Part shown: positions 1-64,000 of the stretch, one piece after another
Numbering within the stretch: position 1 is the stretch's first letter
How the letters are laid out: the number at the start of each line of letters is the position of its first letter
Assembly: GCA_965230555.1 (NCBI GenBank)
Contig: OZ246014.1
Coordinates: forward strand, 3,091,119 to 3,155,118
DNA: 64,000 nt
Source of the DNA: Croceivirga sp.
Lineage (GTDB): Bacteria > Bacteroidota > Bacteroidia > Flavobacteriales > Flavobacteriaceae
Direction of reading: 5' to 3'
Translations under genes and position numbers: made by a program
Notes under the pieces: generated by a model
Told to the model about the DNA's origin: nothing
Seen by the model: the letters and a program-made list of their open reading frames with translations, nothing else
The model's database searches: none

Positions 1-823
1 TTATTTCATTGGGATGTGTGGATCCCTTGATCTCCCCAATAACATTATAGGATTCCACATCGGGAAAGTATTTACAGTTCTGGTTAAAATAAAACTTGGT
101 ATTGGGATTCAATTTTAGGGTTGTGCCCAACAATTCTGCCCCATTGGTGCTGATCGCTGCCGCTGGAATCCTATCTTCAACAGCTATATCCCCATAGGCC
201 ATGGAACCCGTATGGGGATAATCGTCCAATCTAAGGGTCATAGAACGCACAACAACACCCACGGCCCCATATTTGGCCGCCTCGGCCGCACCAGAATAGC
301 GTTGATCCACACACCTCCCATAAGCCTCAAAGGTATTGATCACGGTGGGATCCATAGGGCGATTGTAGAACACAATCTTACCCTCTATCTTTTCACGCCC
401 CAATTTTTCCAAATCTTCAAGTCCCTTTACTTCGACCACATTTGCTTTGACCCCTCCATCCGGTGTGCCCACAGATCCACCCAATGCACAGATGGCGACA
501 TTGGTGGTGTGTCCCGGTTTTGTTTCCAGATAGGCAAACTCGGGCGTGCCCCTCACCCACTTGGGCACCATGACCGGTTGTAGCCAAACACGATCCAGCC
601 CCAGGGAATCCAACTGCCGCTTGGTATAGTCCACAGCCTGTTGCGCCTGCACAGAACCCGAAAGCCTACCCCCTATTTGATTGGACAAATAATTGAGCCA
701 GCCATAAGCTTTGCCCTCGGTCAAGGCGGTATCGTATATCTTTTTTATCTGTACCTCATCCCCACTTTGCGAAAAAGCAACCTGAAAGGAAACCATAATG
801 GCTAAGAGCAGTACTTTTTTCAT
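1..823 (-). CDS. M28-family aminopeptidase (PA-domain type), N-terminal ~274 codons; 3' end lies beyond the window start
   Basis: Hand translation of the minus strand from ATG 823-821 gives MKKVLLLAIMVSFQVAFSQSGDEVQIKKIYDTALTEGKAYGWLNYLSNQIGGRLSGS...LGLDRVWLQPVMVPKWVRGTPEF..., open down to position 2. It has a signal peptide and an ATGA start/stop overlap with the upstream PPK2 gene. It is absent from the ORF track because there is no stop in the window. Confidence 0.6.
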   Translation of the reverse strand, partial: MKKVLLLAIMVSFQVAFSQSGDEVQIKKIYDTALTEGKAYGWLNYLSNQIGGRLSGSVQAQQAVDYTKRQLDSLGLDRVWLQPVMVPKWVRGTPEFAYLETKPGHTTNVAICALGGSVGTPDGGVKANVVEVKGLEDLEKLGREKIEGKIVFYNRPMDPTVINTFEAYGRCVDQRYSGAAEAAKYGAVGVVVRSMTLRLDDYPHTGSMAYGDIAVEDRIPAAAISTNGAELLGTTLKLNPNTKFYFNQNCKYFPDVESYNVIGEIKGSTHPNEI

Positions 824-1755
824 AAATTTTCTTTTTCCAATTCTTGTTTGAACGTAGCCAAATTAGCCTTTATTTCATCATCCAATTCGGGTTCCTCAAC
901 GTCTTTGTATTTTTTTAACGAATCAAGTAGAATGCGTGCCACCAACAACCGAGCCGCATCTTTATTATCGGCAGGGACAATGTACCAAGGTGCGTGTGGC
1001 TTAGAGGTCTTGTTAATGGCCTCTTCATAACAGGCTTGGTAGGCATCCCAGAGTTTACGCTCCTTCAAATCACCCGGGGAAAATTTCCAGTTCTTTTCCT
1101 TGAGCCGTATACGCCTTAGCAAACGCTTTCGCTGTTCTTCCTTGGACAGGTGCAAAAAGAACTTGTATATCAAGGTTCCATTCTCGGCCACATGCCGCTC
1201 AAAATCATTGATCTGGCGGTAACGTTTTTCCCAAAAAGCTCCATCAACATCTTCTACCGAGTCTATTCCCGGAATATTCTCCGCCATGATGTAGCCCGGG
1301 TGAACTTTGGTCACCAACACATTCTCATAATGTGTCCTGTTGAACACGGAAAACTTACCACGTTCCGGCAATGCCAAATAATGCCTCCAGATATAGTCAT
1401 GTTTCCGCTCCCTCTCTGTGGGAACCTTAAAACTGTGCACGACCACACCCCTTACGTTAAAATCCTTGAAAACCTCACGTATTAGACTGTCCTTGCCCGC
1501 AGTATCCATTCCCTGCAAACATATCAACACCCCATATTTGCCATGGGCATAAAGCTTATCTTGAAATTTGCCAAGGTCCTTCCTCACTTTCTTGAGTTCC
1601 TTTTCTAACTCCTTATCCGATCGATCAAAATCCTCATACGTTTTTTCAGACGCCAAGGAAATGGGAGCATCGACCCTAAATTGGTTCAAATCTTTGATAT
1701 CCATGCGGAAAATATAGCCATTTTGAACATTCAATCCTACAAACACCCCTACCAT
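820..1755 (-). CDS. Polyphosphate kinase 2 family protein (polyphosphate:nucleotide phosphotransferase)
   Basis: P-loop GMDTAGKD, RHYLALPERGKFSVFNRTHYE block, and a size typical of PPK2. The true start is probably MDIKDL at 1704. Confidence 0.85.
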   Translation of the reverse strand: MVGVFVGLNVQNGYIFRMDIKDLNQFRVDAPISLASEKTYEDFDRSDKELEKELKKVRKDLGKFQDKLYAHGKYGVLICLQGMDTAGKDSLIREVFKDFNVRGVVVHSFKVPTERERKHDYIWRHYLALPERGKFSVFNRTHYENVLVTKVHPGYIMAENIPGIDSVEDVDGAFWEKRYRQINDFERHVAENGTLIYKFFLHLSKEEQRKRLLRRIRLKEKNWKFSPGDLKERKLWDAYQACYEEAINKTSKPHAPWYIVPADNKDAARLLVARILLDSLKKYKDVEEPELDDEIKANLATFKQELEKENL

Positions 1756-1871
1756 TCATCTATGATTTGAAATAATGATGCCTTTAATGGGTAAAAAAAA
1801 GCGAAATAACGAGGATTTTTTTGTGTGTTGAACTCCAAAATTAAATTTGATGTACCAAATCTGTCGAACCC

Positions 1872-2588
1872 ATGACAACCTATAAAAGAATTATACTTTT
1901 ACTGTGTGCCATTTTAGGTCTGTTGGGATTTCTTTTAATGGTATCCTTCAAAGGCTTAGATGCTTGTGAGTATGCCAATACCAGTATAGATTTTGTAAAG
2001 ACCCAAACCCAGACAGCACTTCAGGCCAAAGACTTGAACATGGTAAAGTTGTTCAGCAACAAAGCGCTGAACACCATGGCCAAGACCAAGACAAACTTTA
2101 TTGACTGCGGATGTGTTAGTGCCACCGAGACCATTGACCATATTGAAAAAAACCTTACACTGGTTTCCCGTTCAAAAAACTTGAAGGAGTCCAAAACCTT
2201 TCTTAAGGCAGCCTTGCAAAGTACCCTTTTGAGCATAGCGTTGTTGCGGGAATATGAAGAGGAAAAAGACAGCTTTTATGGCGATGATGTTCTGGTAATG
2301 AACACTCGTTCCGCCATTGATGAACAAGGAGGAATTATTACCCCAAGAGGAAAGGTCCATGAAGAAAAAATAAGGAAAAGCTTGGTAGAGTTTAGGGAAT
2401 CCCTTGCAAATGTGATAAAATACGTGGAATGCACCGAAGCATTTTCATTCATTTCCAAAATCCACAGAAAAGCCAAAAATGACCTTGAAGACCCCGCACT
2501 TTCCGATAACGAAAAGTTTTACCACGAACAGATCAGGGACATATCGTACCAGGCACTTTTACAATTGGATGGTTGCCCTGTAGACTGA
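1872..2588 (+). CDS. Hypothetical membrane-anchored protein
   Basis: 238-aa ORF with one N-terminal TM helix (IILLLCAILGLLGFLLMVSF) and a helical remainder. No family recognised. Confidence 0.5.
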   Translation: MTTYKRIILLLCAILGLLGFLLMVSFKGLDACEYANTSIDFVKTQTQTALQAKDLNMVKLFSNKALNTMAKTKTNFIDCGCVSATETIDHIEKNLTLVSRSKNLKESKTFLKAALQSTLLSIALLREYEEEKDSFYGDDVLVMNTRSAIDEQGGIITPRGKVHEEKIRKSLVEFRESLANVIKYVECTEAFSFISKIHRKAKNDLEDPALSDNEKFYHEQIRDISYQALLQLDGCPVD

Positions 2589-3752
2589 TCATTTGCTGGC
2601 AAACAATTTTACATCATCTTCAGAGACCTCCTTGCCTCCCAAAATAATCAACCGTTCCACCACATTTCTCAATTCTCTAACATTTCCTGTCCAATCGTAG
2701 CCCTGCAAAAGCTCAATGGCGGTCTTGCTGAATTTTTTCGGGGCCGTACCCTGCTCTTCGGAAATCTTTCTGGAAAAATGCCCAATCAAAATCGGGATAT
2801 CATTTCGCCTATCGTTCAATGCGGGCACCTGGATTAAAATGACCGCCAGACGATGGTAGAGATCTTCACGGAACTTGCCATCTTCAATCTCTTTTTTTAG
2901 GTTTTTGTTGGTGGCCGCCAAAACACGGACATCCACTTTAATATCCTTATCGCTGCCCACCCTGGAAATTTTGTTCTCCTGTAAGGCACGTAAAACTTTG
3001 GCCTGCGCAGACAGGCTCATATCGCCAACCTCGTCAAGGAAAATAGTGCCCTTGTTGGCGGCTTCAAACTTACCGGCCCTGTCCTTGACCGCCGAGGTAA
3101 AGGCTCCCTTTACATGCCCGAACAATTCACTCTCAATCAATTCAGAAGGTATGGCTGCACAGTTCACCTCAATAAAAGGAGCGGATGAGCGCGGACTTTT
3201 TTCGTGCAACCAATGGGCCACCAATTCCTTTCCCGTTCCGTTGGGCCCGGTAATCAATACCCTGGCATCTGTGGGAGCCACTTTTTCTATCATTTCCTTG
3301 ATGATCTCCAACTCTTTGCTTTCCCCGATCATCTCGTAATTTTTACTGACCCTTTTCTTTAAGATCTTGTTCTCTACCACCAATTCTTTACGGTCCAGGG
3401 CATTCCTTACCGTGGTCAGCAACCTATTTAAATCTGGTGGTTTAGAAATGTAATCAAAGGCACCCAGCCTCATGGTGTTCACGGCCGTATCCAGATCCCC
3501 ATGGCCAGAAATCATGATAAAGGGAATTTCTGGTTTTATCTTTTTGGCCGCCTCAAGCACTTCTACCCCATCCATTTTGGGCATCTTTATATCGCACAAC
3601 ACCAAATCATAATCTTCCTTCTTGAGTTTTTCAAGCCCTTTGACCCCATCTTCGGCTTCTTGAACCTCATAGGTATCACTCTCTTCACTCAAAATTTTGA
3701 CCAAAACCCTTCTAATGGCAGCTTCGTCTTCTATGACCAGTATCTTTGACAT
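2589..3752 (-). CDS. Sigma-54-dependent response regulator (REC + AAA+ activator domain, no C-terminal HTH)
   Basis: REC domain (DLVLCDIKMPKMDG). AAA+ domain has Walker A GPNGTGKE, GAFTSA loop, Walker B FLDEVGD and GNVRELRN. The protein ends about 25 aa after the AAA+ domain. Confidence 0.85.
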   Translation of the reverse strand: MSKILVIEDEAAIRRVLVKILSEESDTYEVQEAEDGVKGLEKLKKEDYDLVLCDIKMPKMDGVEVLEAAKKIKPEIPFIMISGHGDLDTAVNTMRLGAFDYISKPPDLNRLLTTVRNALDRKELVVENKILKKRVSKNYEMIGESKELEIIKEMIEKVAPTDARVLITGPNGTGKELVAHWLHEKSPRSSAPFIEVNCAAIPSELIESELFGHVKGAFTSAVKDRAGKFEAANKGTIFLDEVGDMSLSAQAKVLRALQENKISRVGSDKDIKVDVRVLAATNKNLKKEIEDGKFREDLYHRLAVILIQVPALNDRRNDIPILIGHFSRKISEEQGTAPKKFSKTAIELLQGYDWTGNVRELRNVVERLIILGGKEVSEDDVKLFASK

Positions 3753-3761
3753 TCTATCGTT

Positions 3762-4670
3762 TTAAAAAATTGAAACCCTAAATCCTGTTCTAAAGTACAG
3801 ATTTGATTCGTCATTCAATACAAAGACACTGTTTCTTTGATCGTTCCTTAAAATTCCCTCTTGCCATATCGATTTTCCGCCCAGTACATAAAACTTCAAA
3901 TATTTGGCTATTTTAAACTGGTATTCCAAACCGATCACTAAGGCGGAAAAAGAAATCTTTGAACCTATTTCATCATCGGGCAAGGCAATGTCCTGTTGAA
4001 TGTTCATAAAGTACCCATCCAATAATAATGCCAATTGCAACATGTTATGGTCGTTGGGATGATATCTGAAGTTCATTCTGGGAATACCCAACATATAGGA
4101 CCATTTTTTATGAAAACGCCTGTCATAACTGATCAGGGGCAATGGTACGGGCAGCCCTGTTGTACTATTGTAACTTAACCCCAACACAATCCTGTAGGGC
4201 TTTTCCGCATCCTTGGCCTCTTTCCAAAATGTGGCCGTGGCATTGAAGAAAAAATCGTCTGAAATGGTCCCATCGGTAAAGTTTGAGGCAAAACGGGGGG
4301 TCACAATCCCCACCAACCTCCAATTCTCGTTCCATTTGGCTATATAGCCCAAGTTAAGGTCAATGACATGAAAACGATTCAGTTCAGTGACATCAAAAGG
4401 GACTTGCTTGTTGTATTCTATTCCAAACCGATTATATTCGGCACCTGTCACAAGATAATTTTCCTTACCAACCTTAAAGGGTACGTTGGCCGAAATCCGA
4501 TAACGCTCGGTCTTTATTCCCGTATCGTTTTCTGGGAACGATAGGTATTCCAATCGGAACAGGTCTGTGTTCTGCGCAAAGGCGGTTTCTACCAAAATAA
4601 GGCATACCATAACGCATACCCACTTATGAAACAATGTCTTTGATGTTAGGTTTAGTGAAATGGGACTCAA
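3762..4670 (-). CDS. Outer-membrane beta-barrel protein, unknown function
   Basis: Signal peptide, alternating-hydrophobic strand pattern rich in aromatic residues, C-terminal ...GFRVSIF (terminal Phe). Confidence 0.6.
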   Translation of the reverse strand: MSPISLNLTSKTLFHKWVCVMVCLILVETAFAQNTDLFRLEYLSFPENDTGIKTERYRISANVPFKVGKENYLVTGAEYNRFGIEYNKQVPFDVTELNRFHVIDLNLGYIAKWNENWRLVGIVTPRFASNFTDGTISDDFFFNATATFWKEAKDAEKPYRIVLGLSYNSTTGLPVPLPLISYDRRFHKKWSYMLGIPRMNFRYHPNDHNMLQLALLLDGYFMNIQQDIALPDDEIGSKISFSALVIGLEYQFKIAKYLKFYVLGGKSIWQEGILRNDQRNSVFVLNDESNLYFRTGFRVSIF

Positions 4671-5557
4671 TCTGTTTTGTTTTGATAAAGATGGACATCC
4701 CGTTGGGGGAACGGTATGCTAACGTTGTTTTTCCTGAATTTCTTATCAATTGCAAACCGAATTGCACTTTTTATCTTGGGATCGCTAAAACTGTCATTGG
4801 TGTAAAAATGGAGGGAGAACATCAGGGCCGAATCACCAAAATCATCAAAAAGCACCATTGGCTCCGGTTTTTTTAAAATCGCTTTCTGCTCCTTTGCGGA
4901 ATCCAGTAAGAGTTGGCACACCAATTCAACATCACTGCCGTAGGCCACCCCAACCTTGACAGCTTCGCGCGTGGTCTTATGGTTTTGGGTATAATTATAG
5001 ATGACATCGCTAATAAACTTGTGATTGGGTATGACGATGACCTTGTCATCCCGGGTAATGGCCCTAGTGGTCCTCAGTTTTATCTCAATGACCCGTCCCA
5101 CTTTGCCATCTACCTCTACGACATCCCCTACAACCAATGATTTGTCCGTGATGATAAAAACGCCACCTATTATATCCTGGAACAACTCTTGCAAGGCCAG
5201 ACCCAAACCTACAAAAAGAGCGGCAGATGCGGTAAGGATCACGGTCACATTAATCCCGGCCGCACTCAGCGTGAGCAGGATCACCACCAAGTATATCACA
5301 TATTTGATGAACTTGAAGACACTGATGAATTTGAACTTGTCCTCTTGCTCCATTTTTCTGGTAAGCAAGCTACGCGACCACTTTAAAACATAATTGGTGA
5401 CTATGAGGGTGGTTATGAGCAGTAATAATAGGCCTATGGTCAAATGTATTTCGCCCTTTCCCGTAGGGATATGAAAACCTATGTTTAGAAATTCCTGAAT
5501 GGAACCCCAAACGTCTTTTTCAATTATCTCCTTGATATCATGGGTGTTTTCCTGCAT
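4667..5557 (-). CDS. Mechanosensitive ion channel (MscS family)
   Basis: Three TM helices followed by GDVVEVDGKVGRVIEIKLRTTRAITRDDKVIVIPN (MscS beta-domain signature). Start trimmed to MQENTHD because the 347-aa ORF overlaps the upstream permease by about 145 nt. Confidence 0.8.
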   Translation of the reverse strand: MQENTHDIKEIIEKDVWGSIQEFLNIGFHIPTGKGEIHLTIGLLLLLITTLIVTNYVLKWSRSLLTRKMEQEDKFKFISVFKFIKYVIYLVVILLTLSAAGINVTVILTASAALFVGLGLALQELFQDIIGGVFIITDKSLVVGDVVEVDGKVGRVIEIKLRTTRAITRDDKVIVIPNHKFISDVIYNYTQNHKTTREAVKVGVAYGSDVELVCQLLLDSAKEQKAILKKPEPMVLFDDFGDSALMFSLHFYTNDSFSDPKIKSAIRFAIDKKFRKNNVSIPFPQRDVHLYQNKTD

Positions 5558-5565
5558 TGCCCGAT

Positions 5566-6906
5566 CTAATATTTCAACCACTTGTAAAGCTCGGCATAGG
5601 TTGGTTTTTTGCCATACATCAAAATCCCTACCCGATAGATCTTGGCTGCCAACCATACAATGGACAGGAACGTTACCAATAGCAACACAATGGAGAGGAC
5701 AAACTGCCAAGTGGGTACCCCACCGGCGCCAATGCCACTGGGCAATCGCATCAACATTACAATGGGCGAGGTCAACGGAAACAGCGAAAAACCAACAGCT
5801 ATGGGCCCATGTGGGTTACTGAAAACAGAGAAAAAGCCCACATATATGGCCAACATTAGGGGAAGGATAATGGGAAAAATAAACTGTTGCGTATCGGTCT
5901 CATTGTCCACTGCCGCCCCTATGGCCGCATAAATTGAACTATAGATCAGATAACCCAGCACAAAGTAGATGAGAAAAGAGAAAATCAATACACCCCATTG
6001 AATATTCAGGATTTCCCTTCCCACAGATTTAATTTTTTCAAAATCCTCTGGAGAAAAATCCTGGGCCGCTCCTGCGGTCATGGCCTTAATGTTTGATCTG
6101 TCTAAAAGTATCATCGGGTCTATCCCAAAAATTGCCAGTGCAATGATCAAAAGAATCCCTGCAGAGACGACCCATATAGTAAACTGGGTCACTCCCGCAA
6201 AAGAAGTTCCTATTATCTTGCCCAACATCAATTGGAAAGGTTTGACCGAAGAAATGATGACCTCGATGATCCGAGTGGTCTTTTCCTCTATCACACTCCG
6301 CATCACAAATCCTCCATAGATGATGATGAACATCATGATCAAATATCCAAAGGCCCCGCCTACCATTGCCCGTATAATGTTTAAATCCTCAACATTTTGT
6401 TCTCCCTCAAAAGTGGCAATGTCCACATCAAACTTCTTTTCAACATCTATATATTCTGCACTGCTCAAGCCCAACACTTGCAAACGATGTTCGCGGAGCC
6501 TCATCTGAAAAACATTCTCTACCTTAGAGAGTACTTCACTTATAGGGCTGGTGGTGGAATAGAAAACACTGCTGTCGGCCACTTTTTCCACATCCGTCCC
6601 CTTTGGGATGTACAACAATCCGTAATACTCCAATGTTGCGGTAGAATCCTTGGCCTCCTCTACCGTGAGGTCTTTAAACTGTACGTAGCTTAAGGTCTCT
6701 GTTGGGTTGAATGCATTGGAAAAATAATCGCTATTGTTCAAAACAGCTATCACGCGCTGCTCGCCCTCGTTGATCTTGGTCAGATACGCGATCAGTACGA
6801 TCATACCTACCATTAGAATAGGGCTTAAAAATGTCATGATCACAAAAGAGCGGTTGCGCACTTTGGCCAAATATTCCCTTTTGATTATTAACTTTAGTTT
6901 ACCCAT
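5566..6906 (-). CDS. ABC-2 type transporter permease (NatB-like)
   Basis: N-terminal TM helix, a large extracytoplasmic loop, then about 5 TM helices. 1-nt overlap with the preceding ABC ATPase gene. Confidence 0.75.
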   Translation of the reverse strand: MGKLKLIIKREYLAKVRNRSFVIMTFLSPILMVGMIVLIAYLTKINEGEQRVIAVLNNSDYFSNAFNPTETLSYVQFKDLTVEEAKDSTATLEYYGLLYIPKGTDVEKVADSSVFYSTTSPISEVLSKVENVFQMRLREHRLQVLGLSSAEYIDVEKKFDVDIATFEGEQNVEDLNIIRAMVGGAFGYLIMMFIIIYGGFVMRSVIEEKTTRIIEVIISSVKPFQLMLGKIIGTSFAGVTQFTIWVVSAGILLIIALAIFGIDPMILLDRSNIKAMTAGAAQDFSPEDFEKIKSVGREILNIQWGVLIFSFLIYFVLGYLIYSSIYAAIGAAVDNETDTQQFIFPIILPLMLAIYVGFFSVFSNPHGPIAVGFSLFPLTSPIVMLMRLPSGIGAGGVPTWQFVLSIVLLLVTFLSIVWLAAKIYRVGILMYGKKPTYAELYKWLKY

Positions 6907-7835
6907 TAGCTTGCTTGTTCCACAGCTTTAATAAATATGTCGTTGACTGTAGGCATGGTCTCATGAAAATGGTTGAGCTGTCCTTTTTCGGTAAGAATGG
7001 ATAGCAATTCACGGGTATCGTCCGTTTCCAATTGTACCTTAAGGTCCAATTGGTGTTCCTCTTCATGGTATGCCGAATCCAAGACCCTATAACGGCTTTC
7101 AATGTATTTTACCACATCATTTGCATGGCCGTTCAAATGTAGGCCAATGTTGTACTCGTTGCTTTTAAAATCTTTTTTTATATCCTTAAGACGACCATCC
7201 AGCACCTTTTTTGAATTGTTCAATAAGGTGATGTGGTCGCAGAGCTCTTCCACAGACTCCATTCGGTGTGTCGAAAAGATAATGGATGTTCCCCTTTTTT
7301 TCAATTCCAAAATCTCATCCTTGATCCTATTGGCGTTTATAGGATCAAAACCACTAAAGGGTTCATCAAAAATAAGCAGTTTGGGCTCGTGCAGTACGGT
7401 AACGATGAATTGAATCTTTTGGGCCATTCCCTTGGACAGTTCCTGAATCTTCTTGTTCCACCAATCGCCAATTTCCAAGCGTTCAAACCAAGATTTAAGT
7501 CGTTTCCCTGCTTCCTGTTTGGACAGCCCTTTCAATTGGGCCAGGTAAAGGGCCTGTTCCCCCACCTTCATGCTTTTGTACAATCCACGTTCCTCGGGCA
7601 AATATCCTATCTGGGCAACATGTGATGGGCTCAAGGGTTCCCCATCAAAATAAAGCCGACCTGAATCTGGGTGGGTAATTTGATTGATGATGCGTATAAG
7701 CGTTGTCTTGCCCGCACCATTGGGTCCCAAAAGACCGTAGATACAATTTTTAGGTATGGTCAACGAAACTTCATCCAAAGCAACGTGCCCCACAAATTTT
7801 TTGGTCACACGCTCAGCGGCAACAATATGCTCCAT
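6906..7835 (-). CDS. ABC transporter ATP-binding protein (NatA-like)
   Basis: Walker A GPNGAGKTT, signature LSKGMAQK, Walker B LLIFDEPFSGFD, H-loop FSTHRM. Confidence 0.9.
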   Translation of the reverse strand: MEHIVAAERVTKKFVGHVALDEVSLTIPKNCIYGLLGPNGAGKTTLIRIINQITHPDSGRLYFDGEPLSPSHVAQIGYLPEERGLYKSMKVGEQALYLAQLKGLSKQEAGKRLKSWFERLEIGDWWNKKIQELSKGMAQKIQFIVTVLHEPKLLIFDEPFSGFDPINANRIKDEILELKKRGTSIIFSTHRMESVEELCDHITLLNNSKKVLDGRLKDIKKDFKSNEYNIGLHLNGHANDVVKYIESRYRVLDSAYHEEEHQLDLKVQLETDDTRELLSILTEKGQLNHFHETMPTVNDIFIKAVEQAS

Positions 7836-8011
7836 CCAATCAATTTTACCAAATATACATATAATGCAAAGTCCTTTTTGGAACTAAAAACAAAACCCAC
7901 CCTTAAAAGGATTAAGGATGGGAAAAAAATTGCTATGAAAAAGAAAATTAGATACTGAAACCAGTATCAAAGTCAAATATACGCTTTTTCGCCAAACAAT
8001 ATAGATTTTCT

Positions 8012-9130
8012 TTATGAGAACATATCTTTTACCTTTTCAAAGAAGGATTTGTCAGATTTTTCTGGTTTTGGAGCAAAGTTTTCATCGTTTTGCATACGCT
8101 CAAAAAACTCGCGTTGCTCTTTGTTCAATTCCTTTGGGGTCCATACATTTATATGGACCAATAGGTCCCCGCTTCCATAACCATTCAAACTTGATATGCC
8201 CTTGCCACGTAAGCGCAAAATTTTTCCTGACTGTATCCCCGATTCCAGTTTGATACGAACCTTGCCGCCAACGGCATCTATTTCCTTGGAGGTTCCCAAC
8301 ACTGCCTCGGACAAACTGATGTAGAGATCGTAATGGAGGTTATCCCCTTCACGTTTTAATGTGGAGTGTTCCAAGGTCTCTATCGCCACCAATAAATCGC
8401 CAGGTATTCCCCCATTTCCAGGGGCATTGTTTCCTTTTCCAGAGACTTTTAACTGCATGCCCTCTTCTACACCTGGTGGTATCTTGATGCTCACGGTTTC
8501 CTCTACCGTAACCATGCCTTGGCTATCTGCCCCAGCGGGTTTTCTGTCAATAATCTGTCCAGAGCCCCCACAAGTACTACAGGTTGTGGCCGTTTGCATA
8601 CGACCTAGAATGGTATTGGTGATCTTGGTGATCTGACCACTACCGTTACAAGTAGGGCAAGTCTTGTAGGTTACCCCTTCGGCCTGTATCTTTCGCCTTA
8701 CCTTGACCTTCTTTTCAACGCCGTTGGCAATCTCTTCCAAATTTAATTTTACCCGAATACGGAGGTTGCTGCCCTTTACCCGGCGTTGGCCTCCACCGCC
8801 AAAGCCTCCAAATCCGCTAAAACCACCGCCAAAAGCACTGCCGAAGATGTCACCGAACTGGCTAAAAATATCGTCCATGTTCATGCCTCCACCACCAAAA
8901 CCACCGCCTTCAAAAGCGGCATGGCCAAACTGGTCATACTTGGCCCGCTTGTCTGGGTCGCTCAACACCTCATAAGCTTCGGCTGCCTTTTTAAACATCT
9001 CTTCGGCCTTGGTGTCTCCCGGATTTTTATCCGGATGGTATTCCAAAGCCTTCTTGCGATACGCTTTCTTGATCTCCGCTGCCGAGGCCCCTTTTGAAAC
9101 CCCCAATATTTCGTAGTAATCCTGTTTCAT
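8012..9130 (-). CDS. dnaJ: Molecular chaperone DnaJ
   Basis: J domain with [11 protein letters not shown]-rich linker, CPTCNGSG and CSTCGGSG motifs, C-terminal substrate-binding domains. Lies directly downstream of grpE. Confidence 0.95.
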
Positions 9131-9139
9131 GGTGTTGTA

Positions 9140-9733
9140 TTAGTTTCCTACCACCACTTTTGGGTGTCTTATAATTCTATCTCCCAACTTGAATCCCTTC
9201 TCTACGACATCAATGATTTTTCCCTTCATCTTTTTTTCGGGAGCGGGAATCTGGGTGATCGCATCGTGTATCTCTGCATCAAAAACATCGCCTTGCCCAA
9301 CTTCTATCTGCTCCAAACCTTTGCTCTTGAGCGTATCCTTTAATTTGTTGTTGATGAGTTCCACACCTTTGAACATCTCTACGTCTTCGCTTTTAGACAG
9401 TTCTTTTAAAGCCCTGTCAAAGTCATCCAATACCGGTAACAATGACACCATAATGTCTTGCCCGGCAGTCTTGAACAGTTCTACACGTTCCTTTGATGTT
9501 CTTTTCTTAAAGTTTTCAAATTCTGCGAACAAACGCAAAAACTTATCCTTTTCTTGTGCCAAATCTTCCCGCAACTGCTCTTCTTCACTTTTTTCTTCCT
9601 TGTCAGCAGATTCATCACTGCCAGAGTCTTCCATGGTTTCCCCTGTTTTTGACATTTCTTCTTCTGGAGTGGTCTCTTTTATTTCTTCAACAGCGTCTTC
9701 GGCCTTTTGTTTTTTGCTCATTTTTCGATGCAT
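9140..9733 (-). CDS. grpE: Nucleotide exchange factor GrpE
   Basis: Acidic N-terminus, coiled coil (FLRLFAEFENFKKR), C-terminal beta domain (HDAITQIP...GFKLGDRIIRHPKVVV). An alternative start MSKKQK lies at 9721. Confidence 0.9.
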   Translation of the reverse strand: MHRKMSKKQKAEDAVEEIKETTPEEEMSKTGETMEDSGSDESADKEEKSEEEQLREDLAQEKDKFLRLFAEFENFKKRTSKERVELFKTAGQDIMVSLLPVLDDFDRALKELSKSEDVEMFKGVELINNKLKDTLKSKGLEQIEVGQGDVFDAEIHDAITQIPAPEKKMKGKIIDVVEKGFKLGDRIIRHPKVVVGN

Positions 9734-9751
9734 TTATGCGATTTGAAGTGG

Positions 9752-9759
9752 CAAAAGTA
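9752..9759 (-). promoter_or_regulatory. Bacteroidetes-type -7 box TACTTTTG upstream of grpE
   Basis: Exact TAnnTTTG on the minus strand, about 20 nt upstream of the grpE ATG. Embedded in the palindrome TGGCAA-N5-TTGCCA (9749-9765). Confidence 0.5.
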
Positions 9760-9801
9760 TTGCCAATCCATGTAAAATGTCAAAATGTCATTCAAAAACA
9801 T

Positions 9802-9826
9802 AAAAAAATCCGCCGTTGGCGGATTC
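9802..9826 (-). terminator. Rho-independent terminator after the 9847-10806 gene
   Basis: On the minus strand: GGAATCCGCC-AAC-GGCGGATT followed by a T7 run. Confidence 0.7.
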
Positions 9827-9846
9827 CATTTTGCAGTTGTACATCC

Positions 9847-10806
9847 TTAGGCACATCCATTCTCTGTTATCCCATTGACTACTATTTTATCGCTTTCCGA
9901 ACCATATATCGCTTCCAAAGCACCGCAAATATTGACATGGTTGAATTTAAACCCAAAGTTTTCAATTTTTTTACTGCTCACCCGCTGGCTGGCCAATATT
10001 ATGTAGGACATTTTGCCCAATACCATTCGCAATATAAATTTTGGAAGATTGGGGAGAATTAAAGGTCGTGACAACACCTTGGCCAATTCTTTGGTCATTT
10101 TGGCGTTGGTCACCGGATTAGGTGCCGTTGCGTTATAAACCCCGTCCATACCATTTTCAATAATATAGCTGAACATCCTGGCCAAATCGTTGACATGGAT
10201 CCATGATTGCCATTGTTCCCCCGATCCCAAGGCCGCGCCGATAAAATTTTTTACAGGAAAGGCCATTTGAGGCAAGGCCCCTCCTTGACTGGAAAGTACC
10301 ATGCCTATCCGTACTTTGGCCAACTTTAGGTCAAAGACCCCAAAAGCATCGGCCTCTTTTTCCCATGCTTGGACCACCTCACCAAGAAAACTGGCATCCA
10401 CTCCTTTAAAATCTTCGTCATATAACGTAGATGGGGAGTTGGGGTAAATCCCTATCGCAGAAGCTGTGACCATGGTTTTGATATTGCTTCCACCCACTTG
10501 CAGAAGCCCTTTTCTTAAGGTGGAAAGACTATTGATCCTACTGTTGAATATCTCTTTTTTATAAGCCTTGCTCCATCGTTTGGCAATGCTGGCCCCGGCC
10601 AGATTTATAATGGCAGCGACCCCTTCAAAACACTTTAGGTCAATTTCATTCCTTGTGGGATTCCATAAAAATCCTTGATAGTTTTCTTGGGAGGAAATCT
10701 TTGTTTTGCGGGTAGTCAAATAATTGATCCCATATCCCTTTTTATGTAATTCTGAGACTATTTCATGGCCAACCAAACCGGTGGCACCAGTAACCAACAC
10801 CTTCAT
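9847..10806 (-). CDS. TIGR01777/YfcH-type NAD-dependent epimerase-family oxidoreductase
   Basis: N-terminal Rossmann motif VLVTGATGLVG, about 300 aa, and a C-terminal extension typical of the YfcH (DUF1731) group. Confidence 0.7.
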   Translation of the reverse strand: MKVLVTGATGLVGHEIVSELHKKGYGINYLTTRKTKISSQENYQGFLWNPTRNEIDLKCFEGVAAIINLAGASIAKRWSKAYKKEIFNSRINSLSTLRKGLLQVGGSNIKTMVTASAIGIYPNSPSTLYDEDFKGVDASFLGEVVQAWEKEADAFGVFDLKLAKVRIGMVLSSQGGALPQMAFPVKNFIGAALGSGEQWQSWIHVNDLARMFSYIIENGMDGVYNATAPNPVTNAKMTKELAKVLSRPLILPNLPKFILRMVLGKMSYIILASQRVSSKKIENFGFKFNHVNICGALEAIYGSESDKIVVNGITENGCA

Positions 10807-10922
10807 CGCTTCATTTTTTTATAAAATTAAAGGATTGAAATACACCTATTTTGGCCGTTGGCATAGGTTTAACAGATCTACTGGGGTTTTGGGAGATTTT
10901 TAAAACGCTATAAATGTGCTCG

Positions 10923-11594
10923 TTAACTTTTTGTTTGCTTTTTGCCCACGAGCATCTCGCGTTTGCCCGGGGGTCCGGGCAGGCGCTCCACTTTAAAGCC
11001 CACCGATTGCATGGCCCTCCTTACACTGCCCTTTGCCGAATAGGTGGCCAACACCCCACCTTCCGTTAAAGCGGCGTACATTTTACCAAAGATGGCCTCG
11101 GTCCACAGTTCTGGTTGTACCCGCGGCCCAAAGGCATCAAAATAAATCAAGTTGAACATATTGCCAAACTGTATATCGATAAAATCCATCTGGAGTTTGG
11201 TCAATTCAAATTGATTGGAAATTTCAATCCTTTTGGCCCATTCGCAGCCATGCAATTGATCAAATACATGCTGATGCGCCTTGGCATCCAAGGCATCCAC
11301 ATAATTGAGTTGTTTTAATTCTTCCTGCTCGACCGGATAGGCCTCAACCCCAACATAATCTATGTGAATTCTGAACCTTTCTGCCTCCAAATAGGTGATA
11401 AAGGCATTGAGTCCCGTACCAAAGCCCATCTCCAAAATACTGACATCACTAGATTGACAAAGCCGCAGGCCATGCTTTATAAAAACATGGTAGGCCTCTT
11501 GAAGGGCCCCATGCTTTGAATGGTACTGCTCGTTCCAATCTTCCAGTTGAATGGTTGTTGAACCGTCTGCCGTGGTAATTACCTTACGCCTCAA
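10923..11594 (-). CDS. mnmD: tRNA (mnm5s2U34) methyltransferase MnmD-type (stand-alone MnmC methyltransferase domain)
   Basis: SAM motif ILEMGFGTGLN, DAFGP...PELW motif, about 220 aa. Confidence 0.75.
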   Translation of the reverse strand: MRRKVITTADGSTTIQLEDWNEQYHSKHGALQEAYHVFIKHGLRLCQSSDVSILEMGFGTGLNAFITYLEAERFRIHIDYVGVEAYPVEQEELKQLNYVDALDAKAHQHVFDQLHGCEWAKRIEISNQFELTKLQMDFIDIQFGNMFNLIYFDAFGPRVQPELWTEAIFGKMYAALTEGGVLATYSAKGSVRRAMQSVGFKVERLPGPPGKREMLVGKKQTKS

Positions 11595-11595
11595 C

Positions 11596-12096
11596 CTATT
11601 CGTTTATGAGTACGCCATCGGCCTCAAAGCGCAATGTTTTTTTGGGTGCTGTAATTTTTGCTATCTCAGCTTCTGACGCCCCCTTGTCCTCGGCATAGTG
11701 CCGTTGATCTTCGACCGACATTTCCTCCAAAAATGCGACGCCGTTAAGTACTGTTGTCCGTTCTGCAACATCCTTGGGCACAAAAAAGCCATAATCCTTA
11801 AACCTTACAAAGACCTGGTTGCCATCCTCTAGATCCACCTTCATCCAACATCCCTTTGCCTGACAAACCTCAACTATTTTTCCTTTCAACTGCATTGAAA
11901 TGGTATCGGTAACAGCCATTTTTTCATACTTTGCAGCATTTGTGCTTACCTTTCCAACCTTAAATGCCTGTCCAAAAAAATCAGATTCGGACAGAGAGGA
12001 TTGGGCTGATGCCTGCAAGGAGGCAAAAACCAGAAAAACGACACCTAATTTGTTAAATAAATCCATATTTGAAAAAAATTGATTGTCAATTAACAT
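11596..12096 (-). CDS. DUF4920-like secreted protein
   Basis: Signal peptide; CQAKGCWMKV...VRFKDYGFFVPKD block characteristic of this family. Confidence 0.6.
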   Translation of the reverse strand: MLIDNQFFSNMDLFNKLGVVFLVFASLQASAQSSLSESDFFGQAFKVGKVSTNAAKYEKMAVTDTISMQLKGKIVEVCQAKGCWMKVDLEDGNQVFVRFKDYGFFVPKDVAERTTVLNGVAFLEEMSVEDQRHYAEDKGASEAEIAKITAPKKTLRFEADGVLINE

Positions 12097-12171
12097 CTTT
12101 ACTACCTAAAAGTAATAATAGGATTAAAATAACAGAGGAATTATCTATTTTTATTTGTTAAAAATTTCTAG

Positions 12172-13239
12172 ATGGAAACTGAATTCAAAAATATTGTTGT
12201 TGAGAAGGCTGCTACTTCCAAAATAAGCTCGGTTGATTTTGACAATCTACCGTTTGGGAGCATCTATAGCGACCATATGATGATTTGTGAATACAAGGAA
12301 GGAAGTTGGGGCGCTCCAAAGATTGTTCCCTACGGGCCCATCAATTTGGATCCGGCGGCCAAAATTTTCCATTATGGTCAGTCCATTTTTGAAGGGATGA
12401 AGGCCTACAGGGACAACGAGGACCAGATATGGCTCTTTAGACCATTGGACAACCATGCCAGATTGAACACATCTGCAAAACGTTTGGCCATGCCAGAATT
12501 TCCCCAAGATATCTTTATGGATGGGTTGACCACATTGTTACAACTGGAAAAGGATTGGATTCCCCAAAGCACGGGCAGTTCCTTATACATTAGACCATTT
12601 ATGTTTGCCTCGGGCATTGGCTTTCATGCCTCACCGGCAGACAGCTATACCTTTATGATAGCCTGTGCGCCCTCTGGCCCCTATTTTGCCGGCAAGGTAA
12701 AGGTCTTGATAGAGGAGACCTATGCTAGGGCCGCCAATGGCGGAGTAGGCTACGCCAAGGCGGGTGGCAATTATGCCGCACAATTTTATCCTACCCAACT
12801 GGCCACCGATAAAGGGTACCAACAGGTTATCTGGACAGACGATAACAAGCACGAATACATTGAAGAGGCCGGGGCCATGAATGTTTTTATCCGTATTAAT
12901 GACACCTTGATCACAGCGCCTACCAATGACCGTATTCTAGATGGTATTACCCGTAAGAGCATTCTGGAAATTGCCCATGATGAGGGTATTAAAACAGAGG
13001 TCAGAAAAATAAAAGTGGCCGAGGTCATTGATGCCGCCAACAACGGAACGCTCAAAGAAATGTTTGGTGCGGGAACCGCGGCGGTGGTATCGCCCATTGC
13101 CGGATTTGGCTATCAAGGACAGGATTATGACCTGCCTGAGTTGGAAAACAATTATGCATCCCTATTGAAAAAGAGAATCACCGACATCCAGTACAACAAA
13201 TCGGATGATGCATTCGGTTGGCGCTATAAAGTTTCTTAA
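12172..13239 (+). CDS. ilvE: Branched-chain amino acid aminotransferase
   Basis: 355 aa, fold-type IV aminotransferase pattern (FHYGQSIFEGMKAYR, GGNYAA, EAGAMNVF, GTAAVVSPI). Confidence 0.9.
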   Translation: METEFKNIVVEKAATSKISSVDFDNLPFGSIYSDHMMICEYKEGSWGAPKIVPYGPINLDPAAKIFHYGQSIFEGMKAYRDNEDQIWLFRPLDNHARLNTSAKRLAMPEFPQDIFMDGLTTLLQLEKDWIPQSTGSSLYIRPFMFASGIGFHASPADSYTFMIACAPSGPYFAGKVKVLIEETYARAANGGVGYAKAGGNYAAQFYPTQLATDKGYQQVIWTDDNKHEYIEEAGAMNVFIRINDTLITAPTNDRILDGITRKSILEIAHDEGIKTEVRKIKVAEVIDAANNGTLKEMFGAGTAAVVSPIAGFGYQGQDYDLPELENNYASLLKKRITDIQYNKSDDAFGWRYKVS

Positions 13240-13246
13240 GATAAGG

Positions 13247-13285
13247 GGCTGCCCAAAACATGGTATCTTTGGACAGCCTTTTTTT
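13247..13285. terminator. Bidirectional hairpin terminator between convergent ilvE and the MazG-like gene
   Basis: GGCTGCCCAAA / TTTGGACAGCC stem followed by a T7 run. Confidence 0.65.
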
Positions 13286-13679
13286 ATTTCTTCAAAATTG
13301 AGGCTATATCAGGTTTAAAGTAGTTTGGCCCCTTTAGCACTTTGCCATCTTCCCTGTAGACCGGCTTCCCATCTTCGCCCAGTTTACTCATATTACTCCG
13401 CTGTATCTCATTGAACACCTCCTCGATCTTATACTGCATTCCATGTTCTAGAATGGTTCCGCAGAGAATGTACAGCATATCGCCCAAGGCATCGGCAACC
13501 TCTACCAAATTATCTTCTTCGGCCGCTTGCAGGTATTCCCTGTTCTCCTCATCCATCAAACGGAACCGAAGGCTATTCTTTTCTGTACCAAGATCCGCCA
13601 TGGGTTCATGCGAAACACCCAAACCAAAAGTTTGGTGAAATTTAGCTACCGCTTCAATCTTTTGCTTCATTATATTCAT
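13284..13679 (-). CDS. MazG-like nucleoside triphosphate pyrophosphohydrolase family protein
   Basis: 131 aa, all-alpha, EExxE/D-type acidic motifs (LMDEENREYLQAAEEDNLVEVADALGD). Confidence 0.6.
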   Translation of the reverse strand: MNIMKQKIEAVAKFHQTFGLGVSHEPMADLGTEKNSLRFRLMDEENREYLQAAEEDNLVEVADALGDMLYILCGTILEHGMQYKIEEVFNEIQRSNMSKLGEDGKPVYREDGKVLKGPNYFKPDIASILKK

Positions 13680-13705
13680 TTAAATTCGCATAAACATACC
13701 ACTTT

Positions 13706-13894
13706 ATGTTCACAACAGGTCAACTCATATTTGCTGCTCTTTTTGTTCTTGTTTTTTTGGGAATTTTGATTTTCTCGTACCGAAAAGACAAAAAGCTTCA
13801 CCACAAAAATTACAAAGGTGTGGTCTGGATACTTTTTGCCTTTATTGTTTTCTTACTATTTCTTTTGGCCACTAAATCCTTTTTAAAAAATTAA
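13706..13894 (+). CDS. Small two-TM membrane protein
   Basis: 62-aa ORF with two clear hydrophobic helices separated by a basic loop. Confidence 0.4.
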   Translation: MFTTGQLIFAALFVLVFLGILIFSYRKDKKLHHKNYKGVVWILFAFIVFLLFLLATKSFLKN

Positions 13895-13979
13895 CGGTTT
13901 TTATACCTACACCACAAAAATTAGGTTTTTTACAACATTTTGTAAACTCGACTAGCGTAAGATAGGAAAAGGTGTACTT

Positions 13980-14180
13980 TTGTATAAACAAATACTAATC
14001 AGCATGATAACCTTCTTTGCCATCCTTCTTTCCCTCTTGGCCATAAATGCAGTTTTGCTAATCTTTAGTGTCAATGGGGCAAAGGAAAGCATGAAAAAAT
14101 CAGCTAAATCGGCAGAAAATTCAATTACAAAACTCTTCCCCCGAGAAATTTCGCAGACCGAATATAAAAAGGCTGTATAG
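13980..14180 (+). CDS. Small single-TM protein (start uncertain)
   Basis: 66-aa ORF with a non-ATG start in the track, one TM helix and a charged tail. Confidence 0.3.
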   Translation: MYKQILISMITFFAILLSLLAINAVLLIFSVNGAKESMKKSAKSAENSITKLFPREISQTEYKKAV

Positions 14181-14200
14181 TTAGTTGCTATCTTTAGGCC

Positions 14201-14572
14201 ATGAAGCAGGTTCTCCTAGTATTTTTGGGAGGTGGCTTTGGCAGCGCCCTTAGATACCTCATATCTTCCAAGTTAAATCCGATATTTCAAAACTTCTACC
14301 TTGGCACATTTTCGGTGAACATTGTAGGCTGCCTTATTATGGGCCTCTTAATGGGGTGGACCTTTAAGAACAATATTCTAAACCAGAACACAAGCTTGCT
14401 CTTGGCAACAGGCTTTTGTGGTGGTTTCACCACCTTTTCCGCCTTTGCGCTTGAAAAGTACTTGTTCTTAAAAGAAGGACAATACCACTACTTTTTTTTA
14501 TATCTGGCCACCAGTATTGTCCTTGGCATCCTTGCCGTGGCCCTGGGTATCTATATTTCTAAGAATATCTAA
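14201..14572 (+). CDS. crcB: Fluoride ion channel CrcB/FluC
   Basis: 123 aa, 4 TM, GGxGAxxRY-type N-terminus (GGGFGSALRY) and GFCGGFTTFS motif. Confidence 0.9.
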   Translation: MKQVLLVFLGGGFGSALRYLISSKLNPIFQNFYLGTFSVNIVGCLIMGLLMGWTFKNNILNQNTSLLLATGFCGGFTTFSAFALEKYLFLKEGQYHYFFLYLATSIVLGILAVALGIYISKNI

Positions 14573-14790
14573 CGCTAATTCCCTGTAAACAAACAATATC
14601 TGTAAAAAAAGTACGATTATGTGCATTTTTTACACTTAAACCCGAAAAAGCACACATAGTTGCTGGTTGAATTGTAAATTTTTTAAGATATATTTCGCAC
14701 ACCCTTAAATTTTAAGGGTCTTGATTTGTAAATATGATAAAAATCAATCCTAACCACCTAAAAGCTAGCGGTGTAACTTATTCATTCACA

Positions 14791-14798
14791 TATATTTG
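14791..14798 (+). promoter_or_regulatory. -7 box TATATTTG upstream of glnK-amt
   Basis: Exact TAnnTTTG ending 23 nt before the ATG at 14821. Confidence 0.5.
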
Positions 14799-14820
14799 AA
14801 CTTCTAACAAAAACTTAAAA

Positions 14821-15159
14821 ATGAAAAAAGTCGAGGCAATTATTAGAAAATCAAAATTTGATGAGGTCAAGAAGGCCCTGCATCAAATTGAGGTGAACTT
14901 TTTCAGTTACTGGGATGTAACTGGGGTTGGTAATGAAACGCAAGGACATGTCTACAGGGGCATCTCCTATAGCACGACCGACATTCAAAGAAGATACCTT
15001 TCCATTGTGGTATCCGATGAATTCCTTGAACGTACCGTCAATTGTATTCTTGAGACAGCAATGACGGGAAATGTGGGCGATGGTAAAATCTTTGTAAGCG
15101 AAGTATTGGATGCCTATAGGATCAGGACCAAGGAAAGCGGCCATGCCGGTATTAATTAA
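14821..15159 (+). CDS. glnK: P-II family nitrogen regulator (GlnK-type, amt-linked)
   Basis: 112 aa, MKKVEAII start, T-loop ...GHVYRGISY, B-loop TGNVGDGKIFV. Lies immediately upstream of amt. Confidence 0.85.
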   Translation: MKKVEAIIRKSKFDEVKKALHQIEVNFFSYWDVTGVGNETQGHVYRGISYSTTDIQRRYLSIVVSDEFLERTVNCILETAMTGNVGDGKIFVSEVLDAYRIRTKESGHAGIN

Positions 15160-15187
15160 CCAACAAACAACTCTTAAAAATTAAATT

Positions 15188-16471
15188 ATGACGATTACAC
15201 AAGATGAGGCTTTGGCAAAAGCCGTTGAGACTATAAATGGCGATATGGGAGCGCTTTGGATCACCCTTGCAGCCATATTGGTGTTCTTTATGCAAGCTGG
15301 TTTCACTTTGGTAGAAGTGGGCTTTACCAGAAGCAAGAACTCCGGGAACATTATTATGAAGAATATCATGGATCTAGCCGTAGGCTCCATCATGTTCTGG
15401 GCCGTTGGATATGGCATCATGTACGGAAGTGACCTGGTCTTTGGGGGCTTCTTTAGAAGCAGTCCGGCCGAACAGGGCTATTTCTTCTTTAGTGCATCTG
15501 ATTGGTACAACCTATTTTTTCAAACTGTTTTTTGCGCCACTGCTGCAACCATAGTATCCGGTGCCGTGGCAGGCAGAACAAAATTTTCCACCTATTTAAT
15601 TTTATCCGCAGCACTCACCACAATTATTTACCCAATATCCGGTAGCTGGTATTGGCCCTTTGATGATGATGCTTGGTTGAACACAGCTGGCTTCATTGAT
15701 TTTGCAGGATCATCTGTTGTACATGCCGTAGGCGGAGGTGCCGCATTGGTTGCTGCGATCATGGTAGGCCCGCGTATTGGCAAATATGTAGATGGCGAGG
15801 CCAAGGTACTACCCGGCCATAACATGATGTTTGGTGCATTGGGAGTATTTATTCTTTGGTTAGGATGGTTCGGCTTCAATGGGGGTTCCCAACTGGCATG
15901 GGGCGGTGATGACACCGTAGGTGCCGGAAGCGTTATCATCAACACCAATATTGCTGCTGCAGCCGGGGCCATAACCGCTCTTTTCCTTACATGGATCCGT
16001 TATAAAAAATCTGACCTCTCCATGACACTGAATGGCGCATTGGCCGGTTTGGTGGGCATAACCGCGGGCTGTGGCGCCGTTAGTGCTTTTGGAGCCTTGT
16101 TCATTGGATTGTTATGCGGCATTGCCGTGGTGTTCTCCATAGAGATTCTTGACAAGAAACTTAAGATAGATGACCCTGTCGGTGCCATATCGGTACACGG
16201 AACCTGCGGTTTTCTTGGTACCGTATTGGTTGGATTGTTCGCCTTGGATGGGGGATTGTTCTACGGTGGTGGCGCCAAATTATTGTGGGTGCAGACCTAT
16301 GGATCACTCTCTTACATACTTTGGGCTGCCCTATGCACTTTCATTGTGCTGTTCATCTTAAAGAAAACCATTGGCCTTAGGGTCTCTGAGAAAGAGGAAC
16401 TGGAAGGGCTTGATATTCATGAACATGGTATGGAAGCATATCCCGAGCATATTTCCAATGAAAACCAATAA
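15188..16471 (+). CDS. amt: Ammonium transporter
   Basis: 427 aa, about 11 TM, Amt signatures (FFMQAGFTLVEVG, DFAGSSVVH, VHGTCGFLGT). Confidence 0.95.
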   Translation: MTITQDEALAKAVETINGDMGALWITLAAILVFFMQAGFTLVEVGFTRSKNSGNIIMKNIMDLAVGSIMFWAVGYGIMYGSDLVFGGFFRSSPAEQGYFFFSASDWYNLFFQTVFCATAATIVSGAVAGRTKFSTYLILSAALTTIIYPISGSWYWPFDDDAWLNTAGFIDFAGSSVVHAVGGGAALVAAIMVGPRIGKYVDGEAKVLPGHNMMFGALGVFILWLGWFGFNGGSQLAWGGDDTVGAGSVIINTNIAAAAGAITALFLTWIRYKKSDLSMTLNGALAGLVGITAGCGAVSAFGALFIGLLCGIAVVFSIEILDKKLKIDDPVGAISVHGTCGFLGTVLVGLFALDGGLFYGGGAKLLWVQTYGSLSYILWAALCTFIVLFILKKTIGLRVSEKEELEGLDIHEHGMEAYPEHISNENQ

Positions 16472-16481
16472 GTAAAAGTAA

Positions 16482-16511
16482 GAACGGAGTGTTTGGCAGA
16501 ACACTCCGTTC
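16482..16511 (+). terminator. Perfect 12-bp hairpin between amt and the porin gene (terminator/attenuator)
   Basis: GAACGGAGTGTT-TGGCAG-AACACTCCGTTC; there is no strong T-run after it. Confidence 0.5.
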
Positions 16512-16581
16512 GGTAACACTTTTCAAAACTCAAATTCTATTAACAACAGCCTGCATGGTTGCAGGCCTAATCATTAACATT

Positions 16582-17628
16582 ATGAAAGCGATTACAAACG
16601 CAAAATACGCAAAAAAAATAGTTTTTTTAACATTTTCCCTCATCGCCATGAATGCCGTGGCCCAAGAAGAAGAGGAAGGAACCAAAGGCACATTTAACTT
16701 GTCTGGTAGTATAGACACTTATTTTAGAACCACATTTGTTGATGCTGGCGAAGCAACAACCGCTACTCCAACTTCATTTGCTAACCAAACTGGTTTTGCA
16801 TTAGGTATGGGTAATATTATTGGCAGTTATGAATCAGGTTCAACTGGATTAGTAGTTGATTTAGTTTTTGGACCAAGAGGTACCGAAGCCACTTTTAATA
16901 ACGATGTCTTAAACGGAGTCATCAATCAGGCCTATGCTTATTGGAATGTTTCAGACAATACTACATTGACGATAGGTCGTTTTAATACATTTTTAGGTTA
17001 TGAGGTTATTGCTCCACAAGCTAACTTCAACTATAGTGTTTCATACCTATTCTCCAATGGGCCTTTTTCCCATCTGGGTGCCAAGGCAGATTTTACATTA
17101 TCGGATGACATTAGTTTAATGCTTGCGATAACCAATCCTTGGGACACCAACGACATCAGTGATACAGGCGAATATGCGTTAGGTGGCCAATTAGGTGTTT
17201 ATGGTCAATACTTAAACCTATACTATGATAGTGGCAAAAATGACGGCCTAGGTTTTGAGGTAGATTATACGGGAGGTTTTGACCTTACTGATGACTTCTT
17301 TTTAGGAATTAATGCAGCGTACAACAATAATTCTGAAACTGATAGTGGATTCTATGGCGCAGCTCTGTATCCTCAATTGACAACATCTGATAATTTTGCA
17401 ATAGGTCTTAGAGGTGAATATTTTGCCTTTACCCAAGATGGTTTTGATGATGTTCCCGTAATTGGGTTAACACTTACGGGAAGTTTCACCAAAGAAAATT
17501 TGATTATTAAACCAGAACTAAGATTGGATAGCTTTGGTGATGACAACGAACCATTTTTGGATGGTGATGGTGCCCCAACAAACAGTCTGGCCTCATTTTT
17601 GGTGGCTGCAATCTATTCTTTTGATTAA
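16582..17628 (+). CDS. Outer-membrane porin (OmpL-like beta-barrel) linked to amt
   Basis: Signal peptide MKAITNAKYAKKIVFLTFSLIAMNAVAQ, beta-strand periodicity, C-terminal ...AAIYSFD. Start trimmed because the upstream extension covers the hairpin. Confidence 0.7.
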   Translation: MKAITNAKYAKKIVFLTFSLIAMNAVAQEEEEGTKGTFNLSGSIDTYFRTTFVDAGEATTATPTSFANQTGFALGMGNIIGSYESGSTGLVVDLVFGPRGTEATFNNDVLNGVINQAYAYWNVSDNTTLTIGRFNTFLGYEVIAPQANFNYSVSYLFSNGPFSHLGAKADFTLSDDISLMLAITNPWDTNDISDTGEYALGGQLGVYGQYLNLYYDSGKNDGLGFEVDYTGGFDLTDDFFLGINAAYNNNSETDSGFYGAALYPQLTTSDNFAIGLRGEYFAFTQDGFDDVPVIGLTLTGSFTKENLIIKPELRLDSFGDDNEPFLDGDGAPTNSLASFLVAAIYSFD

Positions 17629-17659
17629 ACAATATATTGTATAGGTGTTAAGCTAAGGT

Positions 17660-17690
17660 CCCCTAACAAATGATTTTGTTGGGGGATTTT
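17660..17690. terminator. Bidirectional terminator between the porin and DUF1684 genes
   Basis: CCCCTAACAAA-TGAT-TTTGTTGGGGG followed by TTTTT. Confidence 0.7.
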
Positions 17691-18331
17691 TAGTTTCCCT
17701 TGAAATCTTTTACTCCTGCCATCACTTTGGTTTTCATATAATTTTGCCTTGGCACCAAAGGGCAGGAGTATCTTTTGTTATAGACACAATAGGGGTTGTA
17801 GGCCCGGTTAAAATCAATGACCAAGGTATCTCCTTCAGGAATCCTCAAATCAATATAACGCCCCCCTCCATAGGTTTCACTGCCATTGGTATCGTCCAAA
17901 AAAGGGAGAAATAAATAATCTTCGTAGCCCTCTTCTTCCATCACATCCAAACTTTGGTAGATTTCTAATTGGTGCTTTTTTCCATTCAATTCAAAATGGG
18001 CATAGGCATACCTTTTTTCCGTGGTCTTTCGCTCTGTTGTGGTAGGCAACAGAATAGGCTTAGAATCCGGTGTCCGTTCCAGATAGGCCTTTACAATATA
18101 ACTTTCATCTGGCACAAAAAAGTCCAACGATTCAAAATCCTTCCGATAACGGTCTGGCAAGGGCGAGGTCTCTGGATCTTTAAAATCTTCGTTAAGTCCC
18201 TTCTGAAACTCCAAGACATCACTTATAGCCTTGGAACCTGTGTTGGGACCCGCCTCTCTCTCATCATGGTATCTTTTCCCGTTCCCACAAGAAAAGACAA
18301 ACACCAATAGGAATACAGATAGATATTTCAT
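17690..18331 (-). CDS. DUF1684-like lipoprotein
   Basis: Lipobox VFSCG; GGGRYIDL and AYNPYCVYN blocks typical of DUF1684. Confidence 0.65.
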   Translation of the reverse strand: MKYLSVFLLVFVFSCGNGKRYHDEREAGPNTGSKAISDVLEFQKGLNEDFKDPETSPLPDRYRKDFESLDFFVPDESYIVKAYLERTPDSKPILLPTTTERKTTEKRYAYAHFELNGKKHQLEIYQSLDVMEEEGYEDYLFLPFLDDTNGSETYGGGRYIDLRIPEGDTLVIDFNRAYNPYCVYNKRYSCPLVPRQNYMKTKVMAGVKDFKGN

Positions 18332-18387
18332 CCCCTAAAAATACAACGATTTGGGAAAGACTTTAAGAAATCTGGGGCGTGCAGATG

Positions 18388-19806
18388 TTATTTTTCTATA
18401 ACCCCATACCGGGCAGTGTCCAGATATTTAGCTATTAACTTATTGAACTCAGGAGAGACCCGCAAAAGGGCGGTATGCTCAATACTGTAGAGTTGGTCCC
18501 TATCCTTATACCCTCTTTTCAATGCTTCTTCCAAATAGAACAATGCCGTACCGAAATCTTCGTATTTGGAACTCATCGATATGACATCAAGGTAAAACTT
18601 GAAATTTTCAGGTTCGGTAATGGTCTTTAGCATTGAAAGAAAAATGACGGCCTCATCATCAACCTCGTCTTGGGTATTGACCATGTCCAGATTATCATCA
18701 ACCAGGGCATTGACAAAGCCAACCAAACGTCTGCCCATTTGCCGTTGGCTCTTGTTTTCACTGTCTACAAACTTCTGCAACTCTGCCATTTGATAGTTCC
18801 ACCAGCCCAGATTACTGTAATTGAATGTAGCCAGATCCTCTTCAAGGGCAAAAAGATAGTCTTCTTGCAAAAAGCTTTCCTTAAAGCGTGCTGCATCTTC
18901 CTCACGCTTTTTTATCCTATAAAGTTTTGATTTTTTTAATTCCTTTTGAGCATTCTCTATGGAATCTACAGCTATTAAATCCCGAAAAGCATTTTGCATT
19001 TCTGTTAGTTCCCTATAGGCCAGGAGTTCTTTTTTTTCATTGAGCAATTGCTGTACATCGGCAATACCCCGTTTCAGGACTTTTTCAATATAAACAGTGT
19101 CCTTTTCCGCAAAACCCCTTGCCATTGCCCTAAGCGTAAAATAATGAAGGGCCTTGCCCATATACGCTTCCGGAGGCCATTGTTTGCCCCCATCAAAAAC
19201 CAGAATATTGTTATCCAGTTTAAGCCTGTTGAACATCGCTTCTGTCTCCAAGACTTCCGGGTAGCTAAAGTCTTCTTTCCCCACAATCCCTATAAAGTGA
19301 AATGGGGATTTTTTAGAAATCATATCAGAATTAGGTATGGCCGCACCACAGGAAACCACACCTTCAATGCTCTTGAACACTAAGGGAGCTACATTTGCCA
19401 AACGGGCTCCATTGTCAAACCCAGCAGCATAGACACGACCTGCATTTATTGGCAATAATTTTTCTAGCTTGGTCAAAAGCCTTCCTGTGCGAACCATATT
19501 CTCGGACAAGGAAAGTGAATCATGAATAGCATTTGAGGCCACCAAAATATACCCCTGCTCTTCTGCGTGTTTGGAAAAAAACGATACCGCCTGCTTTCCC
19601 CTACCCTTGGGATCAAACACAACCAACAAAGGCCATTTGCCCTTATTCTCAAACTTTGTGGGAAGAAATAACGAAAAACTTTCAGGAATCGAGTCCAAAA
19701 CTGGCATTGAGTCTATAACCACTCCTTTTTTTAATCGCATTTGTTGGCTGAAAAGCAATGTTTGAAAAAAGCCAACTACCAGAATAATCAAAATTTTTCT
19801 CGCCAT
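18388..19806 (-). CDS. Secreted hypothetical protein: N-terminal esterase-like alpha/beta fold plus a C-terminal helical (TPR-like) region
   Basis: Signal peptide; WPLLVVFDPKGRG...AAGFDNGA resembles carboxylesterase/PHB-depolymerase-type hydrolases. The C-terminal 230 aa are helical. Confidence 0.45.
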   Translation of the reverse strand: MARKILIILVVGFFQTLLFSQQMRLKKGVVIDSMPVLDSIPESFSLFLPTKFENKGKWPLLVVFDPKGRGKQAVSFFSKHAEEQGYILVASNAIHDSLSLSENMVRTGRLLTKLEKLLPINAGRVYAAGFDNGARLANVAPLVFKSIEGVVSCGAAIPNSDMISKKSPFHFIGIVGKEDFSYPEVLETEAMFNRLKLDNNILVFDGGKQWPPEAYMGKALHYFTLRAMARGFAEKDTVYIEKVLKRGIADVQQLLNEKKELLAYRELTEMQNAFRDLIAVDSIENAQKELKKSKLYRIKKREEDAARFKESFLQEDYLFALEEDLATFNYSNLGWWNYQMAELQKFVDSENKSQRQMGRRLVGFVNALVDDNLDMVNTQDEVDDEAVIFLSMLKTITEPENFKFYLDVISMSSKYEDFGTALFYLEEALKRGYKDRDQLYSIEHTALLRVSPEFNKLIAKYLDTARYGVIEK

Positions 19807-19855
19807 ATCCTATTACCATCAAAAATCTCGCCAAAACTTAACATTCAAAAAACAA

Positions 19856-20305
19856 TTATGGTTTTACCACAGGTGCATTGGAAATAATGTCTGAAAGAAC
19901 AATGTGCGTACGGGCCTCCCCATAGGTGATCAAGGTATCAATAAATTGTTCCAGATGATGTTGGTTATCCAATACCACTTCCATAATAATGTTTTCATTA
20001 CCGGTAATCCTATAACAGTTGAGCACCTCATCAAAACTTTTCACCTTTTGAAGAAAGGGCTTCAACTTGCCCACAAACGCGCGTAACGTTATAATTGCCC
20101 GTAACTGATACCCCAATTCATCGTATGACACCACAGGTTTGTACCCGTTAATGATTCCAGCATTTTCCATCTTGCTCACACGTTCCGCAACGGCCGGTGA
20201 GGTAAGGCCCACCTTTTTACCGATGCTCACAAAAGACTCCCTGGCATTGGCCTGTAGGCATTGTAAAATCTTCCAGTTTAATTCATCCATATATTTCAAA
20301 TACAA
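19856..20305 (-). CDS. Lrp/AsnC family transcriptional regulator
   Basis: 149 aa, N-terminal HTH (LDELNWKILQCLQANARESFVSIGKKVGLTSPAVAERV), C-terminal RAM domain. Confidence 0.9.
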   Translation of the reverse strand: MYLKYMDELNWKILQCLQANARESFVSIGKKVGLTSPAVAERVSKMENAGIINGYKPVVSYDELGYQLRAIITLRAFVGKLKPFLQKVKSFDEVLNCYRITGNENIIMEVVLDNQHHLEQFIDTLITYGEARTHIVLSDIISNAPVVKP

Positions 20306-20414
20306 CTCCTCTAAATTATTTAATTTTTAAATTAAAAAACAATTCTTATTTTAAATTTTAAATATTTTTCTCTGATTTTGAATGTAATTTTATATCAAAT
20401 TGTTACTGAAAAAA

Positions 20415-20810
20415 ATGAAGAGTTTTAATCATCAATCTTCAACTGTTTACCAACAATCCTTAGCCATTTCCGATTTGGGAAGGGCCATTGCCTCCTATTT
20501 TTCAGTGGACCTCAATCCCCAGCAATTGACAAGGAGTTCCGGGCTGCGCAGTGAAATAGCATTTTCGCTGCACCATGACGCTTTATTGATTCCAAAAACC
20601 ATTGACAATGCTGTAAAATCAGACTCAAGGGAATATCGTCTTAAGCAGATGACCTTTCTAAATACCATTTTAAAGAACATACTCTCCTACTGCAATGGCC
20701 TTGAACGAGATGGGGTCAAAGAGCGAGAATATGTAAACCTTTTGCGTTCTGAAATTAAATTATTCCGAAAGTCATTTAAGACTTGGAGAAGGTCATTCTA
20801 CTCCAAATAA
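20415..20810 (+). CDS. Hypothetical protein
   Basis: ORF divergent from the Lrp gene; ATG chosen at MKSFNHQ. No family recognised. Confidence 0.35.
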   Translation: MKSFNHQSSTVYQQSLAISDLGRAIASYFSVDLNPQQLTRSSGLRSEIAFSLHHDALLIPKTIDNAVKSDSREYRLKQMTFLNTILKNILSYCNGLERDGVKEREYVNLLRSEIKLFRKSFKTWRRSFYSK

Positions 20811-20895
20811 GCACCATAAATCCTTTCTCTTTACAAATCCATTCTTTTTGATCGGCAACAAATCTTAATTTTGGTGTTTATCTAATCCACTTATT

Positions 20896-21744
20896 GTGAA
20901 CCATATCATTTTAATTAATTGCAAGGACCAATCTGGAATCATTAGTTCTGTCACCAACTTTATCTTTTATCATAAAGGCAATGTTGTATATCTGGATCAG
21001 CATGTTGACAAGGAAGCAGGGATATTTTTTATGCGGATAGAATCTGAATTCCCAAAAAGCTTCGACAAAACAGCTTTTATCAATGAATTCAGGGATTCTA
21101 TTGCAGAAAGATATACCATGACCTGGAACATCTACCCCATTGATTTTTCACCCAAAATGGCCCTGTTTGTCTCCAAATACAATCACTGTCTGTATGATTT
21201 GTTAAGCCGCTACAAATCTGGGGAACTAAACGTTCAGATTCCCTTTATATTGAGCAATCATATCGATTTAAACTATATCGCGGACCAATTTGACATACCC
21301 TATCACCACATTCCCGTGACCAAGGGTTCCAAAGATCAGGCAGAAGATGCCCAACTTAGCCTTCTCATGGAGCACAAGGTAGATTTTATTGTACTTGCCC
21401 GCTACATGCAGATTGTCTCCCCTAAACTTATTGATCAATTCCCCAACAAGATCATTAACATCCACCATTCATTTTTACCTGCCTTTGCTGGCGCAAGACC
21501 GTACCATGCCGCATTTAATAGGGGGGTCAAGATTATTGGGGCCACGAGCCACTATGTGACCGAAGAACTCGATGCCGGCCCCATCATTGAACAAGATGTT
21601 GTTCCTGTATCCCATTCACACAGTATCAATGATTTTATTGCCAAGGGAAGGGATTTGGAAAAAATTGTATTATCCAGAGCCGTAAAACTCCATGTAGAGA
21701 GGAAAACCATGGTTTACAACAACAAGACCGTTATTTTCTCTTGA
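20896..21744 (+). CDS. purU: Formyltetrahydrofolate deformylase
   Basis: N-terminal ACT domain, formyltransferase core (IINIHHSFLPAFAGARPYHAA, HYVTEELDAGPII). GTG start. Confidence 0.9.
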   Translation: MNHIILINCKDQSGIISSVTNFIFYHKGNVVYLDQHVDKEAGIFFMRIESEFPKSFDKTAFINEFRDSIAERYTMTWNIYPIDFSPKMALFVSKYNHCLYDLLSRYKSGELNVQIPFILSNHIDLNYIADQFDIPYHHIPVTKGSKDQAEDAQLSLLMEHKVDFIVLARYMQIVSPKLIDQFPNKIINIHHSFLPAFAGARPYHAAFNRGVKIIGATSHYVTEELDAGPIIEQDVVPVSHSHSINDFIAKGRDLEKIVLSRAVKLHVERKTMVYNNKTVIFS

Positions 21745-21923
21745 TACAACCCTGAAACAGTTTTGTTATTTTCACAAAATAATTTAAGAAATTAAACGTT
21801 ATAGTCATTGTGAACAATGCAATTATAACATATTGCTAAAGTTTCCTTAACCTGTCATAGAAAGCTTTATATAAATTTTGCATACTATTATCTGAGTTAG
21901 CATTTTTTGAGTTAGTTAGTTTT

Positions 21924-21950
21924 AAAACCGGTCTCTTGGCCGGTTTTTTT
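21924..21950 (+). terminator. Rho-independent terminator about 180 nt downstream of purU
   Basis: AAAACCGG-TCTCTTGG-CCGGTTTT followed by a T-run. Confidence 0.65.
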
Positions 21951-22132
21951 AGTTTCAATTCATTCATCCCACCAAACTAGAAGCACTCATTTTTCATACA
22001 ATCCATCTTCTTGGGGCATGGGTAAACTTTTATCGGGGCTTACTTTTTTAAGTTTTGGTTAACAATTTAGACATCCAATTTTATTACCTTGTTTAAATTA
22101 CTAATTCATCAATCAATCGAAAACGGCAATTA

Positions 22133-23638
22133 TTGAAGCGGTTAGTCCTTATATTGTTGCTTTTACAGTCTGTTTTTTTGTGGGGTTTTACCAACCATGG
22201 ATTTACGGAAAAAGGTTTTGCTGCTCCCTCCTTTCAGGACTCAATCCAGTGGGCAGACTATTACTACAATGTCCTGAGGTTTGAAAAGGCAATTCCTATT
22301 TACAAGAAAAACTTAGAGCAGTCCACTACAGAAGAAAAAGAAAGAATCTTAAAAAAGTTGGCCCTTAGTGAAGCGGCCTTAGAGCATCCTTCCGAGTCTT
22401 TGTCTTACATTTATGATTATTTGCTCTTAGACTTTCAACCTTCATTTTTACTACATGAAGGTTTCGATGAAATTAGGGAAACGGAAAAATTCAACAAGGT
22501 TTCCAATAGGCTTATCCCTAAAATCACTTTTTGGTCTATATCTTACTTTTTTATTGCCCTAATTGGAGGCTTTGTCATCCTCTCCATACTGTTGAACAAA
22601 AAAATTGAAAAGCTTTCTAAAATTCTAATAGCCGCTTTTGTCCTCATACATTCTGTATTTATACTCAATATTTCGATAACCATTTCGAATTATGTGTTCG
22701 TATATCCCCACACCTATCTCATGTCCACTTGGTCATCTTTTTTGTACGGCCCTTTGCTTTTTTTATATTTTAAACGTGTTTCCAATCAGGCAGAATTCAA
22801 ACTTTATGATCTTTGGCATTTATTGCCCACCATCATTTTAACGGTATACGTCACCTTTACCATATACATAGATTCTGGTAGTGTCAAAATAAAAGATATG
22901 CTTATCCGTTTGCGAGACGGTCTATCCCCTGAAGACTCTATACTATTAACAATTGCGGTAATCTTGAAAACCCTTTTCTTAATTCTATACGCCTATTTCA
23001 TCCACCTTCAAATTTTAAAGGGAAAGAATTCTGAACTAAACTCCAAAACGAAGATTTGGCAAAGAAATATTTATGCTATACACCTTTTTTATATTGTAAC
23101 TTACGTAGTTTATGGCGCCACAATATTACAACAGATTCACAACGGCCTTCTTTTTCATGCACCACTCATATTGATGGCCACCATGGTACTTTATATAGGC
23201 TACGCCGCTAATGCACAACCCCACGTTTTTAATGGCTTGCAGTCCTCTAATAATATGCTCTTTCCAAAATATCTTAAATCTGGACTCACAGAGAGCTTAT
23301 CATGTGAACTTAAGGAAGATTTGCTTGATCTATTCCATCATCAAAAAATATATCGTAGAAATGACATCAATTTGGATCTGGTAGCAGAAAAATTGAATAC
23401 AAGCCGGCACAATGCCTCACAAATAATCAATGAACAGTTTAAAATGAATTTTCATGAAATGGTCAACAAATACAGAATAGACGAAGCAAAGGAACTCTTA
23501 CAAAAAGAACAAGACGCTACCATCATTGACATTGCCTATGAGGTTGGCTACAACAATAAAGTATCGTTCAACAAGGCCTTTAAAAAAGACACACAGCTTA
23601 CCCCAACCCAATACCTAGAACACCTGAAAGAAAGCTGA
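22133..23638 (+). CDS. Membrane-bound AraC-family regulator (periplasmic TPR-like region, about 7 TM, C-terminal HTH)
   Basis: Signal/TM N-terminus, multiple hydrophobic helices between aa 135 and 370, AraC-type HTH (IIDIAYEVGYNNKVSFNKAFKKDTQLTPTQY). Confidence 0.75.
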   Translation: MKRLVLILLLLQSVFLWGFTNHGFTEKGFAAPSFQDSIQWADYYYNVLRFEKAIPIYKKNLEQSTTEEKERILKKLALSEAALEHPSESLSYIYDYLLLDFQPSFLLHEGFDEIRETEKFNKVSNRLIPKITFWSISYFFIALIGGFVILSILLNKKIEKLSKILIAAFVLIHSVFILNISITISNYVFVYPHTYLMSTWSSFLYGPLLFLYFKRVSNQAEFKLYDLWHLLPTIILTVYVTFTIYIDSGSVKIKDMLIRLRDGLSPEDSILLTIAVILKTLFLILYAYFIHLQILKGKNSELNSKTKIWQRNIYAIHLFYIVTYVVYGATILQQIHNGLLFHAPLILMATMVLYIGYAANAQPHVFNGLQSSNNMLFPKYLKSGLTESLSCELKEDLLDLFHHQKIYRRNDINLDLVAEKLNTSRHNASQIINEQFKMNFHEMVNKYRIDEAKELLQKEQDATIIDIAYEVGYNNKVSFNKAFKKDTQLTPTQYLEHLKES

Positions 23639-23722
23639 ATGGAGTAAATTCTTATCGGGAATACCTGAATTACAACGATTTGTCGGTAACTATGAACATC
23701 AATCAAAAAATCGCAAATCCAA

Positions 23723-24205
23723 ATGAAACAGCTTCTCAAGCGAATGGTACAGAAGTACCTAAAGGAAGAAGAGCAGAAACTGCTCGCCGAAAACCATCAA
23801 AAAAAGTATAAAAAATCAGGGCTCACTTATCAGCAGGCCATAGAGATCCGAGAAAAAATCAAACAGGCCTTTGAGGGTAACAAACTCTATCGGAAAAATG
23901 ATCTAAGTCTAGATGAGTTGGCCAAACATATTGATTACAATAGATATAAAGTCTCTGAGGTCATCAATACGTATTTCTCAAAAAACTATTATACCCTTTT
24001 AAACCACTATAGAATTGAGGAAGCCAAGGAATTATTGGCCTCGGACACCTATTTAAGTGTAAAGGCTATTATGTATGAAGTAGGTTTTAACAGCAAGAAT
24101 AGTTTTTATTCCGCATTCAAGAAACATACAGGGCTTAGCCCCAATGACTATAGGAACCTGGCCGTATACGACACCCGTCCCTCAAGCCAACTTGAAGTCA
24201 TATAG
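23723..24205 (+). CDS. Short AraC-family HTH protein (output domain only)
   Basis: 160 aa; aa 30-150 are paralogous to the C-terminus of the preceding gene (KKSGLT..., YRIEEAKELL, MYEVGFNSKNSFYSAFKKHTGLSPNDY). Confidence 0.7.
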   Translation: MKQLLKRMVQKYLKEEEQKLLAENHQKKYKKSGLTYQQAIEIREKIKQAFEGNKLYRKNDLSLDELAKHIDYNRYKVSEVINTYFSKNYYTLLNHYRIEEAKELLASDTYLSVKAIMYEVGFNSKNSFYSAFKKHTGLSPNDYRNLAVYDTRPSSQLEVI

Positions 24206-24245
24206 CAAGCAAATTTTAACATGTAATACCCAACCACCCCAAACG

Positions 24246-24283
24246 CACAAAGCCTTCATTTTTAAACCAATGAAGGCTTTGTG
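24246..24283 (+). terminator. Perfect 15-bp hairpin terminator
   Basis: CACAAAGCCTTCATT-TTTAAACC-AATGAAGGCTTTGTG. Confidence 0.7.
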
Positions 24284-24590
24284 TTAATTCAATTCCCGAG
24301 ATATGTTAATTTTAACAAATACTTTAGTTAAAAAAAGTACTTCCTCTTGGGCAGTGACCTACCAATAGTTCTTTCCGTTGCAAAAGTACTCATTGTTAAA
24401 AGCTTATGAATTCTTTTGTTAAGCAATTGTAAAGGTAGGGCGGTGAGAGGCCTTACTTCTAAAAAACAAAAAGATTCCAATTAAGTTTTGTTTACTTCTT
24501 AAGAAGTATTTTTTGAATTAGCTATTCTACCGTCTTTATCCGCCCTCCTTTCTCAGTTGCACTAACTCATTACAAACTAATTCTATTCGT

Positions 24591-27500
24591 ATGAAAGTAA
24601 AAAAAATGTCGAGGGCATTGATTGCAATTTTCAGTACAATTGCATTCGCATTCGCCCAAGAAAAGACGGTTACGGGTACCGTAATCGACCAATTTGGCAT
24701 TCCACTTCCTGGGGTGAACATCCTTGTTGAAGGAACAACAAATGGTACACAAACTGACTTTGATGGCAATTACACTATCAAAGCAAGCCAAGGCCAAGTC
24801 CTTGTCTTTACCTATTTAGGTCTAAAAACCACCAAACGGACTGTAGGTTCCGGGAACGTCATCAATGTTGCAATGGAAGAAGATGCCCAAGCTTTGGAAG
24901 AAGTTGTGGTAGTAGCTTACGGTAGCCAAAAAAGAGAGTCCATTACGGGATCCATCAGTATCATTGATGCCGAACAAATTGAGAACACTAGTTTCTCCAA
25001 TCCGGCCAAAAGCCTGGAAGGTTTGGTTTCCGGACTTCGGGTTATTCAAGCAGATGGGCAACCTGGTTCCGACCCTATAATCCGGATTAGAGGTTTCGGA
25101 TCTATAAACGCCTCTAGCGCCCCCCTAATCGTTCTAGATGGAGTGCCCTATTCTGGAGCCTTGAGCAGCATCAATCCGCAGGATATCGAATCCACCACTG
25201 TTTTAAAAGATGCCTCTTCCACATCACTATATGGCAACAAGGCCTCCAACGGTGTTTTAATGATCACCACAAAAAAAGGTGCCAAAAATAGAAAACCACA
25301 AATCACCATAGACACGAGATATGGTATTACACAGAGAGCTGCCAAAGAGTATGATATCATAGAAACCCCTAAAGAGTTTTATGAGTCCTACCACAGCGTA
25401 TTGGCCAACTCAGAGTTTCAAAGACAAAGCGCTGCTGGTACTCCCATAACTGTTGAAGAAGCCAGACAATTTGCCTCAAACAACTTAATTCCCAGCCTTG
25501 GTTACAATGTTTACAATGTCCCGGACGCAGAATTAATAGACCCCACTACCGGTAGACTTAACAGTGCCGCGGTTCTACAAGTCGATGATAAATGGGAAGA
25601 TGCCTTATTTAGGGATACGGCCTCCTTTAGCTCCACCAACCTTAATATTTCTGGCGGTTCAGAGAATATTGACTACTATTTCTCCTTGGGAACGGAAGAA
25701 AATAACGGGTATACGGTAAGAAGTAATTTCGAAAGACATACTGCCCGTCTAAAGGTCAATGCTTCCAATATTGCCAAAATATTCACCATAAGTGGAGATG
25801 TCTCCTATGCAAAGTCCAACAGTCAAGCAGTGCCAGCCACTATAAGTGTCAATGGCTTACCCACAACTAACTTTGCCAATGCTTTCTTTTGGACCAGAAG
25901 AATCGCCCCAATTTATCCAGTTTACCAGTATGATGAAAATTGGAACCCTATTTTAGACCCTAATAACCCAAGTGGTTTTGCTTATGACTTTGGCGTTCCT
26001 CAGATTTTTCCCAGTGGGGCAAGCAGGGGGCCCAGAAATTATGCCGTTGGAGAGCACCCCCTTGCCGTTATAGAAAACACTACCGAAACCAATGAAAGGG
26101 ACAATTTCAATGGTGCCTTTAGGGCAAAAGTAGACTTACCCTTAGGTTTTAAGTTCGAATATGTCATGAATTATTTGACCGAAGTGGACCAAGGCACCGA
26201 TTTCACAAAGCCGGGAGCTGGCGCTTTTGCCGCGGCCAATAATGGATTGTTGACCAATAACAGGGACAACTTCACCGCTTTTACCAATCAACAGTTATTG
26301 ACTTGGAAAAAAGATGACGGCACCCATAGTTTTGATGCCCTTTTAGGCCACGAAACCTACAAAGAGACCTTTACAACACTTGAACTTGAAAAAAGAAACA
26401 TAATCGGAAATTTCAGCCCCATATTGGACAACACCTCTGTATACTCCAGTGCGAGCAACTACAATTCCCAGTATAGGACTGAAGGTTATTTTTCTAGATT
26501 TATCTATGGCTACGATAACACTTATTATCTAAATCTAACGGGTAGATATGACGCCTCTTCCGTTTTTCATCCAGATGAACGTTGGGGAGCTTTTTGGTCT
26601 GCTGGGGCATCATGGATCTTAAGCAACGAGAGCTTTTTGGAAAACTCCAATACCATTGACTATGCCAAGCTATCTGCAAACTATGGTACCACGGGTAACG
26701 ATAGAATCCTCTATCCGGATACCCTGGGGAGAAACTACTTGGCCTATGAAAACCAATATGAAATAGGTGAGAGCAATGGTGAATTGACACAGACCCTTCG
26801 TTACCTGGGGGACAGGTCAATAACATGGGAAAAAGCAGCCAGTCTTGATGTTTCTTATGAAATGAGTCTATTCAACCAACTAAGCCTTTCCTTAGGATAC
26901 TATAGAAAGAAATCAGAAGACCTATTGTTCAACAACCCAATTGGACCATCCACAGGAAGAGGTTCCAGACCCCAAAATTTTGGATCTATGGTCAACAGTG
27001 GATTTGAAACCGAAGTAGCATGGAATGTCGTAAACAAGGAGAAAGTCAACATTAGTTTCAACGCCAACCTGTCTACCCTAAAAAATGAAATTACCGAACT
27101 CCCCAGGGACTCCATACAGTCTGGCAATTTTAGAAGGGTCGTTGGAAAAAGCATTTTTGACTACTTTATGGTCAGGTCGGCCGGTGTAAACCCTGACAAC
27201 GGAAATGCACAGTATTACGATATAGATGGCAACATTACAGAAGATTATGCCACTGCTGTAGCAGGAAGACAATTTCAAAATAAAACGGCTATCCCCGATG
27301 CGTTTGGTGGCTTTGGAACAAATATCCAAGTAGGAAAGTTTTCATTGGGACTACAATTCGCCTACCAGATAGGGGGATATGGGATTGACAACGAATACTT
27401 TGGACTATTGGGCGCAACCCAAAATGTGACCAACTTTCCCGATTACGATGAAACATGGACACTAGACAATCCCACGGCCAACTTGCCGAGGGTTGACCCC

Positions 27501-27776
27501 TTAAGCCCTGACCAGTATCGACTTTCAGATCTTTGGTTGGTGGATCTAAGCTATTTAAGCCTAAACAACATTAACCTCGGCTATGTTCTAGATCTTGATG
27601 TGTTAAAAAAATACCACATAGACAGTATTAGGTTCTATGCAACAATGAACAACGCATTCTTACTATATAGTGCCAGACAGGGATATGATCCTCGCCTCAA
27701 TTCAGTAGGCTCGTCATCAGCAGAATATGGCGCCAATAGAACAACCGCTTTTGGTGTGAAATTAAATCTAAATTAA
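24591..27776 (+). CDS. SusC/RagA-family TonB-dependent outer-membrane transporter
   Basis: 1061 aa; signal peptide, carboxypeptidase-regulatory-like domain (TVTGTVIDQFGIPLPGVNILVEGT), plug (PLIVLDGVPY...NGVLMITTKKG), C-terminal barrel. Confidence 0.95.
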   Translation: MKVKKMSRALIAIFSTIAFAFAQEKTVTGTVIDQFGIPLPGVNILVEGTTNGTQTDFDGNYTIKASQGQVLVFTYLGLKTTKRTVGSGNVINVAMEEDAQALEEVVVVAYGSQKRESITGSISIIDAEQIENTSFSNPAKSLEGLVSGLRVIQADGQPGSDPIIRIRGFGSINASSAPLIVLDGVPYSGALSSINPQDIESTTVLKDASSTSLYGNKASNGVLMITTKKGAKNRKPQITIDTRYGITQRAAKEYDIIETPKEFYESYHSVLANSEFQRQSAAGTPITVEEARQFASNNLIPSLGYNVYNVPDAELIDPTTGRLNSAAVLQVDDKWEDALFRDTASFSSTNLNISGGSENIDYYFSLGTEENNGYTVRSNFERHTARLKVNASNIAKIFTISGDVSYAKSNSQAVPATISVNGLPTTNFANAFFWTRRIAPIYPVYQYDENWNPILDPNNPSGFAYDFGVPQIFPSGASRGPRNYAVGEHPLAVIENTTETNERDNFNGAFRAKVDLPLGFKFEYVMNYLTEVDQGTDFTKPGAGAFAAANNGLLTNNRDNFTAFTNQQLLTWKKDDGTHSFDALLGHETYKETFTTLELEKRNIIGNFSPILDNTSVYSSASNYNSQYRTEGYFSRFIYGYDNTYYLNLTGRYDASSVFHPDERWGAFWSAGASWILSNESFLENSNTIDYAKLSANYGTTGNDRILYPDTLGRNYLAYENQYEIGESNGELTQTLRYLGDRSITWEKAASLDVSYEMSLFNQLSLSLGYYRKKSEDLLFNNPIGPSTGRGSRPQNFGSMVNSGFETEVAWNVVNKEKVNISFNANLSTLKNEITELPRDSIQSGNFRRVVGKSIFDYFMVRSAGVNPDNGNAQYYDIDGNITEDYATAVAGRQFQNKTAIPDAFGGFGTNIQVGKFSLGLQFAYQIGGYGIDNEYFGLLGATQNVTNFPDYDETWTLDNPTANLPRVDPLSPDQYRLSDLWLVDLSYLSLNNINLGYVLDLDVLKKYHIDSIRFYATMNNAFLLYSARQGYDPRLNSVGSSSAEYGANRTTAFGVKLNLN

Positions 27777-27786
27777 AAAATTGGTT

Positions 27787-29283
27787 ATGAAACAAGATAA
27801 ATTTACAAACAGGAGTATAGGCAACCATTTTGCCCTGTTCCTTGCAACGGTTCTTTTCATCTCTTGTTCGGATTTTGACAGAGACTTTGAAGATGAAAGA
27901 TATTTGAGCACCTCCCATGCCGAAGCAAATTCGGCAACAGGGAGCACCGTTGGTCTTCAAGCTCTGGATGGTGCCATCTTATCCTATTTTAGAGATGGGG
28001 AAAATGGAGCTGGCAGCACCGATGAGTTTGGTCTAAAGGCCGTACAACTTGGCATGGATCTGAGGAGTAACGATATGGACATGAGCAGAAATACTTGGTT
28101 CGGGGCATACAACAACTATGACAATGTTGTTTTAACATCCAATGACAATGATTATTTATGGGAGTTTTTCTACCGAATTATCAGTAACGCCAATAGTATT
28201 ATCAATACAATACCAGATGATGCACCAGAGGAAACATTGGTTTTTAAATACAAATCCCATGCATATAGAGGGATTGCTTACTTTTATCTCATAAGAATTT
28301 ACCAACACACAAGAGCTGATGACGCCACAAAAGCGATACCGATTGATTTTGGGGACTTTGTTGGAGAGCCCAAATCCACTGTCGGTGAGGTCAAAGCACA
28401 GATTCTCGATGATTTGACCATAGCTTTTAACGGTCTTGAAAACTATGGTAGAGCTTCTGTGGAAGAGGTTGACAGAAACGTGGCCGCTGCATTTTTAGCA
28501 AAATACCACCTAACTTATGAAAATTGGTCCGAGGCCGAAACCTATGCGGATATAGCCATGCGAGTGGGAAGCCTTAGCAGTGATGTCCTTCACGGCTTTG
28601 ATGAACTCTCTTTATCCGAAACGCTGTGGGGAGCTCAAGTGACAGAAGCCACTTCTGAGGTCTATGCCTCTTTCTTTTCCCACACAAGCCAGATCAATGA
28701 TGGGTATAGTGGTTGGAATCATTTTAAAACAGTAAATTCCAATCTATATGATATGATCCCGGCAACCGACAAAAGATTGGCCTGGTTCTCAGACCAGGAA
28801 TATGGGCCAGGAGAAATATTGGTTCCCGGCACTTGGGGGCACTATAACATTACCCCAAAGTACACCAGTTTAAAATTCATAGCGCAACCGGGACCCGGTG
28901 TGTTCATAGGGGATTATATCTACCTCAGGAATGCAGAGTTTTACCTGACCAAGGCAGAAGCTTTGGCCAGACAAAATAAAGATTCCGAAGCCCAACAAGT
29001 TTTATATGACCTAAACAGTGTTAGGGATGAAAGTTACACTTTATCAACCAATACGGGCCAAGACCTTATTGATGAAATTCTCATGTACAGAAGAATTGAG
29101 CTTTGGGGCGACGGTGTAGCTTCTTTTGACATGGCCAGACTTGGTGTTGGATTAAACAGGCAAGACGGCAGGGAGAATCTTGTCATGCCTGGGGCAGACC
29201 TTGTGATTCCTCCATTAGATGACAGAATGATCTATCAAATCCCAATTAGGGAGGTTGATGCCAATCCAAATCTTAACAATTAA
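27787..29283 (+). CDS. SusD/RagB-family nutrient-binding lipoprotein
   Basis: Lies immediately after susC. Lipobox FISCSD, TPR-like helices, C-terminal RRIELWGDG motif. Confidence 0.9.
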   Translation: MKQDKFTNRSIGNHFALFLATVLFISCSDFDRDFEDERYLSTSHAEANSATGSTVGLQALDGAILSYFRDGENGAGSTDEFGLKAVQLGMDLRSNDMDMSRNTWFGAYNNYDNVVLTSNDNDYLWEFFYRIISNANSIINTIPDDAPEETLVFKYKSHAYRGIAYFYLIRIYQHTRADDATKAIPIDFGDFVGEPKSTVGEVKAQILDDLTIAFNGLENYGRASVEEVDRNVAAAFLAKYHLTYENWSEAETYADIAMRVGSLSSDVLHGFDELSLSETLWGAQVTEATSEVYASFFSHTSQINDGYSGWNHFKTVNSNLYDMIPATDKRLAWFSDQEYGPGEILVPGTWGHYNITPKYTSLKFIAQPGPGVFIGDYIYLRNAEFYLTKAEALARQNKDSEAQQVLYDLNSVRDESYTLSTNTGQDLIDEILMYRRIELWGDGVASFDMARLGVGLNRQDGRENLVMPGADLVIPPLDDRMIYQIPIREVDANPNLNN

Positions 29284-29316
29284 GTTCTTATAGATTAAGA
29301 TTCCAAATAAGCTTGA

Positions 29317-29349
29317 AAAAGAGGCTGTCTTAAAAAGGCAGTCTCTTTT
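29317..29349 (+). terminator. Rho-independent terminator after susD
   Basis: AAAAGAGGCTG...CAGTCTCTTTT imperfect stem with T-run. Confidence 0.6.
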
Positions 29350-29566
29350 GCCTTTATAGAGGAAAGTAAAAATCTTAAAACAAACTATAAAAAAGTCTTT
29401 TTAGATAGGACAGTACCTTGCTTATCCAACCTATGTCTAGTTTTGTCATCAAACAGCCCTTACATCACTTCAAGAAAGTTGTTTTCATTTTTTTTGAACG
29501 TTATTTGAATTAGTCACAAAACATAGGGCTGTTTTTGTTTTCTTATCCCCACCCAGAACAAAGGGT

Positions 29567-30355
29567 TTATTTTCCTGATGGTTTTAAATAGGACAAGGTA
29601 GTGGTATTAAAAATGACCGGCTGCTCCACATTGACCACATGCCCGCATTTTGGCACAATGAACAGTTGTGAATTTTCATGGGCCTTGGCCACTTGTCTTA
29701 TGCTGGGGAGAAACAGATAATCCTCTTCACCCATTACATATAGGGTAGGAATTCCAATATCTGCCGATCTAAAAAAGCGTAACAGTGGATTTATCTCCGA
29801 AGTCAACCGAAACCACCTTATAAATTCTTTCTTGTACAATTTCTTGGCCTCATTTACAAACAACAACCGTGATTCCTTGTGGTTTTTGTTCGGCATAATG
29901 ATAAATGCAAAAAACCTGTACAACCAGAGATAGGGTACTATGGATTTGAGTACAACACCCAATTTCATTAATACTTGGGAACGCAGGTTCAGCTTCATGA
30001 TGGCGCCACCCATGACCATGCTCTCCACTTTATCTGGATATTTTTCTGCCAAGTTCCTGATCAAAATGGTTCCCAAGGATATGCCTATAAAATGGGATCG
30101 GGAAATTTTAAGATGGTCAATCACCTTCACAATATCATCGGTTATACTGTCAAACGTGTACTTTTCATCAAAGGCCTCCCTTAGCTTGGGTTTAGAGTTG
30201 CCATGTCCCCGTAAATCCAAAAGAAGGATGTTATAATGTTTCTTAAAGTCCCTAAGCTGTTTGTACCAAATAGAAGAACTTCCGCCGGCTCCATGCACAA
30301 AGGTCACCCATTCCTTGGAGTCTTTATGCCGATAAACTGAATGGTGCAACAACAT
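29567..30355 (-). CDS. Alpha/beta hydrolase
   Basis: HGAGGSS oxyanion region, nucleophile elbow GISLG, C-terminal CGH. Confidence 0.8.
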   Translation of the reverse strand: MLLHHSVYRHKDSKEWVTFVHGAGGSSSIWYKQLRDFKKHYNILLLDLRGHGNSKPKLREAFDEKYTFDSITDDIVKVIDHLKISRSHFIGISLGTILIRNLAEKYPDKVESMVMGGAIMKLNLRSQVLMKLGVVLKSIVPYLWLYRFFAFIIMPNKNHKESRLLFVNEAKKLYKKEFIRWFRLTSEINPLLRFFRSADIGIPTLYVMGEEDYLFLPSIRQVAKAHENSQLFIVPKCGHVVNVEQPVIFNTTTLSYLKPSGK

Positions 30356-30714
30356 GATAATTTATAGTCAAAGTAATCTATTTTTTTGTTCATAAAACAG
30401 TACTTGGACAATTTTCGTGTGAATTTTACGTTAAAACGGGACAAACTACTGCATTTTAATCTAAATAACGCAACCAAGCAATACTAATGCATCGTATATT
30501 AAAACATTAGTGATAACAAATCCATCACCATGAAACAACAGTATTGCAGGGTAGGAAAAATGACCCCGATCACACAAGGCAGTCATGCTGCCAACACATT
30601 GGAATATCGATATCAAAACTTCTTGGAAAAGGCCGCTACCGGAATAGATGCCAAACTTTCGGATTTTTTTGAATCGAAGATAAAAAGCCTTAAAAAAGTT
30701 CTTGAAGAACTCTC

Positions 30715-31533
30715 TTAAAGACCTCCCATAAGTGCTGCCATCTGGATTTGCAATTCTTTTGCTTTGACCGCTGCGGCTTCTGCAAAATCCAATCCCGTGG
30801 ATGCATAAACAATACCTCTTGAAGAGTTGACCAACAGTCCAATATCTTTGGTCATACCATAGTTGCATACCTCCTCCAAACTGCCCCCCTGTGCCCCCAC
30901 ACCAGGAACCAACAAGAAATTTTCTGGGATAATTTCACGAATCTCTTTAAGATATTCCGCCTTGGTGGCCCCGATAACGTACATCAAATTCTTGGAATTC
31001 GCATAGGTTTTTGAAGTTTCCAAAACCTGCTTGTACAATTCCATACCGTCAACTGATTTTGTTTGAAGGTCAAAAGCCCCTTGGTTGGATGTCAGGGCCA
31101 AAAGAATGGTATGCTTCTCTTCAAACGCCAAAAATGGCTCCACAGAATCGCGACCCATATAAGGCGCCACTGTAATGGAATCAAAATTTAACGTTTCAAA
31201 AAATGCCTTGGCATAACGGGTAGAGGTATTCCCAATATCGCCCCTTTTGGCATCGGCAATGGTAAACTGTTCGGGATAGTTATCGTTCAGGTAGTTTATT
31301 GTTTTTTCCAATGAGCGCCATCCTTTTAACCCATACGCCTCATAAAAGGCTATATTGGGCTTATAGGCCACACAGTATTCTTGAGTGGCATCGATTATGG
31401 CTTTGTTAAAAGCAAAAATAGGATCTTCCTCCTTTAAAAGATGTGGTGGAATTTTTTCTAAATCGGTATCCAATCCCACACAGAGAAAGGAGTGCTTTTT
31501 CTTTATTTGAGCTACAAGTTCAGTAAGCTTCAC
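30715..31533 (-). CDS. pyrF: Orotidine 5'-phosphate decarboxylase (type 2)
   Basis: 272 aa, [27 protein letters not shown] motifs. GTG start overlaps the stop of the upstream gene. Confidence 0.9.
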
Positions 31534-31913
31534 AGGGCATTTGGTTTTGGGTTATTGGTTTTAGAATCTGCATATTTTTTTAACGCATGAATACTTCTTT
31601 GAAGTTCTCCAAGTTTCTTAAGGGTATTTTGAAGTTTTTCTTCCGCTATGTACCCTACTTTTTCGGCAATAATCAATTGGGTTTCCAATTCATAAGAAGA
31701 ACCTAATGAAATTTGCAAAAATCTTGAAAAATCTTTCTGGGATTCTCTAGAACATCCTTCAGCAATATTGGATGGAATTGAGACTACACTTCTTGATATC
31801 TGTGCAGACAGCGCAAATCTTTCGGAACTGGGAAAAGTATCAAGAACTGTGTAAATCTCTTCAACCAATTCAATTCCGTTTTTCCAAACTTCTAAATCTC
31901 TGAAATTTCTCAT
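31530..31913 (-). CDS. Four-helix-bundle protein (23S rRNA intervening-sequence protein family)
   Basis: 127 aa; FRDLEVWK..., SIPSNIAEG and ...ELETQL blocks typical of the family. Tail reads ...[11 protein letters not shown]. Confidence 0.8.
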
Positions 31914-31948
31914 TTCAACATTAAAACCAAACGTCCAAAACCCAATAC

Positions 31949-33025
31949 CTAAAACGTCTCAGATGCTTCCCTTAATTTTTCGGTATTCTCCACCAACATC
32001 AGTTCATCAATTATTTTTTGAATATCGCCGTTAATGATGTTCTGCAAATCGTAGAGGGTAAGCCCAATTCTATGGTCGGTCACCCGTCCTTGCGGATAAT
32101 TGTACGTCCTGATCTTGGCCGATCGGTCGCCACTGCTTACTTGAGAATTTCGCTTTAGTGCATCTTCGGCTTGCTTCTTGGCCAATTCCAAATCGTACAA
32201 TCGCGAACGCAACACCACAAATGCCTTGTCTCTATTTTTGTGCTGCGATTTCTGGTCTTGGCATTGGGCCACAATTCCTGTTGGTATGTGTGTCAGACGA
32301 ACTGCGGAATACGTTGTATTAACCGACTGTCCACCAGGGCCAGAGGAACAAAAATAATCGATACGGACATCCTTGGGGTCGATCTGCACGTCAAATTCCT
32401 CAGCTTCTGGAATGACCATTACCGTGGCCGCCGAGGTATGCACACGCCCCTGGGTCTCTGTCTGTGGCACACGCTGTACACGGTGCACCCCTGCTTCAAA
32501 TTTCAAAGTTCCGTAAACATCTTCACCGGTTACTTCAAAGTGAATCTCCTTATAGCCCCCAGCGGTCCCTTCGTTCAAATCTATGATGTTGGTACGCCAC
32601 CCCTTGGTTTCACAGTATTTGGCATACATGCGGTAAAGGTCTCCAGCAAAAATACTGGCTTCATCCCCACCGGTGCCCGCTCTAATTTCCATCACCACAT
32701 CCTTAGCGTCTTCGGGATCTTTTGGAATGAGCAAAAACTTGATTTCCTCTTCCAACTGGGGCAAGGCCTCCTTGGCCTCTTCCAATTGCATTTTGGCCAT
32801 ACCCACCATTTCGGCATCACTGCCATCCGCAATGATCTCTTCGGCTTCGGCTATATTGTTTTGAAAAGTTAAGTATTGCTCCCGTTTATCCACCAAGACC
32901 TTTAAGTCCTTGTACTCCTTGTTCAGGGTAACGTATTTCTTTTGGTCGGCAATGATATCGGGTTGTATGATAAGGTCAGCCACTTCATCAAAGCGCTGCT
33001 TAACAATGTTTAACTTATCTAGCAT
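31949..33025 (-). CDS. prfA: Peptide chain release factor 1
   Basis: 358 aa, GGQ motif SGPGGQSVN, PxT tripeptide region [10 protein letters not shown]. Confidence 0.95.
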
Positions 33026-33076
33026 AAATCAATTTTCTAAAGTTTACGAAATTACGACAAATTTGATGAAAGAAGT

Positions 33077-33385
33077 TTGAATCCAAGCGTACTTGCCAAG
33101 GCAAAAACATATCAGATCATTTGGCTTTTTTATCGTAAGCTCCTTCCTTATTCCGTTCTTATTTCTCTTTATTTCGCTTTTTTAGCAATGCCTTTCCTTA
33201 AGATTGTCTTTGTTAAGTTGCTGCTCATGGCCATACTCTATCTTTTTTATTTTGAAAAAAGGCTCTCTGAAGGGTTGATTTTTTACAAAAACTTTGGGAT
33301 CTCGAGTCCTATGCTCTTTTCCATTGCCTTTCTGTATGACTCATTCATTAGTTTGTTTATTAGTTTATTTTTTCAAGTCCTATGA
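33077..33385 (+). CDS. Small 3-TM membrane protein
   Basis: 102-aa hydrophobic ORF with a non-ATG start; 4-nt overlap with the downstream ABC ATPase. Confidence 0.4.
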   Translation: MNPSVLAKAKTYQIIWLFYRKLLPYSVLISLYFAFLAMPFLKIVFVKLLLMAILYLFYFEKRLSEGLIFYKNFGISSPMLFSIAFLYDSFISLFISLFFQVL

Positions 33386-34044
33386 CCTTAGAGGTTGATA
33401 ACATTGAACTCCACTTTAAAACAAAAAGGATTTTATATGGAATCTACCTTAAGGCCGAATCTGGCAAGATAACCAGTCTGATTGGCCGTAATGGGTGTGG
33501 CAAAACCTCTTTGCTCAAAATTGTTTTTGGCTCGTTGGACCCAAAGAGCAAAAGCATCAGAATAGATGGAACACCTCAATCCAAACCACTTTTTCTTTCC
33601 AACCAAATAGCCTACCTGCCCCAACATAGGTTGTTGCCCAAGTCTATAAAGACAAGGACTGCTTTCAAACTTTTTAATTGTGACTTCAATGGTTTTACCA
33701 ATCGTTTTACTGCTTTTGACAAGTATTACAATTATAGGGTTTCTGAACTTAGTTCCGGCGAAAGAAAAGTAGTGGAAACCTATCTGATACTGTTCAGTGG
33801 CAAAAGGATTATTTTACTTGACGAACCTTTTTCCTTCGTTGCACCCATTTATGTTGAAATATTCAAAAGACTTATGTTAGAACAAAAGAAAGACAGCCTG
33901 ATCATGGTCACCGATCATTTTTACCATGATGTTTTAGCGATAAGCGACACCACTTATTGTCTTAAAAATGGTTGCAGTAAACCCATATCCTCAAGAGAAG
34001 ATTTAGAACAAGAGGGATACCTAATCAACCACAAAAGAGGTTGA
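33382..34044 (+). CDS. ABC transporter ATP-binding protein (stand-alone)
   Basis: Walker A GRNGCGKTS, signature LSSGERK, Walker B ILLDEPFS, H-loop TDH. Confidence 0.8.
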   Translation: MTLEVDNIELHFKTKRILYGIYLKAESGKITSLIGRNGCGKTSLLKIVFGSLDPKSKSIRIDGTPQSKPLFLSNQIAYLPQHRLLPKSIKTRTAFKLFNCDFNGFTNRFTAFDKYYNYRVSELSSGERKVVETYLILFSGKRIILLDEPFSFVAPIYVEIFKRLMLEQKKDSLIMVTDHFYHDVLAISDTTYCLKNGCSKPISSREDLEQEGYLINHKRG

Positions 34045-35325
34045 AAGGGTTATGATAGAGGCATCCAAACCAGTATTTCGGTCATAATAGGCGTAGCGCA
34101 GATCAATGGCCTTGAGCCCGAACACAAAAATCTTAGCTCTGGTAAAAATGTCTTTATACCGAATGCCAAAACCATATTGATTGGCCGTATAATCGGAATG
34201 GTCATAATCCGAAGTGTAAAAATCAAAAATGGACAATGCCCCTTCCTTAGGGTAAAAATAATCAGCGGCCGTTTGTTGGTAATAGCGAAAGCTAGGGTAC
34301 AATGTAAAACTATCATTCAATTTTAAGGGAACCTCCAATGAGGCCGTGTGGGAAACAATGCCCCAATCATCATAATAGAACCTGTAGAAGGCCCTAAGGG
34401 TGGCCCAATCATTCGCATAATAATTCAACCTTCCTCCTAAGGGGAGCTTAAACCGTGTATTGGGCAGTCGCTCCACATCGTCGGCCAACTGAAAATCCTC
34501 TTCAAAAAAATCATCGACATCCCCAAAATACACCCGTTGCATGGGCGAGCCCAAAAGTCCATCTTGCAGCACCACATCCAAGGAAAGGGAACCCTGTAAG
34601 CGTTTGCCCAGAATTTGGGCAAAACTCAAGGAAAGGGAATACGAGTTGCGGTTTTCATCTTCAAAAGGAATAAAAACGGGGTCGTATCCCAAAACAGAAC
34701 CCGAAAAACCTTCACGTAATTCTATGGGATATTGGGGAATCCAAGAATCTAAATATACTTGAGCGGCTATTGATATTTCGGTGTTTCGTTCGTTGAACAA
34801 TCGCGCATAACTACCCCCAAAACCTATGGAGAAATAGTCATACTCTGCAGAAACATAGGCATTGGCACTCCAGATCTGATTTCGGTCATCAGAATTGTGC
34901 GTATATGATGGGTTAAAATAGGCCAAAACGTCGGAGCGGGATGCCCCGGAAGAGGCACTGAACGGACTAGCCGTGCCACCACCATCAAAAGGATTTACAT
35001 TGCTGGACGAAGCCGAAGTATAGGCCGATATTCCGGCATCAATGGTAAGAATATCGTCATCGTTCAAGGGCATGGTCAGTACAATGGTCGAGGTTGCATC
35101 GGTCAATTCCTCTGAGCCTTCACCCCCACTCACCGCGGCATTGGGGCCGTCTTGACTATAATAACTAAAAAGGGTTTCCAGTTCGGCAGCCTCCAACACT
35201 CTTTTCTTATAGGCCAAAGTAGATTGCTGGGCCTGGGAACAGCCAAAAACAAACAAGCAAAAAAACATACAAATCGCAGAAATTGGATTGTTGGATTTTT
35301 CGTTTTTTGGATTATTGGATTGCAT
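34021..35325 (-). CDS. DUF3570-like outer-membrane beta-barrel protein
   Basis: Signal peptide ...MFFCLFVFGCSQAQQ and a Ser/Gly/Tyr-rich strand pattern, in the conserved neighbourhood with DUF4266/ApbE/thioredoxin. Start trimmed to MQSNNPK (alternative 35268) because the upstream part of the ORF is translated repeat DNA. Confidence 0.65.
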   Translation of the reverse strand: MQSNNPKNEKSNNPISAICMFFCLFVFGCSQAQQSTLAYKKRVLEAAELETLFSYYSQDGPNAAVSGGEGSEELTDATSTIVLTMPLNDDDILTIDAGISAYTSASSSNVNPFDGGGTASPFSASSGASRSDVLAYFNPSYTHNSDDRNQIWSANAYVSAEYDYFSIGFGGSYARLFNERNTEISIAAQVYLDSWIPQYPIELREGFSGSVLGYDPVFIPFEDENRNSYSLSLSFAQILGKRLQGSLSLDVVLQDGLLGSPMQRVYFGDVDDFFEEDFQLADDVERLPNTRFKLPLGGRLNYYANDWATLRAFYRFYYDDWGIVSHTASLEVPLKLNDSFTLYPSFRYYQQTAADYFYPKEGALSIFDFYTSDYDHSDYTANQYGFGIRYKDIFTRAKIFVFGLKAIDLRYAYYDRNTGLDASIITLSTSFVVD

Positions 35326-35363
35326 CCCCTTTAAACTTTTTACAAACTCTTTGATTACGGTAA

Positions 35364-35520
35364 GACCCTTCGGCAAGCTCAGGGTAAGTTCTGCCACAAT
35401 TTTCGCTGCATTGCATTTGCGGAAATTGGACGGTACGTTCACCAAAACCCCTACAGACCCTTCGGCAAGCTCAGGGTAAGTTCTGCCAACAATTTTCGCT
35501 GCATTACATTTGCGAAAATC
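35364..35520. repeat. Two about 64-bp direct repeats (35364-35427 and 35456-35519), each with two hairpins
   Basis: GACCCTTCGGCAAGCTCAGGGTAAGTTCTGCCA(A)CAATTTTCGCTGCATT(G/A)CATTTGCG(G)AAA occurs twice, about 95% identical, with a 28-bp spacer. Confidence 0.85.
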
Positions 35521-35529
35521 GGGCATCAC

Positions 35530-35745
35530 TTAATTACATCCGCAACCACCACCGGTCTTTCCCCCATTGGCCCCGGAAGCTGCCTCCCTGTAGGTATGAA
35601 AGGTGGTTTCAAATCGTTCACAGCTTTTAAGCCTCAAGGCCATTTCTTCGTCGTTCACATAGGCCTTATCGTATTCGCGTACCACAACACAAGATGAGGC
35701 AGAACCGACCATGACCAATACCAACACCAACAGGGACACTCTCAT
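35530..35745 (-). CDS. DUF4266-like small lipoprotein
   Basis: 71 aa from MRVSLLVLVLVMVGSASSC (lipobox), ending ...GGKTGGGCGCN. The long ORF form overlaps apbE and was trimmed. Confidence 0.65.
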   Translation of the reverse strand: MRVSLLVLVLVMVGSASSCVVVREYDKAYVNDEEMALRLKSCERFETTFHTYREAASGANGGKTGGGCGCN

Positions 35746-35755
35746 AATCTTAAAA

Positions 35756-36751
35756 TTACAGTTTTTTATCAAACATGATTCCCGAACTTTTATGGATTTT
35801 ATTGTCCTTGTCCACCAAGACCACTTCCACCCCATCCATTTGATTGACCATGTGGATGCCACTATCCCTTCCCATGACAAAAACCGCAGTCGCCAAGGCA
35901 TCACAGAGTTCGGCATCTTTGGCAAAGATGGAAACACTCTTTACCCCATTTACCGGATACCCCGTTCTTGGATCAATGATGTGGGTATATTTTTCACCAT
36001 CAAACAGGACATACTTTTCATAATTGCCCGAGGTTGCCACTGAGGATTCCACGATGGGCAACCATGAAAACACTTTGGTCTTATCCATAGGATTGGTGAG
36101 ACCCACCAACCATTTTTCCCCTGTTTCCTTGGTTCCCCAAGTGGTCAAATCGCCCCCTGCATTGATAATGCCTCCCGGAACTCCTTTTCCCATCAAAAGT
36201 TTCTTGGTCCTATCGGCGGTATACCCCTTACCAATGGCTCCAAAACCAATCTTCATGCCCTCTTTGGGAAGGTAAACCGTAAAATTATGCTCGTCCAGGA
36301 CAATCTTGGTGTAGCCCACACTGGCAATGGATTTCTTTATGTCCTGTTCCAAGGGGAACTGCTTCATGCTGCCATCAAACCTCCAGATGTTGTCCATGGA
36401 GGCATAGGTGATGTCAAAAGCCCCATCCGTGATCTCCGATATTTTGATGGCACGCTGTATCAATCTAAAAAGCTCCTCGCTCACCCTTACCGGACGAATG
36501 CCCGCAAAACGATTGACCTGTGATGTTTCGGAATCCACATCCCAGGAAGAAATCTTTTTCTCAATCCGTTGGATCTCTGCAATGGCCTCGTTGATGTTGA
36601 TGTAGCCAATGTCTTCATTTTGGGCGACCAAGGTTATTTCAAAACGGGTGCCCATCAATTTGAGTACCTTGTTCACCGATACATATTTCTTTTCCTGTCC
36701 AAGGAGCAGTAGGTTAAAAAATAGAAAGAATACGATTGGGAATCTCTTCAT
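35756..36751 (-). CDS. apbE: FAD:protein FMN transferase (ApbE family)
   Basis: 331 aa, signal peptide, MGTRFEI..., GAIGKGY, ATSGNYEKY..., HIIDPRTGYP motifs. Confidence 0.9.
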   Translation of the reverse strand: MKRFPIVFFLFFNLLLLGQEKKYVSVNKVLKLMGTRFEITLVAQNEDIGYININEAIAEIQRIEKKISSWDVDSETSQVNRFAGIRPVRVSEELFRLIQRAIKISEITDGAFDITYASMDNIWRFDGSMKQFPLEQDIKKSIASVGYTKIVLDEHNFTVYLPKEGMKIGFGAIGKGYTADRTKKLLMGKGVPGGIINAGGDLTTWGTKETGEKWLVGLTNPMDKTKVFSWLPIVESSVATSGNYEKYVLFDGEKYTHIIDPRTGYPVNGVKSVSIFAKDAELCDALATAVFVMGRDSGIHMVNQMDGVEVVLVDKDNKIHKSSGIMFDKKL

Positions 36752-37179
36752 TTAAGCAAGTTATCTAGTATTGATATGTAAGCTTTGGGTGTCATTTCCA
36801 AATTCACCAAATAGCCTTGGACCGTTTCATCCCCGTTCAACAAAATGACCTTGGGAAAACTTTCCAAGCCATATTTTTCTGCCAACGTCTTGTTCATGTC
36901 CAATACGGTCTTAGGCAATTGATTCTTCTTCTTTCTGGGAAAATCTGCCTTGTACAATACCAGCTTTTCCGAGGCAAAATCTTTAAAATCCTGGGTCTGC
37001 CACACTTTTCTATCAAGTCTGACACAAGGGGTGCACCAATCGGAGCCCGAAAAGACCAATAGCAATTTTTTGCCCTCGGTTTTTGTTTTGGCAAGTGCCA
37101 TGGAAAAATCTTGTTCCCAATCCTGTGAAAACACCAGTTGGGCCATCAGTACCAAAAAAAGAAAAGAAAATCTGGCCAT
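36748..37179 (-). CDS. Periplasmic thioredoxin-fold protein
   Basis: Signal peptide; active site SGSDWCTPC. 4-nt overlap with apbE. Confidence 0.85.
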   Translation of the reverse strand: MARFSFLFLVLMAQLVFSQDWEQDFSMALAKTKTEGKKLLLVFSGSDWCTPCVRLDRKVWQTQDFKDFASEKLVLYKADFPRKKKNQLPKTVLDMNKTLAEKYGLESFPKVILLNGDETVQGYLVNLEMTPKAYISILDNLLK

Positions 37180-37182
37180 ATG

Positions 37183-37647
37183 CTAGGTCTGTTCAAAAAT
37201 CCTTAGGATATCACCGTTCAACTCCGTCATAAAAATTTTTAACGGATTTGAAGTCGTATTCAAATTGAGCGAAGTACCGTCTTGGGCAAACTTTGAACTG
37301 TGGGTCGTACAAAAGAACACCCCACCGTCATTTGAACTGAAGGTAACCGCTTCGGTTCCCTCATGGCTACAGATCTTACTGGCAGCCACCAGTTCCCCTT
37401 CTAGGTTTCTGGCCACTATAATATCAAAATACTTGAAGTCAGGATTTGATTTCAACGGAATCCACCCTCCGTTATTCACCAGTGGGGCCGCTTCGGGTGC
37501 GCTAAGATCAAAAGTAAAATCGATTTCCGTTGGTTCCGGAAAAGTTTCTAAGTCCTCACCATCTTTTGAACATCCATTTACGCAGGGAAACATTAGTGCA
37601 AATGCCGCACCGGCACCCATTGAGCGCAAAAATTCTTTTCTTTCCAT
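37183..37647 (-). CDS. Rieske [2Fe-2S] domain lipoprotein
   Basis: Tat-like n-region MERKEFLRSMGAGAAF, lipobox VNGC, Rieske ligands CSH-x17-CTTH. Confidence 0.8.
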   Translation of the reverse strand: MERKEFLRSMGAGAAFALMFPCVNGCSKDGEDLETFPEPTEIDFTFDLSAPEAAPLVNNGGWIPLKSNPDFKYFDIIVARNLEGELVAASKICSHEGTEAVTFSSNDGGVFFCTTHSSKFAQDGTSLNLNTTSNPLKIFMTELNGDILRIFEQT

Positions 37648-37696
37648 AGCATTATTTTTTCTTATTAAAATAACGCAATAAAAAGTTCATTTCGTA

Positions 37697-38878
37697 TCAA
37701 GAATAGACGAAGTTTCCGTATTCGCTGTTGATGGTCAGCTTTTTGGAATCTGAAGTTTCCACCCTGCCCACAATCTGGGCATCTACATCAAAGCTTTGGG
37801 AAATGGCTATCAAATCTTCGGCAATGGCACTGTCCACATACATTTCCAATCGATGGCCACAGTTAAAGACCTGGTACATTTCCTTCCAATCCGTACCGGA
37901 TTGTTCCTGTATCAATTGGAACAAGGGCGGAATGGGAAACAGATTGTCCTTTATAATATGAAGGCCCTCTACAAAGTGTAATATCTTGGTCTGTGCCCCC
38001 CCACTGCAATGCACCATACCATGTAGGTGTTCCGAAGAATAGGTTGAAAGGATTTTCTTTACAATGGGCGCATAGGTACGCGTGGGTGACAAAACCAATT
38101 TACCGGCATCCAAAGGAGAACCTTCTACGGAATCCGACAATTTTTTACCTCCGGAATACACCAACTCCTTGGGCACGGCAGGGTCAAAGCTCTCTGGATA
38201 GCTATCTGCCAGATACTTGGCAAAGACATCATGCCGGGCAGAGGTTAATCCGTTGCTGCCCATACCTCCGTTGTACTCCGTTTCATAAGTCGCCTGCCCA
38301 TAGGAAGCCAAGCCCACAATGACATCCCCAGCCTTAATGTTGGCATTGTCTATGACATTGCTTCGTTTCATCCGTGCGGTCACGGTAGAATCTACAATGA
38401 TCGTTCGGACCAAATCGCCCACGTCGGCCGTTTCTCCGCCCGTAGAATGAATGGTAATCCCATGCTGCTTTAAATCGGCAATCAGTTCTTCGGTGCCATT
38501 GATGATGGCCGAGATTACCTCACCCGGTACCAAGTTCTTGTTGCGGCCAATGGTTGAGGACAGCATGATGTTATCCGTGGCCCCCACACAGATCAAATCA
38601 TCAATGTTCATGATCAGGGCATCTTGGGCAATGCCCTTCCAAACGCCCAGATTCCCCGTCTCTTTCCAATACATATAGGCCAAGGAGGATTTGGTACCGG
38701 CTCCATCGGCATGCATGACCAGACAGTGGTCTTCACTGCCCGTAAGGTAATCCGGCACTATTTTACAGAACGCCTTGGGGAACAACCCCTTATCGATGTT
38801 CTTGATGGCATTGTGCACATCTTCCTTTGAGGCCGAAACCCCCCGTTGGGCATATCGTTTGCTCGAATCTGAGGACAT
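37697..38878 (-). CDS. purM: Phosphoribosylformylglycinamidine cyclo-ligase (AIR synthase, long Bacteroidetes type)
   Basis: 393 aa; RGVSASKEDVH, HADGAGTKS, DDLICVGA, GGETAD blocks. Confidence 0.75.
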   Translation of the reverse strand: MSSDSSKRYAQRGVSASKEDVHNAIKNIDKGLFPKAFCKIVPDYLTGSEDHCLVMHADGAGTKSSLAYMYWKETGNLGVWKGIAQDALIMNIDDLICVGATDNIMLSSTIGRNKNLVPGEVISAIINGTEELIADLKQHGITIHSTGGETADVGDLVRTIIVDSTVTARMKRSNVIDNANIKAGDVIVGLASYGQATYETEYNGGMGSNGLTSARHDVFAKYLADSYPESFDPAVPKELVYSGGKKLSDSVEGSPLDAGKLVLSPTRTYAPIVKKILSTYSSEHLHGMVHCSGGAQTKILHFVEGLHIIKDNLFPIPPLFQLIQEQSGTDWKEMYQVFNCGHRLEMYVDSAIAEDLIAISQSFDVDAQIVGRVETSDSKKLTINSEYGNFVYS

Positions 38879-38977
38879 ATTGGAATTTTGGGCAAAAATA
38901 GGGAATTGAAAAGGAGGAATTAAAAATTGAAATTTAAAAGTGTAAAATGCTTATTTTACATCTATCAACCATAAAAA

Positions 38978-39748
38978 ATGAAAGCAAATACCATCTTACT
39001 ACCTTTTTTGGCATTCGTGATTTTCAGTTGCAAAAACCATAATCAAGAAAACCCCCAAACTTGGCACACCAAGCAAAAGGCCATAGCGAACGAAGTGCAC
39101 AACCAACTGTTGGGCATTGAAAAAGAACAGGGCTGGCAGTTACTGTTTGATGGCAAAACCCTTAACGGTTGGCATTTGTACAACAAACCGGATTCCACCA
39201 AATTTTCTGCATGGAAGGTGCAAGACGGCATGCTTTTCTGCAACGCCTCCGATGAAAGTAAGATCCATGGCGACTTAATCACTGACACCGAGTTTACAAA
39301 CTATGAACTGTACTTTGAATGGCGAATCCCGGATCGTGGCAATAGTGGCGTATTCATCAACGTACTGGAAAAACCGGAATTTGCCAACACCTACCAAACC
39401 GGGCCGGAATACCAATTGTTGGGTGCCGGCCATATGGATTATGGCGTGCCCACCAAAAGACCCGGTTGCCTGTATGGTTTTCTGCCCCTGCAAAGCGTGG
39501 CCGAAGTAAAGCCTTTGGGGCAATGGAACACTTCCCGCATTGTACAACAAGATGGCAAGGTTGAATTTTACCTTAACGGAATCCTCACCGCCAAGGAAAA
39601 TTTTTCTTCCCCAGAATGGAGGGCCAAAATTGCTGCTTCCGGTTTTGCCGGTCAATCTGGATACGGTCGGGCTACCCAAGGTAAGATAGCCCTACAGAAC
39701 TGGTATTTTGAGGTTTGGTTCAGCAATATAAAACTCAAGGAGCTTTAA
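38978..39748 (+). CDS. DUF1080-family (3-keto-disaccharide hydrolase-like) lipoprotein
   Basis: Lipobox IFSCK; GWQLLFDGKTLNGW, NSGVF, GPEYQLL, GKIALQNW...FSNIKLKEL pattern. Confidence 0.8.
   Translation: MKANTILLPFLAFVIFSCKNHNQENPQTWHTKQKAIANEVHNQLLGIEKEQGWQLLFDGKTLNGWHLYNKPDSTKFSAWKVQDGMLFCNASDESKIHGDLITDTEFTNYELYFEWRIPDRGNSGVFINVLEKPEFANTYQTGPEYQLLGAGHMDYGVPTKRPGCLYGFLPLQSVAEVKPLGQWNTSRIVQQDGKVEFYLNGILTAKENFSSPEWRAKIAASGFAGQSGYGRATQGKIALQNWYFEVWFSNIKLKEL
39704..39748 (+). repeat. Left copy of a 45-bp direct repeat (last 14 codons plus stop of the DUF1080 gene)
   Basis: TATTTTGAGGTTTGGTTCAGCAATATAAAACTCAAGGAGCTTTAA; 42/45 identical to 46071-46115. Confidence 0.9.
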
Positions 39749-39784
39749 TCGTTAAAATATTGATCCCCGCCCACTTCAAACACC

Positions 39785-41311
39785 CTATTCCCAGTAAGGC
39801 ATAAAAGCCCCCGTAAATAAAATCTCAGAAAAAACAGAATCATCGTCCCTAATTTGTGTGCGTTGAACAATCCTCTCTGAGATATCATCATTTGAAGTCC
39901 TTACATAGATCACATAACCATCATTGGGTGCATATTTGGGATCCAAATCGTTTTGGCCAGTTGGTTTTTCTGTATCCAACTCCTTTGATTCGCCTGTTAG
40001 GAAATCGTACTGAAAAATTCGGTTGTCCAACCTCCTGTATTCTTCATTTTCTACGCCAGATACATCCCTTGAGTATAAAAGCCGATTTCCATCCAATGAA
40101 AAATCCAACCCATCAAAAGCACCTGCCACACCTTCAATCAAAACCTGTTCTCCAACACCAGTTTCTGGATTGACAATTCGAATTCGCACATTGTACCCCT
40201 CTACATCATTTGTCTTTAGTGCCAATAAACCCGATACCGGGTTTACCGCAACCTCAGAAATAAATTCACCACTTGGCGTTTCATAGACCAACCTATTGGC
40301 AGAACCATCAAGACTAATTTCATACAACCTATTAAAATTGGGATAGAAAATTTTGTTTCCTTGCTTATTCCAAGCAAATTCAATTTCATCCAATTTAAAT
40401 CCAGCGATTTGAGTAGATTTTGTCAGTTGTTGCTTATTGGTCCCATCAAAACCCATCAGGAAAATATGGGATTCACTGCCATCAAACCCTATATAGGCAA
40501 TCTTATTTGCCGTATTGTTGGCCTTTGGCCTAAATGAATTTTTATTGTTTTCCGTTAATTGTACAACATTTTGGTTTATATCTTCTTCCAACGGCCCCAG
40601 TGGTTCATTGCCCGAAAAAACGGCCTGATTATCATTGGTGCTTTTTACAAAAAAATAACGGTTGTCACTTACCCCTTGAACCGTAAAGCTTGAAAGTTCA
40701 CTCAATACCGTGGCATTCACACCATCATCTGCGGTAATTTGCCAAAAATATGTTTTGCCTATCTCCAAAGCGCTTACGGTAAAAGTCGTATCTGGAATCT
40801 CTTGAAAAAACTGCGTCGCTCCTTGTTCCCCTTGTCTTAATTCTAGCGCATACTCAATTTCGTCATCATCATTTTTTGCCGAGGTCCATAAAAATGCAGG
40901 AGATCTTTCCACCCCCAAAGCCCCATCTTCTGGAAAAAGTAAGATTGGCCGTTTTGGCAAGAGATTATCTGCTTCCAAACTGTCCAATTCTATAACAACA
41001 CTCACCGTATTCCCTTCTAAGATGTTCGCCGGTTCAAACGCTGTTTTATACTCCTTCTGCTCGGCTTGTACCGAATATTCCCCAACACTTATTTCATCAA
41101 TACTAAAATCCCCATTCACATCGGTAAAAACAGTGGTTGAGGCAGGGTTGGTGGTAATCTTTACATTTTCTATCGGGGTGTTCAACCCTTTGGATACCAC
41201 CTTGCCTTCTAATTTTCCAGTTTCCAAATCACCAATTGTTTCCTCCTCGCATGAAACTGACCATATAACAATAAAGGCCAATACCAATTTGTAGATCTCT
41301 TTAAAATGCAT
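39785..41311 (-). CDS. Lipoprotein with a carboxypeptidase-regulatory-like domain, an Ig/FN3-like domain and a TolB-like beta-propeller; last gene of the curli-type operon
   Basis: Lipobox WSVSC; GKVVSKGLNTPIENVKITT...TDVNGDFSI; W-x-x...TYFWQITADD module; C-terminal PD40-like repeats. 11-nt overlap with csgG. Confidence 0.6.
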   Translation of the reverse strand: MHFKEIYKLVLAFIVIWSVSCEEETIGDLETGKLEGKVVSKGLNTPIENVKITTNPASTTVFTDVNGDFSIDEISVGEYSVQAEQKEYKTAFEPANILEGNTVSVVIELDSLEADNLLPKRPILLFPEDGALGVERSPAFLWTSAKNDDDEIEYALELRQGEQGATQFFQEIPDTTFTVSALEIGKTYFWQITADDGVNATVLSELSSFTVQGVSDNRYFFVKSTNDNQAVFSGNEPLGPLEEDINQNVVQLTENNKNSFRPKANNTANKIAYIGFDGSESHIFLMGFDGTNKQQLTKSTQIAGFKLDEIEFAWNKQGNKIFYPNFNRLYEISLDGSANRLVYETPSGEFISEVAVNPVSGLLALKTNDVEGYNVRIRIVNPETGVGEQVLIEGVAGAFDGLDFSLDGNRLLYSRDVSGVENEEYRRLDNRIFQYDFLTGESKELDTEKPTGQNDLDPKYAPNDGYVIYVRTSNDDISERIVQRTQIRDDDSVFSEILFTGAFMPYWE

Positions 41312-42707
41312 TTTTTGGTCTATATTTAGTTATACTTTTTCCTAGTTTTATTTCAAGGCCCAGGCCAAAATTGTAATAAAAATCATCTCTTTTGCCATTG
41401 ACCACATTATCTACAGCATCACTTGTTGTAATGTTGTTCTCGGCAAAAACAGTGAGAAACGTTTTCTTTCCGACCCTATATTTTAAGCCGAGGCCGTACT
41501 GCAGGTTTATTCCGGATGTAGATTCACTTAAGCCCGGTTCTTCAGATCTAATGTCTGCCAGCCATCCTGCCCCTACATACACCGTTGGGGAAATCCTTTC
41601 ATAAGGCAACATGTGGTACTTTAACTGAACATTCCCAGCCATATACTCCTTATAAAAACCATTGCCAGAAGTAAAATAATGGTAATCCCCAACAATGCCG
41701 GCACTCCAATAAGGTGAAACAAATTTTTGATACCCCAATCTAAATCCAGCCCCCATACTTTTATCTGAAAAATCTCCATTGAACAGTGGTGAAGATAAAA
41801 ATGCGGTAACGCTCTTGGGGTGGTATTCATAATTCTGGTTCCTATTGAACAATAGCCTTGATTCTTCCTCGGCTTTGTTGGCCCTATACATTTCAACCAA
41901 AGTCTCGTCTAGCCGTCCGCCCTCTTTGGATTCCCATAGCCCTCCTTCTATTCCTTCAATGATCAATGCCTCTACCGCATTCTCAATGGCGCTTTGTATG
42001 GCCAACTGAATAGGCTCGTTCTTGGTAATTCCTGTTTCCACTTCCAACAATCGTTGAAAATTCACATACCGAAACAAACTCGCATCCAGCGCCTGCGACA
42101 ATATAGTTTTGGAAACGTATACGGTCTTTAAAATCTTACCATTTGAGGTGGATACCGCACGCAGGTATATGGTAATACGGTCTTGACGGTATTGGGTAGA
42201 TCCCCCTACCCCAAAATACCTTGCCCCATACCCCCCGGTAATTATATTTGAATCGTATGATATGATCCCCCCTTCCAAGAGTATTCCGGCAAAAAGTAAG
42301 GGCGGCAAATTGGGCTGTCCTTTTTGTGCCCCTTCATATTCTGTCCTTGTGGATCGTATGATGTTTCTTTCATTGAGGAGATTGGAAAGATTTTCGCGTT
42401 CTATGGGCGTAAACCATTTACTGTCCTCCAAAGCTTTGATCAACATGGTTGTTGCCCCTTGGGGAACGGCCGTGCTAAATGTGCTGCCGTTTTCTACATT
42501 CTTGTATTGTCCCGTTTGATCCTTAAAATTATAGACCCCCACCACAACGGGCTCTTTAGGTTCGGGCAAGCTTCGTAAAGATTTGGTGAAGGGTGTTGTT
42601 TCTCCCGTGCGTGGTGGCATAACGGTTGTTGGCTGGTTAAAATACGTTCCACAACTACCACACAATGCTACACTTACAAGCAAAAGCGCTTTTTTAAGAT
42701 ACTTCAT
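41301..42707 (-). CDS. csgG: Curli secretion channel CsgG homolog with a C-terminal ~200-aa beta-barrel extension
   Basis: Lipobox LCGSC. VGVYNFKDQTGQYK, STAVPQGATTMLIKALEDSKWF, LSNLLNERNIIR, GGYGARYFGVGGSTQYRQD and GITKNEPIQLAIQSAIE match E. coli CsgG blocks by eye. Confidence 0.85.
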   Translation of the reverse strand: MKYLKKALLLVSVALCGSCGTYFNQPTTVMPPRTGETTPFTKSLRSLPEPKEPVVVGVYNFKDQTGQYKNVENGSTFSTAVPQGATTMLIKALEDSKWFTPIERENLSNLLNERNIIRSTRTEYEGAQKGQPNLPPLLFAGILLEGGIISYDSNIITGGYGARYFGVGGSTQYRQDRITIYLRAVSTSNGKILKTVYVSKTILSQALDASLFRYVNFQRLLEVETGITKNEPIQLAIQSAIENAVEALIIEGIEGGLWESKEGGRLDETLVEMYRANKAEEESRLLFNRNQNYEYHPKSVTAFLSSPLFNGDFSDKSMGAGFRLGYQKFVSPYWSAGIVGDYHYFTSGNGFYKEYMAGNVQLKYHMLPYERISPTVYVGAGWLADIRSEEPGLSESTSGINLQYGLGLKYRVGKKTFLTVFAENNITTSDAVDNVVNGKRDDFYYNFGLGLEIKLGKSITKYRPKNAF

Positions 42708-42727
42708 TAAGTTATGATTAAGGGCAA

Positions 42728-43123
42728 TTAATTGGGTATGATGATCTGGGTCTGTTCTCCTGTACCCGTATCAAGAATGTTTACCACCAAACCCTCTGAT
42801 GACTCAAAAATCTCCAACAACAATTCCCCAACAGTGAATGTACCGGGCTCAAGTGCTTCGCCCAGTTGGGAATCAAAGACCGAACGGGTAAGGCGGCCCA
42901 ATACCTGGCGGTTTAGGCTTTCCTGAAACTCCTCCAATTCTGAGCGCTCGTTGTTAAAAGAACTGCTCTCTTGAAATGAATTTTGGGCATTGGCAGAACT
43001 CAACAACCACTGGTAGTTAAAGGTATTGCCACCAAAGTTTGGGTTCTTTGGACTATATACCAATTGTTGCCCATAGCTAAGGGAACAGCAACATAAAAAA
43101 GAAAAAAGAAGGATCGCTTTCAT
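42728..43123 (-). CDS. csgF: Curli assembly protein CsgF homolog
   Basis: 131 aa, signal peptide. YSPKNPNFGGNTFNYQWLLSSANAQN compares with E. coli [26 protein letters not shown]. Confidence 0.8.
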   Translation of the reverse strand: MKAILLFSFLCCCSLSYGQQLVYSPKNPNFGGNTFNYQWLLSSANAQNSFQESSSFNNERSELEEFQESLNRQVLGRLTRSVFDSQLGEALEPGTFTVGELLLEIFESSEGLVVNILDTGTGEQTQIIIPN

Positions 43124-43126
43124 AGG

Positions 43127-43888
43127 TTAGTATTTAATTAAATCTTGTTGAACGGCCCTATTCTGTCTAAAATAATAGTTTAACCTAGATACAGAATTCA
43201 TGGCCATGTCCTTTAAATAAGTGGCTCTCGGATTCACAAAAAATTGACTTACCAAATCGTTGCCGGCAAAAATCTTGATCATGGTATTGCCCCCAATGGC
43301 AAGCTCTTCGGATATTTTTACAATTTTTTCCCCATTTATGTTCTGTGCATTGTACTCCAGAAAGAAGTACTGATAAAAATCCCTTCCGGGTTTTGTCTTG
43401 GTATCTTCCACAACCACCCCCTGCATTAAGTTGACTTCGTTTTGGGTAGCCTTACTGATATTTTGTTGGTTTTGCCTCTTCACAGATGGCAGTGTACCAT
43501 CTTCCCCATCCATTCCATTGATCACTATACGGTCTTTGCCAATGGGTTTTCCTTCATCATAAACGAGCAAAAAGACAATAATTCGTTGATTGTCCTTGGG
43601 TATGATTTTAGCACTTGTGAGATTAATTTTCTCGTTGGGTTTTAAAACAAAAAAGTCTTTATGTTCAAACTTTTCTTCGGCTAGATTGGCCGTAGCCTTT
43701 TTAATGATCTTGGATTCATAATCCAAACTCTTGTCTATCTGCGTTTTGTTGAAGGCAGAAAAAAAAATTTCATACACCTCTCCTTGGACCTTAACATCTA
43801 TTTTGGCCTCTATATCTGCATTGAATATCTGGGCCAACACCAAGAACGGACACATTAAAAAAAATAATGGCACAACGCTTTTGAACAC
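43127..43888 (-). CDS. csgE: CsgE-domain protein with an extra ~140-aa N-terminal domain
   Basis: C-terminal GVVVEDTKTKPGRDFYQYFF...IKIFAGNDLVSQFFV compares with E. coli CsgE GLLTDHTVSSIGHDFYRAF...ITVNQDVIFQTFL. Signal peptide present. Confidence 0.65.
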   Translation of the reverse strand: MFKSVVPLFFLMCPFLVLAQIFNADIEAKIDVKVQGEVYEIFFSAFNKTQIDKSLDYESKIIKKATANLAEEKFEHKDFFVLKPNEKINLTSAKIIPKDNQRIIVFLLVYDEGKPIGKDRIVINGMDGEDGTLPSVKRQNQQNISKATQNEVNLMQGVVVEDTKTKPGRDFYQYFFLEYNAQNINGEKIVKISEELAIGGNTMIKIFAGNDLVSQFFVNPRATYLKDMAMNSVSRLNYYFRQNRAVQQDLIKY

Positions 43889-43903
43889 AAGACAACCTAT
43901 TGC

Positions 43904-44413
43904 TTAGTTGGTATTTCTAATGATAACGGACTGTGAGCCGGTCATTTGTATCTTCATCTTATCTATAAGGCCATTTTGCCCATGGATCACCAAATTTTGA
44001 CCATCACCTATTTGTTCTATATCCCTTTGCAGCAGTTCCTTGTTGGCAACCGTATTAAACTCCAAGAGATAATTATTATTTCCATTTTGCAGCACAGCGT
44101 AATCTATACGGTCTGCACTCAGGGTTAAGTCTATACGGTTGGCATTGCCCCGTTGGTCCAGCACAATTCCGTTGTTACTGCCAAACGTCCTTAAATCTAC
44201 CCTGTTGCCATCACCTACCTGCTTAATAAAAGCACCTGGGGTAGCTACCGTCAAATCTAAATCGGCTTGTTCCACCAGTGTGTAATCAAGCAAATTCACT
44301 TGGGGCGGTTCCACCGCTTCCCCACTTGCTTCTTCGTTTGTTATGATGCCTTGGGCATGTACCACAGCGACAAAGAGAAAATGTAGCAGGCCTACAAAAA
44401 ATAACTGTTTCAT
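43904..44413 (-). CDS. Minor curlin-repeat subunit (CsgB-like candidate nucleator)
   Basis: Signal peptide from MKQLFF. 4-5 units of Q-x-G-x-x-N (IKQVGDGNRVDL, LDQRGNANRIDL, VLQNGNNNYLLE, IEQIGDGQNLVI). Confidence 0.6.
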   Translation of the reverse strand: MKQLFFVGLLHFLFVAVVHAQGIITNEEASGEAVEPPQVNLLDYTLVEQADLDLTVATPGAFIKQVGDGNRVDLRTFGSNNGIVLDQRGNANRIDLTLSADRIDYAVLQNGNNNYLLEFNTVANKELLQRDIEQIGDGQNLVIHGQNGLIDKMKIQMTGSQSVIIRNTN

Positions 44414-44488
44414 ATCCAAATTAAACATTGTTAAGGGTGCAGAAAGAGAAAGTTTTTCCACACCCCTTACAATTAATTACTGATTGTT

Positions 44489-45652
44489 TTATTGTCTTGT
44501 CTGTACAACGGTTGCCGTGGTCATACTATCAGCCGCAGTTTGGGTAACGGTACTTATGTTCCCATCTCCATTCTGTGTAACAGAAATCATTGCATCGGTT
44601 GTTCCCATTTGGGTTGCAATGCTACTATTGCTATTACCATTACGTTGCAAAACCTTTATGGTACTGTTTACAGTTGAAAGATCTTGTTTGGCAGTACTGC
44701 TATTGCCAGTACCATTGCGCTGATCAATATCCATATCATTATCTACACCTGCTTGAACTGTACTGGAGTAGTTACCATCCCCATCTTGGTCCACAAAGAT
44801 TTCATTGCCCACGCCACTTTGCTCTGCATAGGATTCGTTATAGACGTTACTGTTGCCTTTTTGGGTGATTTTAATGGCATTAGACTCTCCAGATTGCAAA
44901 ACGTCAGAATCGTTGGAATCCATATCTTGATCAACAGCAATGGTATTTCCAAATCCTGTTTGTTCAATATCTGAAATGTTATCAGTACCATTTTGGTTAA
45001 CAAAAGCTTCACTATTTTGTGTCACAAGACTTCCTCCATATTGGTTTACATCTGATATGTTTCGCTTGCCTACTTGATCTATATCAATAAGGCCATTAGA
45101 TCCAGTTTGGTTGACAGTTGAACTGTTCTCTCCAGGACCATTGTTTACACCGGATTGGGTTACATAAACCTTATTTTTAGACCAACTCTGCCAAACTCTT
45201 GAAAAGTTCTTGTCATCGTTTTGTCTAACCTCGGTTAAATTTTCAGTGCCTCCTTGTACATCAATTTCAGAAATATTCTCATCACCCTGTTGGACTACTT
45301 TAGATGTATTTGAATTACCTCCTTGTCTAACAAGAGAATTATTCAACATACCTTCTTGGTTTACATCAACAACAACACCATTCCCTGCTCCATTGGCGTT
45401 GCCAAAAATATTTCCTTGTGAAACAGTTGATATATTGCCAACCCCGTCTTGTTGCACCTTTGAGGAGGTAGCAACCCCAGATCTTTCAGTAACTTTAAGT
45501 TGTTCAAGATTGGATGTGTTAAGATTCCCTTTTTGAATGACCGTTGCCGACGTACTAGCCGTCGCATCTGTTTGCGTTACTGTACTCTCATTTTGAGCGA
45601 ACATAAAAGACCCCATTGCAAGTGCCATTGCACTCATGATAATTTTTCTCAT
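44489..45652 (-). CDS. Major curlin-repeat subunit (CsgA-like, about 20 repeats)
   Basis: Signal peptide MRKIIMSAMALAMGSFMFAQ, then about 20 units such as VQQDGVGNISTVSQ, VRQGGNSNTSKVVQ, VNQTGSNGLIDIDQ, VTQNGDGNISTVTQ. First gene of the operon. Confidence 0.7.
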   Translation of the reverse strand: MRKIIMSAMALAMGSFMFAQNESTVTQTDATASTSATVIQKGNLNTSNLEQLKVTERSGVATSSKVQQDGVGNISTVSQGNIFGNANGAGNGVVVDVNQEGMLNNSLVRQGGNSNTSKVVQQGDENISEIDVQGGTENLTEVRQNDDKNFSRVWQSWSKNKVYVTQSGVNNGPGENSSTVNQTGSNGLIDIDQVGKRNISDVNQYGGSLVTQNSEAFVNQNGTDNISDIEQTGFGNTIAVDQDMDSNDSDVLQSGESNAIKITQKGNSNVYNESYAEQSGVGNEIFVDQDGDGNYSSTVQAGVDNDMDIDQRNGTGNSSTAKQDLSTVNSTIKVLQRNGNSNSSIATQMGTTDAMISVTQNGDGNISTVTQTAADSMTTATVVQTRQ

Positions 45653-45832
45653 AATAATAGAATTTTTAGAAGTTTTAGAATTAAAGGTTAAAAAATATGT
45701 ATTAGCCAATATGGCCAGTATACGTACTTATTACCCATAAACTAAAAGGGGGGATAGGTTAGCTCTACATGTGCCTATTGGGGTTTGGCACATTTCTACA
45801 ACATAATCACTCTAAAACTAGAATCTTTTTGC

Positions 45833-45870
45833 AAAAGAAAAAAAAACACAAATACCCATTTTTGGGTATT
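45833..45870 (-). terminator. Terminator-like hairpin upstream of the curli operon (insulates it from yjdM read-through)
   Basis: AATACCCA-TTTT-TGGGTATT; on the minus strand it is followed by TGTG and a T9 run. Confidence 0.55.
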
Positions 45871-46070
45871 GACTTTTTGAAGAATTCATTATACATCGAT
45901 AAAAGGCATATTTTACCGTTAAACCATTCGATTTTATCGACAAAATACATTGTTAAATCTATGTAAATAAGGGGCTTGGCTCCCGTTCATCTATATTACT
46001 GGCAGATGGTCGATTGTCCAACCCGTCCTTGTTTCCAATTTTTCAAATGTATATTACCCTAAATGACTGA

Positions 46071-46115
46071 TATTTTGAGGTTTGGTTCAGCACTATGAAA
46101 CTCAAGGAGCTTTAG
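46071..46115 (+). pseudogene. Right copy of the 45-bp direct repeat: orphan 3' fragment of a DUF1080 gene (YFEVWFSTMKLKEL*)
   Basis: TATTTTGAGGTTTGGTTCAGCACTATGAAACTCAAGGAGCTTTAG. Similarity to 39704-39748 starts abruptly, with an in-frame TGA immediately upstream. It ends 1 nt from the yjdM stop. Confidence 0.85.
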
Positions 46116-46116
46116 C

Positions 46117-46458
46117 CTAAGCCTTTCGCACAAATTCAGACTTAAGGCCCATGGCGCCAAAACCATCTATCTTACAACTGATGTTATGGTCGCCATCTAC
46201 CAAACGAATGTTCTTGACCTTTGTCCCGGCCTTTACGGGTTTTGGCGCCCCTTTTACGGGCAGATCCTTGATCACCACTACAGAGTCGCCATCGCTCAAG
46301 GTATTTCCGTTGCTATCCAGAACAACGGCTTCGGGTTCTTCCAACGTGGCATCGGGGTTCCATTCATGGCCACATTCGGGGCAGGCATACAAGGCTTCCC
46401 GTAAAAAGTAACCGTAAGGTGATCCGCACTGTGGGCAGGTTTTCATTTCATCTGACAT
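46117..46458 (-). CDS. yjdM: Zinc-ribbon protein YjdM/PhnA
   Basis: 113 aa; CPQC...CPEC zinc ribbon; C-terminal [35 protein letters not shown]. Confidence 0.9.
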
Positions 46459-46480
46459 AAATACCGTAAAAAAAGATACG

Positions 46481-46488
46481 CAAATGTA
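46481..46488 (-). promoter_or_regulatory. -7 box TACATTTG upstream of yjdM
   Basis: Exact TAnnTTTG on the minus strand, 23-30 nt upstream of the ATG. Confidence 0.5.
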
Positions 46489-46519
46489 CTAATCCCTCAA
46501 GAAAGGCGGCAATGTCACA

Positions 46520-46580
46520 GGTTTTGGGTTTTGGGTTTTGGGTTTTGGGTTGTGGGTTTTGGGGTTTGGGTTTTGGGTTT
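46520..46580 (+). repeat. Tandem heptamer array (GGGTTTT)n, about 8.5 units
   Basis: GGTTTTGGGTTTTGGGTTTTGGGTTTTGGGTTGTGGGTTTTGGGGTTTGGGTTTTGGGTTT, between the EthD stop and the yjdM promoter. Confidence 0.95.
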
Positions 46581-46627
46581 AGCACCAACTTTGGCAATAA
46601 GTTCCGTATTTTTTGAATGGTTTCACT

Positions 46628-47038
46628 TCATTGCACAACCTCACTTATTTGAACAATGGGCTTAATGTTGGTATAATTTGGAATATCCCCTCTAATCTTT
46701 TGGGCATTTGGCCCAAATGAATTTTGATAATCGGCAATACTCTCAAAATACAGGTAGCCAACCGCTAAAAAAGGAATTGGGTCATTGGGTGTTCGCCCTG
46801 ATATTCCTTTATCAATTTCCAATTTCTTTAAGGAATTACCGAACAGCTTTCTCAGCATTGGCATATGTTTATTGGAATAATAATCCATGTCAAACGTTTT
46901 TCCCTCCTCATTGGGATATAGGATCGTTACCTTAATCATTCCCTGTTTCGTTTGAGGTTGATCAGCGGAATTGGTCTGTCCACAATTTGTCAGAAAAAAT
47001 GGAATACTTAGAATTAGCAAGAAAATTTTTTTTTTCAT
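46628..47038 (-). CDS. EthD-family protein with a lipoprotein signal
   Basis: Lipobox LTNCG; MIKVTILYP...FDMDYYSNKHMPM...VGYLYFESIADYQ pattern of the EthD/TIGR02118 family. Confidence 0.65.
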   Translation of the reverse strand: MKKKIFLLILSIPFFLTNCGQTNSADQPQTKQGMIKVTILYPNEEGKTFDMDYYSNKHMPMLRKLFGNSLKKLEIDKGISGRTPNDPIPFLAVGYLYFESIADYQNSFGPNAQKIRGDIPNYTNIKPIVQISEVVQ

Positions 47039-47198
47039 AAGCTGATAGTTATACGTTCTATTTCTTTTTCTGCCTGCAGCCTAACTCTCACATATACCTT
47101 ACTTCCCTTAAAAATAAAGAAAAACCATTATTAACAAGGCCAAAACACGGTTAAGAAATTACCCCCAATACAACGGCTCACAAAGGCTCAGCTTTCTG

Positions 47199-48188
47199 CT
47201 ACCGTATCCTGGGAGGATTTGTCAAATGGTCTTTTTCCCATATTTTCTTGGTGGTAAGCTGATCCATATTGCCCCCGGAAAGGATGACCAGCACCCGCCG
47301 TGCGGAGGTTTGGGTCTTCAGCCATTGGACCACCCCCTCCATGGTCATGGCACTGGTGGGTTCCATTCGGCATTTGAGCAAATGGGTGAGCCATTGCGTC
47401 CAATACCCAATCTTTTCTTCGGCTATTTCATAAAAGCCGTCCAATTGTTTTAAATATTCAAAGGTAATGTCGCCCACGGCCATGGTCATGGCGCCATCGG
47501 CCAAGGTATTGGGGATGCCCTGTAAACGTTGTATGCTCCCTTTTCGCAAGGACTCTGCCGCATCATTGGCTTGCAACGGCTCCACCCCAAACATTTTGAT
47601 TTCTGGTGACACCCCCTTTGTGGCAATAAAGGAGCCCGAGGTGAGTCCGCCCCCACCGCAAGGGGTAAAAACGGCGTCAACCTCTTTTAATTCAGAAAGG
47701 GCTTCATAGGCCGCCGTACCTTGTCCGCAAATTACTTGGTCATGGTTAAAGGGTGGAATCCAATAGGTGCCTTTTTCTTGGGCCGCTTCGCGAACCAGTG
47801 CATCAGAGACATCACGGGTTTTGCTCAGCACCACTTGCGCCCCATACCCTTTGGTGGCCTGAATCTTGACCTGTGAGGAATATTCCGGCATAAAAATGGT
47901 GGCAGGTATGCCAAATTGCTGCGCGGCATAGGCCACCGCTTGCGCATGGTTGCCCGAACTGTTTGCCACAATACGTTCGGGTTTTTGGTCCGTCTCCAAC
48001 AACCAAGCCAGGGTGTTGAGACCGCCACGGGCCTTAAAAGCCCCTATTTTCTGAAAGTTCTCGCATTTAAAGTAAATCTCATGCCCCAACCATTGGTTCA
48101 ATAGGGATGACGATAGCATGGGGGTTTTGTTGATGTAGGGGGCAATACGGTTTTTAGCCCGCTCAATATCTTTTAATGTCAATTTCAT
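47199..48188 (-). CDS. PLP-dependent threonine/serine dehydratase
   Basis: 329 aa; PLP lysine motif FKCENFQKIGAFKARG, SSGNHAQA, GGGGL loop. Confidence 0.85.
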   Translation of the reverse strand: MKLTLKDIERAKNRIAPYINKTPMLSSSLLNQWLGHEIYFKCENFQKIGAFKARGGLNTLAWLLETDQKPERIVANSSGNHAQAVAYAAQQFGIPATIFMPEYSSQVKIQATKGYGAQVVLSKTRDVSDALVREAAQEKGTYWIPPFNHDQVICGQGTAAYEALSELKEVDAVFTPCGGGGLTSGSFIATKGVSPEIKMFGVEPLQANDAAESLRKGSIQRLQGIPNTLADGAMTMAVGDITFEYLKQLDGFYEIAEEKIGYWTQWLTHLLKCRMEPTSAMTMEGVVQWLKTQTSARRVLVILSGGNMDQLTTKKIWEKDHLTNPPRIR

Positions 48189-48203
48189 TGTCTAAAAATA
48201 GAG

Positions 48204-48223
48204 ATTCCCGCTTTCGCGGGAAT
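48204..48223 (-). terminator. Hairpin ATTCCCGC-TTTC-GCGGGAAT after the GS type III gene
   Basis: 8-bp GC-rich stem, followed on the minus strand by CTCTATTTTT. Coordinates adjusted by -1 to match the ORF track. Confidence 0.55.
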
Positions 48224-48236
48224 GACACATCAAAAG

Positions 48237-50423
48237 TTATTTTACAAAAAGTAGTTCCCGGTACTTGGTCAAGGGCCAATGGTCATCGGCAATCAAATTC
48301 TCCAAGGCATCGGCATGATCCCTGATTTTTTCAAAATACGGTTTTATGGTATCGCAATAGGTTTTGGCCTTTTTGGCCACTGTCGCCATATTGTCGGCCC
48401 TTTGTTTGGCATCGAGCATGGCATCGGTCATTTTTTTCATTTCGGCCATATGCTGGGCAATCTGCTCCAAAATGTTCAGTTGGGGCTCGGTAAAGTTTTT
48501 ATGGGCCGCTCCGTAGACTTCCTTCATGCCTTGGATGTTCTGTAGCAACACATTCTGATAACCGATCGCGGCCGGCAAAACATGGTTATAGACCAATTCC
48601 CCCAGGATACGGCCTTCAATCTGAATGTTGAAGACGTAATTATCCAATTCCACACCCTGATGCGCCTTCAGTTCCACTTCACTCATCACGTTTGTTGCTG
48701 CAAACAGATCGGCACTCTCCTTTGAGGTCAATACCTGAAGGGCTTCTGGAGTGTTCTTGTTGTTGCTCAACTTTCGCCTTCTGGCCTCTTCCTGCCAATC
48801 AAAACTGTAGCCATCACCGTCAAAACGGATTCGTTTTGAGGTTTTGATATACTCCCGAAGGACATTAAAGACCGCCTCGTCCTTCTTCAGGTTCTTCTTG
48901 TCGATCAAGGTATCCACTTCCTTTTTAAAATCCATCAACTGCTTGGCCACAACGGTATTGAGGATGGTCATAGGCTTGGCACAGTTCATCTTGGCTCCTA
49001 CCCCACGGATCTCAAATTTATTACCGGTAAAGGCAAAGGGCGAGGTTCGGTTCCTATCGGTATTGTCCAATAATATTTCTGGAATTTTACCTACTACATT
49101 GAGTTTCAATTCTGTCTTCTCCTGAGGGGAAAGCTTTCCTTTGGAAACGCCCTCCAATTCATCCAGCACATCGCCCAACTGCTGCCCGATAAAAACAGAG
49201 ATAATGGCCGGTGGCGCCTCTTGTCCGCCCAAACGATGGTCATTACTGGCCGAAGCGATCGAAGCGCGCATCAATTCCTCATAGGTATCCACCGCTTTAA
49301 TAGTGTTCACAAAAAAGGTCAAAAACTGTAGGTTTTTCATCGGGGTCTTCCCCGGACTCAACAAATTGGTTCCCGTATCGGTAGCCAAGGACCAGTTGTT
49401 GTGCTTGCCCGAACCATTGATGCCCTGAAAAGGCTTTTCGTGAAAGAGCACCTTAAATCCGTGTTGGTCGGCAATGTCTTCCATCACATCCATCAACAGC
49501 AGGTTGTGGTCCACGGCCAAATTGGCTTCTTCATGGACCGGGGCCAATTCAAACTGGTTCGGAGCCACCTCGTTATGCCGTGTCTTAACCGGAATGCCCA
49601 ACAACATGCACTGTTTCTCCAACTCACTCATAAAGGCCAACACCCGGGAAGGAATGACCCCAAAATAATGATCGTCCAATTGTTGTCCCTTGGCCGGTGC
49701 CTTGCCCACCAGGGTTCTCCCCGTCATCAATAAATCTGGTCTGGACTGAGCCAAGGCCTTGTCCACCAAAAAATATTCCTGTTCCCACCCCAAAGTGGCA
49801 TATACCTTGCGTACATTCTTATCAAAATATTGTGAGACTCCTGTTGCCGCCTCATCCACAGCATGCAAAGCCCTTAAAAGTGGGGCCTTGTTGTCCAGGG
49901 CATCGCCCCGGTAGGACACAAAAATGGTCGGGATGCAAAGGGTCGTCTTGTAAATAAATGCCGGTGAAGTGGGATCCCATGCCGTGTACCCCCTTGCTTC
50001 AAAGGTGTTGCGAATGCCCCCGCTCGGAAAACTGGAGGCATCGGGTTCTTGCTGCACCAATTGGGCGCCCTCAAATTTTTCGATGGAACGTCCATCGTCC
50101 ATCAAATCAAAAAAGGCATCGTGCTTTTCTGCGGTGGCCCCCGTCAAAGGCTGAAACCAATGCGTGTAATGTGTGGCCCCCAAGGATAGTGCCCAAGCCT
50201 TCATCCCCTCGGCAACCTGATCGGCAATCTTACGGTCTATTTTGCTCCCCGCAAAAATAGCGGCCTGCACCTTGTCATAGGCATCCTTGGACAGGAATTG
50301 CAGCATCTTGTCTTGGTTGAAGACATTTCTTCCGAAAATTGACGATCGTTTTTCCCGTTCCTCAATACTTTTTGAACCTCTTTTGTGAATATCTGCCAAT
50401 GTGGCCAAGCGTACGTTTTGCAT
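48237..50423 (-). CDS. glnN: Glutamine synthetase type III
   Basis: 728 aa, a length and block pattern (HYTHWFQP, GWEQEYF, HNEVAPNQFE, NGSGKHNNWS) typical of GSIII. Confidence 0.9.
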   Translation of the reverse strand: MQNVRLATLADIHKRGSKSIEEREKRSSIFGRNVFNQDKMLQFLSKDAYDKVQAAIFAGSKIDRKIADQVAEGMKAWALSLGATHYTHWFQPLTGATAEKHDAFFDLMDDGRSIEKFEGAQLVQQEPDASSFPSGGIRNTFEARGYTAWDPTSPAFIYKTTLCIPTIFVSYRGDALDNKAPLLRALHAVDEAATGVSQYFDKNVRKVYATLGWEQEYFLVDKALAQSRPDLLMTGRTLVGKAPAKGQQLDDHYFGVIPSRVLAFMSELEKQCMLLGIPVKTRHNEVAPNQFELAPVHEEANLAVDHNLLLMDVMEDIADQHGFKVLFHEKPFQGINGSGKHNNWSLATDTGTNLLSPGKTPMKNLQFLTFFVNTIKAVDTYEELMRASIASASNDHRLGGQEAPPAIISVFIGQQLGDVLDELEGVSKGKLSPQEKTELKLNVVGKIPEILLDNTDRNRTSPFAFTGNKFEIRGVGAKMNCAKPMTILNTVVAKQLMDFKKEVDTLIDKKNLKKDEAVFNVLREYIKTSKRIRFDGDGYSFDWQEEARRRKLSNNKNTPEALQVLTSKESADLFAATNVMSEVELKAHQGVELDNYVFNIQIEGRILGELVYNHVLPAAIGYQNVLLQNIQGMKEVYGAAHKNFTEPQLNILEQIAQHMAEMKKMTDAMLDAKQRADNMATVAKKAKTYCDTIKPYFEKIRDHADALENLIADDHWPLTKYRELLFVK

Positions 50424-50442
50424 TGCCGTTGTTTTGTTTGCA

Positions 50443-50450
50443 CAAAATTA
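50443..50450 (-). promoter_or_regulatory. -7 box TAATTTTG upstream of the GSIII gene
   Basis: Exact TAnnTTTG on the minus strand, about 20 nt upstream of the ATG (coordinates -1 from printed). Confidence 0.5.
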
Positions 50451-50582
50451 GGGATTTAGCAATTTCCATAAAAAATATTGGCGTTTTTTACATATGCCCC
50501 ATCATTTTTGGGGGTGGTTTAAAATATATGTTTTTTTTACGCAGTTACACCCGTAAAAAGTTGGTATTTAAAATCATTAGCA

Positions 50583-50590
50583 TACTTTTG
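50583..50590 (+). promoter_or_regulatory. -7 box TACTTTTG upstream of the GSII gene
   Basis: Exact TAnnTTTG 34 nt upstream of the ATG, with a TTG about 20 nt further upstream. Confidence 0.5.
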
Positions 50591-50624
50591 TGCTTATTTC
50601 AAAAATTGACTAATAACAAAAGTT

Positions 50625-51638
50625 ATGAGCAAGGCAAAATTAGAATACATCTGGTTGGACGGCTATGAGCCTACAGCCAATATGAGAAGTAAAACTAAAG
50701 TTGAGAAAGACTTTAGCGGTAAATTGGAAGACTGCCCGGTATGGTCTTTTGATGGTAGTTCCACACAACAGGCCGAAGGTGGTTCCTCTGACTGTTTGTT
50801 GAAACCTGTGGCCATTTTCCCAGATCCTGCACGCCATAACGGCTATTTGGTCATGGCAGAGGTATTGAACCCCGATGGTACACCACACGTTTCCAACTCC
50901 CGCGCCACCATTGATGATGAGAATGACGATTTCTGGTTCGGTTTTGAACAGGAATACTTTATAATGGACACCGAGACCCAGTTACCCCTTGGTTTCCCCA
51001 TGGGCGGTTACCCAGGCCCACAAGGATTGTATTATTGCTCCGTTGGGGGCAGAAATACACATGGCCGTGAATTGGTGGAACGCCACGCCGATATGTGTTT
51101 GGAAGCCGGAATCAATTTTGAGGGCATTAACCAAGAAGTTGCCTGTGGCCAATGGGAATTCCAGATTTTTGCCAAAGGAGCCAAAAGTGCCGGTGACCAA
51201 ATTTGGGTGGCCCGCTATATCCTTGATCGTCTGACTGAGGAATATGGATATTACATTGACTACCACCCAAAACCCATTAAAGGGGATTGGAACGGTTCTG
51301 GTATGCACGCCAATTTCTCTGATACTACCTTGAGAACAGCTGGCAACAAAGAAACGTATGAGAAAATCTGTGAAGCCTTTAGACCCGTTACCGAAGAGCA
51401 TATTGCCGTATATGGTGAGTTTAATGATCAGCGTTTAACCGGTTTGCACGAAACCCAATCCATCCACGAATTCAGTTATGGGGTTTCTGATCGCGGGGCA
51501 TCCATCCGTATCCCGATCGCTACGGTAGAAAGTGGCTGGAAAGGTTGGTTGGAAGATAGAAGACCTGCTTCCAATGCCGACCCCTATAAGGTTGCTGCCC
51601 GTATTATCAAAACCGTTAAATCTGCAGAAAAATCTTAG
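50625..51638 (+). CDS. glnII: Glutamine synthetase type II (eukaryote-like)
   Basis: 337 aa; LEYIWLDG, FGFEQEYF, GQWEFQ, NGSGMHANFS blocks. Confidence 0.9.
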   Translation: MSKAKLEYIWLDGYEPTANMRSKTKVEKDFSGKLEDCPVWSFDGSSTQQAEGGSSDCLLKPVAIFPDPARHNGYLVMAEVLNPDGTPHVSNSRATIDDENDDFWFGFEQEYFIMDTETQLPLGFPMGGYPGPQGLYYCSVGGRNTHGRELVERHADMCLEAGINFEGINQEVACGQWEFQIFAKGAKSAGDQIWVARYILDRLTEEYGYYIDYHPKPIKGDWNGSGMHANFSDTTLRTAGNKETYEKICEAFRPVTEEHIAVYGEFNDQRLTGLHETQSIHEFSYGVSDRGASIRIPIATVESGWKGWLEDRRPASNADPYKVAARIIKTVKSAEKS

Positions 51639-51671
51639 ATATATAGATTATAGTTGTTGATTAGAAAAATT

Positions 51672-51719
51672 GACCGCCTATTTCGGCTTCGCCCAAGCGA
51701 CCGTAAAGGCGGTCTTTTT
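51672..51719. terminator. Large-loop hairpin terminator between convergent GSII and antiporter genes
   Basis: GACCGCC-(29 nt loop TATTTCGGCTTCGCCCAAGCGACCGTAAA)-GGCGGTC followed by TTTTT. Confidence 0.55.
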
Positions 51720-51731
51720 ATGTTCTACCAA

Positions 51732-52670
51732 TTATGGCAGTATGGTATAGACAAAGATGCCGTAGAGCGCTATAAGGATCAAACCGTCGCGCCAGCCCAA
51801 CCGCAATCCCTTGGGAAAGAACACCAGGGGAAGGATTAAAAAGGATATTCCCAACATCCAGAAAATATCATTGCCCAGCAAACCTTGGTCCACCACCCTA
51901 ATGGGCATGATCATGGAGGTAATGCCCAATACCGCCAAAAGGTTAAAGATATTTGAACCGATCAGGTTACCCACAGAAATGGCCTTCTCCTTTTTAAGTA
52001 CCGCAATGACCGATGCGGCCAATTCCGGTATGCTCGTACCCACAGAAACCAAGGTCACAGCAATGACCCTATCACTCACCCCCAATGAGATTGCCAGGTT
52101 TCTGGCCCCTTGGATAAGCAATTCAGAACCACCCCAAAGTGCAGTGCCCCCTATACCCAAGAGCAGCATGGTCCTATACCAGGGCAACAATTCGTCATCA
52201 TCCGGCAATTCATCGACCACTGCTGTTTTTTGAAAGCGCAAGAGGTATACCAAAAACAAAAAGAGCACTACGACCATGATGACCCCTTCATAACGATTTA
52301 GGACACCATCAAAATAGATAAAGCCCACAAACAACAGCGACGCAAACATCATAACGGGCCAGTCTGTAGTGTAAAAACTTTTTCTAACGTTAATGCCCCC
52401 CAAGAGCACGGTAACGGCCAAGACCAAGCCCAAATTGGCTATGTTGGACCCCACCACATTACCCAACGACAAATCTGGCAGCCCATCCATGGCAGCCTTA
52501 ATGCTCACGATCAATTCCGGGGCCGATGTAGCAAAGGAAACCACCGTCATCCCAATGACAATCTTGGGTATCTCCAGACGCAGGGACAGGGCCACAGCAG
52601 ATTTCAACAACCAATTTCCCCCTAAAATCAACAGGGTAAGACCCAGAACAATAAAAACAACATCCAACAT
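51732..52670 (-). CDS. Calcium/sodium (CaCA, YrbG-type) antiporter
   Basis: About 10 TM, two alpha-repeats (GMTVVSFATSAPEL; GVTLVSVGTSIPEL). Start trimmed to MLDVVFIVLG. Confidence 0.8.
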   Translation of the reverse strand: MLDVVFIVLGLTLLILGGNWLLKSAVALSLRLEIPKIVIGMTVVSFATSAPELIVSIKAAMDGLPDLSLGNVVGSNIANLGLVLAVTVLLGGINVRKSFYTTDWPVMMFASLLFVGFIYFDGVLNRYEGVIMVVVLFLFLVYLLRFQKTAVVDELPDDDELLPWYRTMLLLGIGGTALWGGSELLIQGARNLAISLGVSDRVIAVTLVSVGTSIPELAASVIAVLKKEKAISVGNLIGSNIFNLLAVLGITSMIMPIRVVDQGLLGNDIFWMLGISFLILPLVFFPKGLRLGWRDGLILIALYGIFVYTILP

Positions 52671-52814
52671 GCGTTCAACAAAATTTCGGCAAAGATAACG
52701 GAAGTTTTCCCAGGCCATCCCCCATAAAACAACTAAAAAAACAGTTAATAAACTACAAAAATAGTTGTGCAACTATAAAATCCGTAGTAGGTTTGGAGCA
52801 TTAAACGTCATACC

Positions 52815-53174
52815 ATGCAAAAATTGACCAACAAGGAAGAGGAAATCATGAAAATACTCTGGCGACTGCAAAAAGCGTTCGTCAAAGAAATCTTGGAGGA
52901 TATTGAGGGCGAGAAGCCCCATTACAACACGCTATCCACCATTGTGCGGAACCTACAGGAGAAAGGTTTCGTGGGCCATGAGGCCTTTGGAAATACCCAC
53001 CGCTACTTTCCGATAATTCCAAAAGAAGACTACCGCAAAAGGTTTGTGACCTCTGCCATAGCCGATTATTATGACGATTCCTACAAAAGCCTGGTATCAC
53101 ATTTTGCCAAGGAGGAAAAAATTTCTGTGGAAGAATTAAAGGAAATCATCAAACTCATCGAAAGTAAAAGCTAA
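52815..53174 (+). CDS. BlaI/MecI/CopY-family transcriptional repressor
   Basis: 119 aa winged helix (LTNKEEEIMKILW...YNTLSTIVRNLQEKGFV). 1-nt overlap with the M56 gene. Confidence 0.85.
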   Translation: MQKLTNKEEEIMKILWRLQKAFVKEILEDIEGEKPHYNTLSTIVRNLQEKGFVGHEAFGNTHRYFPIIPKEDYRKRFVTSAIADYYDDSYKSLVSHFAKEEKISVEELKEIIKLIESKS

Positions 53175-55291
53175 TGGAACCTGTACTATTTCATTTAATC
53201 AAATCTACTGCGCTAGGCTTATTGTTTTTGACCTCCTATATGATTTTCCTAAGGAAGGAAACATTTTTTGCAACCAATCGCATATACCTGATCATTGGGG
53301 TCATTATCTCCATCCTGCTCCCTTTTATCACCCTTACCAAAACTGTCTTTATTGAAACCCAACCCATTTCCCATGACAACTTTGTGGTTGTTGGGAACTC
53401 TATTTCCGTACAGCCCGATACCATAAATTGGACGGCCTTGCTTTTGGGCCTCTACCTAGTGGGGGTCTTGTGTTTTGGGATCCAGTTTCTATGCCAATTA
53501 TGGCGCATCAAAAAAATAAAACTGCAAAGCGATGTGGTACAGGAAGATGATATCGTACATGTACGATCGCAAAAACGATTATCCCCCTTTTCGTTCTTTA
53601 AAAACATTTTTTATTGTCCTTCCCAATTTGCCCCACAAGAGTTAAAGGCCATCATCATCCACGAAAAAGTGCACGCCAAACAATACCATAGCTTGGACGT
53701 CATCTTTATACAATTGATGTGTATTGTACTATGGTTTCATCCATTGGTGTGGATCTACAGGGAAGTAATGTGCCAAAACCTCGAATTTTTGGCCGACCAC
53801 AGCACCCTAAAACAAGTTCCGGACAAAAAACAGTACCAATACCTAATGCTACAGCAGGCAGTTGGTATCCAAAAATTGGCCGTGACCAATTCATTTTATA
53901 ATTCATTAATCAAAAAAAGGATAACCATGTTACATCAACATCAATCAAGAAAAACAAAGTTGCTAAAGCTCTTTATCGTATTGCCATTCTTGGCTATTTT
54001 CTTACTGGCCTTTAACACCAAGACCGTAGTTAAGGCAAAGCCCATTATCAAAACCGAAACCATAATAGCCCAAAACAAATCCTTTGAATACCTCATCACA
54101 AGAACAACCCCCAACGAACAATTGGAACAGATAAAATCGGAACTTAAGGATCGTGGCATCGACTTTTCCTATACCGTGGCGCGAAACCAGGACGGAGAAA
54201 TCATGGATATGTATCTGGATACGAAGGGGAGCAACGCTGCTGGTGTTGATTTCAACATGAATTTTAATACCAACTCCACCACTCCAATCCAAGATGTAGT
54301 GTTGACCTATACTGAAGAAAACGGTTCCTTTTATATTGGCCAAAAGGACAATCTGGGGAAAAAGCTAAAAAAAGTGACAAAAAAGATAGCGCCTAAAGTC
54401 AAGCAAGCCAAGGAAAATGTAACCATAAAAATTAGCAACGTCACCCTTGATATTGATAAAAACACAACAACGGAGGATTTAAAAAAGGATTCAAAATTTT
54501 TGGCAGAACGCGGTGTAAAAATAAATTTTAAAGGCATAAAACGAAACACCGCCGGGGAAATCACCGCCATCAAGGTTGTTTATGACAATGGCAATGGGGA
54601 CAAAGGCAATTACCAACAAGAGAAAACCGAAGGCATAACCCCATTTAAAATTGCCATAACTTTTGATGAAGATGGGTTGACCACCATTGATGTCATGGGG
54701 ACAGAAAAAGTGCACGAACATATCCTTAACAACAACAAAGCCATGGTCTGGATTTCTGATGATAAGGACAAGGTTGTTGAAATAAAAAAACACCAAAAGC
54801 ACAACGGTACTTGGATTTTGGATGACACCCAAAATGTTGAAATCATAGAACTGAAAAAGGATAGGGATGCTGAGGTCATTATGCTAAACGGAGCGGTCGT
54901 TTCCCCAGATTCCCTGACCAACATCATCAAGCTAAAAAAGAACCCTTCCAAGGCAAAACGTATTAAAGTGGCACCCAAGGAATTCAAGGGTTCCCAAAAA
55001 AAATACATCATAATTGAAACAGATTCATTACATGCCAAAAAGTTCAATAAAATTACCATTGATCTTGATGAAAGTGGCGACTTTCAAAACAGCATCAAAA
55101 TTGTTTCAAAGTCAGGCAAAGCGCCTTTATATGTTGTTGATGGGAACATTGAGAAGGGATTCAACCTAAAAGACCTAACCCCAGAACAGATAAAATCCGT
55201 GAACGTCATCAAACCGGAATTCGCTATAGAAAAGTATGGGGACAAAGGCAAAAATGGTGTGGTGGAGATTACCACCAAAAAGAAGGAATAA
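53174..55291 (+). CDS. M56-family (BlaR1-like) membrane metalloprotease/sensor
   Basis: 4 TM, HExxH (IIHEKVHAKQ), long extracytoplasmic C-terminus ending in a plug-like PLYVVDG...NGVVEITTKKK motif. Confidence 0.8.
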   Translation: MEPVLFHLIKSTALGLLFLTSYMIFLRKETFFATNRIYLIIGVIISILLPFITLTKTVFIETQPISHDNFVVVGNSISVQPDTINWTALLLGLYLVGVLCFGIQFLCQLWRIKKIKLQSDVVQEDDIVHVRSQKRLSPFSFFKNIFYCPSQFAPQELKAIIIHEKVHAKQYHSLDVIFIQLMCIVLWFHPLVWIYREVMCQNLEFLADHSTLKQVPDKKQYQYLMLQQAVGIQKLAVTNSFYNSLIKKRITMLHQHQSRKTKLLKLFIVLPFLAIFLLAFNTKTVVKAKPIIKTETIIAQNKSFEYLITRTTPNEQLEQIKSELKDRGIDFSYTVARNQDGEIMDMYLDTKGSNAAGVDFNMNFNTNSTTPIQDVVLTYTEENGSFYIGQKDNLGKKLKKVTKKIAPKVKQAKENVTIKISNVTLDIDKNTTTEDLKKDSKFLAERGVKINFKGIKRNTAGEITAIKVVYDNGNGDKGNYQQEKTEGITPFKIAITFDEDGLTTIDVMGTEKVHEHILNNNKAMVWISDDKDKVVEIKKHQKHNGTWILDDTQNVEIIELKKDRDAEVIMLNGAVVSPDSLTNIIKLKKNPSKAKRIKVAPKEFKGSQKKYIIIETDSLHAKKFNKITIDLDESGDFQNSIKIVSKSGKAPLYVVDGNIEKGFNLKDLTPEQIKSVNVIKPEFAIEKYGDKGKNGVVEITTKKKE

Positions 55292-55384
55292 GCCCAATGA
55301 ATACGCCCAAAACCTAAGGTGTGGTTTAAAATAATCATCTAAATCATTCATCAATTATTCAATCGGGCCCAAAAAACGAACAGT

Positions 55385-55435
55385 AAAACCGACCCTTGGC
55401 TTCGACTCTGCTCGGCCACCAACAGGGTCGGTTTT
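55385..55435 (+). terminator. 12-bp-stem, large-loop hairpin after the M56 gene
   Basis: AAAACCGACCCT-(27 nt loop TGGCTTCGACTCTGCTCGGCCACCAAC)-AGGGTCGGTTTT. Confidence 0.6.
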
Positions 55436-56007
55436 CTCGTTTCAAAAAAAATGAAAATGCCCAAAAAGGGTTTTTTTCGGCCATTCATTCCCTTGGTTTT
55501 CAAAAATTGGCCCAAAAACCCCCTTCAATTCCTACACTTTAAAGTCAATACCCTCATCCCACCATCAAAGTGTAATCCCTCACAAGGGTCTAAGTTTCAA
55601 ATTTAAATATCATTCGTTTTAAAACTTACATATTAGTATTCAATTTCAAAGAATTCTTTCAAATTATTTGCCAACATGACATTTCTCATTTTATATTGAA
55701 AACTCAATCATCTAAAAAAGGAGTTTAACCACAATCAAAAACGACAACAATGATCACCCTAGTAAAATTTTTATTGGCCTTGCTTATATCCTTAATGGCT
55801 ATTTTGCTATGATCAGTTCCCCAATGCCCTCTAGGTTTTTATCTTTGCCCAAAAAACAAGGTTGAAGACATTCTATAAAATTCTGGCAAAACTGAACAAG
55901 GCCTTGCTCCCATCCATGACCAAAAGAAGATTGGATGTTGCCAAGGCCAAAAAATGGCAATTGGCCCTCATAGGATGGCGGGCCTATGTTACCAAAAAAG
56001 CATTGGA

Positions 56008-56520
56008 TTAATACCTGAGCAGCGAAGAGACCTGATAGCCGTTCAACTGTTTTTCGCCGCTTAGAAAGCTAAGGTGGATCAAAAAGTTGCACTGGACCAC
56101 GGTACCGCCCAACTGTTCCACCAATTTACAGACTGCACTGGCAGTGCCCCCAGTGGCCAAGACATCATCGTGCACCAAGACCCGTTCTCCCCTTTCTATG
56201 GCATCTACGTGTATTTCCAGGGCATCGGTACCGTACTCCAAACTATAGGATTCCGAAACGGTTTCATAGGGCAGCTTGCCCACCTTACGCACCGGCACAA
56301 AGCCCGCCTCTAACTTGGTCGCCAAAAGTGGGGCAAAAATAAAACCCCGGCTATCTATACCCACCACCTTGTGAATATCGTTGTCATTGACCATTTTGTA
56401 CAATGAATCTGCCGCGGCATTCAACACCTCGGTATCCTTTAACAAGGGGGTAATATCCTTAAAAACAATCCCTTTTTCAGGAAAATCCTGTACATCGCGA
56501 ATGAAGTTATCAAAATTCAT
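56008..56520 (-). CDS. apt: Adenine phosphoribosyltransferase
   Basis: 170 aa; PRPP motif VLVHDDVLATGGTA; FKDITPLL. Confidence 0.95.
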   Translation of the reverse strand: MNFDNFIRDVQDFPEKGIVFKDITPLLKDTEVLNAAADSLYKMVNDNDIHKVVGIDSRGFIFAPLLATKLEAGFVPVRKVGKLPYETVSESYSLEYGTDALEIHVDAIERGERVLVHDDVLATGGTASAVCKLVEQLGGTVVQCNFLIHLSFLSGEKQLNGYQVSSLLRY

Positions 56521-56561
56521 GGAAAACTATTGATCGGTTTTGTGGTAAATTTAAAAAGAAA

Positions 56562-56569
56562 TATATTTG
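56562..56569 (+). promoter_or_regulatory. -7 box TATATTTG upstream of tRNA-Arg
   Basis: Exact TAnnTTTG ending 16 nt before the tRNA 5' end. Confidence 0.55.
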
Positions 56570-56584
56570 CACCCCATTAAAAAC

Positions 56585-56658
56585 GGCCTCGTGGCGCAAC
56601 TGAATAGCGCATCTGATTACGGCTCAGAAGGTTGCAGGTTTGAATCCTGCCGAGGTCA
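56585..56658 (+). tRNA. tRNA-Arg (anticodon ACG)
   Basis: Hand-folded cloverleaf: acceptor GGCCTCG/CGAGGTC, D stem GCGC/GCGC, anticodon stem TCTGA/TCAGA with loop TTACGGC, variable loop AGGTT, T stem GCAGG/CCTGC, discriminator A. No encoded CCA. Confidence 0.9.
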
Positions 56659-56881
56659 CTTAAAGCACAAACCCTGCATTTTTATGTAGGGTTTTGTTGT
56701 TTTAGACCATCAGTTAAATGATTTTATTTCTCAAGGTATCCGTAGTAGGGTTAGCGACAATCCCATATAAAAACTGAATTCGATATAACAAAGGAAAGAT
56801 TTTGGCTTGCTGTTTGTAATCCTCATTTCACCTCTGGTGATTCGGCCATCAAAATATTGAATTCAGGTTCTCCAATATTAA

Positions 56882-57907
56882 TTATAGCGAATCCCGAAGT
56901 ATGAGTTTGGAAGGGTTTCTGATTACCTCTACCTGTTTATTCAATACCATGGAAGCGGCATTTCTGCCCATTTTCTCAAAGTCGGTACTAAAAACGGAAA
57001 TTCCTCCTTCCAGTACTTCATTCACATAAGTGTCGTTATAGGACAACACCCCTATATCCTCTCCAAAAGTATAGTTCTTTTTCCTGCTTAACTTTATGAG
57101 GTTCACGAGCTCTTTTCCGCTGGATGACATGAGCAAGTATACCCATCCCTTGGTCAGGTTCTGTTCAGAAACCTCACTCACAATATCATACTTGAACCTG
57201 TTCTTATCGCAGAACCGCTCAAACCCGTTGATGACCTTTTTTCCCTCATATCTGGACTCTGCGCACACCAAGACCAACTTATCGTATTTTTTTAACCTTC
57301 CGTAGGCCTCAACCAAACAATTGTAGATATCATCCTCAAAGTCTTGGTATACCATGGCATAATTGCCGGTCAGGTTTGGTTCATAATGGTCCAAGATCAA
57401 CCGCTTTTCTGGCGGTATCATGTTAAGGATATCATCCACTTCTTCGTGCAAATAGGTGACGACCACAAAATGGGTATAATTGGTGAGATTGTCCAAAATC
57501 ATGGTTTTGAACAAATTGTAATTGTGGTGGTAAAAATACAGATGGACCTCTCCACGATCGCCAATGGTATCCAAAAAGGAACGGTACATCCGGTTTTTAA
57601 AAACCGTCATTTTATCCATGAGTAGGAAAATGCGCAAGCCAACCTTGACATTGGTCTTTTTGACAAAATACCCTTTACGGTACGAAGATTCTATAATACC
57701 CTGCTCGCTCAGGTAATTTAGGGCTTTTAATACCGTTTCCCTGCTTAAATTAAATTCATCGGACAATTTGTTCACAGAAGGAATGCGATCGTTTACCGCA
57801 AATTTCCCTTCCTCTATTTGGGAGATGACAAGCTCGGCAAGTTTTTGGTATTTTGGTTTTAGATGGTTTCCGTTCCTGTTTAAATTTGACATAAGTATCC
57901 TTTTCAA
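56882..57907 (-). CDS. GntR-type wHTH fused to a LacI/PBP1-type sugar-binding domain (transcriptional regulator)
   Basis: N-terminal KYQKLAELVISQIEEGKF...IPSVNKLSDEFNLSRETVLKALNYL; C-terminal periplasmic-binding-protein-like fold. TTG start. Confidence 0.75.
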   Translation of the reverse strand: MKRILMSNLNRNGNHLKPKYQKLAELVISQIEEGKFAVNDRIPSVNKLSDEFNLSRETVLKALNYLSEQGIIESSYRKGYFVKKTNVKVGLRIFLLMDKMTVFKNRMYRSFLDTIGDRGEVHLYFYHHNYNLFKTMILDNLTNYTHFVVVTYLHEEVDDILNMIPPEKRLILDHYEPNLTGNYAMVYQDFEDDIYNCLVEAYGRLKKYDKLVLVCAESRYEGKKVINGFERFCDKNRFKYDIVSEVSEQNLTKGWVYLLMSSSGKELVNLIKLSRKKNYTFGEDIGVLSYNDTYVNEVLEGGISVFSTDFEKMGRNAASMVLNKQVEVIRNPSKLILRDSL

Positions 57908-58004
57908 AAAGTTAGATCGTCACCCATACACACAAACCTCTTCCAAAGGTTACTAATTTAACCAAAAAAAGCAATACAAATCATACCAAACCAGCATGCA
58001 TCTA

Positions 58005-60293
58005 TTACAGGCATATTACCTGGAATACCGCAGCTGGAAAATCCTTGGAAGGCTTTTCAAATTTTAGGGTGAGTTGGTCTGTCTCCAATTCATCCGTAAA
58101 ATAAAAAACATTCTGGGTTTGGTGATTATCCTTCTGTTCGGCCAAAAGGTTTCCTTTGGCATCGTATAGTGCATAATCCCCTACACAAAAGGGGATTACA
58201 GCTTCTGGATGCCCCATGAGCACCGTTTCCAGAGGATGGTCAAAATCCGTATCAAAGAATAGGTGCAGTTCCTTTATCCGCTGTGGTGTTGGCCACTTCA
58301 AATCCAAGGTTGGAGTTTTATCTTCCAAAGCCGAACACCAAAGGTTCGTACTGCCATTGGCCGTTGGCCTTATTAGGCCGTTTTTGATGTTTTCTGCCTT
58401 AAAAGCAGTCAACGGAGGTTGTATTTCCAAGGCGATGTTTGTTCCATTGGGCCTTCTTTCCGGACACCAAAACTCAAACGACTCCAGACCAGAATCCTTG
58501 GGCGGACATTGTTTTCCCATATTGGAAACTTCCTTATGGGGCTTGTTAAAAACCGATAAAATCCCTGAAAACCGCTGATCACTTCCCTTGATCTGGACGG
58601 CATCGTTCTTTAGAAAACACAAAAATCCATAGCCTTGGGTTGGCATGGGCTTCGAAAATTCCAACGTAACCCACTGTTCCCCGTCTTGAAGTTCAACCTC
58701 CATTGATTCCACGGTTACATCGGGCGTAAAATGCTTATCCTTGGATGTTGTCCTTAACTCAACCTGAAGCATGGATGCTCCCTTACTTTTAAGTTTCACC
58801 TTAAAGGTATAGGCCAAGCCCTTCTGCAAGGGCAACATTTGGCCCGTGGCATATTCCAAGGACATCCAAGGTCCATTGTCGGGCAGCTTTGAGACAAGCA
58901 GTTCGGAAGAGGCGTGCACACTTGCAGAATCCAGTAGATTATCCTTAAGGTACAAAGGCACCTGAGGAATACTTTGTCCTCTCTTGTTCAATTCTGACTG
59001 CAATTCCTCAATATAGGGCGATTGCGCTATGTTGCGCGGATATAGGTTGTTCTTCAAGGCCATGGCAGCGGCCATCCCCACTGCTTGGGCTCCATTGCCA
59101 GAGGTTGCCATTACCCTTGTGGAACCAAAGGCCACATGCGATGCACTAATGATCCTGCCAGCTAGAAAAAGGTTGTCCAAATCCTTGCTGTAGTAGCATC
59201 GATACGGAATTTGGTAGGTTCCCTTACTGTGCCATTGGGTACAGCTACTGTGTTTTGTGCTGTACACCCCATCGGCAGGGTGCAAATCAATGGCCCAACC
59301 GCCATGGGCCACGGCATCATAATGCTGTTTCTGGGAAACAATGTCTTGTTGTTTCAACATATAATCCCCTTCAAACCTTCTACTCTCCCTTTTCCCTGGA
59401 ATGGTCCCTACCCATTCCAAAGTAAGGTTCTCTGCTCCGGGATAGTCACCACTGTTCTTAACATGGTCCCAAATGCCATATATCACCTTCCAAAGTTCCC
59501 ATTTTATCTCCTCTGTATCGTGTACGGTATCCATACGTCCTCCAAATTCTACCCACCAAAGCTTGCAGCCATGATCTTGCAGGTCAAAGCTTCGCATCTT
59601 CACCAATTGGTTGGCATCCTTGAGCGCAAAAGATGGCGCAACATATTTTATGGGCCTGCCCACATCCTTGCTGTAGAAATACATGGAGTGGCCCAATAAC
59701 TCCCCATAGTCGTCAATGTCCGGTGCACAGGGCTCCCCGAACTCTTCCGGAGGCTCGGCCCCCATTCTAAAGGAGGCCCCGGCCTGAAAGGCCACCAGAC
59801 CATCTCCAGAAGCATCGGTAAAAAGTGGTGCCTTTACCTCATAGGTAGTTCCATTTTGACTACAAAAGCCCAAAACAGATTCTATCAAGGTGTCAGATTT
59901 TTTATTCACCTCATAGACCGAAGTGTTCAACAACAACTGGATGTTGGGTTCGGAATTTACCTTTTCCAGTAAGATGCTGTCCAAAATCAAGGGGTTGCCC
60001 TCCTTGTTCCGGTAGAGGTTTTCCAGCAAAATCTCATCCATGACCCCACCTTCACGGGACCACCTATTGTTGTTGCCCATGTGTGAGGTGGCCCCTAGGA
60101 TCCACAACCTTACCTCACTGGAAGAATTTCCGCCGAGCACAGGCCTATCCTGGACCAAAACTACCCGTATTCCGGCCCTTGCAGCAGTTATGGCACAGCA
60201 TACCCCTGCAATACCACCACCAATGACGGCCAAATCACAATGCAAGGTCAACTTTTTATTATCTCGATTTGATTCGAATCCTCTTTGTATCAT
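58005..60293 (-). CDS. Large FAD-dependent oxidoreductase (type associated with polysaccharide utilization loci)
   Basis: 762 aa; dinucleotide-binding motif DLAVIGGGIAGVCCAITAARAG. The C-terminal ~300 aa are of unknown function. Confidence 0.7.
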   Translation of the reverse strand: MIQRGFESNRDNKKLTLHCDLAVIGGGIAGVCCAITAARAGIRVVLVQDRPVLGGNSSSEVRLWILGATSHMGNNNRWSREGGVMDEILLENLYRNKEGNPLILDSILLEKVNSEPNIQLLLNTSVYEVNKKSDTLIESVLGFCSQNGTTYEVKAPLFTDASGDGLVAFQAGASFRMGAEPPEEFGEPCAPDIDDYGELLGHSMYFYSKDVGRPIKYVAPSFALKDANQLVKMRSFDLQDHGCKLWWVEFGGRMDTVHDTEEIKWELWKVIYGIWDHVKNSGDYPGAENLTLEWVGTIPGKRESRRFEGDYMLKQQDIVSQKQHYDAVAHGGWAIDLHPADGVYSTKHSSCTQWHSKGTYQIPYRCYYSKDLDNLFLAGRIISASHVAFGSTRVMATSGNGAQAVGMAAAMALKNNLYPRNIAQSPYIEELQSELNKRGQSIPQVPLYLKDNLLDSASVHASSELLVSKLPDNGPWMSLEYATGQMLPLQKGLAYTFKVKLKSKGASMLQVELRTTSKDKHFTPDVTVESMEVELQDGEQWVTLEFSKPMPTQGYGFLCFLKNDAVQIKGSDQRFSGILSVFNKPHKEVSNMGKQCPPKDSGLESFEFWCPERRPNGTNIALEIQPPLTAFKAENIKNGLIRPTANGSTNLWCSALEDKTPTLDLKWPTPQRIKELHLFFDTDFDHPLETVLMGHPEAVIPFCVGDYALYDAKGNLLAEQKDNHQTQNVFYFTDELETDQLTLKFEKPSKDFPAAVFQVICL

Positions 60294-60297
60294 AGCT

Positions 60298-61974
60298 CTA
60301 TTTGTTCACTAGCTGGCCAATCTTAATATTAGGATGCAGGTACACGGCCAACAACAGTATTACACCCCCAATAGAGGCTACCAGCATCTTTGCATTATTT
60401 GAATAAAGTCCCAAGACCACGATCATGGCCCCAATAACCAATAAGGTTGTGGAAAGCACCTTGAGCCCAAACGTATTTTGTTCCGATCCATCGGTTTGCT
60501 CTGCATCCAGGGACGTTGTAGGTGTTTTTTGTGTTTTTAGATAAGCATCATATTGTGCGCTAGTGCTTCCTTTAAAGGATAACACAAACTCGTACAATGC
60601 CAACAACAGGAAGGGGATCAAAGCCCCGGCCAACATTTCCTGGCCCCTGTTCAGCGAGAAATCCAACATTGTGGGGGTAACGAACTTAAATGCCAAATTG
60701 ATCAACAAACTAATGATCGTGACCTGCAATATGGATCGGCCTGTCTGTCTTTTGGAAAACAAGGCCCATATTGGCGGACCGTATAGGGAACAACCTGTTA
60801 CCGCACCAACACTTAGCACCACTTCCACAATCCCCCCTACAGAGGGGACCATCAATGCGACCATAATGGTTCCGATACCAAAGACCAAGGTAGATATCCT
60901 GGCCACGCGCATAGTGGCCTTTAAAGAAGCCTTGGGTCTAAAGATTTTATAGATATCATTGGTGAAGACAGCTGCCGAAAGGTTTAAGGTTGTATTGACC
61001 GAACTGGCCGTGGCAAAGATCATGCCCCCGAGCATAAGCCCCAACATTCCAAGGGGCAACACTTCCTTACAGACAAGAAGATAGGCCCCTTCGTTGTCCA
61101 GCCCTCCTACCAAATCTCCGTTCATGATACGGTACAACATGGGGGGGAGCATCCATATGATGGGACTGATCAGATACAAGCCCGTAAACAGATACCCTAC
61201 CTTACTGGCCGATCGTACATTTTTAACGCTCGTATATCTTTGGACATAGGCCCAATTTCCCCCGATAAAGATTCCATTGTAGATGGCAAAAGCAAGGAGA
61301 AACCAATGATTGTATTCCGTGGTGGTCCAGTCGAAAAAGTCTTTGGGGGCCGAGCTGACAAAATGTTCCAGCCCACCTACCTTGTCTATGGCCAAGGGCA
61401 CTACGATCAAGACTGCCGCCGTAAGGATGACAAATTGAAGTACATCGGTGACAATGACGGCCCATAGCCCGCCCACGGCCGTATAGACCATGATCAACAC
61501 CCCTAACAAGATCACACAGGCCTCAATGGAAAAACCCGTGGAAACATTGACCAATTTGGCCACGGGATATAAAAAAGCGCCCGTATATGCCAAGGAGATA
61601 AACAGCACCAGATAGGTATAGAATTGCTGGGCCCTGTTCCCCAAACGGTTTCGGATAAACTCGGCCGCGGTCAAGACATTGGTCTTTCGCCATCGCGGTG
61701 CAATAATGGCCCCCACAAAAAAACCGCCCAGACACATCATGAGCTGAATGGAAATGGACACCAATCCGTACTCGTAGGCAATGGATCCCCATACCACAAA
61801 TGTCCCGGCAGAGAAAAAGCTCATGAACAGGGACAAGCCGTTTATGGGCCATGGAACCGCCCCACCAGCCGCAAAAAAGGATTTCATGTCGGACCCACGT
61901 TTACGAAAAGACAATCCCGCAAACAGCACAACAATACTAAACAGTAGAATGATGATGTAATCTAAATTTGGCAT
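60298..61974 (-). CDS. Sodium:solute symporter (SSS) family transporter
   Basis: 558 aa, about 13-14 TM, N-terminal FFAAGGAVPW-type motif. Confidence 0.8.
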   Translation of the reverse strand: MPNLDYIIILLFSIVVLFAGLSFRKRGSDMKSFFAAGGAVPWPINGLSLFMSFFSAGTFVVWGSIAYEYGLVSISIQLMMCLGGFFVGAIIAPRWRKTNVLTAAEFIRNRLGNRAQQFYTYLVLFISLAYTGAFLYPVAKLVNVSTGFSIEACVILLGVLIMVYTAVGGLWAVIVTDVLQFVILTAAVLIVVPLAIDKVGGLEHFVSSAPKDFFDWTTTEYNHWFLLAFAIYNGIFIGGNWAYVQRYTSVKNVRSASKVGYLFTGLYLISPIIWMLPPMLYRIMNGDLVGGLDNEGAYLLVCKEVLPLGMLGLMLGGMIFATASSVNTTLNLSAAVFTNDIYKIFRPKASLKATMRVARISTLVFGIGTIMVALMVPSVGGIVEVVLSVGAVTGCSLYGPPIWALFSKRQTGRSILQVTIISLLINLAFKFVTPTMLDFSLNRGQEMLAGALIPFLLLALYEFVLSFKGSTSAQYDAYLKTQKTPTTSLDAEQTDGSEQNTFGLKVLSTTLLVIGAMIVVLGLYSNNAKMLVASIGGVILLLAVYLHPNIKIGQLVNK

Positions 61975-62071
61975 AAGAGAATGAATCGTTACAGAAAGAC
62001 CCGTTTTACCGGGTCTTTCGCTCTACATTGATAAGAAACTAAATAACTAAACTCAAAACAATTTATACTTT

Positions 62072-63751
62072 TTAATATCCAGGATTTTGTTCCAGATTTG
62101 GATTGACATCCATCTCGCTTTGGGGTATTGGCCATAGGTAATCCCTTGCTGGATTAAAGGCCCTTACTTCCAACCTATCCGTAAACAGGCTTTCATCGGC
62201 GTACTGGACATGTCCTGTTACATCGTCAATGTCTGGAACGGGAGGCGCCAGATAGAACGAGGCATCATTAGGTCTGCCCAAGAGCTTACCCGGAATAACG
62301 TTTTCTGCAATGCTCCATCTTCTTATATCAAACAAGCGCAGGCCTTCCCCGGCAAATTCCACTTTACGTTCCCGTCTCACTATTCGCAAGAGTTCTGCTT
62401 TATCCGTTGTGGTAACGGCAGGCATGCCAACACTGGGCCTTGTCCGTACTTGGTTGATGGCATCTAGGACCGTTGCATCAATATCATTGGCTTCAATTTT
62501 GGCTTCTGCATAATTGAGCAACACCTCGGCATAGCGCATCAGGATCATGTCTATTTCAATTTTTTGAAGGTTATCCGGTTTCTCTTCATCTTGGTATTTT
62601 TTCCAGAGGAATCCGGTGAACGTAGCAAATGAATTGGTCACCTCAAGGTTTTTGATTTCCTTGTTGCTGTTAAAATCCGTCACCTTGGTGCTATCCGGGT
62701 TGACTTCAAATTGAATTCCAATCCAACTATCGCCAGGCGTTAAAATGGACTGGCGCAATCTAGGGTCCCTATTTTCATAAGGGTTTACCGGATCATAAGT
62801 GGGATCTTCATCTATGGGCAATCCATTAATGGTCTCATAAGAATCTACAAGATCCCTTGTGGGAATCAATACAGACCATCCACCAGATCTACGGCTTCCC
62901 ATAACGCGATGGGTGCCATGGGTAAAGTCTGGGTTCACATAGCCTGCACTAAGGATTACTTCGTCATTTCCTTCACCAGCGGTAGTGAACAGGTCACGAT
63001 AGTCATTATACAGACTGTAAACCCCTGAGGTCATGACCTGGTTGGCCGCTGTGGAAGCCATGGCATACTCCCCGTTGTACAGGGCTATCCTAGACTTTAG
63101 GGCCAAGGCCGCCCCTCGGGTGGCCCTTCCCTGATCATCCCCGGTATAGGTTTCCGGCAACTTGGAAGCTGCCAAGTCCAATTCCGAATAGATAAAACTT
63201 ACCACTTCACTCTTTGGGGTTTTGGCCACAAAGGCCTCGTCTGCTGACAACAAGCTCGTGACCAAGGGCACATCTCCGTACAACTCCACCAAATAGGCAT
63301 AGTAATAGGCCCTTAAAAACCTAGCTTCACCTTCTATACGATCAAAAAGCTCTGGACTTGCCACCTCTTGGGCAAGGTTCATATTGTCCAACAAATTGTT
63401 GCACTTACTAATCCCCTTATAACACTCCGTCCAAAACTTTTTGGCTGCCGACACTGTTGGGTCGGCGGATCCGTTGGCCAAGTTCTTTAAACTACTCCCA
63501 CTTCTATACCATGCCACATCAGACGCTACATCCAGCATAAGATTATTGGGTACTCCCCCTCCCAAGCCTTCCGCTTTGAACGATATATTTTTGTAGGCGG
63601 AATTAACAGCCAGAATCAATTCTGCTTCCGAATCATAAAAGGTAGCGGAACTGGGTTGATCCAAGGGAGCCCTATCCAAAAAGTCATCACTACAGGCATA
63701 GCCAACAAGAAGCAGTGATACCAACGCAAAGATTTTATTTAATTTTCTCAT
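62072..63751 (-). CDS. SusD/RagB-family nutrient-binding lipoprotein
   Basis: Lipobox VGYACSDDF; RAYYYAYLVELYGDVP, MRYAEVLLNYAEA, ERKVEFAGEGLRLFDIRRW blocks. Start set to MRKLNK. Confidence 0.9.
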   Translation of the reverse strand: MRKLNKIFALVSLLLVGYACSDDFLDRAPLDQPSSATFYDSEAELILAVNSAYKNISFKAEGLGGGVPNNLMLDVASDVAWYRSGSSLKNLANGSADPTVSAAKKFWTECYKGISKCNNLLDNMNLAQEVASPELFDRIEGEARFLRAYYYAYLVELYGDVPLVTSLLSADEAFVAKTPKSEVVSFIYSELDLAASKLPETYTGDDQGRATRGAALALKSRIALYNGEYAMASTAANQVMTSGVYSLYNDYRDLFTTAGEGNDEVILSAGYVNPDFTHGTHRVMGSRRSGGWSVLIPTRDLVDSYETINGLPIDEDPTYDPVNPYENRDPRLRQSILTPGDSWIGIQFEVNPDSTKVTDFNSNKEIKNLEVTNSFATFTGFLWKKYQDEEKPDNLQKIEIDMILMRYAEVLLNYAEAKIEANDIDATVLDAINQVRTRPSVGMPAVTTTDKAELLRIVRRERKVEFAGEGLRLFDIRRWSIAENVIPGKLLGRPNDASFYLAPPVPDIDDVTGHVQYADESLFTDRLEVRAFNPARDYLWPIPQSEMDVNPNLEQNPGY

Positions 63752-63773
63752 TTTTTCACTTTTAGTTACTTGT

Positions 63774-64000
63774 TTAGAATGAGGCATTTACGCCCAATGT
63801 ATATACCGAAACCTGCGGATAATAGTCGGCATTGCCCAAAGGTGCTTCAGGGTCATACCCTTCCATATCATCAAAGGAAAGGACGTTTTGTCCTGTCACA
63901 AACAATCGCAAACTTTGCAAAAAGGTCTTTTCCATGACTTTCCTTGGAAAATCATAGGACAAACTAACATTCTTTAATTTTAGGAATGAGGCATCGGTCA
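63774..64000 (-). CDS. SusC-family TonB-dependent transporter, C-terminal end (continues beyond the window)
   Basis: The reading frame is open to the window edge and ends ...YYPQVSVYTLGVNASF (typical SusC terminus). It lies immediately upstream of susD. Confidence 0.8.
   Translation of the reverse strand, partial: TDASFLKLKNVSLSYDFPRKVMEKTFLQSLRLFVTGQNVLSFDDMEGYDPEAPLGNADYYPQVSVYTLGVNASF

Follow-up and report, generated by a model that had tools for sequence, protein, structure and literature searches.

A strain-variable curli operon between two copies of a DUF1080 gene end: a possible old insertion scar in a marine flavobacterial species

How did a complete curli operon come to lie between two copies of the last codons of a neighbouring gene, and is it still mobile? 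The question was addressed in the window, i.e. the whole 64,000-nt stretch of Croceivirga sp. DNA that was analysed. The gene encodes a DUF1080 / 3-keto-disaccharide hydrolase protein (38978–39748, + strand; 256 aa, lipoprotein signal; PF06439, 136 bits), with orthologues at 56–67% identity in Allomuricauda, Flagellimonas and Croceivirga. The left repeat consists of the last 15 codons of this gene and its stop. The second copy lies beyond the operon, beside the convergent yjdM/phnA-like gene (46117–46458, − strand; PF03831 and PF08274), and is called the orphan below.

The identity of 42/45 nt between 39704–39748 and 46071–46115 given in the original prediction was reproduced by alignment. A repeat finder returned a single 58-nt pair at 90% identity (39690–39747 and 46057–46114) with a spacing of 6,367 bp. 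The first 20–22 nt of the repeat were identical in both copies, and a 22-mer common to both occurred twice in the window at ≤3 mismatches (0 expected from shuffles). On the 3′ side, the likeness stopped precisely at the stop codon. On the left, it had been described as starting abruptly at the same base, but a weaker match ran ~13–27 nt further (left of 39704/46071 in fixed register: 9/13 nt, p ~1e-3, and 16/27 nt, p ~4e-4, both against all window positions). The left, attL-like repeat (39690–39748, + strand; high identity in 39704–39748, weaker in 39690–39703) codes for the working DUF1080 tail WYFEVWFSNIKLKEL and its stop, with ..FRNIKLKEL and stop in strain L088. The attR-like orphan (46053–46115, + strand) reads YITLND, stop, YFEVWFSTMKLKEL, stop. 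The in-frame TGA said to precede its high-identity part (46071–46115) was present at 46068–46070, and the sequence reads as a decayed, non-coding tail. The orphan stops at 46115 and the yjdM ORF begins at 46117, so the 1-nt distance to the convergent stop codon was also confirmed. A profile of 120 orthologues covered 21 orphan codons and aligned nothing further left, in line with the earlier statement that no long leftward extension exists. Because of this, the orphan is taken to be ~63 nt long, slightly longer than first described, and a long decayed DUF1080 paralogue, of which it would be the end piece, was ruled out.

The intervening DNA holds the six-gene curli operon and its ~0.4-kb leader and, as originally claimed, nothing else (ORF and Pfam scan). 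A 36-nt spacer (39749–39784) separates the DUF1080 stop from the stop of the last operon gene, and all operon genes are on the − strand. The sixth gene encodes a 508-aa lipoprotein with a CarboxypepD_reg domain in Pfam (39785–41311). It is preceded by genes for the CsgG secretion channel with a C-terminal OMP beta-barrel extension (41301–42707; PF03783, 224 bits; for the extension PF13505, 26.5 bits, under its cut-off of 28.7), CsgF (42728–43123; PF10614, 124 bits), a CsgE-like protein of 253 aa (43127–43888; PF10627; 217 homologues), a CsgB-like minor curlin (43904–44461; weak Curlin_rpt match and operon position) and a CsgA-like major curlin with five Curlin_rpt stretches (44489–45652). The CsgA-like gene has its ATG at 45652, and the ORF stays open back to 45709. 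The leader with the promoter region (45653–46052, − strand) contains a hairpin with an 8-bp stem followed by a T run (45851–45870) and runs to '...AATGACTG' in the window. The curli / type VIII secretion operon is complete (PF03783, PF10627, PF10614 and PF07012 with five repeats). The 508-aa protein had 138 homologues, and its gene accompanied the curli genes in all related Flavobacteriaceae loci examined; the gene order was identical in L083–L087, L090 and L091. The islet was also correctly described as free of tRNA and recombinase genes (window tRNA search; family scan of 40 large ORFs). The only tRNA in the 64-kb window was tRNA-Arg (56585–56659), and 0 of the 40 large ORFs scanned matched an integrase or transposase family (two matched no family).

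Five haplotypes of one species were compared: the window, L088 and L002 (occupied), and L001 and L089 (empty). Useful contigs were reached via the yjdM product and members of 90% clusters; exact look-ups of the DUF1080, 508-aa and AIRS proteins of the window gave no match. In L001 and L089, DUF1080 is directly convergent with yjdM, one repeat copy is present and exactly 6,367 bp are absent. The yjdM stop lies 1 nt from the repeat end as in the window, and the flanks are 98–99% identical to it; both contigs belong to the same species. Empty sites with a single repeat copy, looked for in related genomes, therefore exist in two contigs, and the arrangement of the window is not common to all relatives. 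The junctions of L088 and L002 are those of the window. Since these three strains differ by 1.4–1.8% overall, the insertion is older than their split.

L089 is the exact product expected from a crossover in the identical 20–22-nt block. L001 combines an 'empty-type' left flank with a window-like orphan and right flank, and its TGA is joined to a non-cassette left flank. The two empty alleles differ only at the G/A (TGG/TGA) position and one further SNP, and the right flank does not place them together. The DUF1080 gene bodies of L088 (occupied) and L089 (empty) are protein-identical up to the tail. No donor-type tract could be made out in DUF1080 before its last ~25 nt. Flank SNPs were mosaic among the five haplotypes, which argues for frequent homologous exchange between strains and leaves the flank SNP phylogeny undecided on gain versus loss. 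The CsgA-like curlin was hypervariable (78% aa identity to L088, 33% to L002), in contrast to the remaining operon (98–99% nucleotide identity between strains). In one strain without the operon, the DUF1080 gene is truncated. Two further strain-specific indels nearby, one in L089 (SusC/D before DUF1080) and one in L001 (a Peptidase_M10 gene), had no flanking repeats.

Which tail is the original one? The copy adjoining the cassette (..WF[R/S]NIKLKEL) fits the family consensus of 104 orthologues, whose tails carry R, N/D and W in 104/104 cases each. The orphan carries S and T at the R and N/D positions, and L001 and L089 both have their one copy in this orphan form (..WFSTMKLKEL). The PF06439 score was 137.4 bits with the RNI tail, 126.6 bits with the STM tail on an identical body and 119.8 bits for the truncated form. 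When the left copy of L088 is compared with the orphan, the four differences in sense codons are all non-synonymous or nonsense. Because S and T break invariant positions and the cassette-side copy fits the family, we infer that the latter is the working DUF1080 end and the orphan the displaced, decayed original tail. This agrees with the original prediction that the incoming DNA restores the gene end. As both empty sites contain the decayed orphan tail, they are not, judging by their sequence, simply ancestral attB sites. They are probably secondary: the repeats may have recombined with loss of the DNA between them, or the orphan flank may have been imported. Neither a true pre-insertion site (consensus tail beside yjdM) nor a donor was present among the data examined. 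In genome species representatives and JGI metagenomes, DUF1080 had no relative above 65% identity, and there was no sister species among them to set the polarity or point to a donor.

The proposed composition check against the flanks gave a native-like cassette: its GC content was 0.401 versus 0.42 ± 0.02, and its tetranucleotide distance was within the range of other 6.3-kb windows. Relative to L088, it showed 1–7 SNPs per 500 nt, the same as the flanks. With native composition, within-species diversity equal to that of the core genome and no close copy elsewhere, the cassette looks long resident. A recent foreign island was ruled out by this composition and by the nearest cassette having 65% protein identity. 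Neither the cassette nor the att-like sequence turned up a second time in genome species representatives, JGI metagenomes, viral contigs, plasmids or phages, and a phage or plasmid link was rejected for lack of a match in the last three. The proposed search for the same cassette beside other genes brought up related operons, located in different contexts in five other genera, and no direct repeats flanked the cassettes at five other loci. Two adh_short genes flanking the Maribacter cassette were rejected as a duplication (24% identical only). The cassette has no terminal inverted repeats (end alignment score 9 versus 9.7 ± 1.7 for shuffles), and no inverted repeat resembling a recombinase core lies in either of the two repeat sites. 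A transposon or insertion sequence was rejected as well: there is no transposase and no terminal inverted repeat, and the duplication is 45 nt long and imperfect. DUF1080 was not natively beside curli in any of 80 DUF1080 loci and six cassette contexts. Of the proposed site-specific integration into the DUF1080 3′ end, the insertion scar was borne out by the empty sites and the exact 6,367 bp. Nothing pointed to an unrecognised mechanism or to present mobility, and a cassette mobilised in trans received no positive support either.

We prefer, at about even chances, to read the locus as an old insertion scar and not as an active element: an ancient single-crossover insertion would have rebuilt the gene end and is now a gain/loss polymorphism. 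Before the event, DUF1080 would have ended 1 nt from the convergent yjdM, an adjacency kept in the orphan and the empty sites. In an ancestor of this species, a single crossover may then have occurred with DNA carrying the complete curli operon and its own copy of the DUF1080 tail, presumably the last ~15 codons and stop. The crossover point would lie in the 20–22 nt at the start of the repeat, where the two copies do not differ. This would leave DUF1080 rebuilt and intact, with the incoming tail (WF[R/S]NIKLKEL, TAA) as its end, followed by the operon and, beside yjdM, by the orphan. This order is the one present in the window; which tail is which is our interpretation. Relieved of constraint, the orphan would have drifted (TGG to TGA, R to S, N to T, TAA to TAG), with the states read directly and their polarity suggested by the 104 orthologues. 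The 6,367-bp segment is now strain-variable. Curli-less haplotypes most likely arose via deletion between the 45-bp repeats, and the state of L001 would fit homologous exchange between strains. The original crossover could be due to host homologous recombination on short homology or to a site-specific recombinase acting once.

Some observations weigh against this old-scar reading. It draws on a single species with five haplotypes, and in the nearest genome outside it the DUF1080 protein is only ~65% identical. Instead of having lost the operon by deletion, the empty strains could be never-occupied chromosomes that acquired the orphan-type tail when the orphan-yjdM flank was imported by homologous recombination. 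Against a plain short-homology crossover, the in-frame (I-x-L) similarity 13–27 nt leftward resembles attP/attB arms. Moreover, the TGA of L001 on a non-cassette left flank needs exchange within 'ACTG', and a recombinase with its overlap there would be the simpler explanation.

A tentative and rather improbable alternative is that the duplication is a by-product of illegitimate recombination, with no circular element involved. Each repeat copy ends at the stop codon and is followed by a different neighbour, like native DUF1080 ends, and the right junction shows an interrupted microhomology (CCCTA.A..ACTG). By one route, a lineage with DUF1080-curli and a lineage with DUF1080-yjdM would have recombined in a homology-facilitated manner. 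However, a native DUF1080-curli genome is missing from the 80 loci and six contexts, and the protein-identical bodies of L088 and L089 confine the anchor crossover to the last ~20 nt. By another route, a local tandem duplication of [tail-yjdM-EthD-PALP-curli] would have been followed by the loss of redundant copies, with the operon moved within the neighbourhood. The Croceivirga lutea operon does share the conserved AIRS...PALP-GSIII neighbourhood and the orientation, but is on the other side of PALP; in a CsgE search for the far end of its cassette, none of the hits could be assigned to that genome. This route would also require a second deletion whose end coincides with the stop codon to the base. 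The other strain-specific indels in the region are in keeping with such events, but the two nearby ones are without flanking repeats.

We consider it unlikely that the segment is a CIME-like islet, i.e. a remnant or satellite of an integrative element that targets the DUF1080 3′ end, still integrated and excised by a recombinase encoded elsewhere in the genome. AttL and attR would be kept, the empty sites would be attB, unoccupied or excised, and the G/A (TGG/TGA) position would fall within the crossover overlap, so that either base could be passed on. The near-identity of the empty alleles, which differ at G/A and one SNP, and their lack of grouping on the right flank would suit this, as would the partial likeness left of the boundary (9/13 and 16/27). 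The repeats begin at a sharp left boundary and extend precisely as far as the stop codon, the distal copy restores the gene, and the retention of attL and attR fits the CIME definition (PMC5704250). On the other hand, the 64 kb contain no integrase, the islet has no remnant of an integration or transfer gene, the sites lack an inverted-repeat core, and there is no other cargo or copy (species representatives, JGI metagenomes, viral contigs, plasmids, phages). Orphan decay at invariant codons and core-like cassette diversity argue for long immobility. Quite doubtful is the specific form in which a minimal curli cassette without integrase is moved in and out of the last 15 DUF1080 codons by a genome-encoded recombinase, with the crossover at ACTG(G/A). 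Finally, that the orphan is a chance match or a long decayed paralogue tip unrelated to operon presence can practically be dismissed: weak similarity extends slightly left of the first-described boundary, but 42/45 identity with 0 chance 22-mer matches expected, a profile match to the last 21 codons alone and empty sites lacking exactly one repeat plus the operon speak against it.

The locus is a base-pair-resolved case of a whole biofilm-matrix system that is present in some strains and missing in others from the same sample of a marine flavobacterial species. The scar reveals how the segment entered and, probably, how it left. It also points to a hidden cost, as operon-less strains inherit a degraded DUF1080 end, with the gene truncated in one. 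No new mobility mechanism is called for, and the scar is of a familiar kind. For flexible-genome studies, it is a worked example and a warning against taking an 'empty site' for the ancestral state as a matter of course. If a trans-acting recombinase were at work, amyloid-fibre production could be switched on and off at the population level by site-specific gain and loss, and the cassette-borne gene tail would preserve the host DUF1080 gene.

Among known systems, CIMEs have lost their integration and transfer genes and retain attL and attR (PMC5704250). As in integrative elements aimed at the 3′ end of a gene and in their decayed derivatives (CIMEs, cis-mobilizable elements of the ICESt1/ICESt3 type; 3′ end of fda, Streptococcus thermophilus), direct repeats flank the insert, the likeness between them starts at a sharp inner boundary and lasts to the gene end, and no integration or transfer genes lie inside. 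Empty sites likewise hold one copy, although this copy is here of the decayed orphan type. Unlike CIMEs, the islet showed no relationship to any ICE, IME or prophage in the collections searched and no module remnants, its cargo is one housekeeping-style operon, no second element was found at the site, and the orphan decay suggests long inactivity.

Homology-facilitated illegitimate recombination occurs in naturally transformable bacteria (Acinetobacter, pneumococcus), and interrupted microhomology has reportedly been observed at illegitimate junctions. As in that process, one junction may lie in homology and the other at a short microhomology with interruptions; such products form without a recombinase gene, and short recipient duplications may persist. 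The locus differs in that no DUF1080-curli donor was found and the crossover is limited to the last ~20 nt.

Bacteroidetes curli systems comprise csgA/B-like genes, csgE, csgF and csgG without csgC or csgD, and their inheritance was inferred to be mostly vertical (Dueholm et al. 2012, PMC3521004), in keeping with an operon that has been resident for long. The window has the same csgA/B-like, csgE, csgF and csgG set as type VIII secretion operons of Bacteroidota, likewise with neither csgC nor csgD. It differs from published ones in the within-species presence/absence polymorphism with a defined scar, and, together with these Flavobacteriaceae, in the conserved sixth gene (508-aa CarboxypepD_reg) and the CsgG OMP-barrel extension. 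Like flexible islets lost via short direct repeats, the 6.4-kb segment lies between 45-bp repeats, and L089 corresponds to the deletion product. Unlike in such islets, the repeats would derive from the original insertion and not from a pre-existing repeat family.

The left copy of the direct repeat (39704-39748) comprises the last 14 codons plus the stop codon of the 256-aa DUF1080 gene (38978-39748, plus strand), assigned to the 3-keto-disaccharide hydrolases by PF06439 (136 bits). The orphan copy (46071-46115) is identical to it at 42 of 45 positions. A repeat finder reported the pair as 58 nt with 90% identity (39690-39747 and 46057-46114, spacing 6,367 bp), the only long direct repeat of the region. 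The 22-mer TATTTTGAGGTTTGGTTCAGCA, common to both copies, occurred at these two sites only in the 64 kb when up to three mismatches were allowed, and shuffled sequences gave zero hits. The 45-bp repeat of the original prediction was thereby reproduced, as were the in-frame TGA directly before the orphan (46068-46070) and the end of the orphan 1 nt from the stop of the convergent yjdM/phnA gene (46117-46458, minus strand).

The abrupt start of the similarity held in part: identity falls sharply at 46071, but 9 of 13 and 16 of 27 bases further left also match in fixed register (p ~1e-3 and 4e-4 versus all window positions). A profile of 120 orthologues aligned the last 21 orphan codons (YITLND*YFEVWFSTMKLKEL) and nothing upstream, which puts the orphan at about 63 nt, as judged from this alignment. 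A long decayed DUF1080 paralogue extending leftwards, with the orphan as its tip, had been named as a possible refutation; it was rejected, as the profile finds only these 21 codons.

The six-gene curli operon and its leader were confirmed as the sole content of the islet. All six genes lie on the minus strand and encode a CarboxypepD_reg protein of 508 aa, CsgG extended at the C terminus by an OMP beta-barrel (PF13505, 26.5 bits, slightly under its cut-off), CsgF, a CsgE-like protein, a CsgB-like curlin and a CsgA-like curlin with five curlin repeats (44489-45652). The leader (about 0.4 kb) is on the orphan side, and at the right junction it reads ...AATGACTG. It contains a perfect hairpin with an 8-bp stem (AATACCCA-loop-TGGGTATT; 45851-45870, minus strand) and, behind it, a T run, some 200 nt from the orphan; in occupied strains, yjdM transcription may end at this predicted hairpin. 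Immediately behind csgG, a sixth gene for a ~500-aa CarboxypepD_reg lipoprotein was conserved in every related Flavobacteriaceae curli operon examined (L083-L087, L090, L091), and in the window the two genes overlap by 11 nt (39785-42707). Among strains of the species, the major curlin gene proved hypervariable (L088 5660-6823, L002 10807-12012): amino acid identity of the window's CsgA-like protein is 78% to L088 and 33% to L002. The signal peptide, csgB and the remaining operon have 98-99% nucleotide identity. The csgA pattern suggests that alleles of the fibre subunit were replaced or are under diversifying selection.

Exact matches to the YjdM product lay on two contigs of one metagenome (ENA ERZ25074695), and L088 (on a 2.09-Mb contig, ENA ERZ25074656) and L089 were reached through proteins that cluster with the DUF1080 and 508-aa products. 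The flanks of all these same-species loci were 98-99% identical to the window. Three haplotypes were occupied and had their junctions in common: the window, L088 and L002, the last spanning the right half only. The comparison with empty sites, proposed earlier, was positive: in L001 and L089, DUF1080 is directly convergent with yjdM, a single repeat copy is present and exactly 6,367 bp are absent.

With slashes marking the boundaries, the left copy of the window reads CAGAACTGG / TATTTTGAGGTTTGGTTCAGCAATATAAAACTCAAGGAGCTTTAA / TCGTT, and that of L088 is the same except for AGA (R) instead of AGC (S). The orphan of the window and L088 reads AATGACTGA / TATTTT...CAGCACTATGAAACTCAAGGAGCTTTAG / CCTAAG, from which the L002 orphan differs by AATAACTGA and two SNPs in the core. 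The empty sites read CAGAACTGG / ...CACTATGAAACTCAAGGAACTTTAG / CCTAAG in L089 and CAGAACTGA / ...CACTATGAAACTCAAGGAGCTTTAG / CCTAAG in L001. An excised segment would be expected to carry the circle junction ...TATATTACCCTAAATGACTG[A/G]TATTTTGAGGTTTGGTTCAG[A/C]AATATAAAACTCAAGGAGCTTTAATCGTTAAAAT.

The strains also differed elsewhere. L089 carries a SusC/SusD pair (3778-9020, versus window 38906-39044) between the AIRS (purM-like) gene and DUF1080, which has another lipoprotein signal peptide in place of its first ~22 codons. Between yjdM and an EthD-like gene, a tandem repeat ((GGTTTTG) x 8.7, 46520-46580) varies in length and sequence among strains; beside it, L001 (9077-9760) has an additional Peptidase_M10 gene (about 1 kb) that the window lacks. 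No direct repeats flank either of these two indels. Window positions 35363-35522 (~160 nt; 5' end of the DUF3570 gene or upstream) match several staggered positions in L001, L088 and L089, which suggests a tandem segment of strain-variable copy number.

The tail of 104 orthologues (56-67% identical) follows the pattern W-Y-F-x-x-W-F-R-N-[MI]-K-I-R-E-L, with W, R and N or D each invariant (104/104). The cassette-side copy fits this pattern (WYFEVWFRNIKLKEL in L088, ..FSNIKLKEL in the window), in agreement with the claim that the insertion restored the gene end. The orphan and the single copy of both empty sites read ..FSTMKLKEL, in which S and T stand in for the invariant R and N, respectively. 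TGA replaces the invariant W in all three orphans, where it is non-coding, and in L001. In this curli-less strain (10345-11114, minus strand; window equivalent 39701-39703), the change from TGG to TGA cuts DUF1080 15 codons early. For an otherwise identical domain, the Pfam score was 137.4 bits with the RNI tail, 126.6 bits with the STM tail and 119.8 bits when wholly truncated. Between the L088 left copy and the orphan, all four sense-codon differences are non-synonymous or nonsense. Because of the lost invariant residues, the drop in Pfam score and the nature of these differences, we infer that the STM sequence diverged as a non-coding, unconstrained orphan and that the empty-site tails derive from it.

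Deletion between the two repeats would be the simplest route to the empty sites. A crossover within the initial identical stretch (20-22 bases) would yield exactly the L089 sequence. The left flank of L001 is of the empty type (39556T and 39631A in common with L089), and its orphan and right flank equal the window over 168 nt; this is consistent with an orphan-yjdM flank imported from an occupied strain by homologous recombination. Such an import could also have placed the orphan tail on chromosomes that never held the operon, so operon loss is likely, not proven. In the flanks, the SNPs of the five haplotypes form a mosaic of mutually incompatible site patterns, and a tree therefore cannot settle gain versus loss.

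The gene order Trx-Rieske-AIRS-DUF1080 ... PALP-GSIII is common to related genera, in none of which curli follows directly after DUF1080, and the orphan preserves the adjacency of the DUF1080 and yjdM stops. Both observations argue that the operon inserted into DUF1080, probably into its last 15 codons in an ancestor of this species. Our favoured reading, at about even odds, is a single (Campbell-type) crossover in which incoming DNA bearing its own DUF1080 3' fragment recombined with the chromosomal gene, since both copies end exactly at a stop codon, share the lineage-specific K-L-K-E-L codons (K-I-R-E-L in other genera) and differ only within the last ~25 nt.

This crossover could have been made by host recombination on short homology or by a site-specific recombinase. 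The partly similar bases that lie in frame to the left of the boundary, together with the G/A difference there, point to an attP/attB-like pair; the lack of any recombinase, sister element or recent activity points the opposite way.

Origins without a circular element are, taken together, rather unlikely. Homology-facilitated illegitimate recombination could have joined DNA of two lineages, in one of which DUF1080 adjoins curli and in the other yjdM; an interrupted microhomology (CCCTA.A..ACTG) at the right junction would suit this route. No donor is known, however, and, up to the tail, occupied L088 and empty L089 encode identical DUF1080 protein bodies. In Croceivirga lutea (L004 16397-20773), a curli operon lies in the conserved AIRS...PALP neighbourhood in the same orientation, on the far side of PALP, and about 5.6 kb of other DNA separates DUF1080 from yjdM. 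This placement would suit a local tandem duplication followed by loss, except that a further deletion ending exactly at the stop codon would be required.

Nothing indicates present mobility of the cassette. As predicted, the islet contains no recombinase, integrase, transposase or tRNA: among 40 large ORFs across the 64 kb, none matched an integrase or transposase family (two, 1872-2588 and 18388-19806, match no family), and the tRNA search gave only tRNA-Arg at 56585. There are no inverted repeats at the cassette ends and no recombinase-core-like inverted repeat in either repeat site; the only inverted pair involving the left copy joins its first 13 nt to the spacer just after, with none on the orphan side. 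The proposed composition check was negative, with a GC of 0.401 versus 0.42 ± 0.02 in other 6.3-kb windows and a tetranucleotide distance within range (exceeded by 19% of these windows).

Apart from csgA, the operon differs from L088 by 1-7 positions per 500 nt, as do the flanks; the operon has thus resided in the species at least since these strains diverged. The 4-5 changes of the orphan are common to all three orphans and therefore predate the strain split, and the insertion event is older still. The search for the same cassette beside other genes, which covered genome species representatives, JGI metagenomes, viral contigs, plasmids and phages, was also negative. The closest cassettes (60-65% identical in the 508-aa protein), found in five other genera or groups (L083/L084, L086/L087, Maribacter L090, Euzebyella L091, the near part of Croceivirga lutea L004), keep the six-gene order, have different neighbours and lack flanking repeats. 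No repeat copies were found in IMG/VR, and the cassette's only phage or plasmid relatives were distant csgG genes on megaplasmids of Spirosoma and Hymenobacter. An earlier study likewise drew the conclusion that curli systems are passed on mostly by vertical descent (Dueholm et al., PMC3521004). Mobilisation of the cassette in trans by a site-specific recombinase is quite improbable, and movement by an unrecognised mechanism found no positive evidence.

The original interpretation was supported in part, by a real insertion, a restored gene end and the empty sites. Descent of the islet from an ICE or IME was not supported. The islet resembles a CIME (PMC5704250) by its absence of integration and transfer genes, and it has the repeats, an empty site and no integrase of its own. 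The curli islet is old, strain-variable, well resolved and of a known kind, and its loss leaves a damaged neighbouring gene (DUF1080). Like integrative elements at gene 3' ends, it restores the end of its target gene; by this comparison it works like the scar of an integrative element, with no membership claimed.

Follow-up and report, generated by a model that had tools for sequence, protein, structure and literature searches.

The window, a 64,000-nucleotide stretch of Croceivirga sp. DNA, contains a csg cluster of six intact minus-strand open reading frames (39785-45652). In order, these encode a curlin-repeat protein, a short degenerate curlin, CsgE, CsgF, CsgG and a lipoprotein that is referred to here as X.

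45851-45870, minus strand: terminator-like hairpin (AATACCCAAAAATGGGTATT and then a T run), from a consensus scan only, about 200 nt upstream of the csgA start
44489-45652, minus strand: csgA-like major subunit, 387 aa (Pfam Curlin_rpt, 4.9e-25, 8 stretches)
43904-44413, minus strand: csgB-like short curlin, candidate nucleator, 169 aa (family profile, position)
43127-43888, minus strand: fused csgC/H-like and csgE gene, 253 aa (Pfam CsgE, 4.9e-9, aa 155-246)
43514-43828, minus strand: CsgC/CsgH-fold domain, aa 21-125 of the CsgE protein (Foldseek, orthologue profiles)
43130-43426, minus strand: CsgE domain proper, aa 155-253 (PF10627, aa 155-246)
42728-43123, minus strand: csgF, 131 aa, full length (PF10614, 6.9e-36)
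41853-42707, minus strand: csgG core, aa 1-285, lipoprotein (PF03783, 1.5e-66)
41304-41840, minus strand: outer-membrane beta-barrel domain fused to CsgG, aa 290-468 (PF13505, OMP_b-brl)
39785-41311, minus strand: gene X, lipoprotein, 508 aa (PF13620, 4e-10; PF13715, 5e-9)

The frames run from 44489 to 45652 (387 aa from ATG), 43904 to 44461 (185 aa from GTG), 43127 to 43888 (253 aa), 42728 to 43123 (131 aa), 41301 to 42707 (468 aa) and 39785 to 41311 (508 aa). With these starts the intergenic gaps are 27, 15, 3, 20 and -11 nt, the last being the overlap of gene X with the end of csgG. The CsgB-like frame is open up to GTG 44461, but its true start is most likely ATG 44413 (169 aa, MKQLFF...), because in alignment 29 orthologues begin at this position, signal peptide included. 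Gaps of 3-27 nt or overlaps, as given in a preliminary description of this DNA, are therefore correct for the longer frame only; from ATG 44413 the first gap is 75 nt, not 27, and the gaps over the operon range from -11 to 75 nt.

Profile HMMs of the Csg families match the cluster with E-values of 1e-9 to 1e-66, well outside what chance would give, and all five families are present, which confirms, at the level of sequence, a complete curli-type (type VIII secretion) gene set. The operon of six same-strand genes proposed in the preliminary description was thus borne out. Its assignment of the genes as A, B, E, F, G and a TolB-like lipoprotein agrees with Pfam, a CsgB-like family profile and Foldseek on X, and the CsgF and CsgG peptides that it quoted all occur in the translations. 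The profile searches that it had suggested gave matches for Curlin_rpt on the first gene and for CsgE, CsgF and CsgG on the 253-, 131- and 468-aa proteins; the second gene fell below threshold and CsgC did not match the window's copy. All six products carry N-terminal signal peptides and would therefore exit the cytoplasm via Sec, and CsgG and X also have lipoprotein boxes. The transcription unit probably has its upstream boundary at the hairpin at 45851-45870, although terminator-like sites in the consensus scan are no more numerous than expected from shuffled sequence. No Rfam family was found in the 460-nt intergenic region that holds it.

The CsgA-like protein has a Sec signal peptide with cleavage at MRKIIMSAMALAMGSFMFA|QNE. 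It is acidic (pI 4.1), lacks cysteine and contains about 29 Q-delimited 11-residue strand-turn motifs, or about 14-15 curlin repeats; residue autocorrelation peaks at lags 11 and 22, the curlin repeat periodicity. The NCBIfam models for CsgB (~8e-27) and CsgA (~8e-26) both match below their equivalog cut-offs. Both subunits had been described as built from the strict unit Q-x-G-x-x-N-x-(S/A)-x-(V/I)-x-Q. This holds for the CsgA-like protein, with 12 matches, but not for the CsgB-like protein, which has none and instead carries four degenerate repeats with invariant Q65-G67, Q87-G89-N92, Q109-G111 and Q134-G136 in the orthologue alignment. It also has a conserved C-terminal tail, K-M-K-I-x-M-x-G-x-Q-S-V-I-I-R-N-T-N. 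Alone it scores below the Pfam threshold (Curlin_rpt, 17.8 bits vs a cut-off of 20.7), and Curlin_rpt matches 12 of 30 CsgB-like orthologues. The profile of these 30 orthologues matches solved curlins, best PDB 8c50 (6.7e-11) and also E. coli CsgA 8enq (1.6e-7). By these comparisons the protein is a degenerate curlin, recognisable as such only at the family level, and its position, size and conservation make it a candidate nucleator.

It is conceivable, but unlikely, that the curli-homologous CsgG, CsgE and CsgF export the 387-aa repeat protein as a non-polymerising beta-solenoid adhesin, soluble or surface-bound, that forms no cross-beta fibres. Compared with E. coli CsgA, the subunit is much longer and has more degenerate repeats. 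Genomes also differ widely in how many CsgA-like subunits they encode (1-4 copies) and in how long these are (225-1041 aa), a variability typical of adhesins. No amyloid assay on any flavobacterial protein was found in the literature searched. However, the repeats are curlin-like in their periodicity and in where the Q/N/G ladders fall, and the CsgA of another member of the Bacteroidetes, Pontibacter korlensis R15.5, which also has about 15 repeats, has been solved as a curlin; this is the structure, 8c50, that tops the matches of the CsgB-like profile. Moreover, a conserved short curlin resembling a nucleator, together with CsgF and an anti-aggregation domain of CsgC/H type, would be expected mainly where the subunit is prone to aggregate.

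The 253-aa CsgE protein consists of a signal peptide, an N-terminal beta-sandwich, a disordered linker (aa 126-155) and the CsgE domain; in its AF2 model the mean pLDDT is 79.7 and that of the linker is below 50. The median length among orthologues is 259 aa (79 loci). PF10627 is covered from profile position 1 to 92 of 105, and NCBIfam CsgE matches at 8.4e-5. The extension of about 105 aa is a seven-stranded sandwich whose top Foldseek match in the whole PDB is CsgH 2n59 (E 2.9e-6, TM 0.66), followed by CsgC 2xsk (E 5.5e-6, TM 0.81, rmsd 2.6 A over 95 aa). Pfam CsgC does not match the window's own domain; among 20 orthologous domains Tafi-CsgC matches 7 (best 2.7e-6) and CsgH matches one. The top PDB sequence matches of the domain profile, CsgC 2y2t and 2xsk, are marginal (E 0.05-0.07). 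The domain is tandemly duplicated in CsgE of Olleya/Lutibacter and also occurs in apparently free-standing secreted versions of 127-141 aa, and by this pattern it behaves as a module. Since the extension has the CsgC/CsgH fold, the anti-amyloid chaperone is probably fused to CsgE rather than missing, and the earlier statement that there is no separate csgC, although literally true, is misleading.

CsgF covers positions 5-132 of the 132 in PF10614, matches NCBIfam CsgF at 1.4e-12 and has the N-terminal NPNFGGN...LLSSANAQN segment; its median identity over the loci compared below is 58%. In the 468-aa CsgG protein the Pfam CsgG match spans aa 47-261, and residues 6-276 align end to end with solved E. 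coli CsgG structures (E 3e-68). Its lipobox Cys19 is invariant in 14 sequences. CsgG and HfaB form one family, and orthologues carry the NCBI name 'CsgG/HfaB family protein', so a holdfast-anchor-type system (HfaA/HfaB/HfaD-like) in place of curli has to be weighed. NCBIfam HfaB does match CsgG (7.1e-9), but only over aa 177-249 and with 35 bits where the cut-off is 300; by contrast, CsgG itself is matched by its own model with 245 bits (1.2e-72) over aa 6-277. CsgE, CsgF and curlin-repeat genes are also present, and a holdfast anchor is very improbable.

The C-terminus of CsgG is, by its profile matches, an OmpA-like 8-stranded barrel. OMP_b-brl matches it at 8.5e-6 in the whole protein and 4.7e-8 with the C-terminal domain alone, and matches all 13 orthologous domains tried (best 3.9e-11); no solved relative was found by sequence in the PDB. 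The fusion occurs in all of the ~80 loci and in the best 120 database matches, all of ~460-470 aa. A weak NCBIfam match of this barrel to the T9SS protein PorG (1.8e-4) lends some weight to the idea of repeat proteins secreted as adhesins by the T9SS, with another purpose for the neighbouring CsgG-like lipoprotein. Large repeat adhesins of Flavobacteriaceae leave the cell mainly through the T9SS. Nevertheless, the PorG score is 21 bits vs a cut-off of 130, complete CsgE and CsgF partners are strictly co-located, and neither repeat protein matches a T9SS C-terminal domain (TIGR04183 / Por_Secre_tail) in Pfam or NCBIfam at E<=0.1. There is very little chance that T9SS secretion is the explanation.

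X is composed of a CarboxypepD_reg sandwich (aa 31-109; Pfam 4e-10), an fn3-like domain (aa 124-211) and a six-bladed TolB-like beta-propeller (aa 219-507). Its AF2 model has a pLDDT of 86.8, and the best cellular Foldseek matches are to TolB (4pwz, 2hqs and others; E ~1e-12 to 1e-11, TM(target) ~0.55). X adjoins csgG downstream in every locus that extends far enough. Lipobox Cys21 is followed by E-E-E; Cys21 and Glu23 are invariant in 27/27 sequences with an acidic residue one position on, and nearly all of ~72 full-length orthologues have C-[S/N/Q/E]-E-[D/E]. The published Bacteroidetes lipoprotein export signal is a polar residue and then acidic residues at +3 and +4, with the consensus SDDFE in F. 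johnsoniae and SDDDD in B. fragilis (PMC5080379), and the C-x-E-(D/E) motif of X fits it. As a positive control, a SusD-like lipoprotein in the window begins C-S-D-F-D; CsgG, the negative control, begins C-G-T-Y-F-N-Q, without the acidic motif. From this motif X is predicted to be probably surface-exposed.

The cluster was compared with 80 related Flavobacteriaceae loci, which span Maribacter, Robiginitalea, Myroides, Leeuwenhoekiella, Salegentibacter, Aequorivita, Olleya and others. All 80 share the order csgA(1-4 copies)-B-E-F-G-X and have the proteins in the same extended form, and a single csgB-like copy directly upstream of csgE was detected in 70. The cluster is often at the same chromosomal site: a type III glutamine synthetase gene lies within reach of 41 of the loci, and an AIR-synthase-like gene of 54. 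This conserved position speaks for vertical inheritance of the cluster over a long time under selection. Such a cluster is ordinary for Flavobacteriaceae and of a kind found in hundreds of marine genomes of the family. The extra domains noted earlier in three components are thus present but are the family-wide standard.

An intact but cryptic locus, rarely or never expressed and of little biological contribution, is improbable. No csgD-like or other regulator was found adjoining the cluster and no convincing promoter was recognised for it; proteomic or transcriptomic detection of flavobacterial Csg proteins was not found in the literature searched, and one plastisphere CsgG detection came from Marinomonas. 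However, the six frames are intact, and gene order and domain architecture kept in at least 80 species, often with the chromosomal site as well, are not expected of a decaying locus.

The reading that we favour, with a probability of about 0.82, is a Flavobacteriaceae curli pathway (type VIII secretion, nucleation-precipitation) encoded by one transcription unit, csgA-csgB-csgE-csgF-csgG-X; amyloid character, fibre formation and expression are what we infer for it. By homology with the E. coli system, a CsgG oligomer would be the outer-membrane channel, the CsgE domain would cap its periplasmic side and feed in unfolded subunits, and the acidic CsgA-like subunit would be exported unfolded. The conserved N-terminus of CsgF would insert into the channel and CsgF would present the CsgB-like curlin at the cell surface, where it would template the CsgA-like subunit into an extracellular beta-solenoid amyloid fibre. 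The lineage-specific additions can be placed from domain identity. The CsgC/CsgH-fold domain, on its ~30-residue linker, probably blocks periplasmic nucleation at the hand-over to the channel. One small extra OmpA-like barrel per CsgG protomer would give a ring of satellite outer-membrane barrels round the channel. For X, flipping to the cell surface is most likely, and outside the cell its propeller would be an accessory to, or an anchor of, the fibre or the secretion complex. The role of the fibres would be to let cells attach and aggregate, on marine particles or algae for instance.

The single unidirectional operon without csgD had been called unusual, a view that does not stand beside the 80 loci or the literature. 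Dueholm 2012 (PMC3521004) predicted csg homologs in Bacteroidetes, as the preliminary description stated, and found all the Bacteroidetes genera to be without csgC and csgD; Table S1 lists Flavobacterium johnsoniae, Gillisia, Krokinobacter and Flavobacteriaceae bacterium 3519-10. Flavobacterial one-unit curli operons without these genes are listed there and noted in later surveys, and the absence of csgC and csgD is likewise stated for systems outside the gamma-proteobacteria (Taylor 2016, PMC4838910). Such an operon is the published norm outside Enterobacteria. An experimental study of a flavobacterial system was not found in the literature searched, in agreement with the earlier statement, although a Bacteroidetes CsgA, that of Pontibacter, has been studied, and an AlphaFold2 model exists for the flavobacterial CsgA of Sediminicola sp. 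YIK13. Three features appear to be undescribed so far: the CsgE-fused chaperone-like domain, the CsgG-fused barrel and the sixth, probably surface-exposed lipoprotein. The first of these also differs from its relatives. CsgC (CxC) and CsgH have defining cysteines and E. coli CsgC is basic, whereas the flavobacterial domain is cysteine-free and not basic, with a net charge of 0 in the window and of -8 to +9 in orthologues. The published electrostatic mechanism of inhibition may therefore not transfer to it.

The operon is real, and the preliminary description interpreted it correctly as a curli system. The six minus-strand open reading frames lie exactly where that description had placed them, and all of the peptide strings that it cited are found in the translations. 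The genes are listed here in their order of transcription.

44489-45652, minus strand, g1, csgA-like gene, 387 aa
43904-44461, minus strand, g2, csgB-like gene, 185 aa when read from GTG
43127-43888, minus strand, csgE gene, 253 aa
42728-43123, minus strand, csgF gene, 131 aa
41301-42707, minus strand, csgG gene, 468 aa
39785-41311, minus strand, gene X, 508 aa

With these starts the intergenic gaps from g1 to X are 27, 15, 3, 20 and -11 nt. The csgB-like gene is present as described, but its start is most likely the ATG at 44413 rather than the GTG, as this gives a 169-aa protein that matches 29 aligned orthologues. Csg HMMs match the 468-, 131- and 253-aa proteins, and no T9SS C-terminal sorting domain (TIGR04183 / Por_Secre_tail) was found on g1 or g2 in Pfam and NCBIfam searches at E<=0.1. 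Both outcomes favour the curli reading, and a T9SS route was rejected on HMM scores. The operon is a further member of a class of curli systems that has already been catalogued. The remaining interest lies in three conserved architectural features, above all the CsgC/H-like domain carried by CsgE.

The g1 protein consists of a signal peptide followed by ~29 Q-delimited strand-turn units. Pfam Curlin_rpt (PF07012) matches it in 8 stretches (4.9e-25), and residue autocorrelation has peaks at lags 11 and 22, which corresponds to ~14-15 curlin repeats. The protein has an acidic pI of 4.1 and lacks cysteine. A strict Q-x-G-x-x-N-x-(S/A)-x-(V/I)-x-Q unit had been ascribed to both subunits; it occurs 12 times in g1 but not once in g2. 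The g2 protein is a degenerate curlin in which four Q-x-G motifs are invariant. As a single sequence it matches Curlin_rpt with an E of 0.0033, which is under the Pfam gathering score, and 12/30 of its orthologues match the same model. Among solved structures a profile built from the 30 orthologues matches the curlin 8c50 best (6.7e-11), and it also matches E. coli CsgA (8enq, 1.6e-7). A C-terminal tail, K-(M/L)-K-I-x-M-x-G-x-x-Q-S-x-I-I-R-N-F-N, is likewise conserved in the family. Across genomes the CsgB-like gene is present in a single copy, encodes ~170 aa and always adjoins csgE, whereas CsgA-like proteins of more than 200 aa are found in 1-4 copies per locus in 80 loci and range from 225 to 1041 aa. 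This contrast in size and copy number is as expected for a nucleator and major subunits, and g2 is the putative nucleator. At two of the related loci (L057 from Thermobacterium salinum and L060 from Luteirhabdus pelagi) a 1041-aa CsgA-like gene is found beside a 433-aa copy. No further curlin genes were found elsewhere in the 64-kb window.

CsgF matches PF10614 at 6.9e-36 over profile positions 5-132 of 132, and the N-terminal channel-binding segment NPNFGGN...LLSSANAQN is present. The core of CsgG matches PF03783 at 1.5e-66 (aa 47-261), and residues 6-276 align with the solved E. coli CsgG with an E of 3e-68. The NCBIfam CsgG model matches at 1.2e-72, yet the score is under the equivalog cut-off, which is tuned to E. 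coli. The lipobox cysteine, Cys19, is invariant. Beyond the core, OMP_b-brl (PF13505) matches aa 306-451 in the whole protein (8.5e-6), and the C-terminal domain alone (~290-468) matches it with an E of 4.7e-8 and 33.8 bits against a cut-off of 28.7. The C-terminal domains of the orthologues match in 13/13 cases, the best at 3.9e-11. No solved relative of this domain was found by sequence in the PDB, either with the single sequence or with a profile. From these matches the C-terminus of CsgG is predicted to be an OmpA-like small outer-membrane beta-barrel. The 120 best database matches to CsgG are all ~460-470 aa and from Flavobacteriaceae; the CsgG-barrel fusion is common. Several CsgG orthologues in the databases are named 'CsgG/HfaB family protein'. 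The NCBIfam HfaB and PorG signals are weak and far under their cut-offs, and an HfaB-type holdfast anchor was rejected on HMM scores.

The CsgE domain (PF10627) occupies aa 155-246 of the 253-aa CsgE protein (4.9e-9, 36.8 bits against a cut-off of 25). In the AF2 model, which has a mean pLDDT of 79.7, it is preceded by a seven-stranded sandwich at aa 26-123 (pLDDT ~85-94) and a disordered linker at aa 126-155. When this N-terminal domain was used in a fold search of the whole PDB, the best match was CsgH (2n59, E 2.9e-6, TM 0.66) and the second was CsgC (2xsk, E 5.5e-6, TM 0.81, rmsd 2.6 A over 95 residues). The orthologous domains match PF10610 Tafi-CsgC in 7/20 cases (best 2.7e-6) and PF21112 CsgH in 1/20. 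The copy in the window has no match to the Pfam CsgC and CsgH models at E<=1, and a profile of the domain searched against PDB sequences places CsgC on top with a marginal E of 0.05. Neither the window copy nor any of 20 orthologues has a cysteine in this domain. Taylor et al. (2016, PMC4838910) distinguish CsgC, which has a CxC disulphide, from CsgH, which has a distant Cys pair. By their disulphide criterion the cysteine-free domain is therefore neither, and if its membership in the CsgC/CsgH group holds it would be a third, cysteine-free subtype. An electrostatic basic-patch mechanism finds no support in the net charge, as the domain is not basic. The domain may therefore not work by the electrostatic mechanism that has been put forward for E. 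coli CsgC.

The N-terminal domain of CsgE behaves as a module. The CsgE proteins of Olleya and Lutibacter (384-398 aa; database proteins P0313, P0322, P0323, P0332 and P0360, related loci L075 and L079) have two copies in tandem, and the window domain matches each of them twice by BLAST, at ~aa 8-144 and 153-265. When 1.84 billion representative proteins were searched exhaustively with this domain by phmmer, 67 clusters were obtained, mostly of ~255 aa and fused to CsgE, and in ~8 of the 67 the proteins are 127-141 aa long. The short database proteins P0379, P0393, P0395, P0403, P0404 and P0423 combine a signal peptide, homology to the domain and a Lys-rich C-terminal tail, and several of the short homologues have weak Tafi-CsgC or CsgH Pfam matches. 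Judging from sequence, these look like free-standing secreted CsgC/H-like proteins of Bacteroidota. It had been stated that the operon has no separate csgC, and there is no such gene, but the CsgC/H-like domain changes what this means. Rather than being absent, a csgC-like function is therefore probably fused to CsgE, and chaperone activity is predicted for the fused domain.

Gene X encodes a lipoprotein with a CarboxypepD_reg domain (Pfam, 4e-10). The AF2 model (pLDDT 86.8) consists of the CarboxypepD_reg sandwich, an fn3-like domain and a six-bladed propeller whose closest cellular structures are TolB, at an E of about 1e-12. X scores 21.6 bits against the TolB equivalog TIGR02800, which has a cut-off of 343, and the match covers aa 248-302 only. 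On this low score X was rejected as a true TolB orthologue; it has no TolB N-terminal domain. In the window copy the lipobox cysteine, Cys21, is followed by E-E-E, and the orthologues share an invariant C-[S/N/Q/E]-E-[D/E]. In the lipoprotein export signal of Bacteroidetes a polar residue comes first and acidic residues stand at +3 and +4 (Lauber et al., PMC5080379). The first SusD-like lipoprotein of the window, with the mature N-terminus C-S-D-F-D-R-D-F-E-D, provides an example of this signal within the same genome. The mature N-terminus of CsgG is C-G-T-Y-F-N-Q. The prediction is therefore that X, having the export-type motif, is exposed at the cell surface and that CsgG is anchored so as to face the periplasm.

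The arrangement of the operon and its extended proteins had been considered unusual, a view that has to be given up because both are the norm across the Flavobacteriaceae family. A species scan with one genome each gave at least 567 related loci, and the best 80 were fetched; except for a few metagenome bins whose labels are loose or wrong, these all come from Flavobacteriaceae. Among the best 80 the order is csgA(1-4)-csgB-csgE(~259 aa)-csgF-csgG(~469 aa)-X(~499 aa), on the same strand wherever the contig allows, and the CsgB-like gene was detected in 70/80. By CsgG identity the nearest named relatives are Robiginitalea sediminis (70%) and Maribacter thermophilus (69%), and NCBI/ENA already contains a CsgG identical to that of the window. 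Two of the genes that flank the window operon were followed through the same loci.

48237-50423, type III glutamine synthetase gene
37697-38878, AIR-synthase-related gene

The glutamine synthetase gene is within reach of the operon in 41/80 of the best loci and the AIR-synthase-like gene in 54/80. The chromosomal address of the curli operon is conserved in many genera. The operon is an old trait of the family, passed on by vertical inheritance, and is nothing peculiar to the Croceivirga sp. genome. The GC content at 43000-46000 (csgE, csgB, csgA and the upstream spacer) is 0.36-0.40, compared with 0.43-0.49 in the flanks. Despite this dip over csgA and csgE, the conservation of the flanking genes in many genera led to the rejection of recent horizontal acquisition. 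Considering the conserved synteny, the dip may reflect the N/S/T/Q-rich composition of the proteins rather than a foreign origin. Flavobacteriaceae bacterium RhTr2 (locus L071) has two curli operons in tandem on one strand. The first is a complete csgA-E-F-G-X set in which a CsgB-like protein was not detected, and the second, directly after it, is csgA-csgA-csgB-csgE-csgF-csgG. Two bins labelled 'uncultured Alteromonas sp.' (L017) and 'Alteromonadaceae bacterium' (L055) contain a Flavobacteriaceae-type operon with the fused CsgG and gene X; these contigs are probably mis-binned.

The neighbours of the operon encode PhnA/YjdM, EthD, a PLP enzyme, glutamine synthetase III, a 3-keto-disaccharide hydrolase, an AIRS-like protein and a Rieske protein. 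The lack of a csgD-like regulator that had been noted was confirmed, as no CsgD/LuxR-like regulator was found among the flanking genes or the other Pfam-scanned open reading frames of the window. This is in line with published work, according to which Bacteroidetes lack csgD (PMC3521004). Two regulators of other types and a hairpin upstream of the operon are listed here.

22133-23638, AraC-type regulator
56882-57907, GntR-type regulator
45851-45870, terminator-like hairpin, 247 nt past the phnA stop

The spacer between phnA/yjdM and csgA (45653-46116) is unusually long, about 460 nt, and non-coding, the only open reading frames in it being trivial small ones of which none is credible. A search of this region for riboswitches and leader RNAs gave no Rfam match at E<=1. 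The stretch may be a long 3' UTR, a leader or a small RNA. A sigma-70 consensus scan found 17 sites against 16.9 in shuffled sequence, which is no excess, and the terminator-like sites (8 against 6.9 in shuffled sequence) are also at background. No exact TAnnTTTG was seen on reading the sequence upstream of the operon. Elsewhere in the window there is a SusC-like TonB-dependent receptor and SusD-like lipoprotein pair at 24591-29283, and another SusD-family gene lies at the edge of the window (62072-63787). The SusC/SusD-type genes of the window are typical of polysaccharide-utilisation loci.

The operon is taken to work like the E. coli pathway; the parts list is seen directly, and the order of events is inferred by homology. 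The six products would be exported via Sec and CsgG would form the channel. CsgF would plug into this channel and display the CsgB-like nucleator, while CsgE would gate the channel and deliver subunits to it. The CsgA-like subunit would leave the cell unfolded and polymerise outside. Domain identity suggests further roles for the additional parts. The N-terminal domain of CsgE may be a chaperone tethered to the adaptor, the C-terminal domains of CsgG may be satellite barrels around the channel, and X may be an extracellular propeller lipoprotein that acts on the fibre or the complex. It is proposed, tentatively and with a probability of roughly 40%, that the operon represents a distinct, previously undescribed subtype of type VIII secretion defined by a cysteine-free CsgC/H-CsgE fusion, an 8-stranded barrel on each CsgG protomer and an obligatory surface lipoprotein X. 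If this is true, keeping the subunits unfolded and delivering them would be physically coupled through the CsgE fusion, the CsgG channel would be ringed by satellite barrels, one per protomer, and X would work extracellularly, on the secretion complex or on the fibre as it forms.

A 2025 review describes curli operons as widespread in Bacteroidota. Searches of the open-access literature turned up no experimental study of a flavobacterial curli system, nor any paper describing the CsgC/H-CsgE fusion, the CsgG barrel or gene X, and these three conserved features are apparently previously undescribed. Flavobacteriaceae play a major part in colonising marine particles and algae, and a conserved amyloid-fibre system could aid attachment or aggregation. 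The architecture in the window is a natural experiment on how a CsgC-type chaperone hands subunits to CsgE and CsgG. It also bears on the means by which the CsgG channel is stabilised or positioned in an outer membrane that is not proteobacterial, and on whether factors other than CsgF and CsgB are needed to anchor the fibre. Flavobacterium johnsoniae UW101 is a genetically tractable model. Since a csg operon is listed for this strain (PMC3521004), these questions are directly testable there.

The closest published operons are those of Dueholm et al. (2012, PMC3521004), who reported Bacteroidetes curli systems without csgC and csgD and single-operon arrangements in other groups. Their Table S1 includes Flavobacterium johnsoniae UW101, Gillisia limnaea, Krokinobacter sp. 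4H-3-7-5 and Flavobacteriaceae bacterium 3519-10. The window operon shares with these the lineage, the consecutive csgA/B-E-F-G genes and the missing csgC and csgD, but the sixth gene, the CsgG barrel and the CsgE extension as a CsgC-like domain were not described. In the same table (supplementary file 9), YP_003095823 of bacterium 3519-10 is entered under both CsgC and CsgE. This double listing is consistent with a CsgC/H-CsgE fusion, of which it would be an unremarked trace.

The curli systems of E. coli and Salmonella have CsgA- and CsgB-type curlin-repeat subunits, CsgE, CsgF and the lipoprotein channel CsgG in common with the window. Their genes form two divergent operons, csgBAC and csgDEFG, whereas the window has a single unidirectional unit without CsgD. 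The window also differs in that a cysteine-free CsgC/H-fold domain is fused to CsgE with no separate CsgC gene, in the C-terminal OMP barrel of ~180 aa added to CsgG, and in the extra gene X. The major subunit has ~15 repeats and no Gly-rich N22-like leader, compared with 5 repeats in E. coli and Salmonella. The csgBAEFG operons of Alteromonas and Pseudoalteromonas (Gammaproteobacteria) also combine subunit and secretion genes in one unidirectional operon; however, a divergent csgD is retained, and fused domains and a sixth gene are not reported for them.

Pontibacter korlensis belongs to the Cytophagales, a different order from that of the Flavobacteriaceae. Its CsgA R15.5 (8c50), analysed by Sleutel et al. 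(2023), is like g1 a many-repeat Bacteroidetes curlin, but its repeats are very regular and centrosymmetric whereas those of g1 are degenerate and have insertions. The g1 protein is closer to the CsgA class of Sediminicola sp. YIK13 (Flavobacteriaceae), which was modelled in the same study.

CsgC from E. coli (2xsk/2y2t) and CsgH from Rhodopseudomonas palustris (2n59) are periplasmic and share the seven-stranded sandwich and the link to curli with the window domain, and the Pfam similarity of window-type domains to them is weak but repeated. The window domain differs from both in being covalently fused to CsgE, cysteine-free and not basic, and its counterpart in Olleya is duplicated in tandem. 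Taylor et al. (2016, PMC4838910) mentioned CsgH-like subfamilies in Bacteroidetes but not a fusion. TolB of the Tol-Pal system shares only the six-bladed propeller fold with X. Unlike TolB, X is a lipoprotein with a surface-export-like motif and CarboxypepD_reg and fn3-like domains, and it is encoded in a curli operon and not in a tol-pal cluster.
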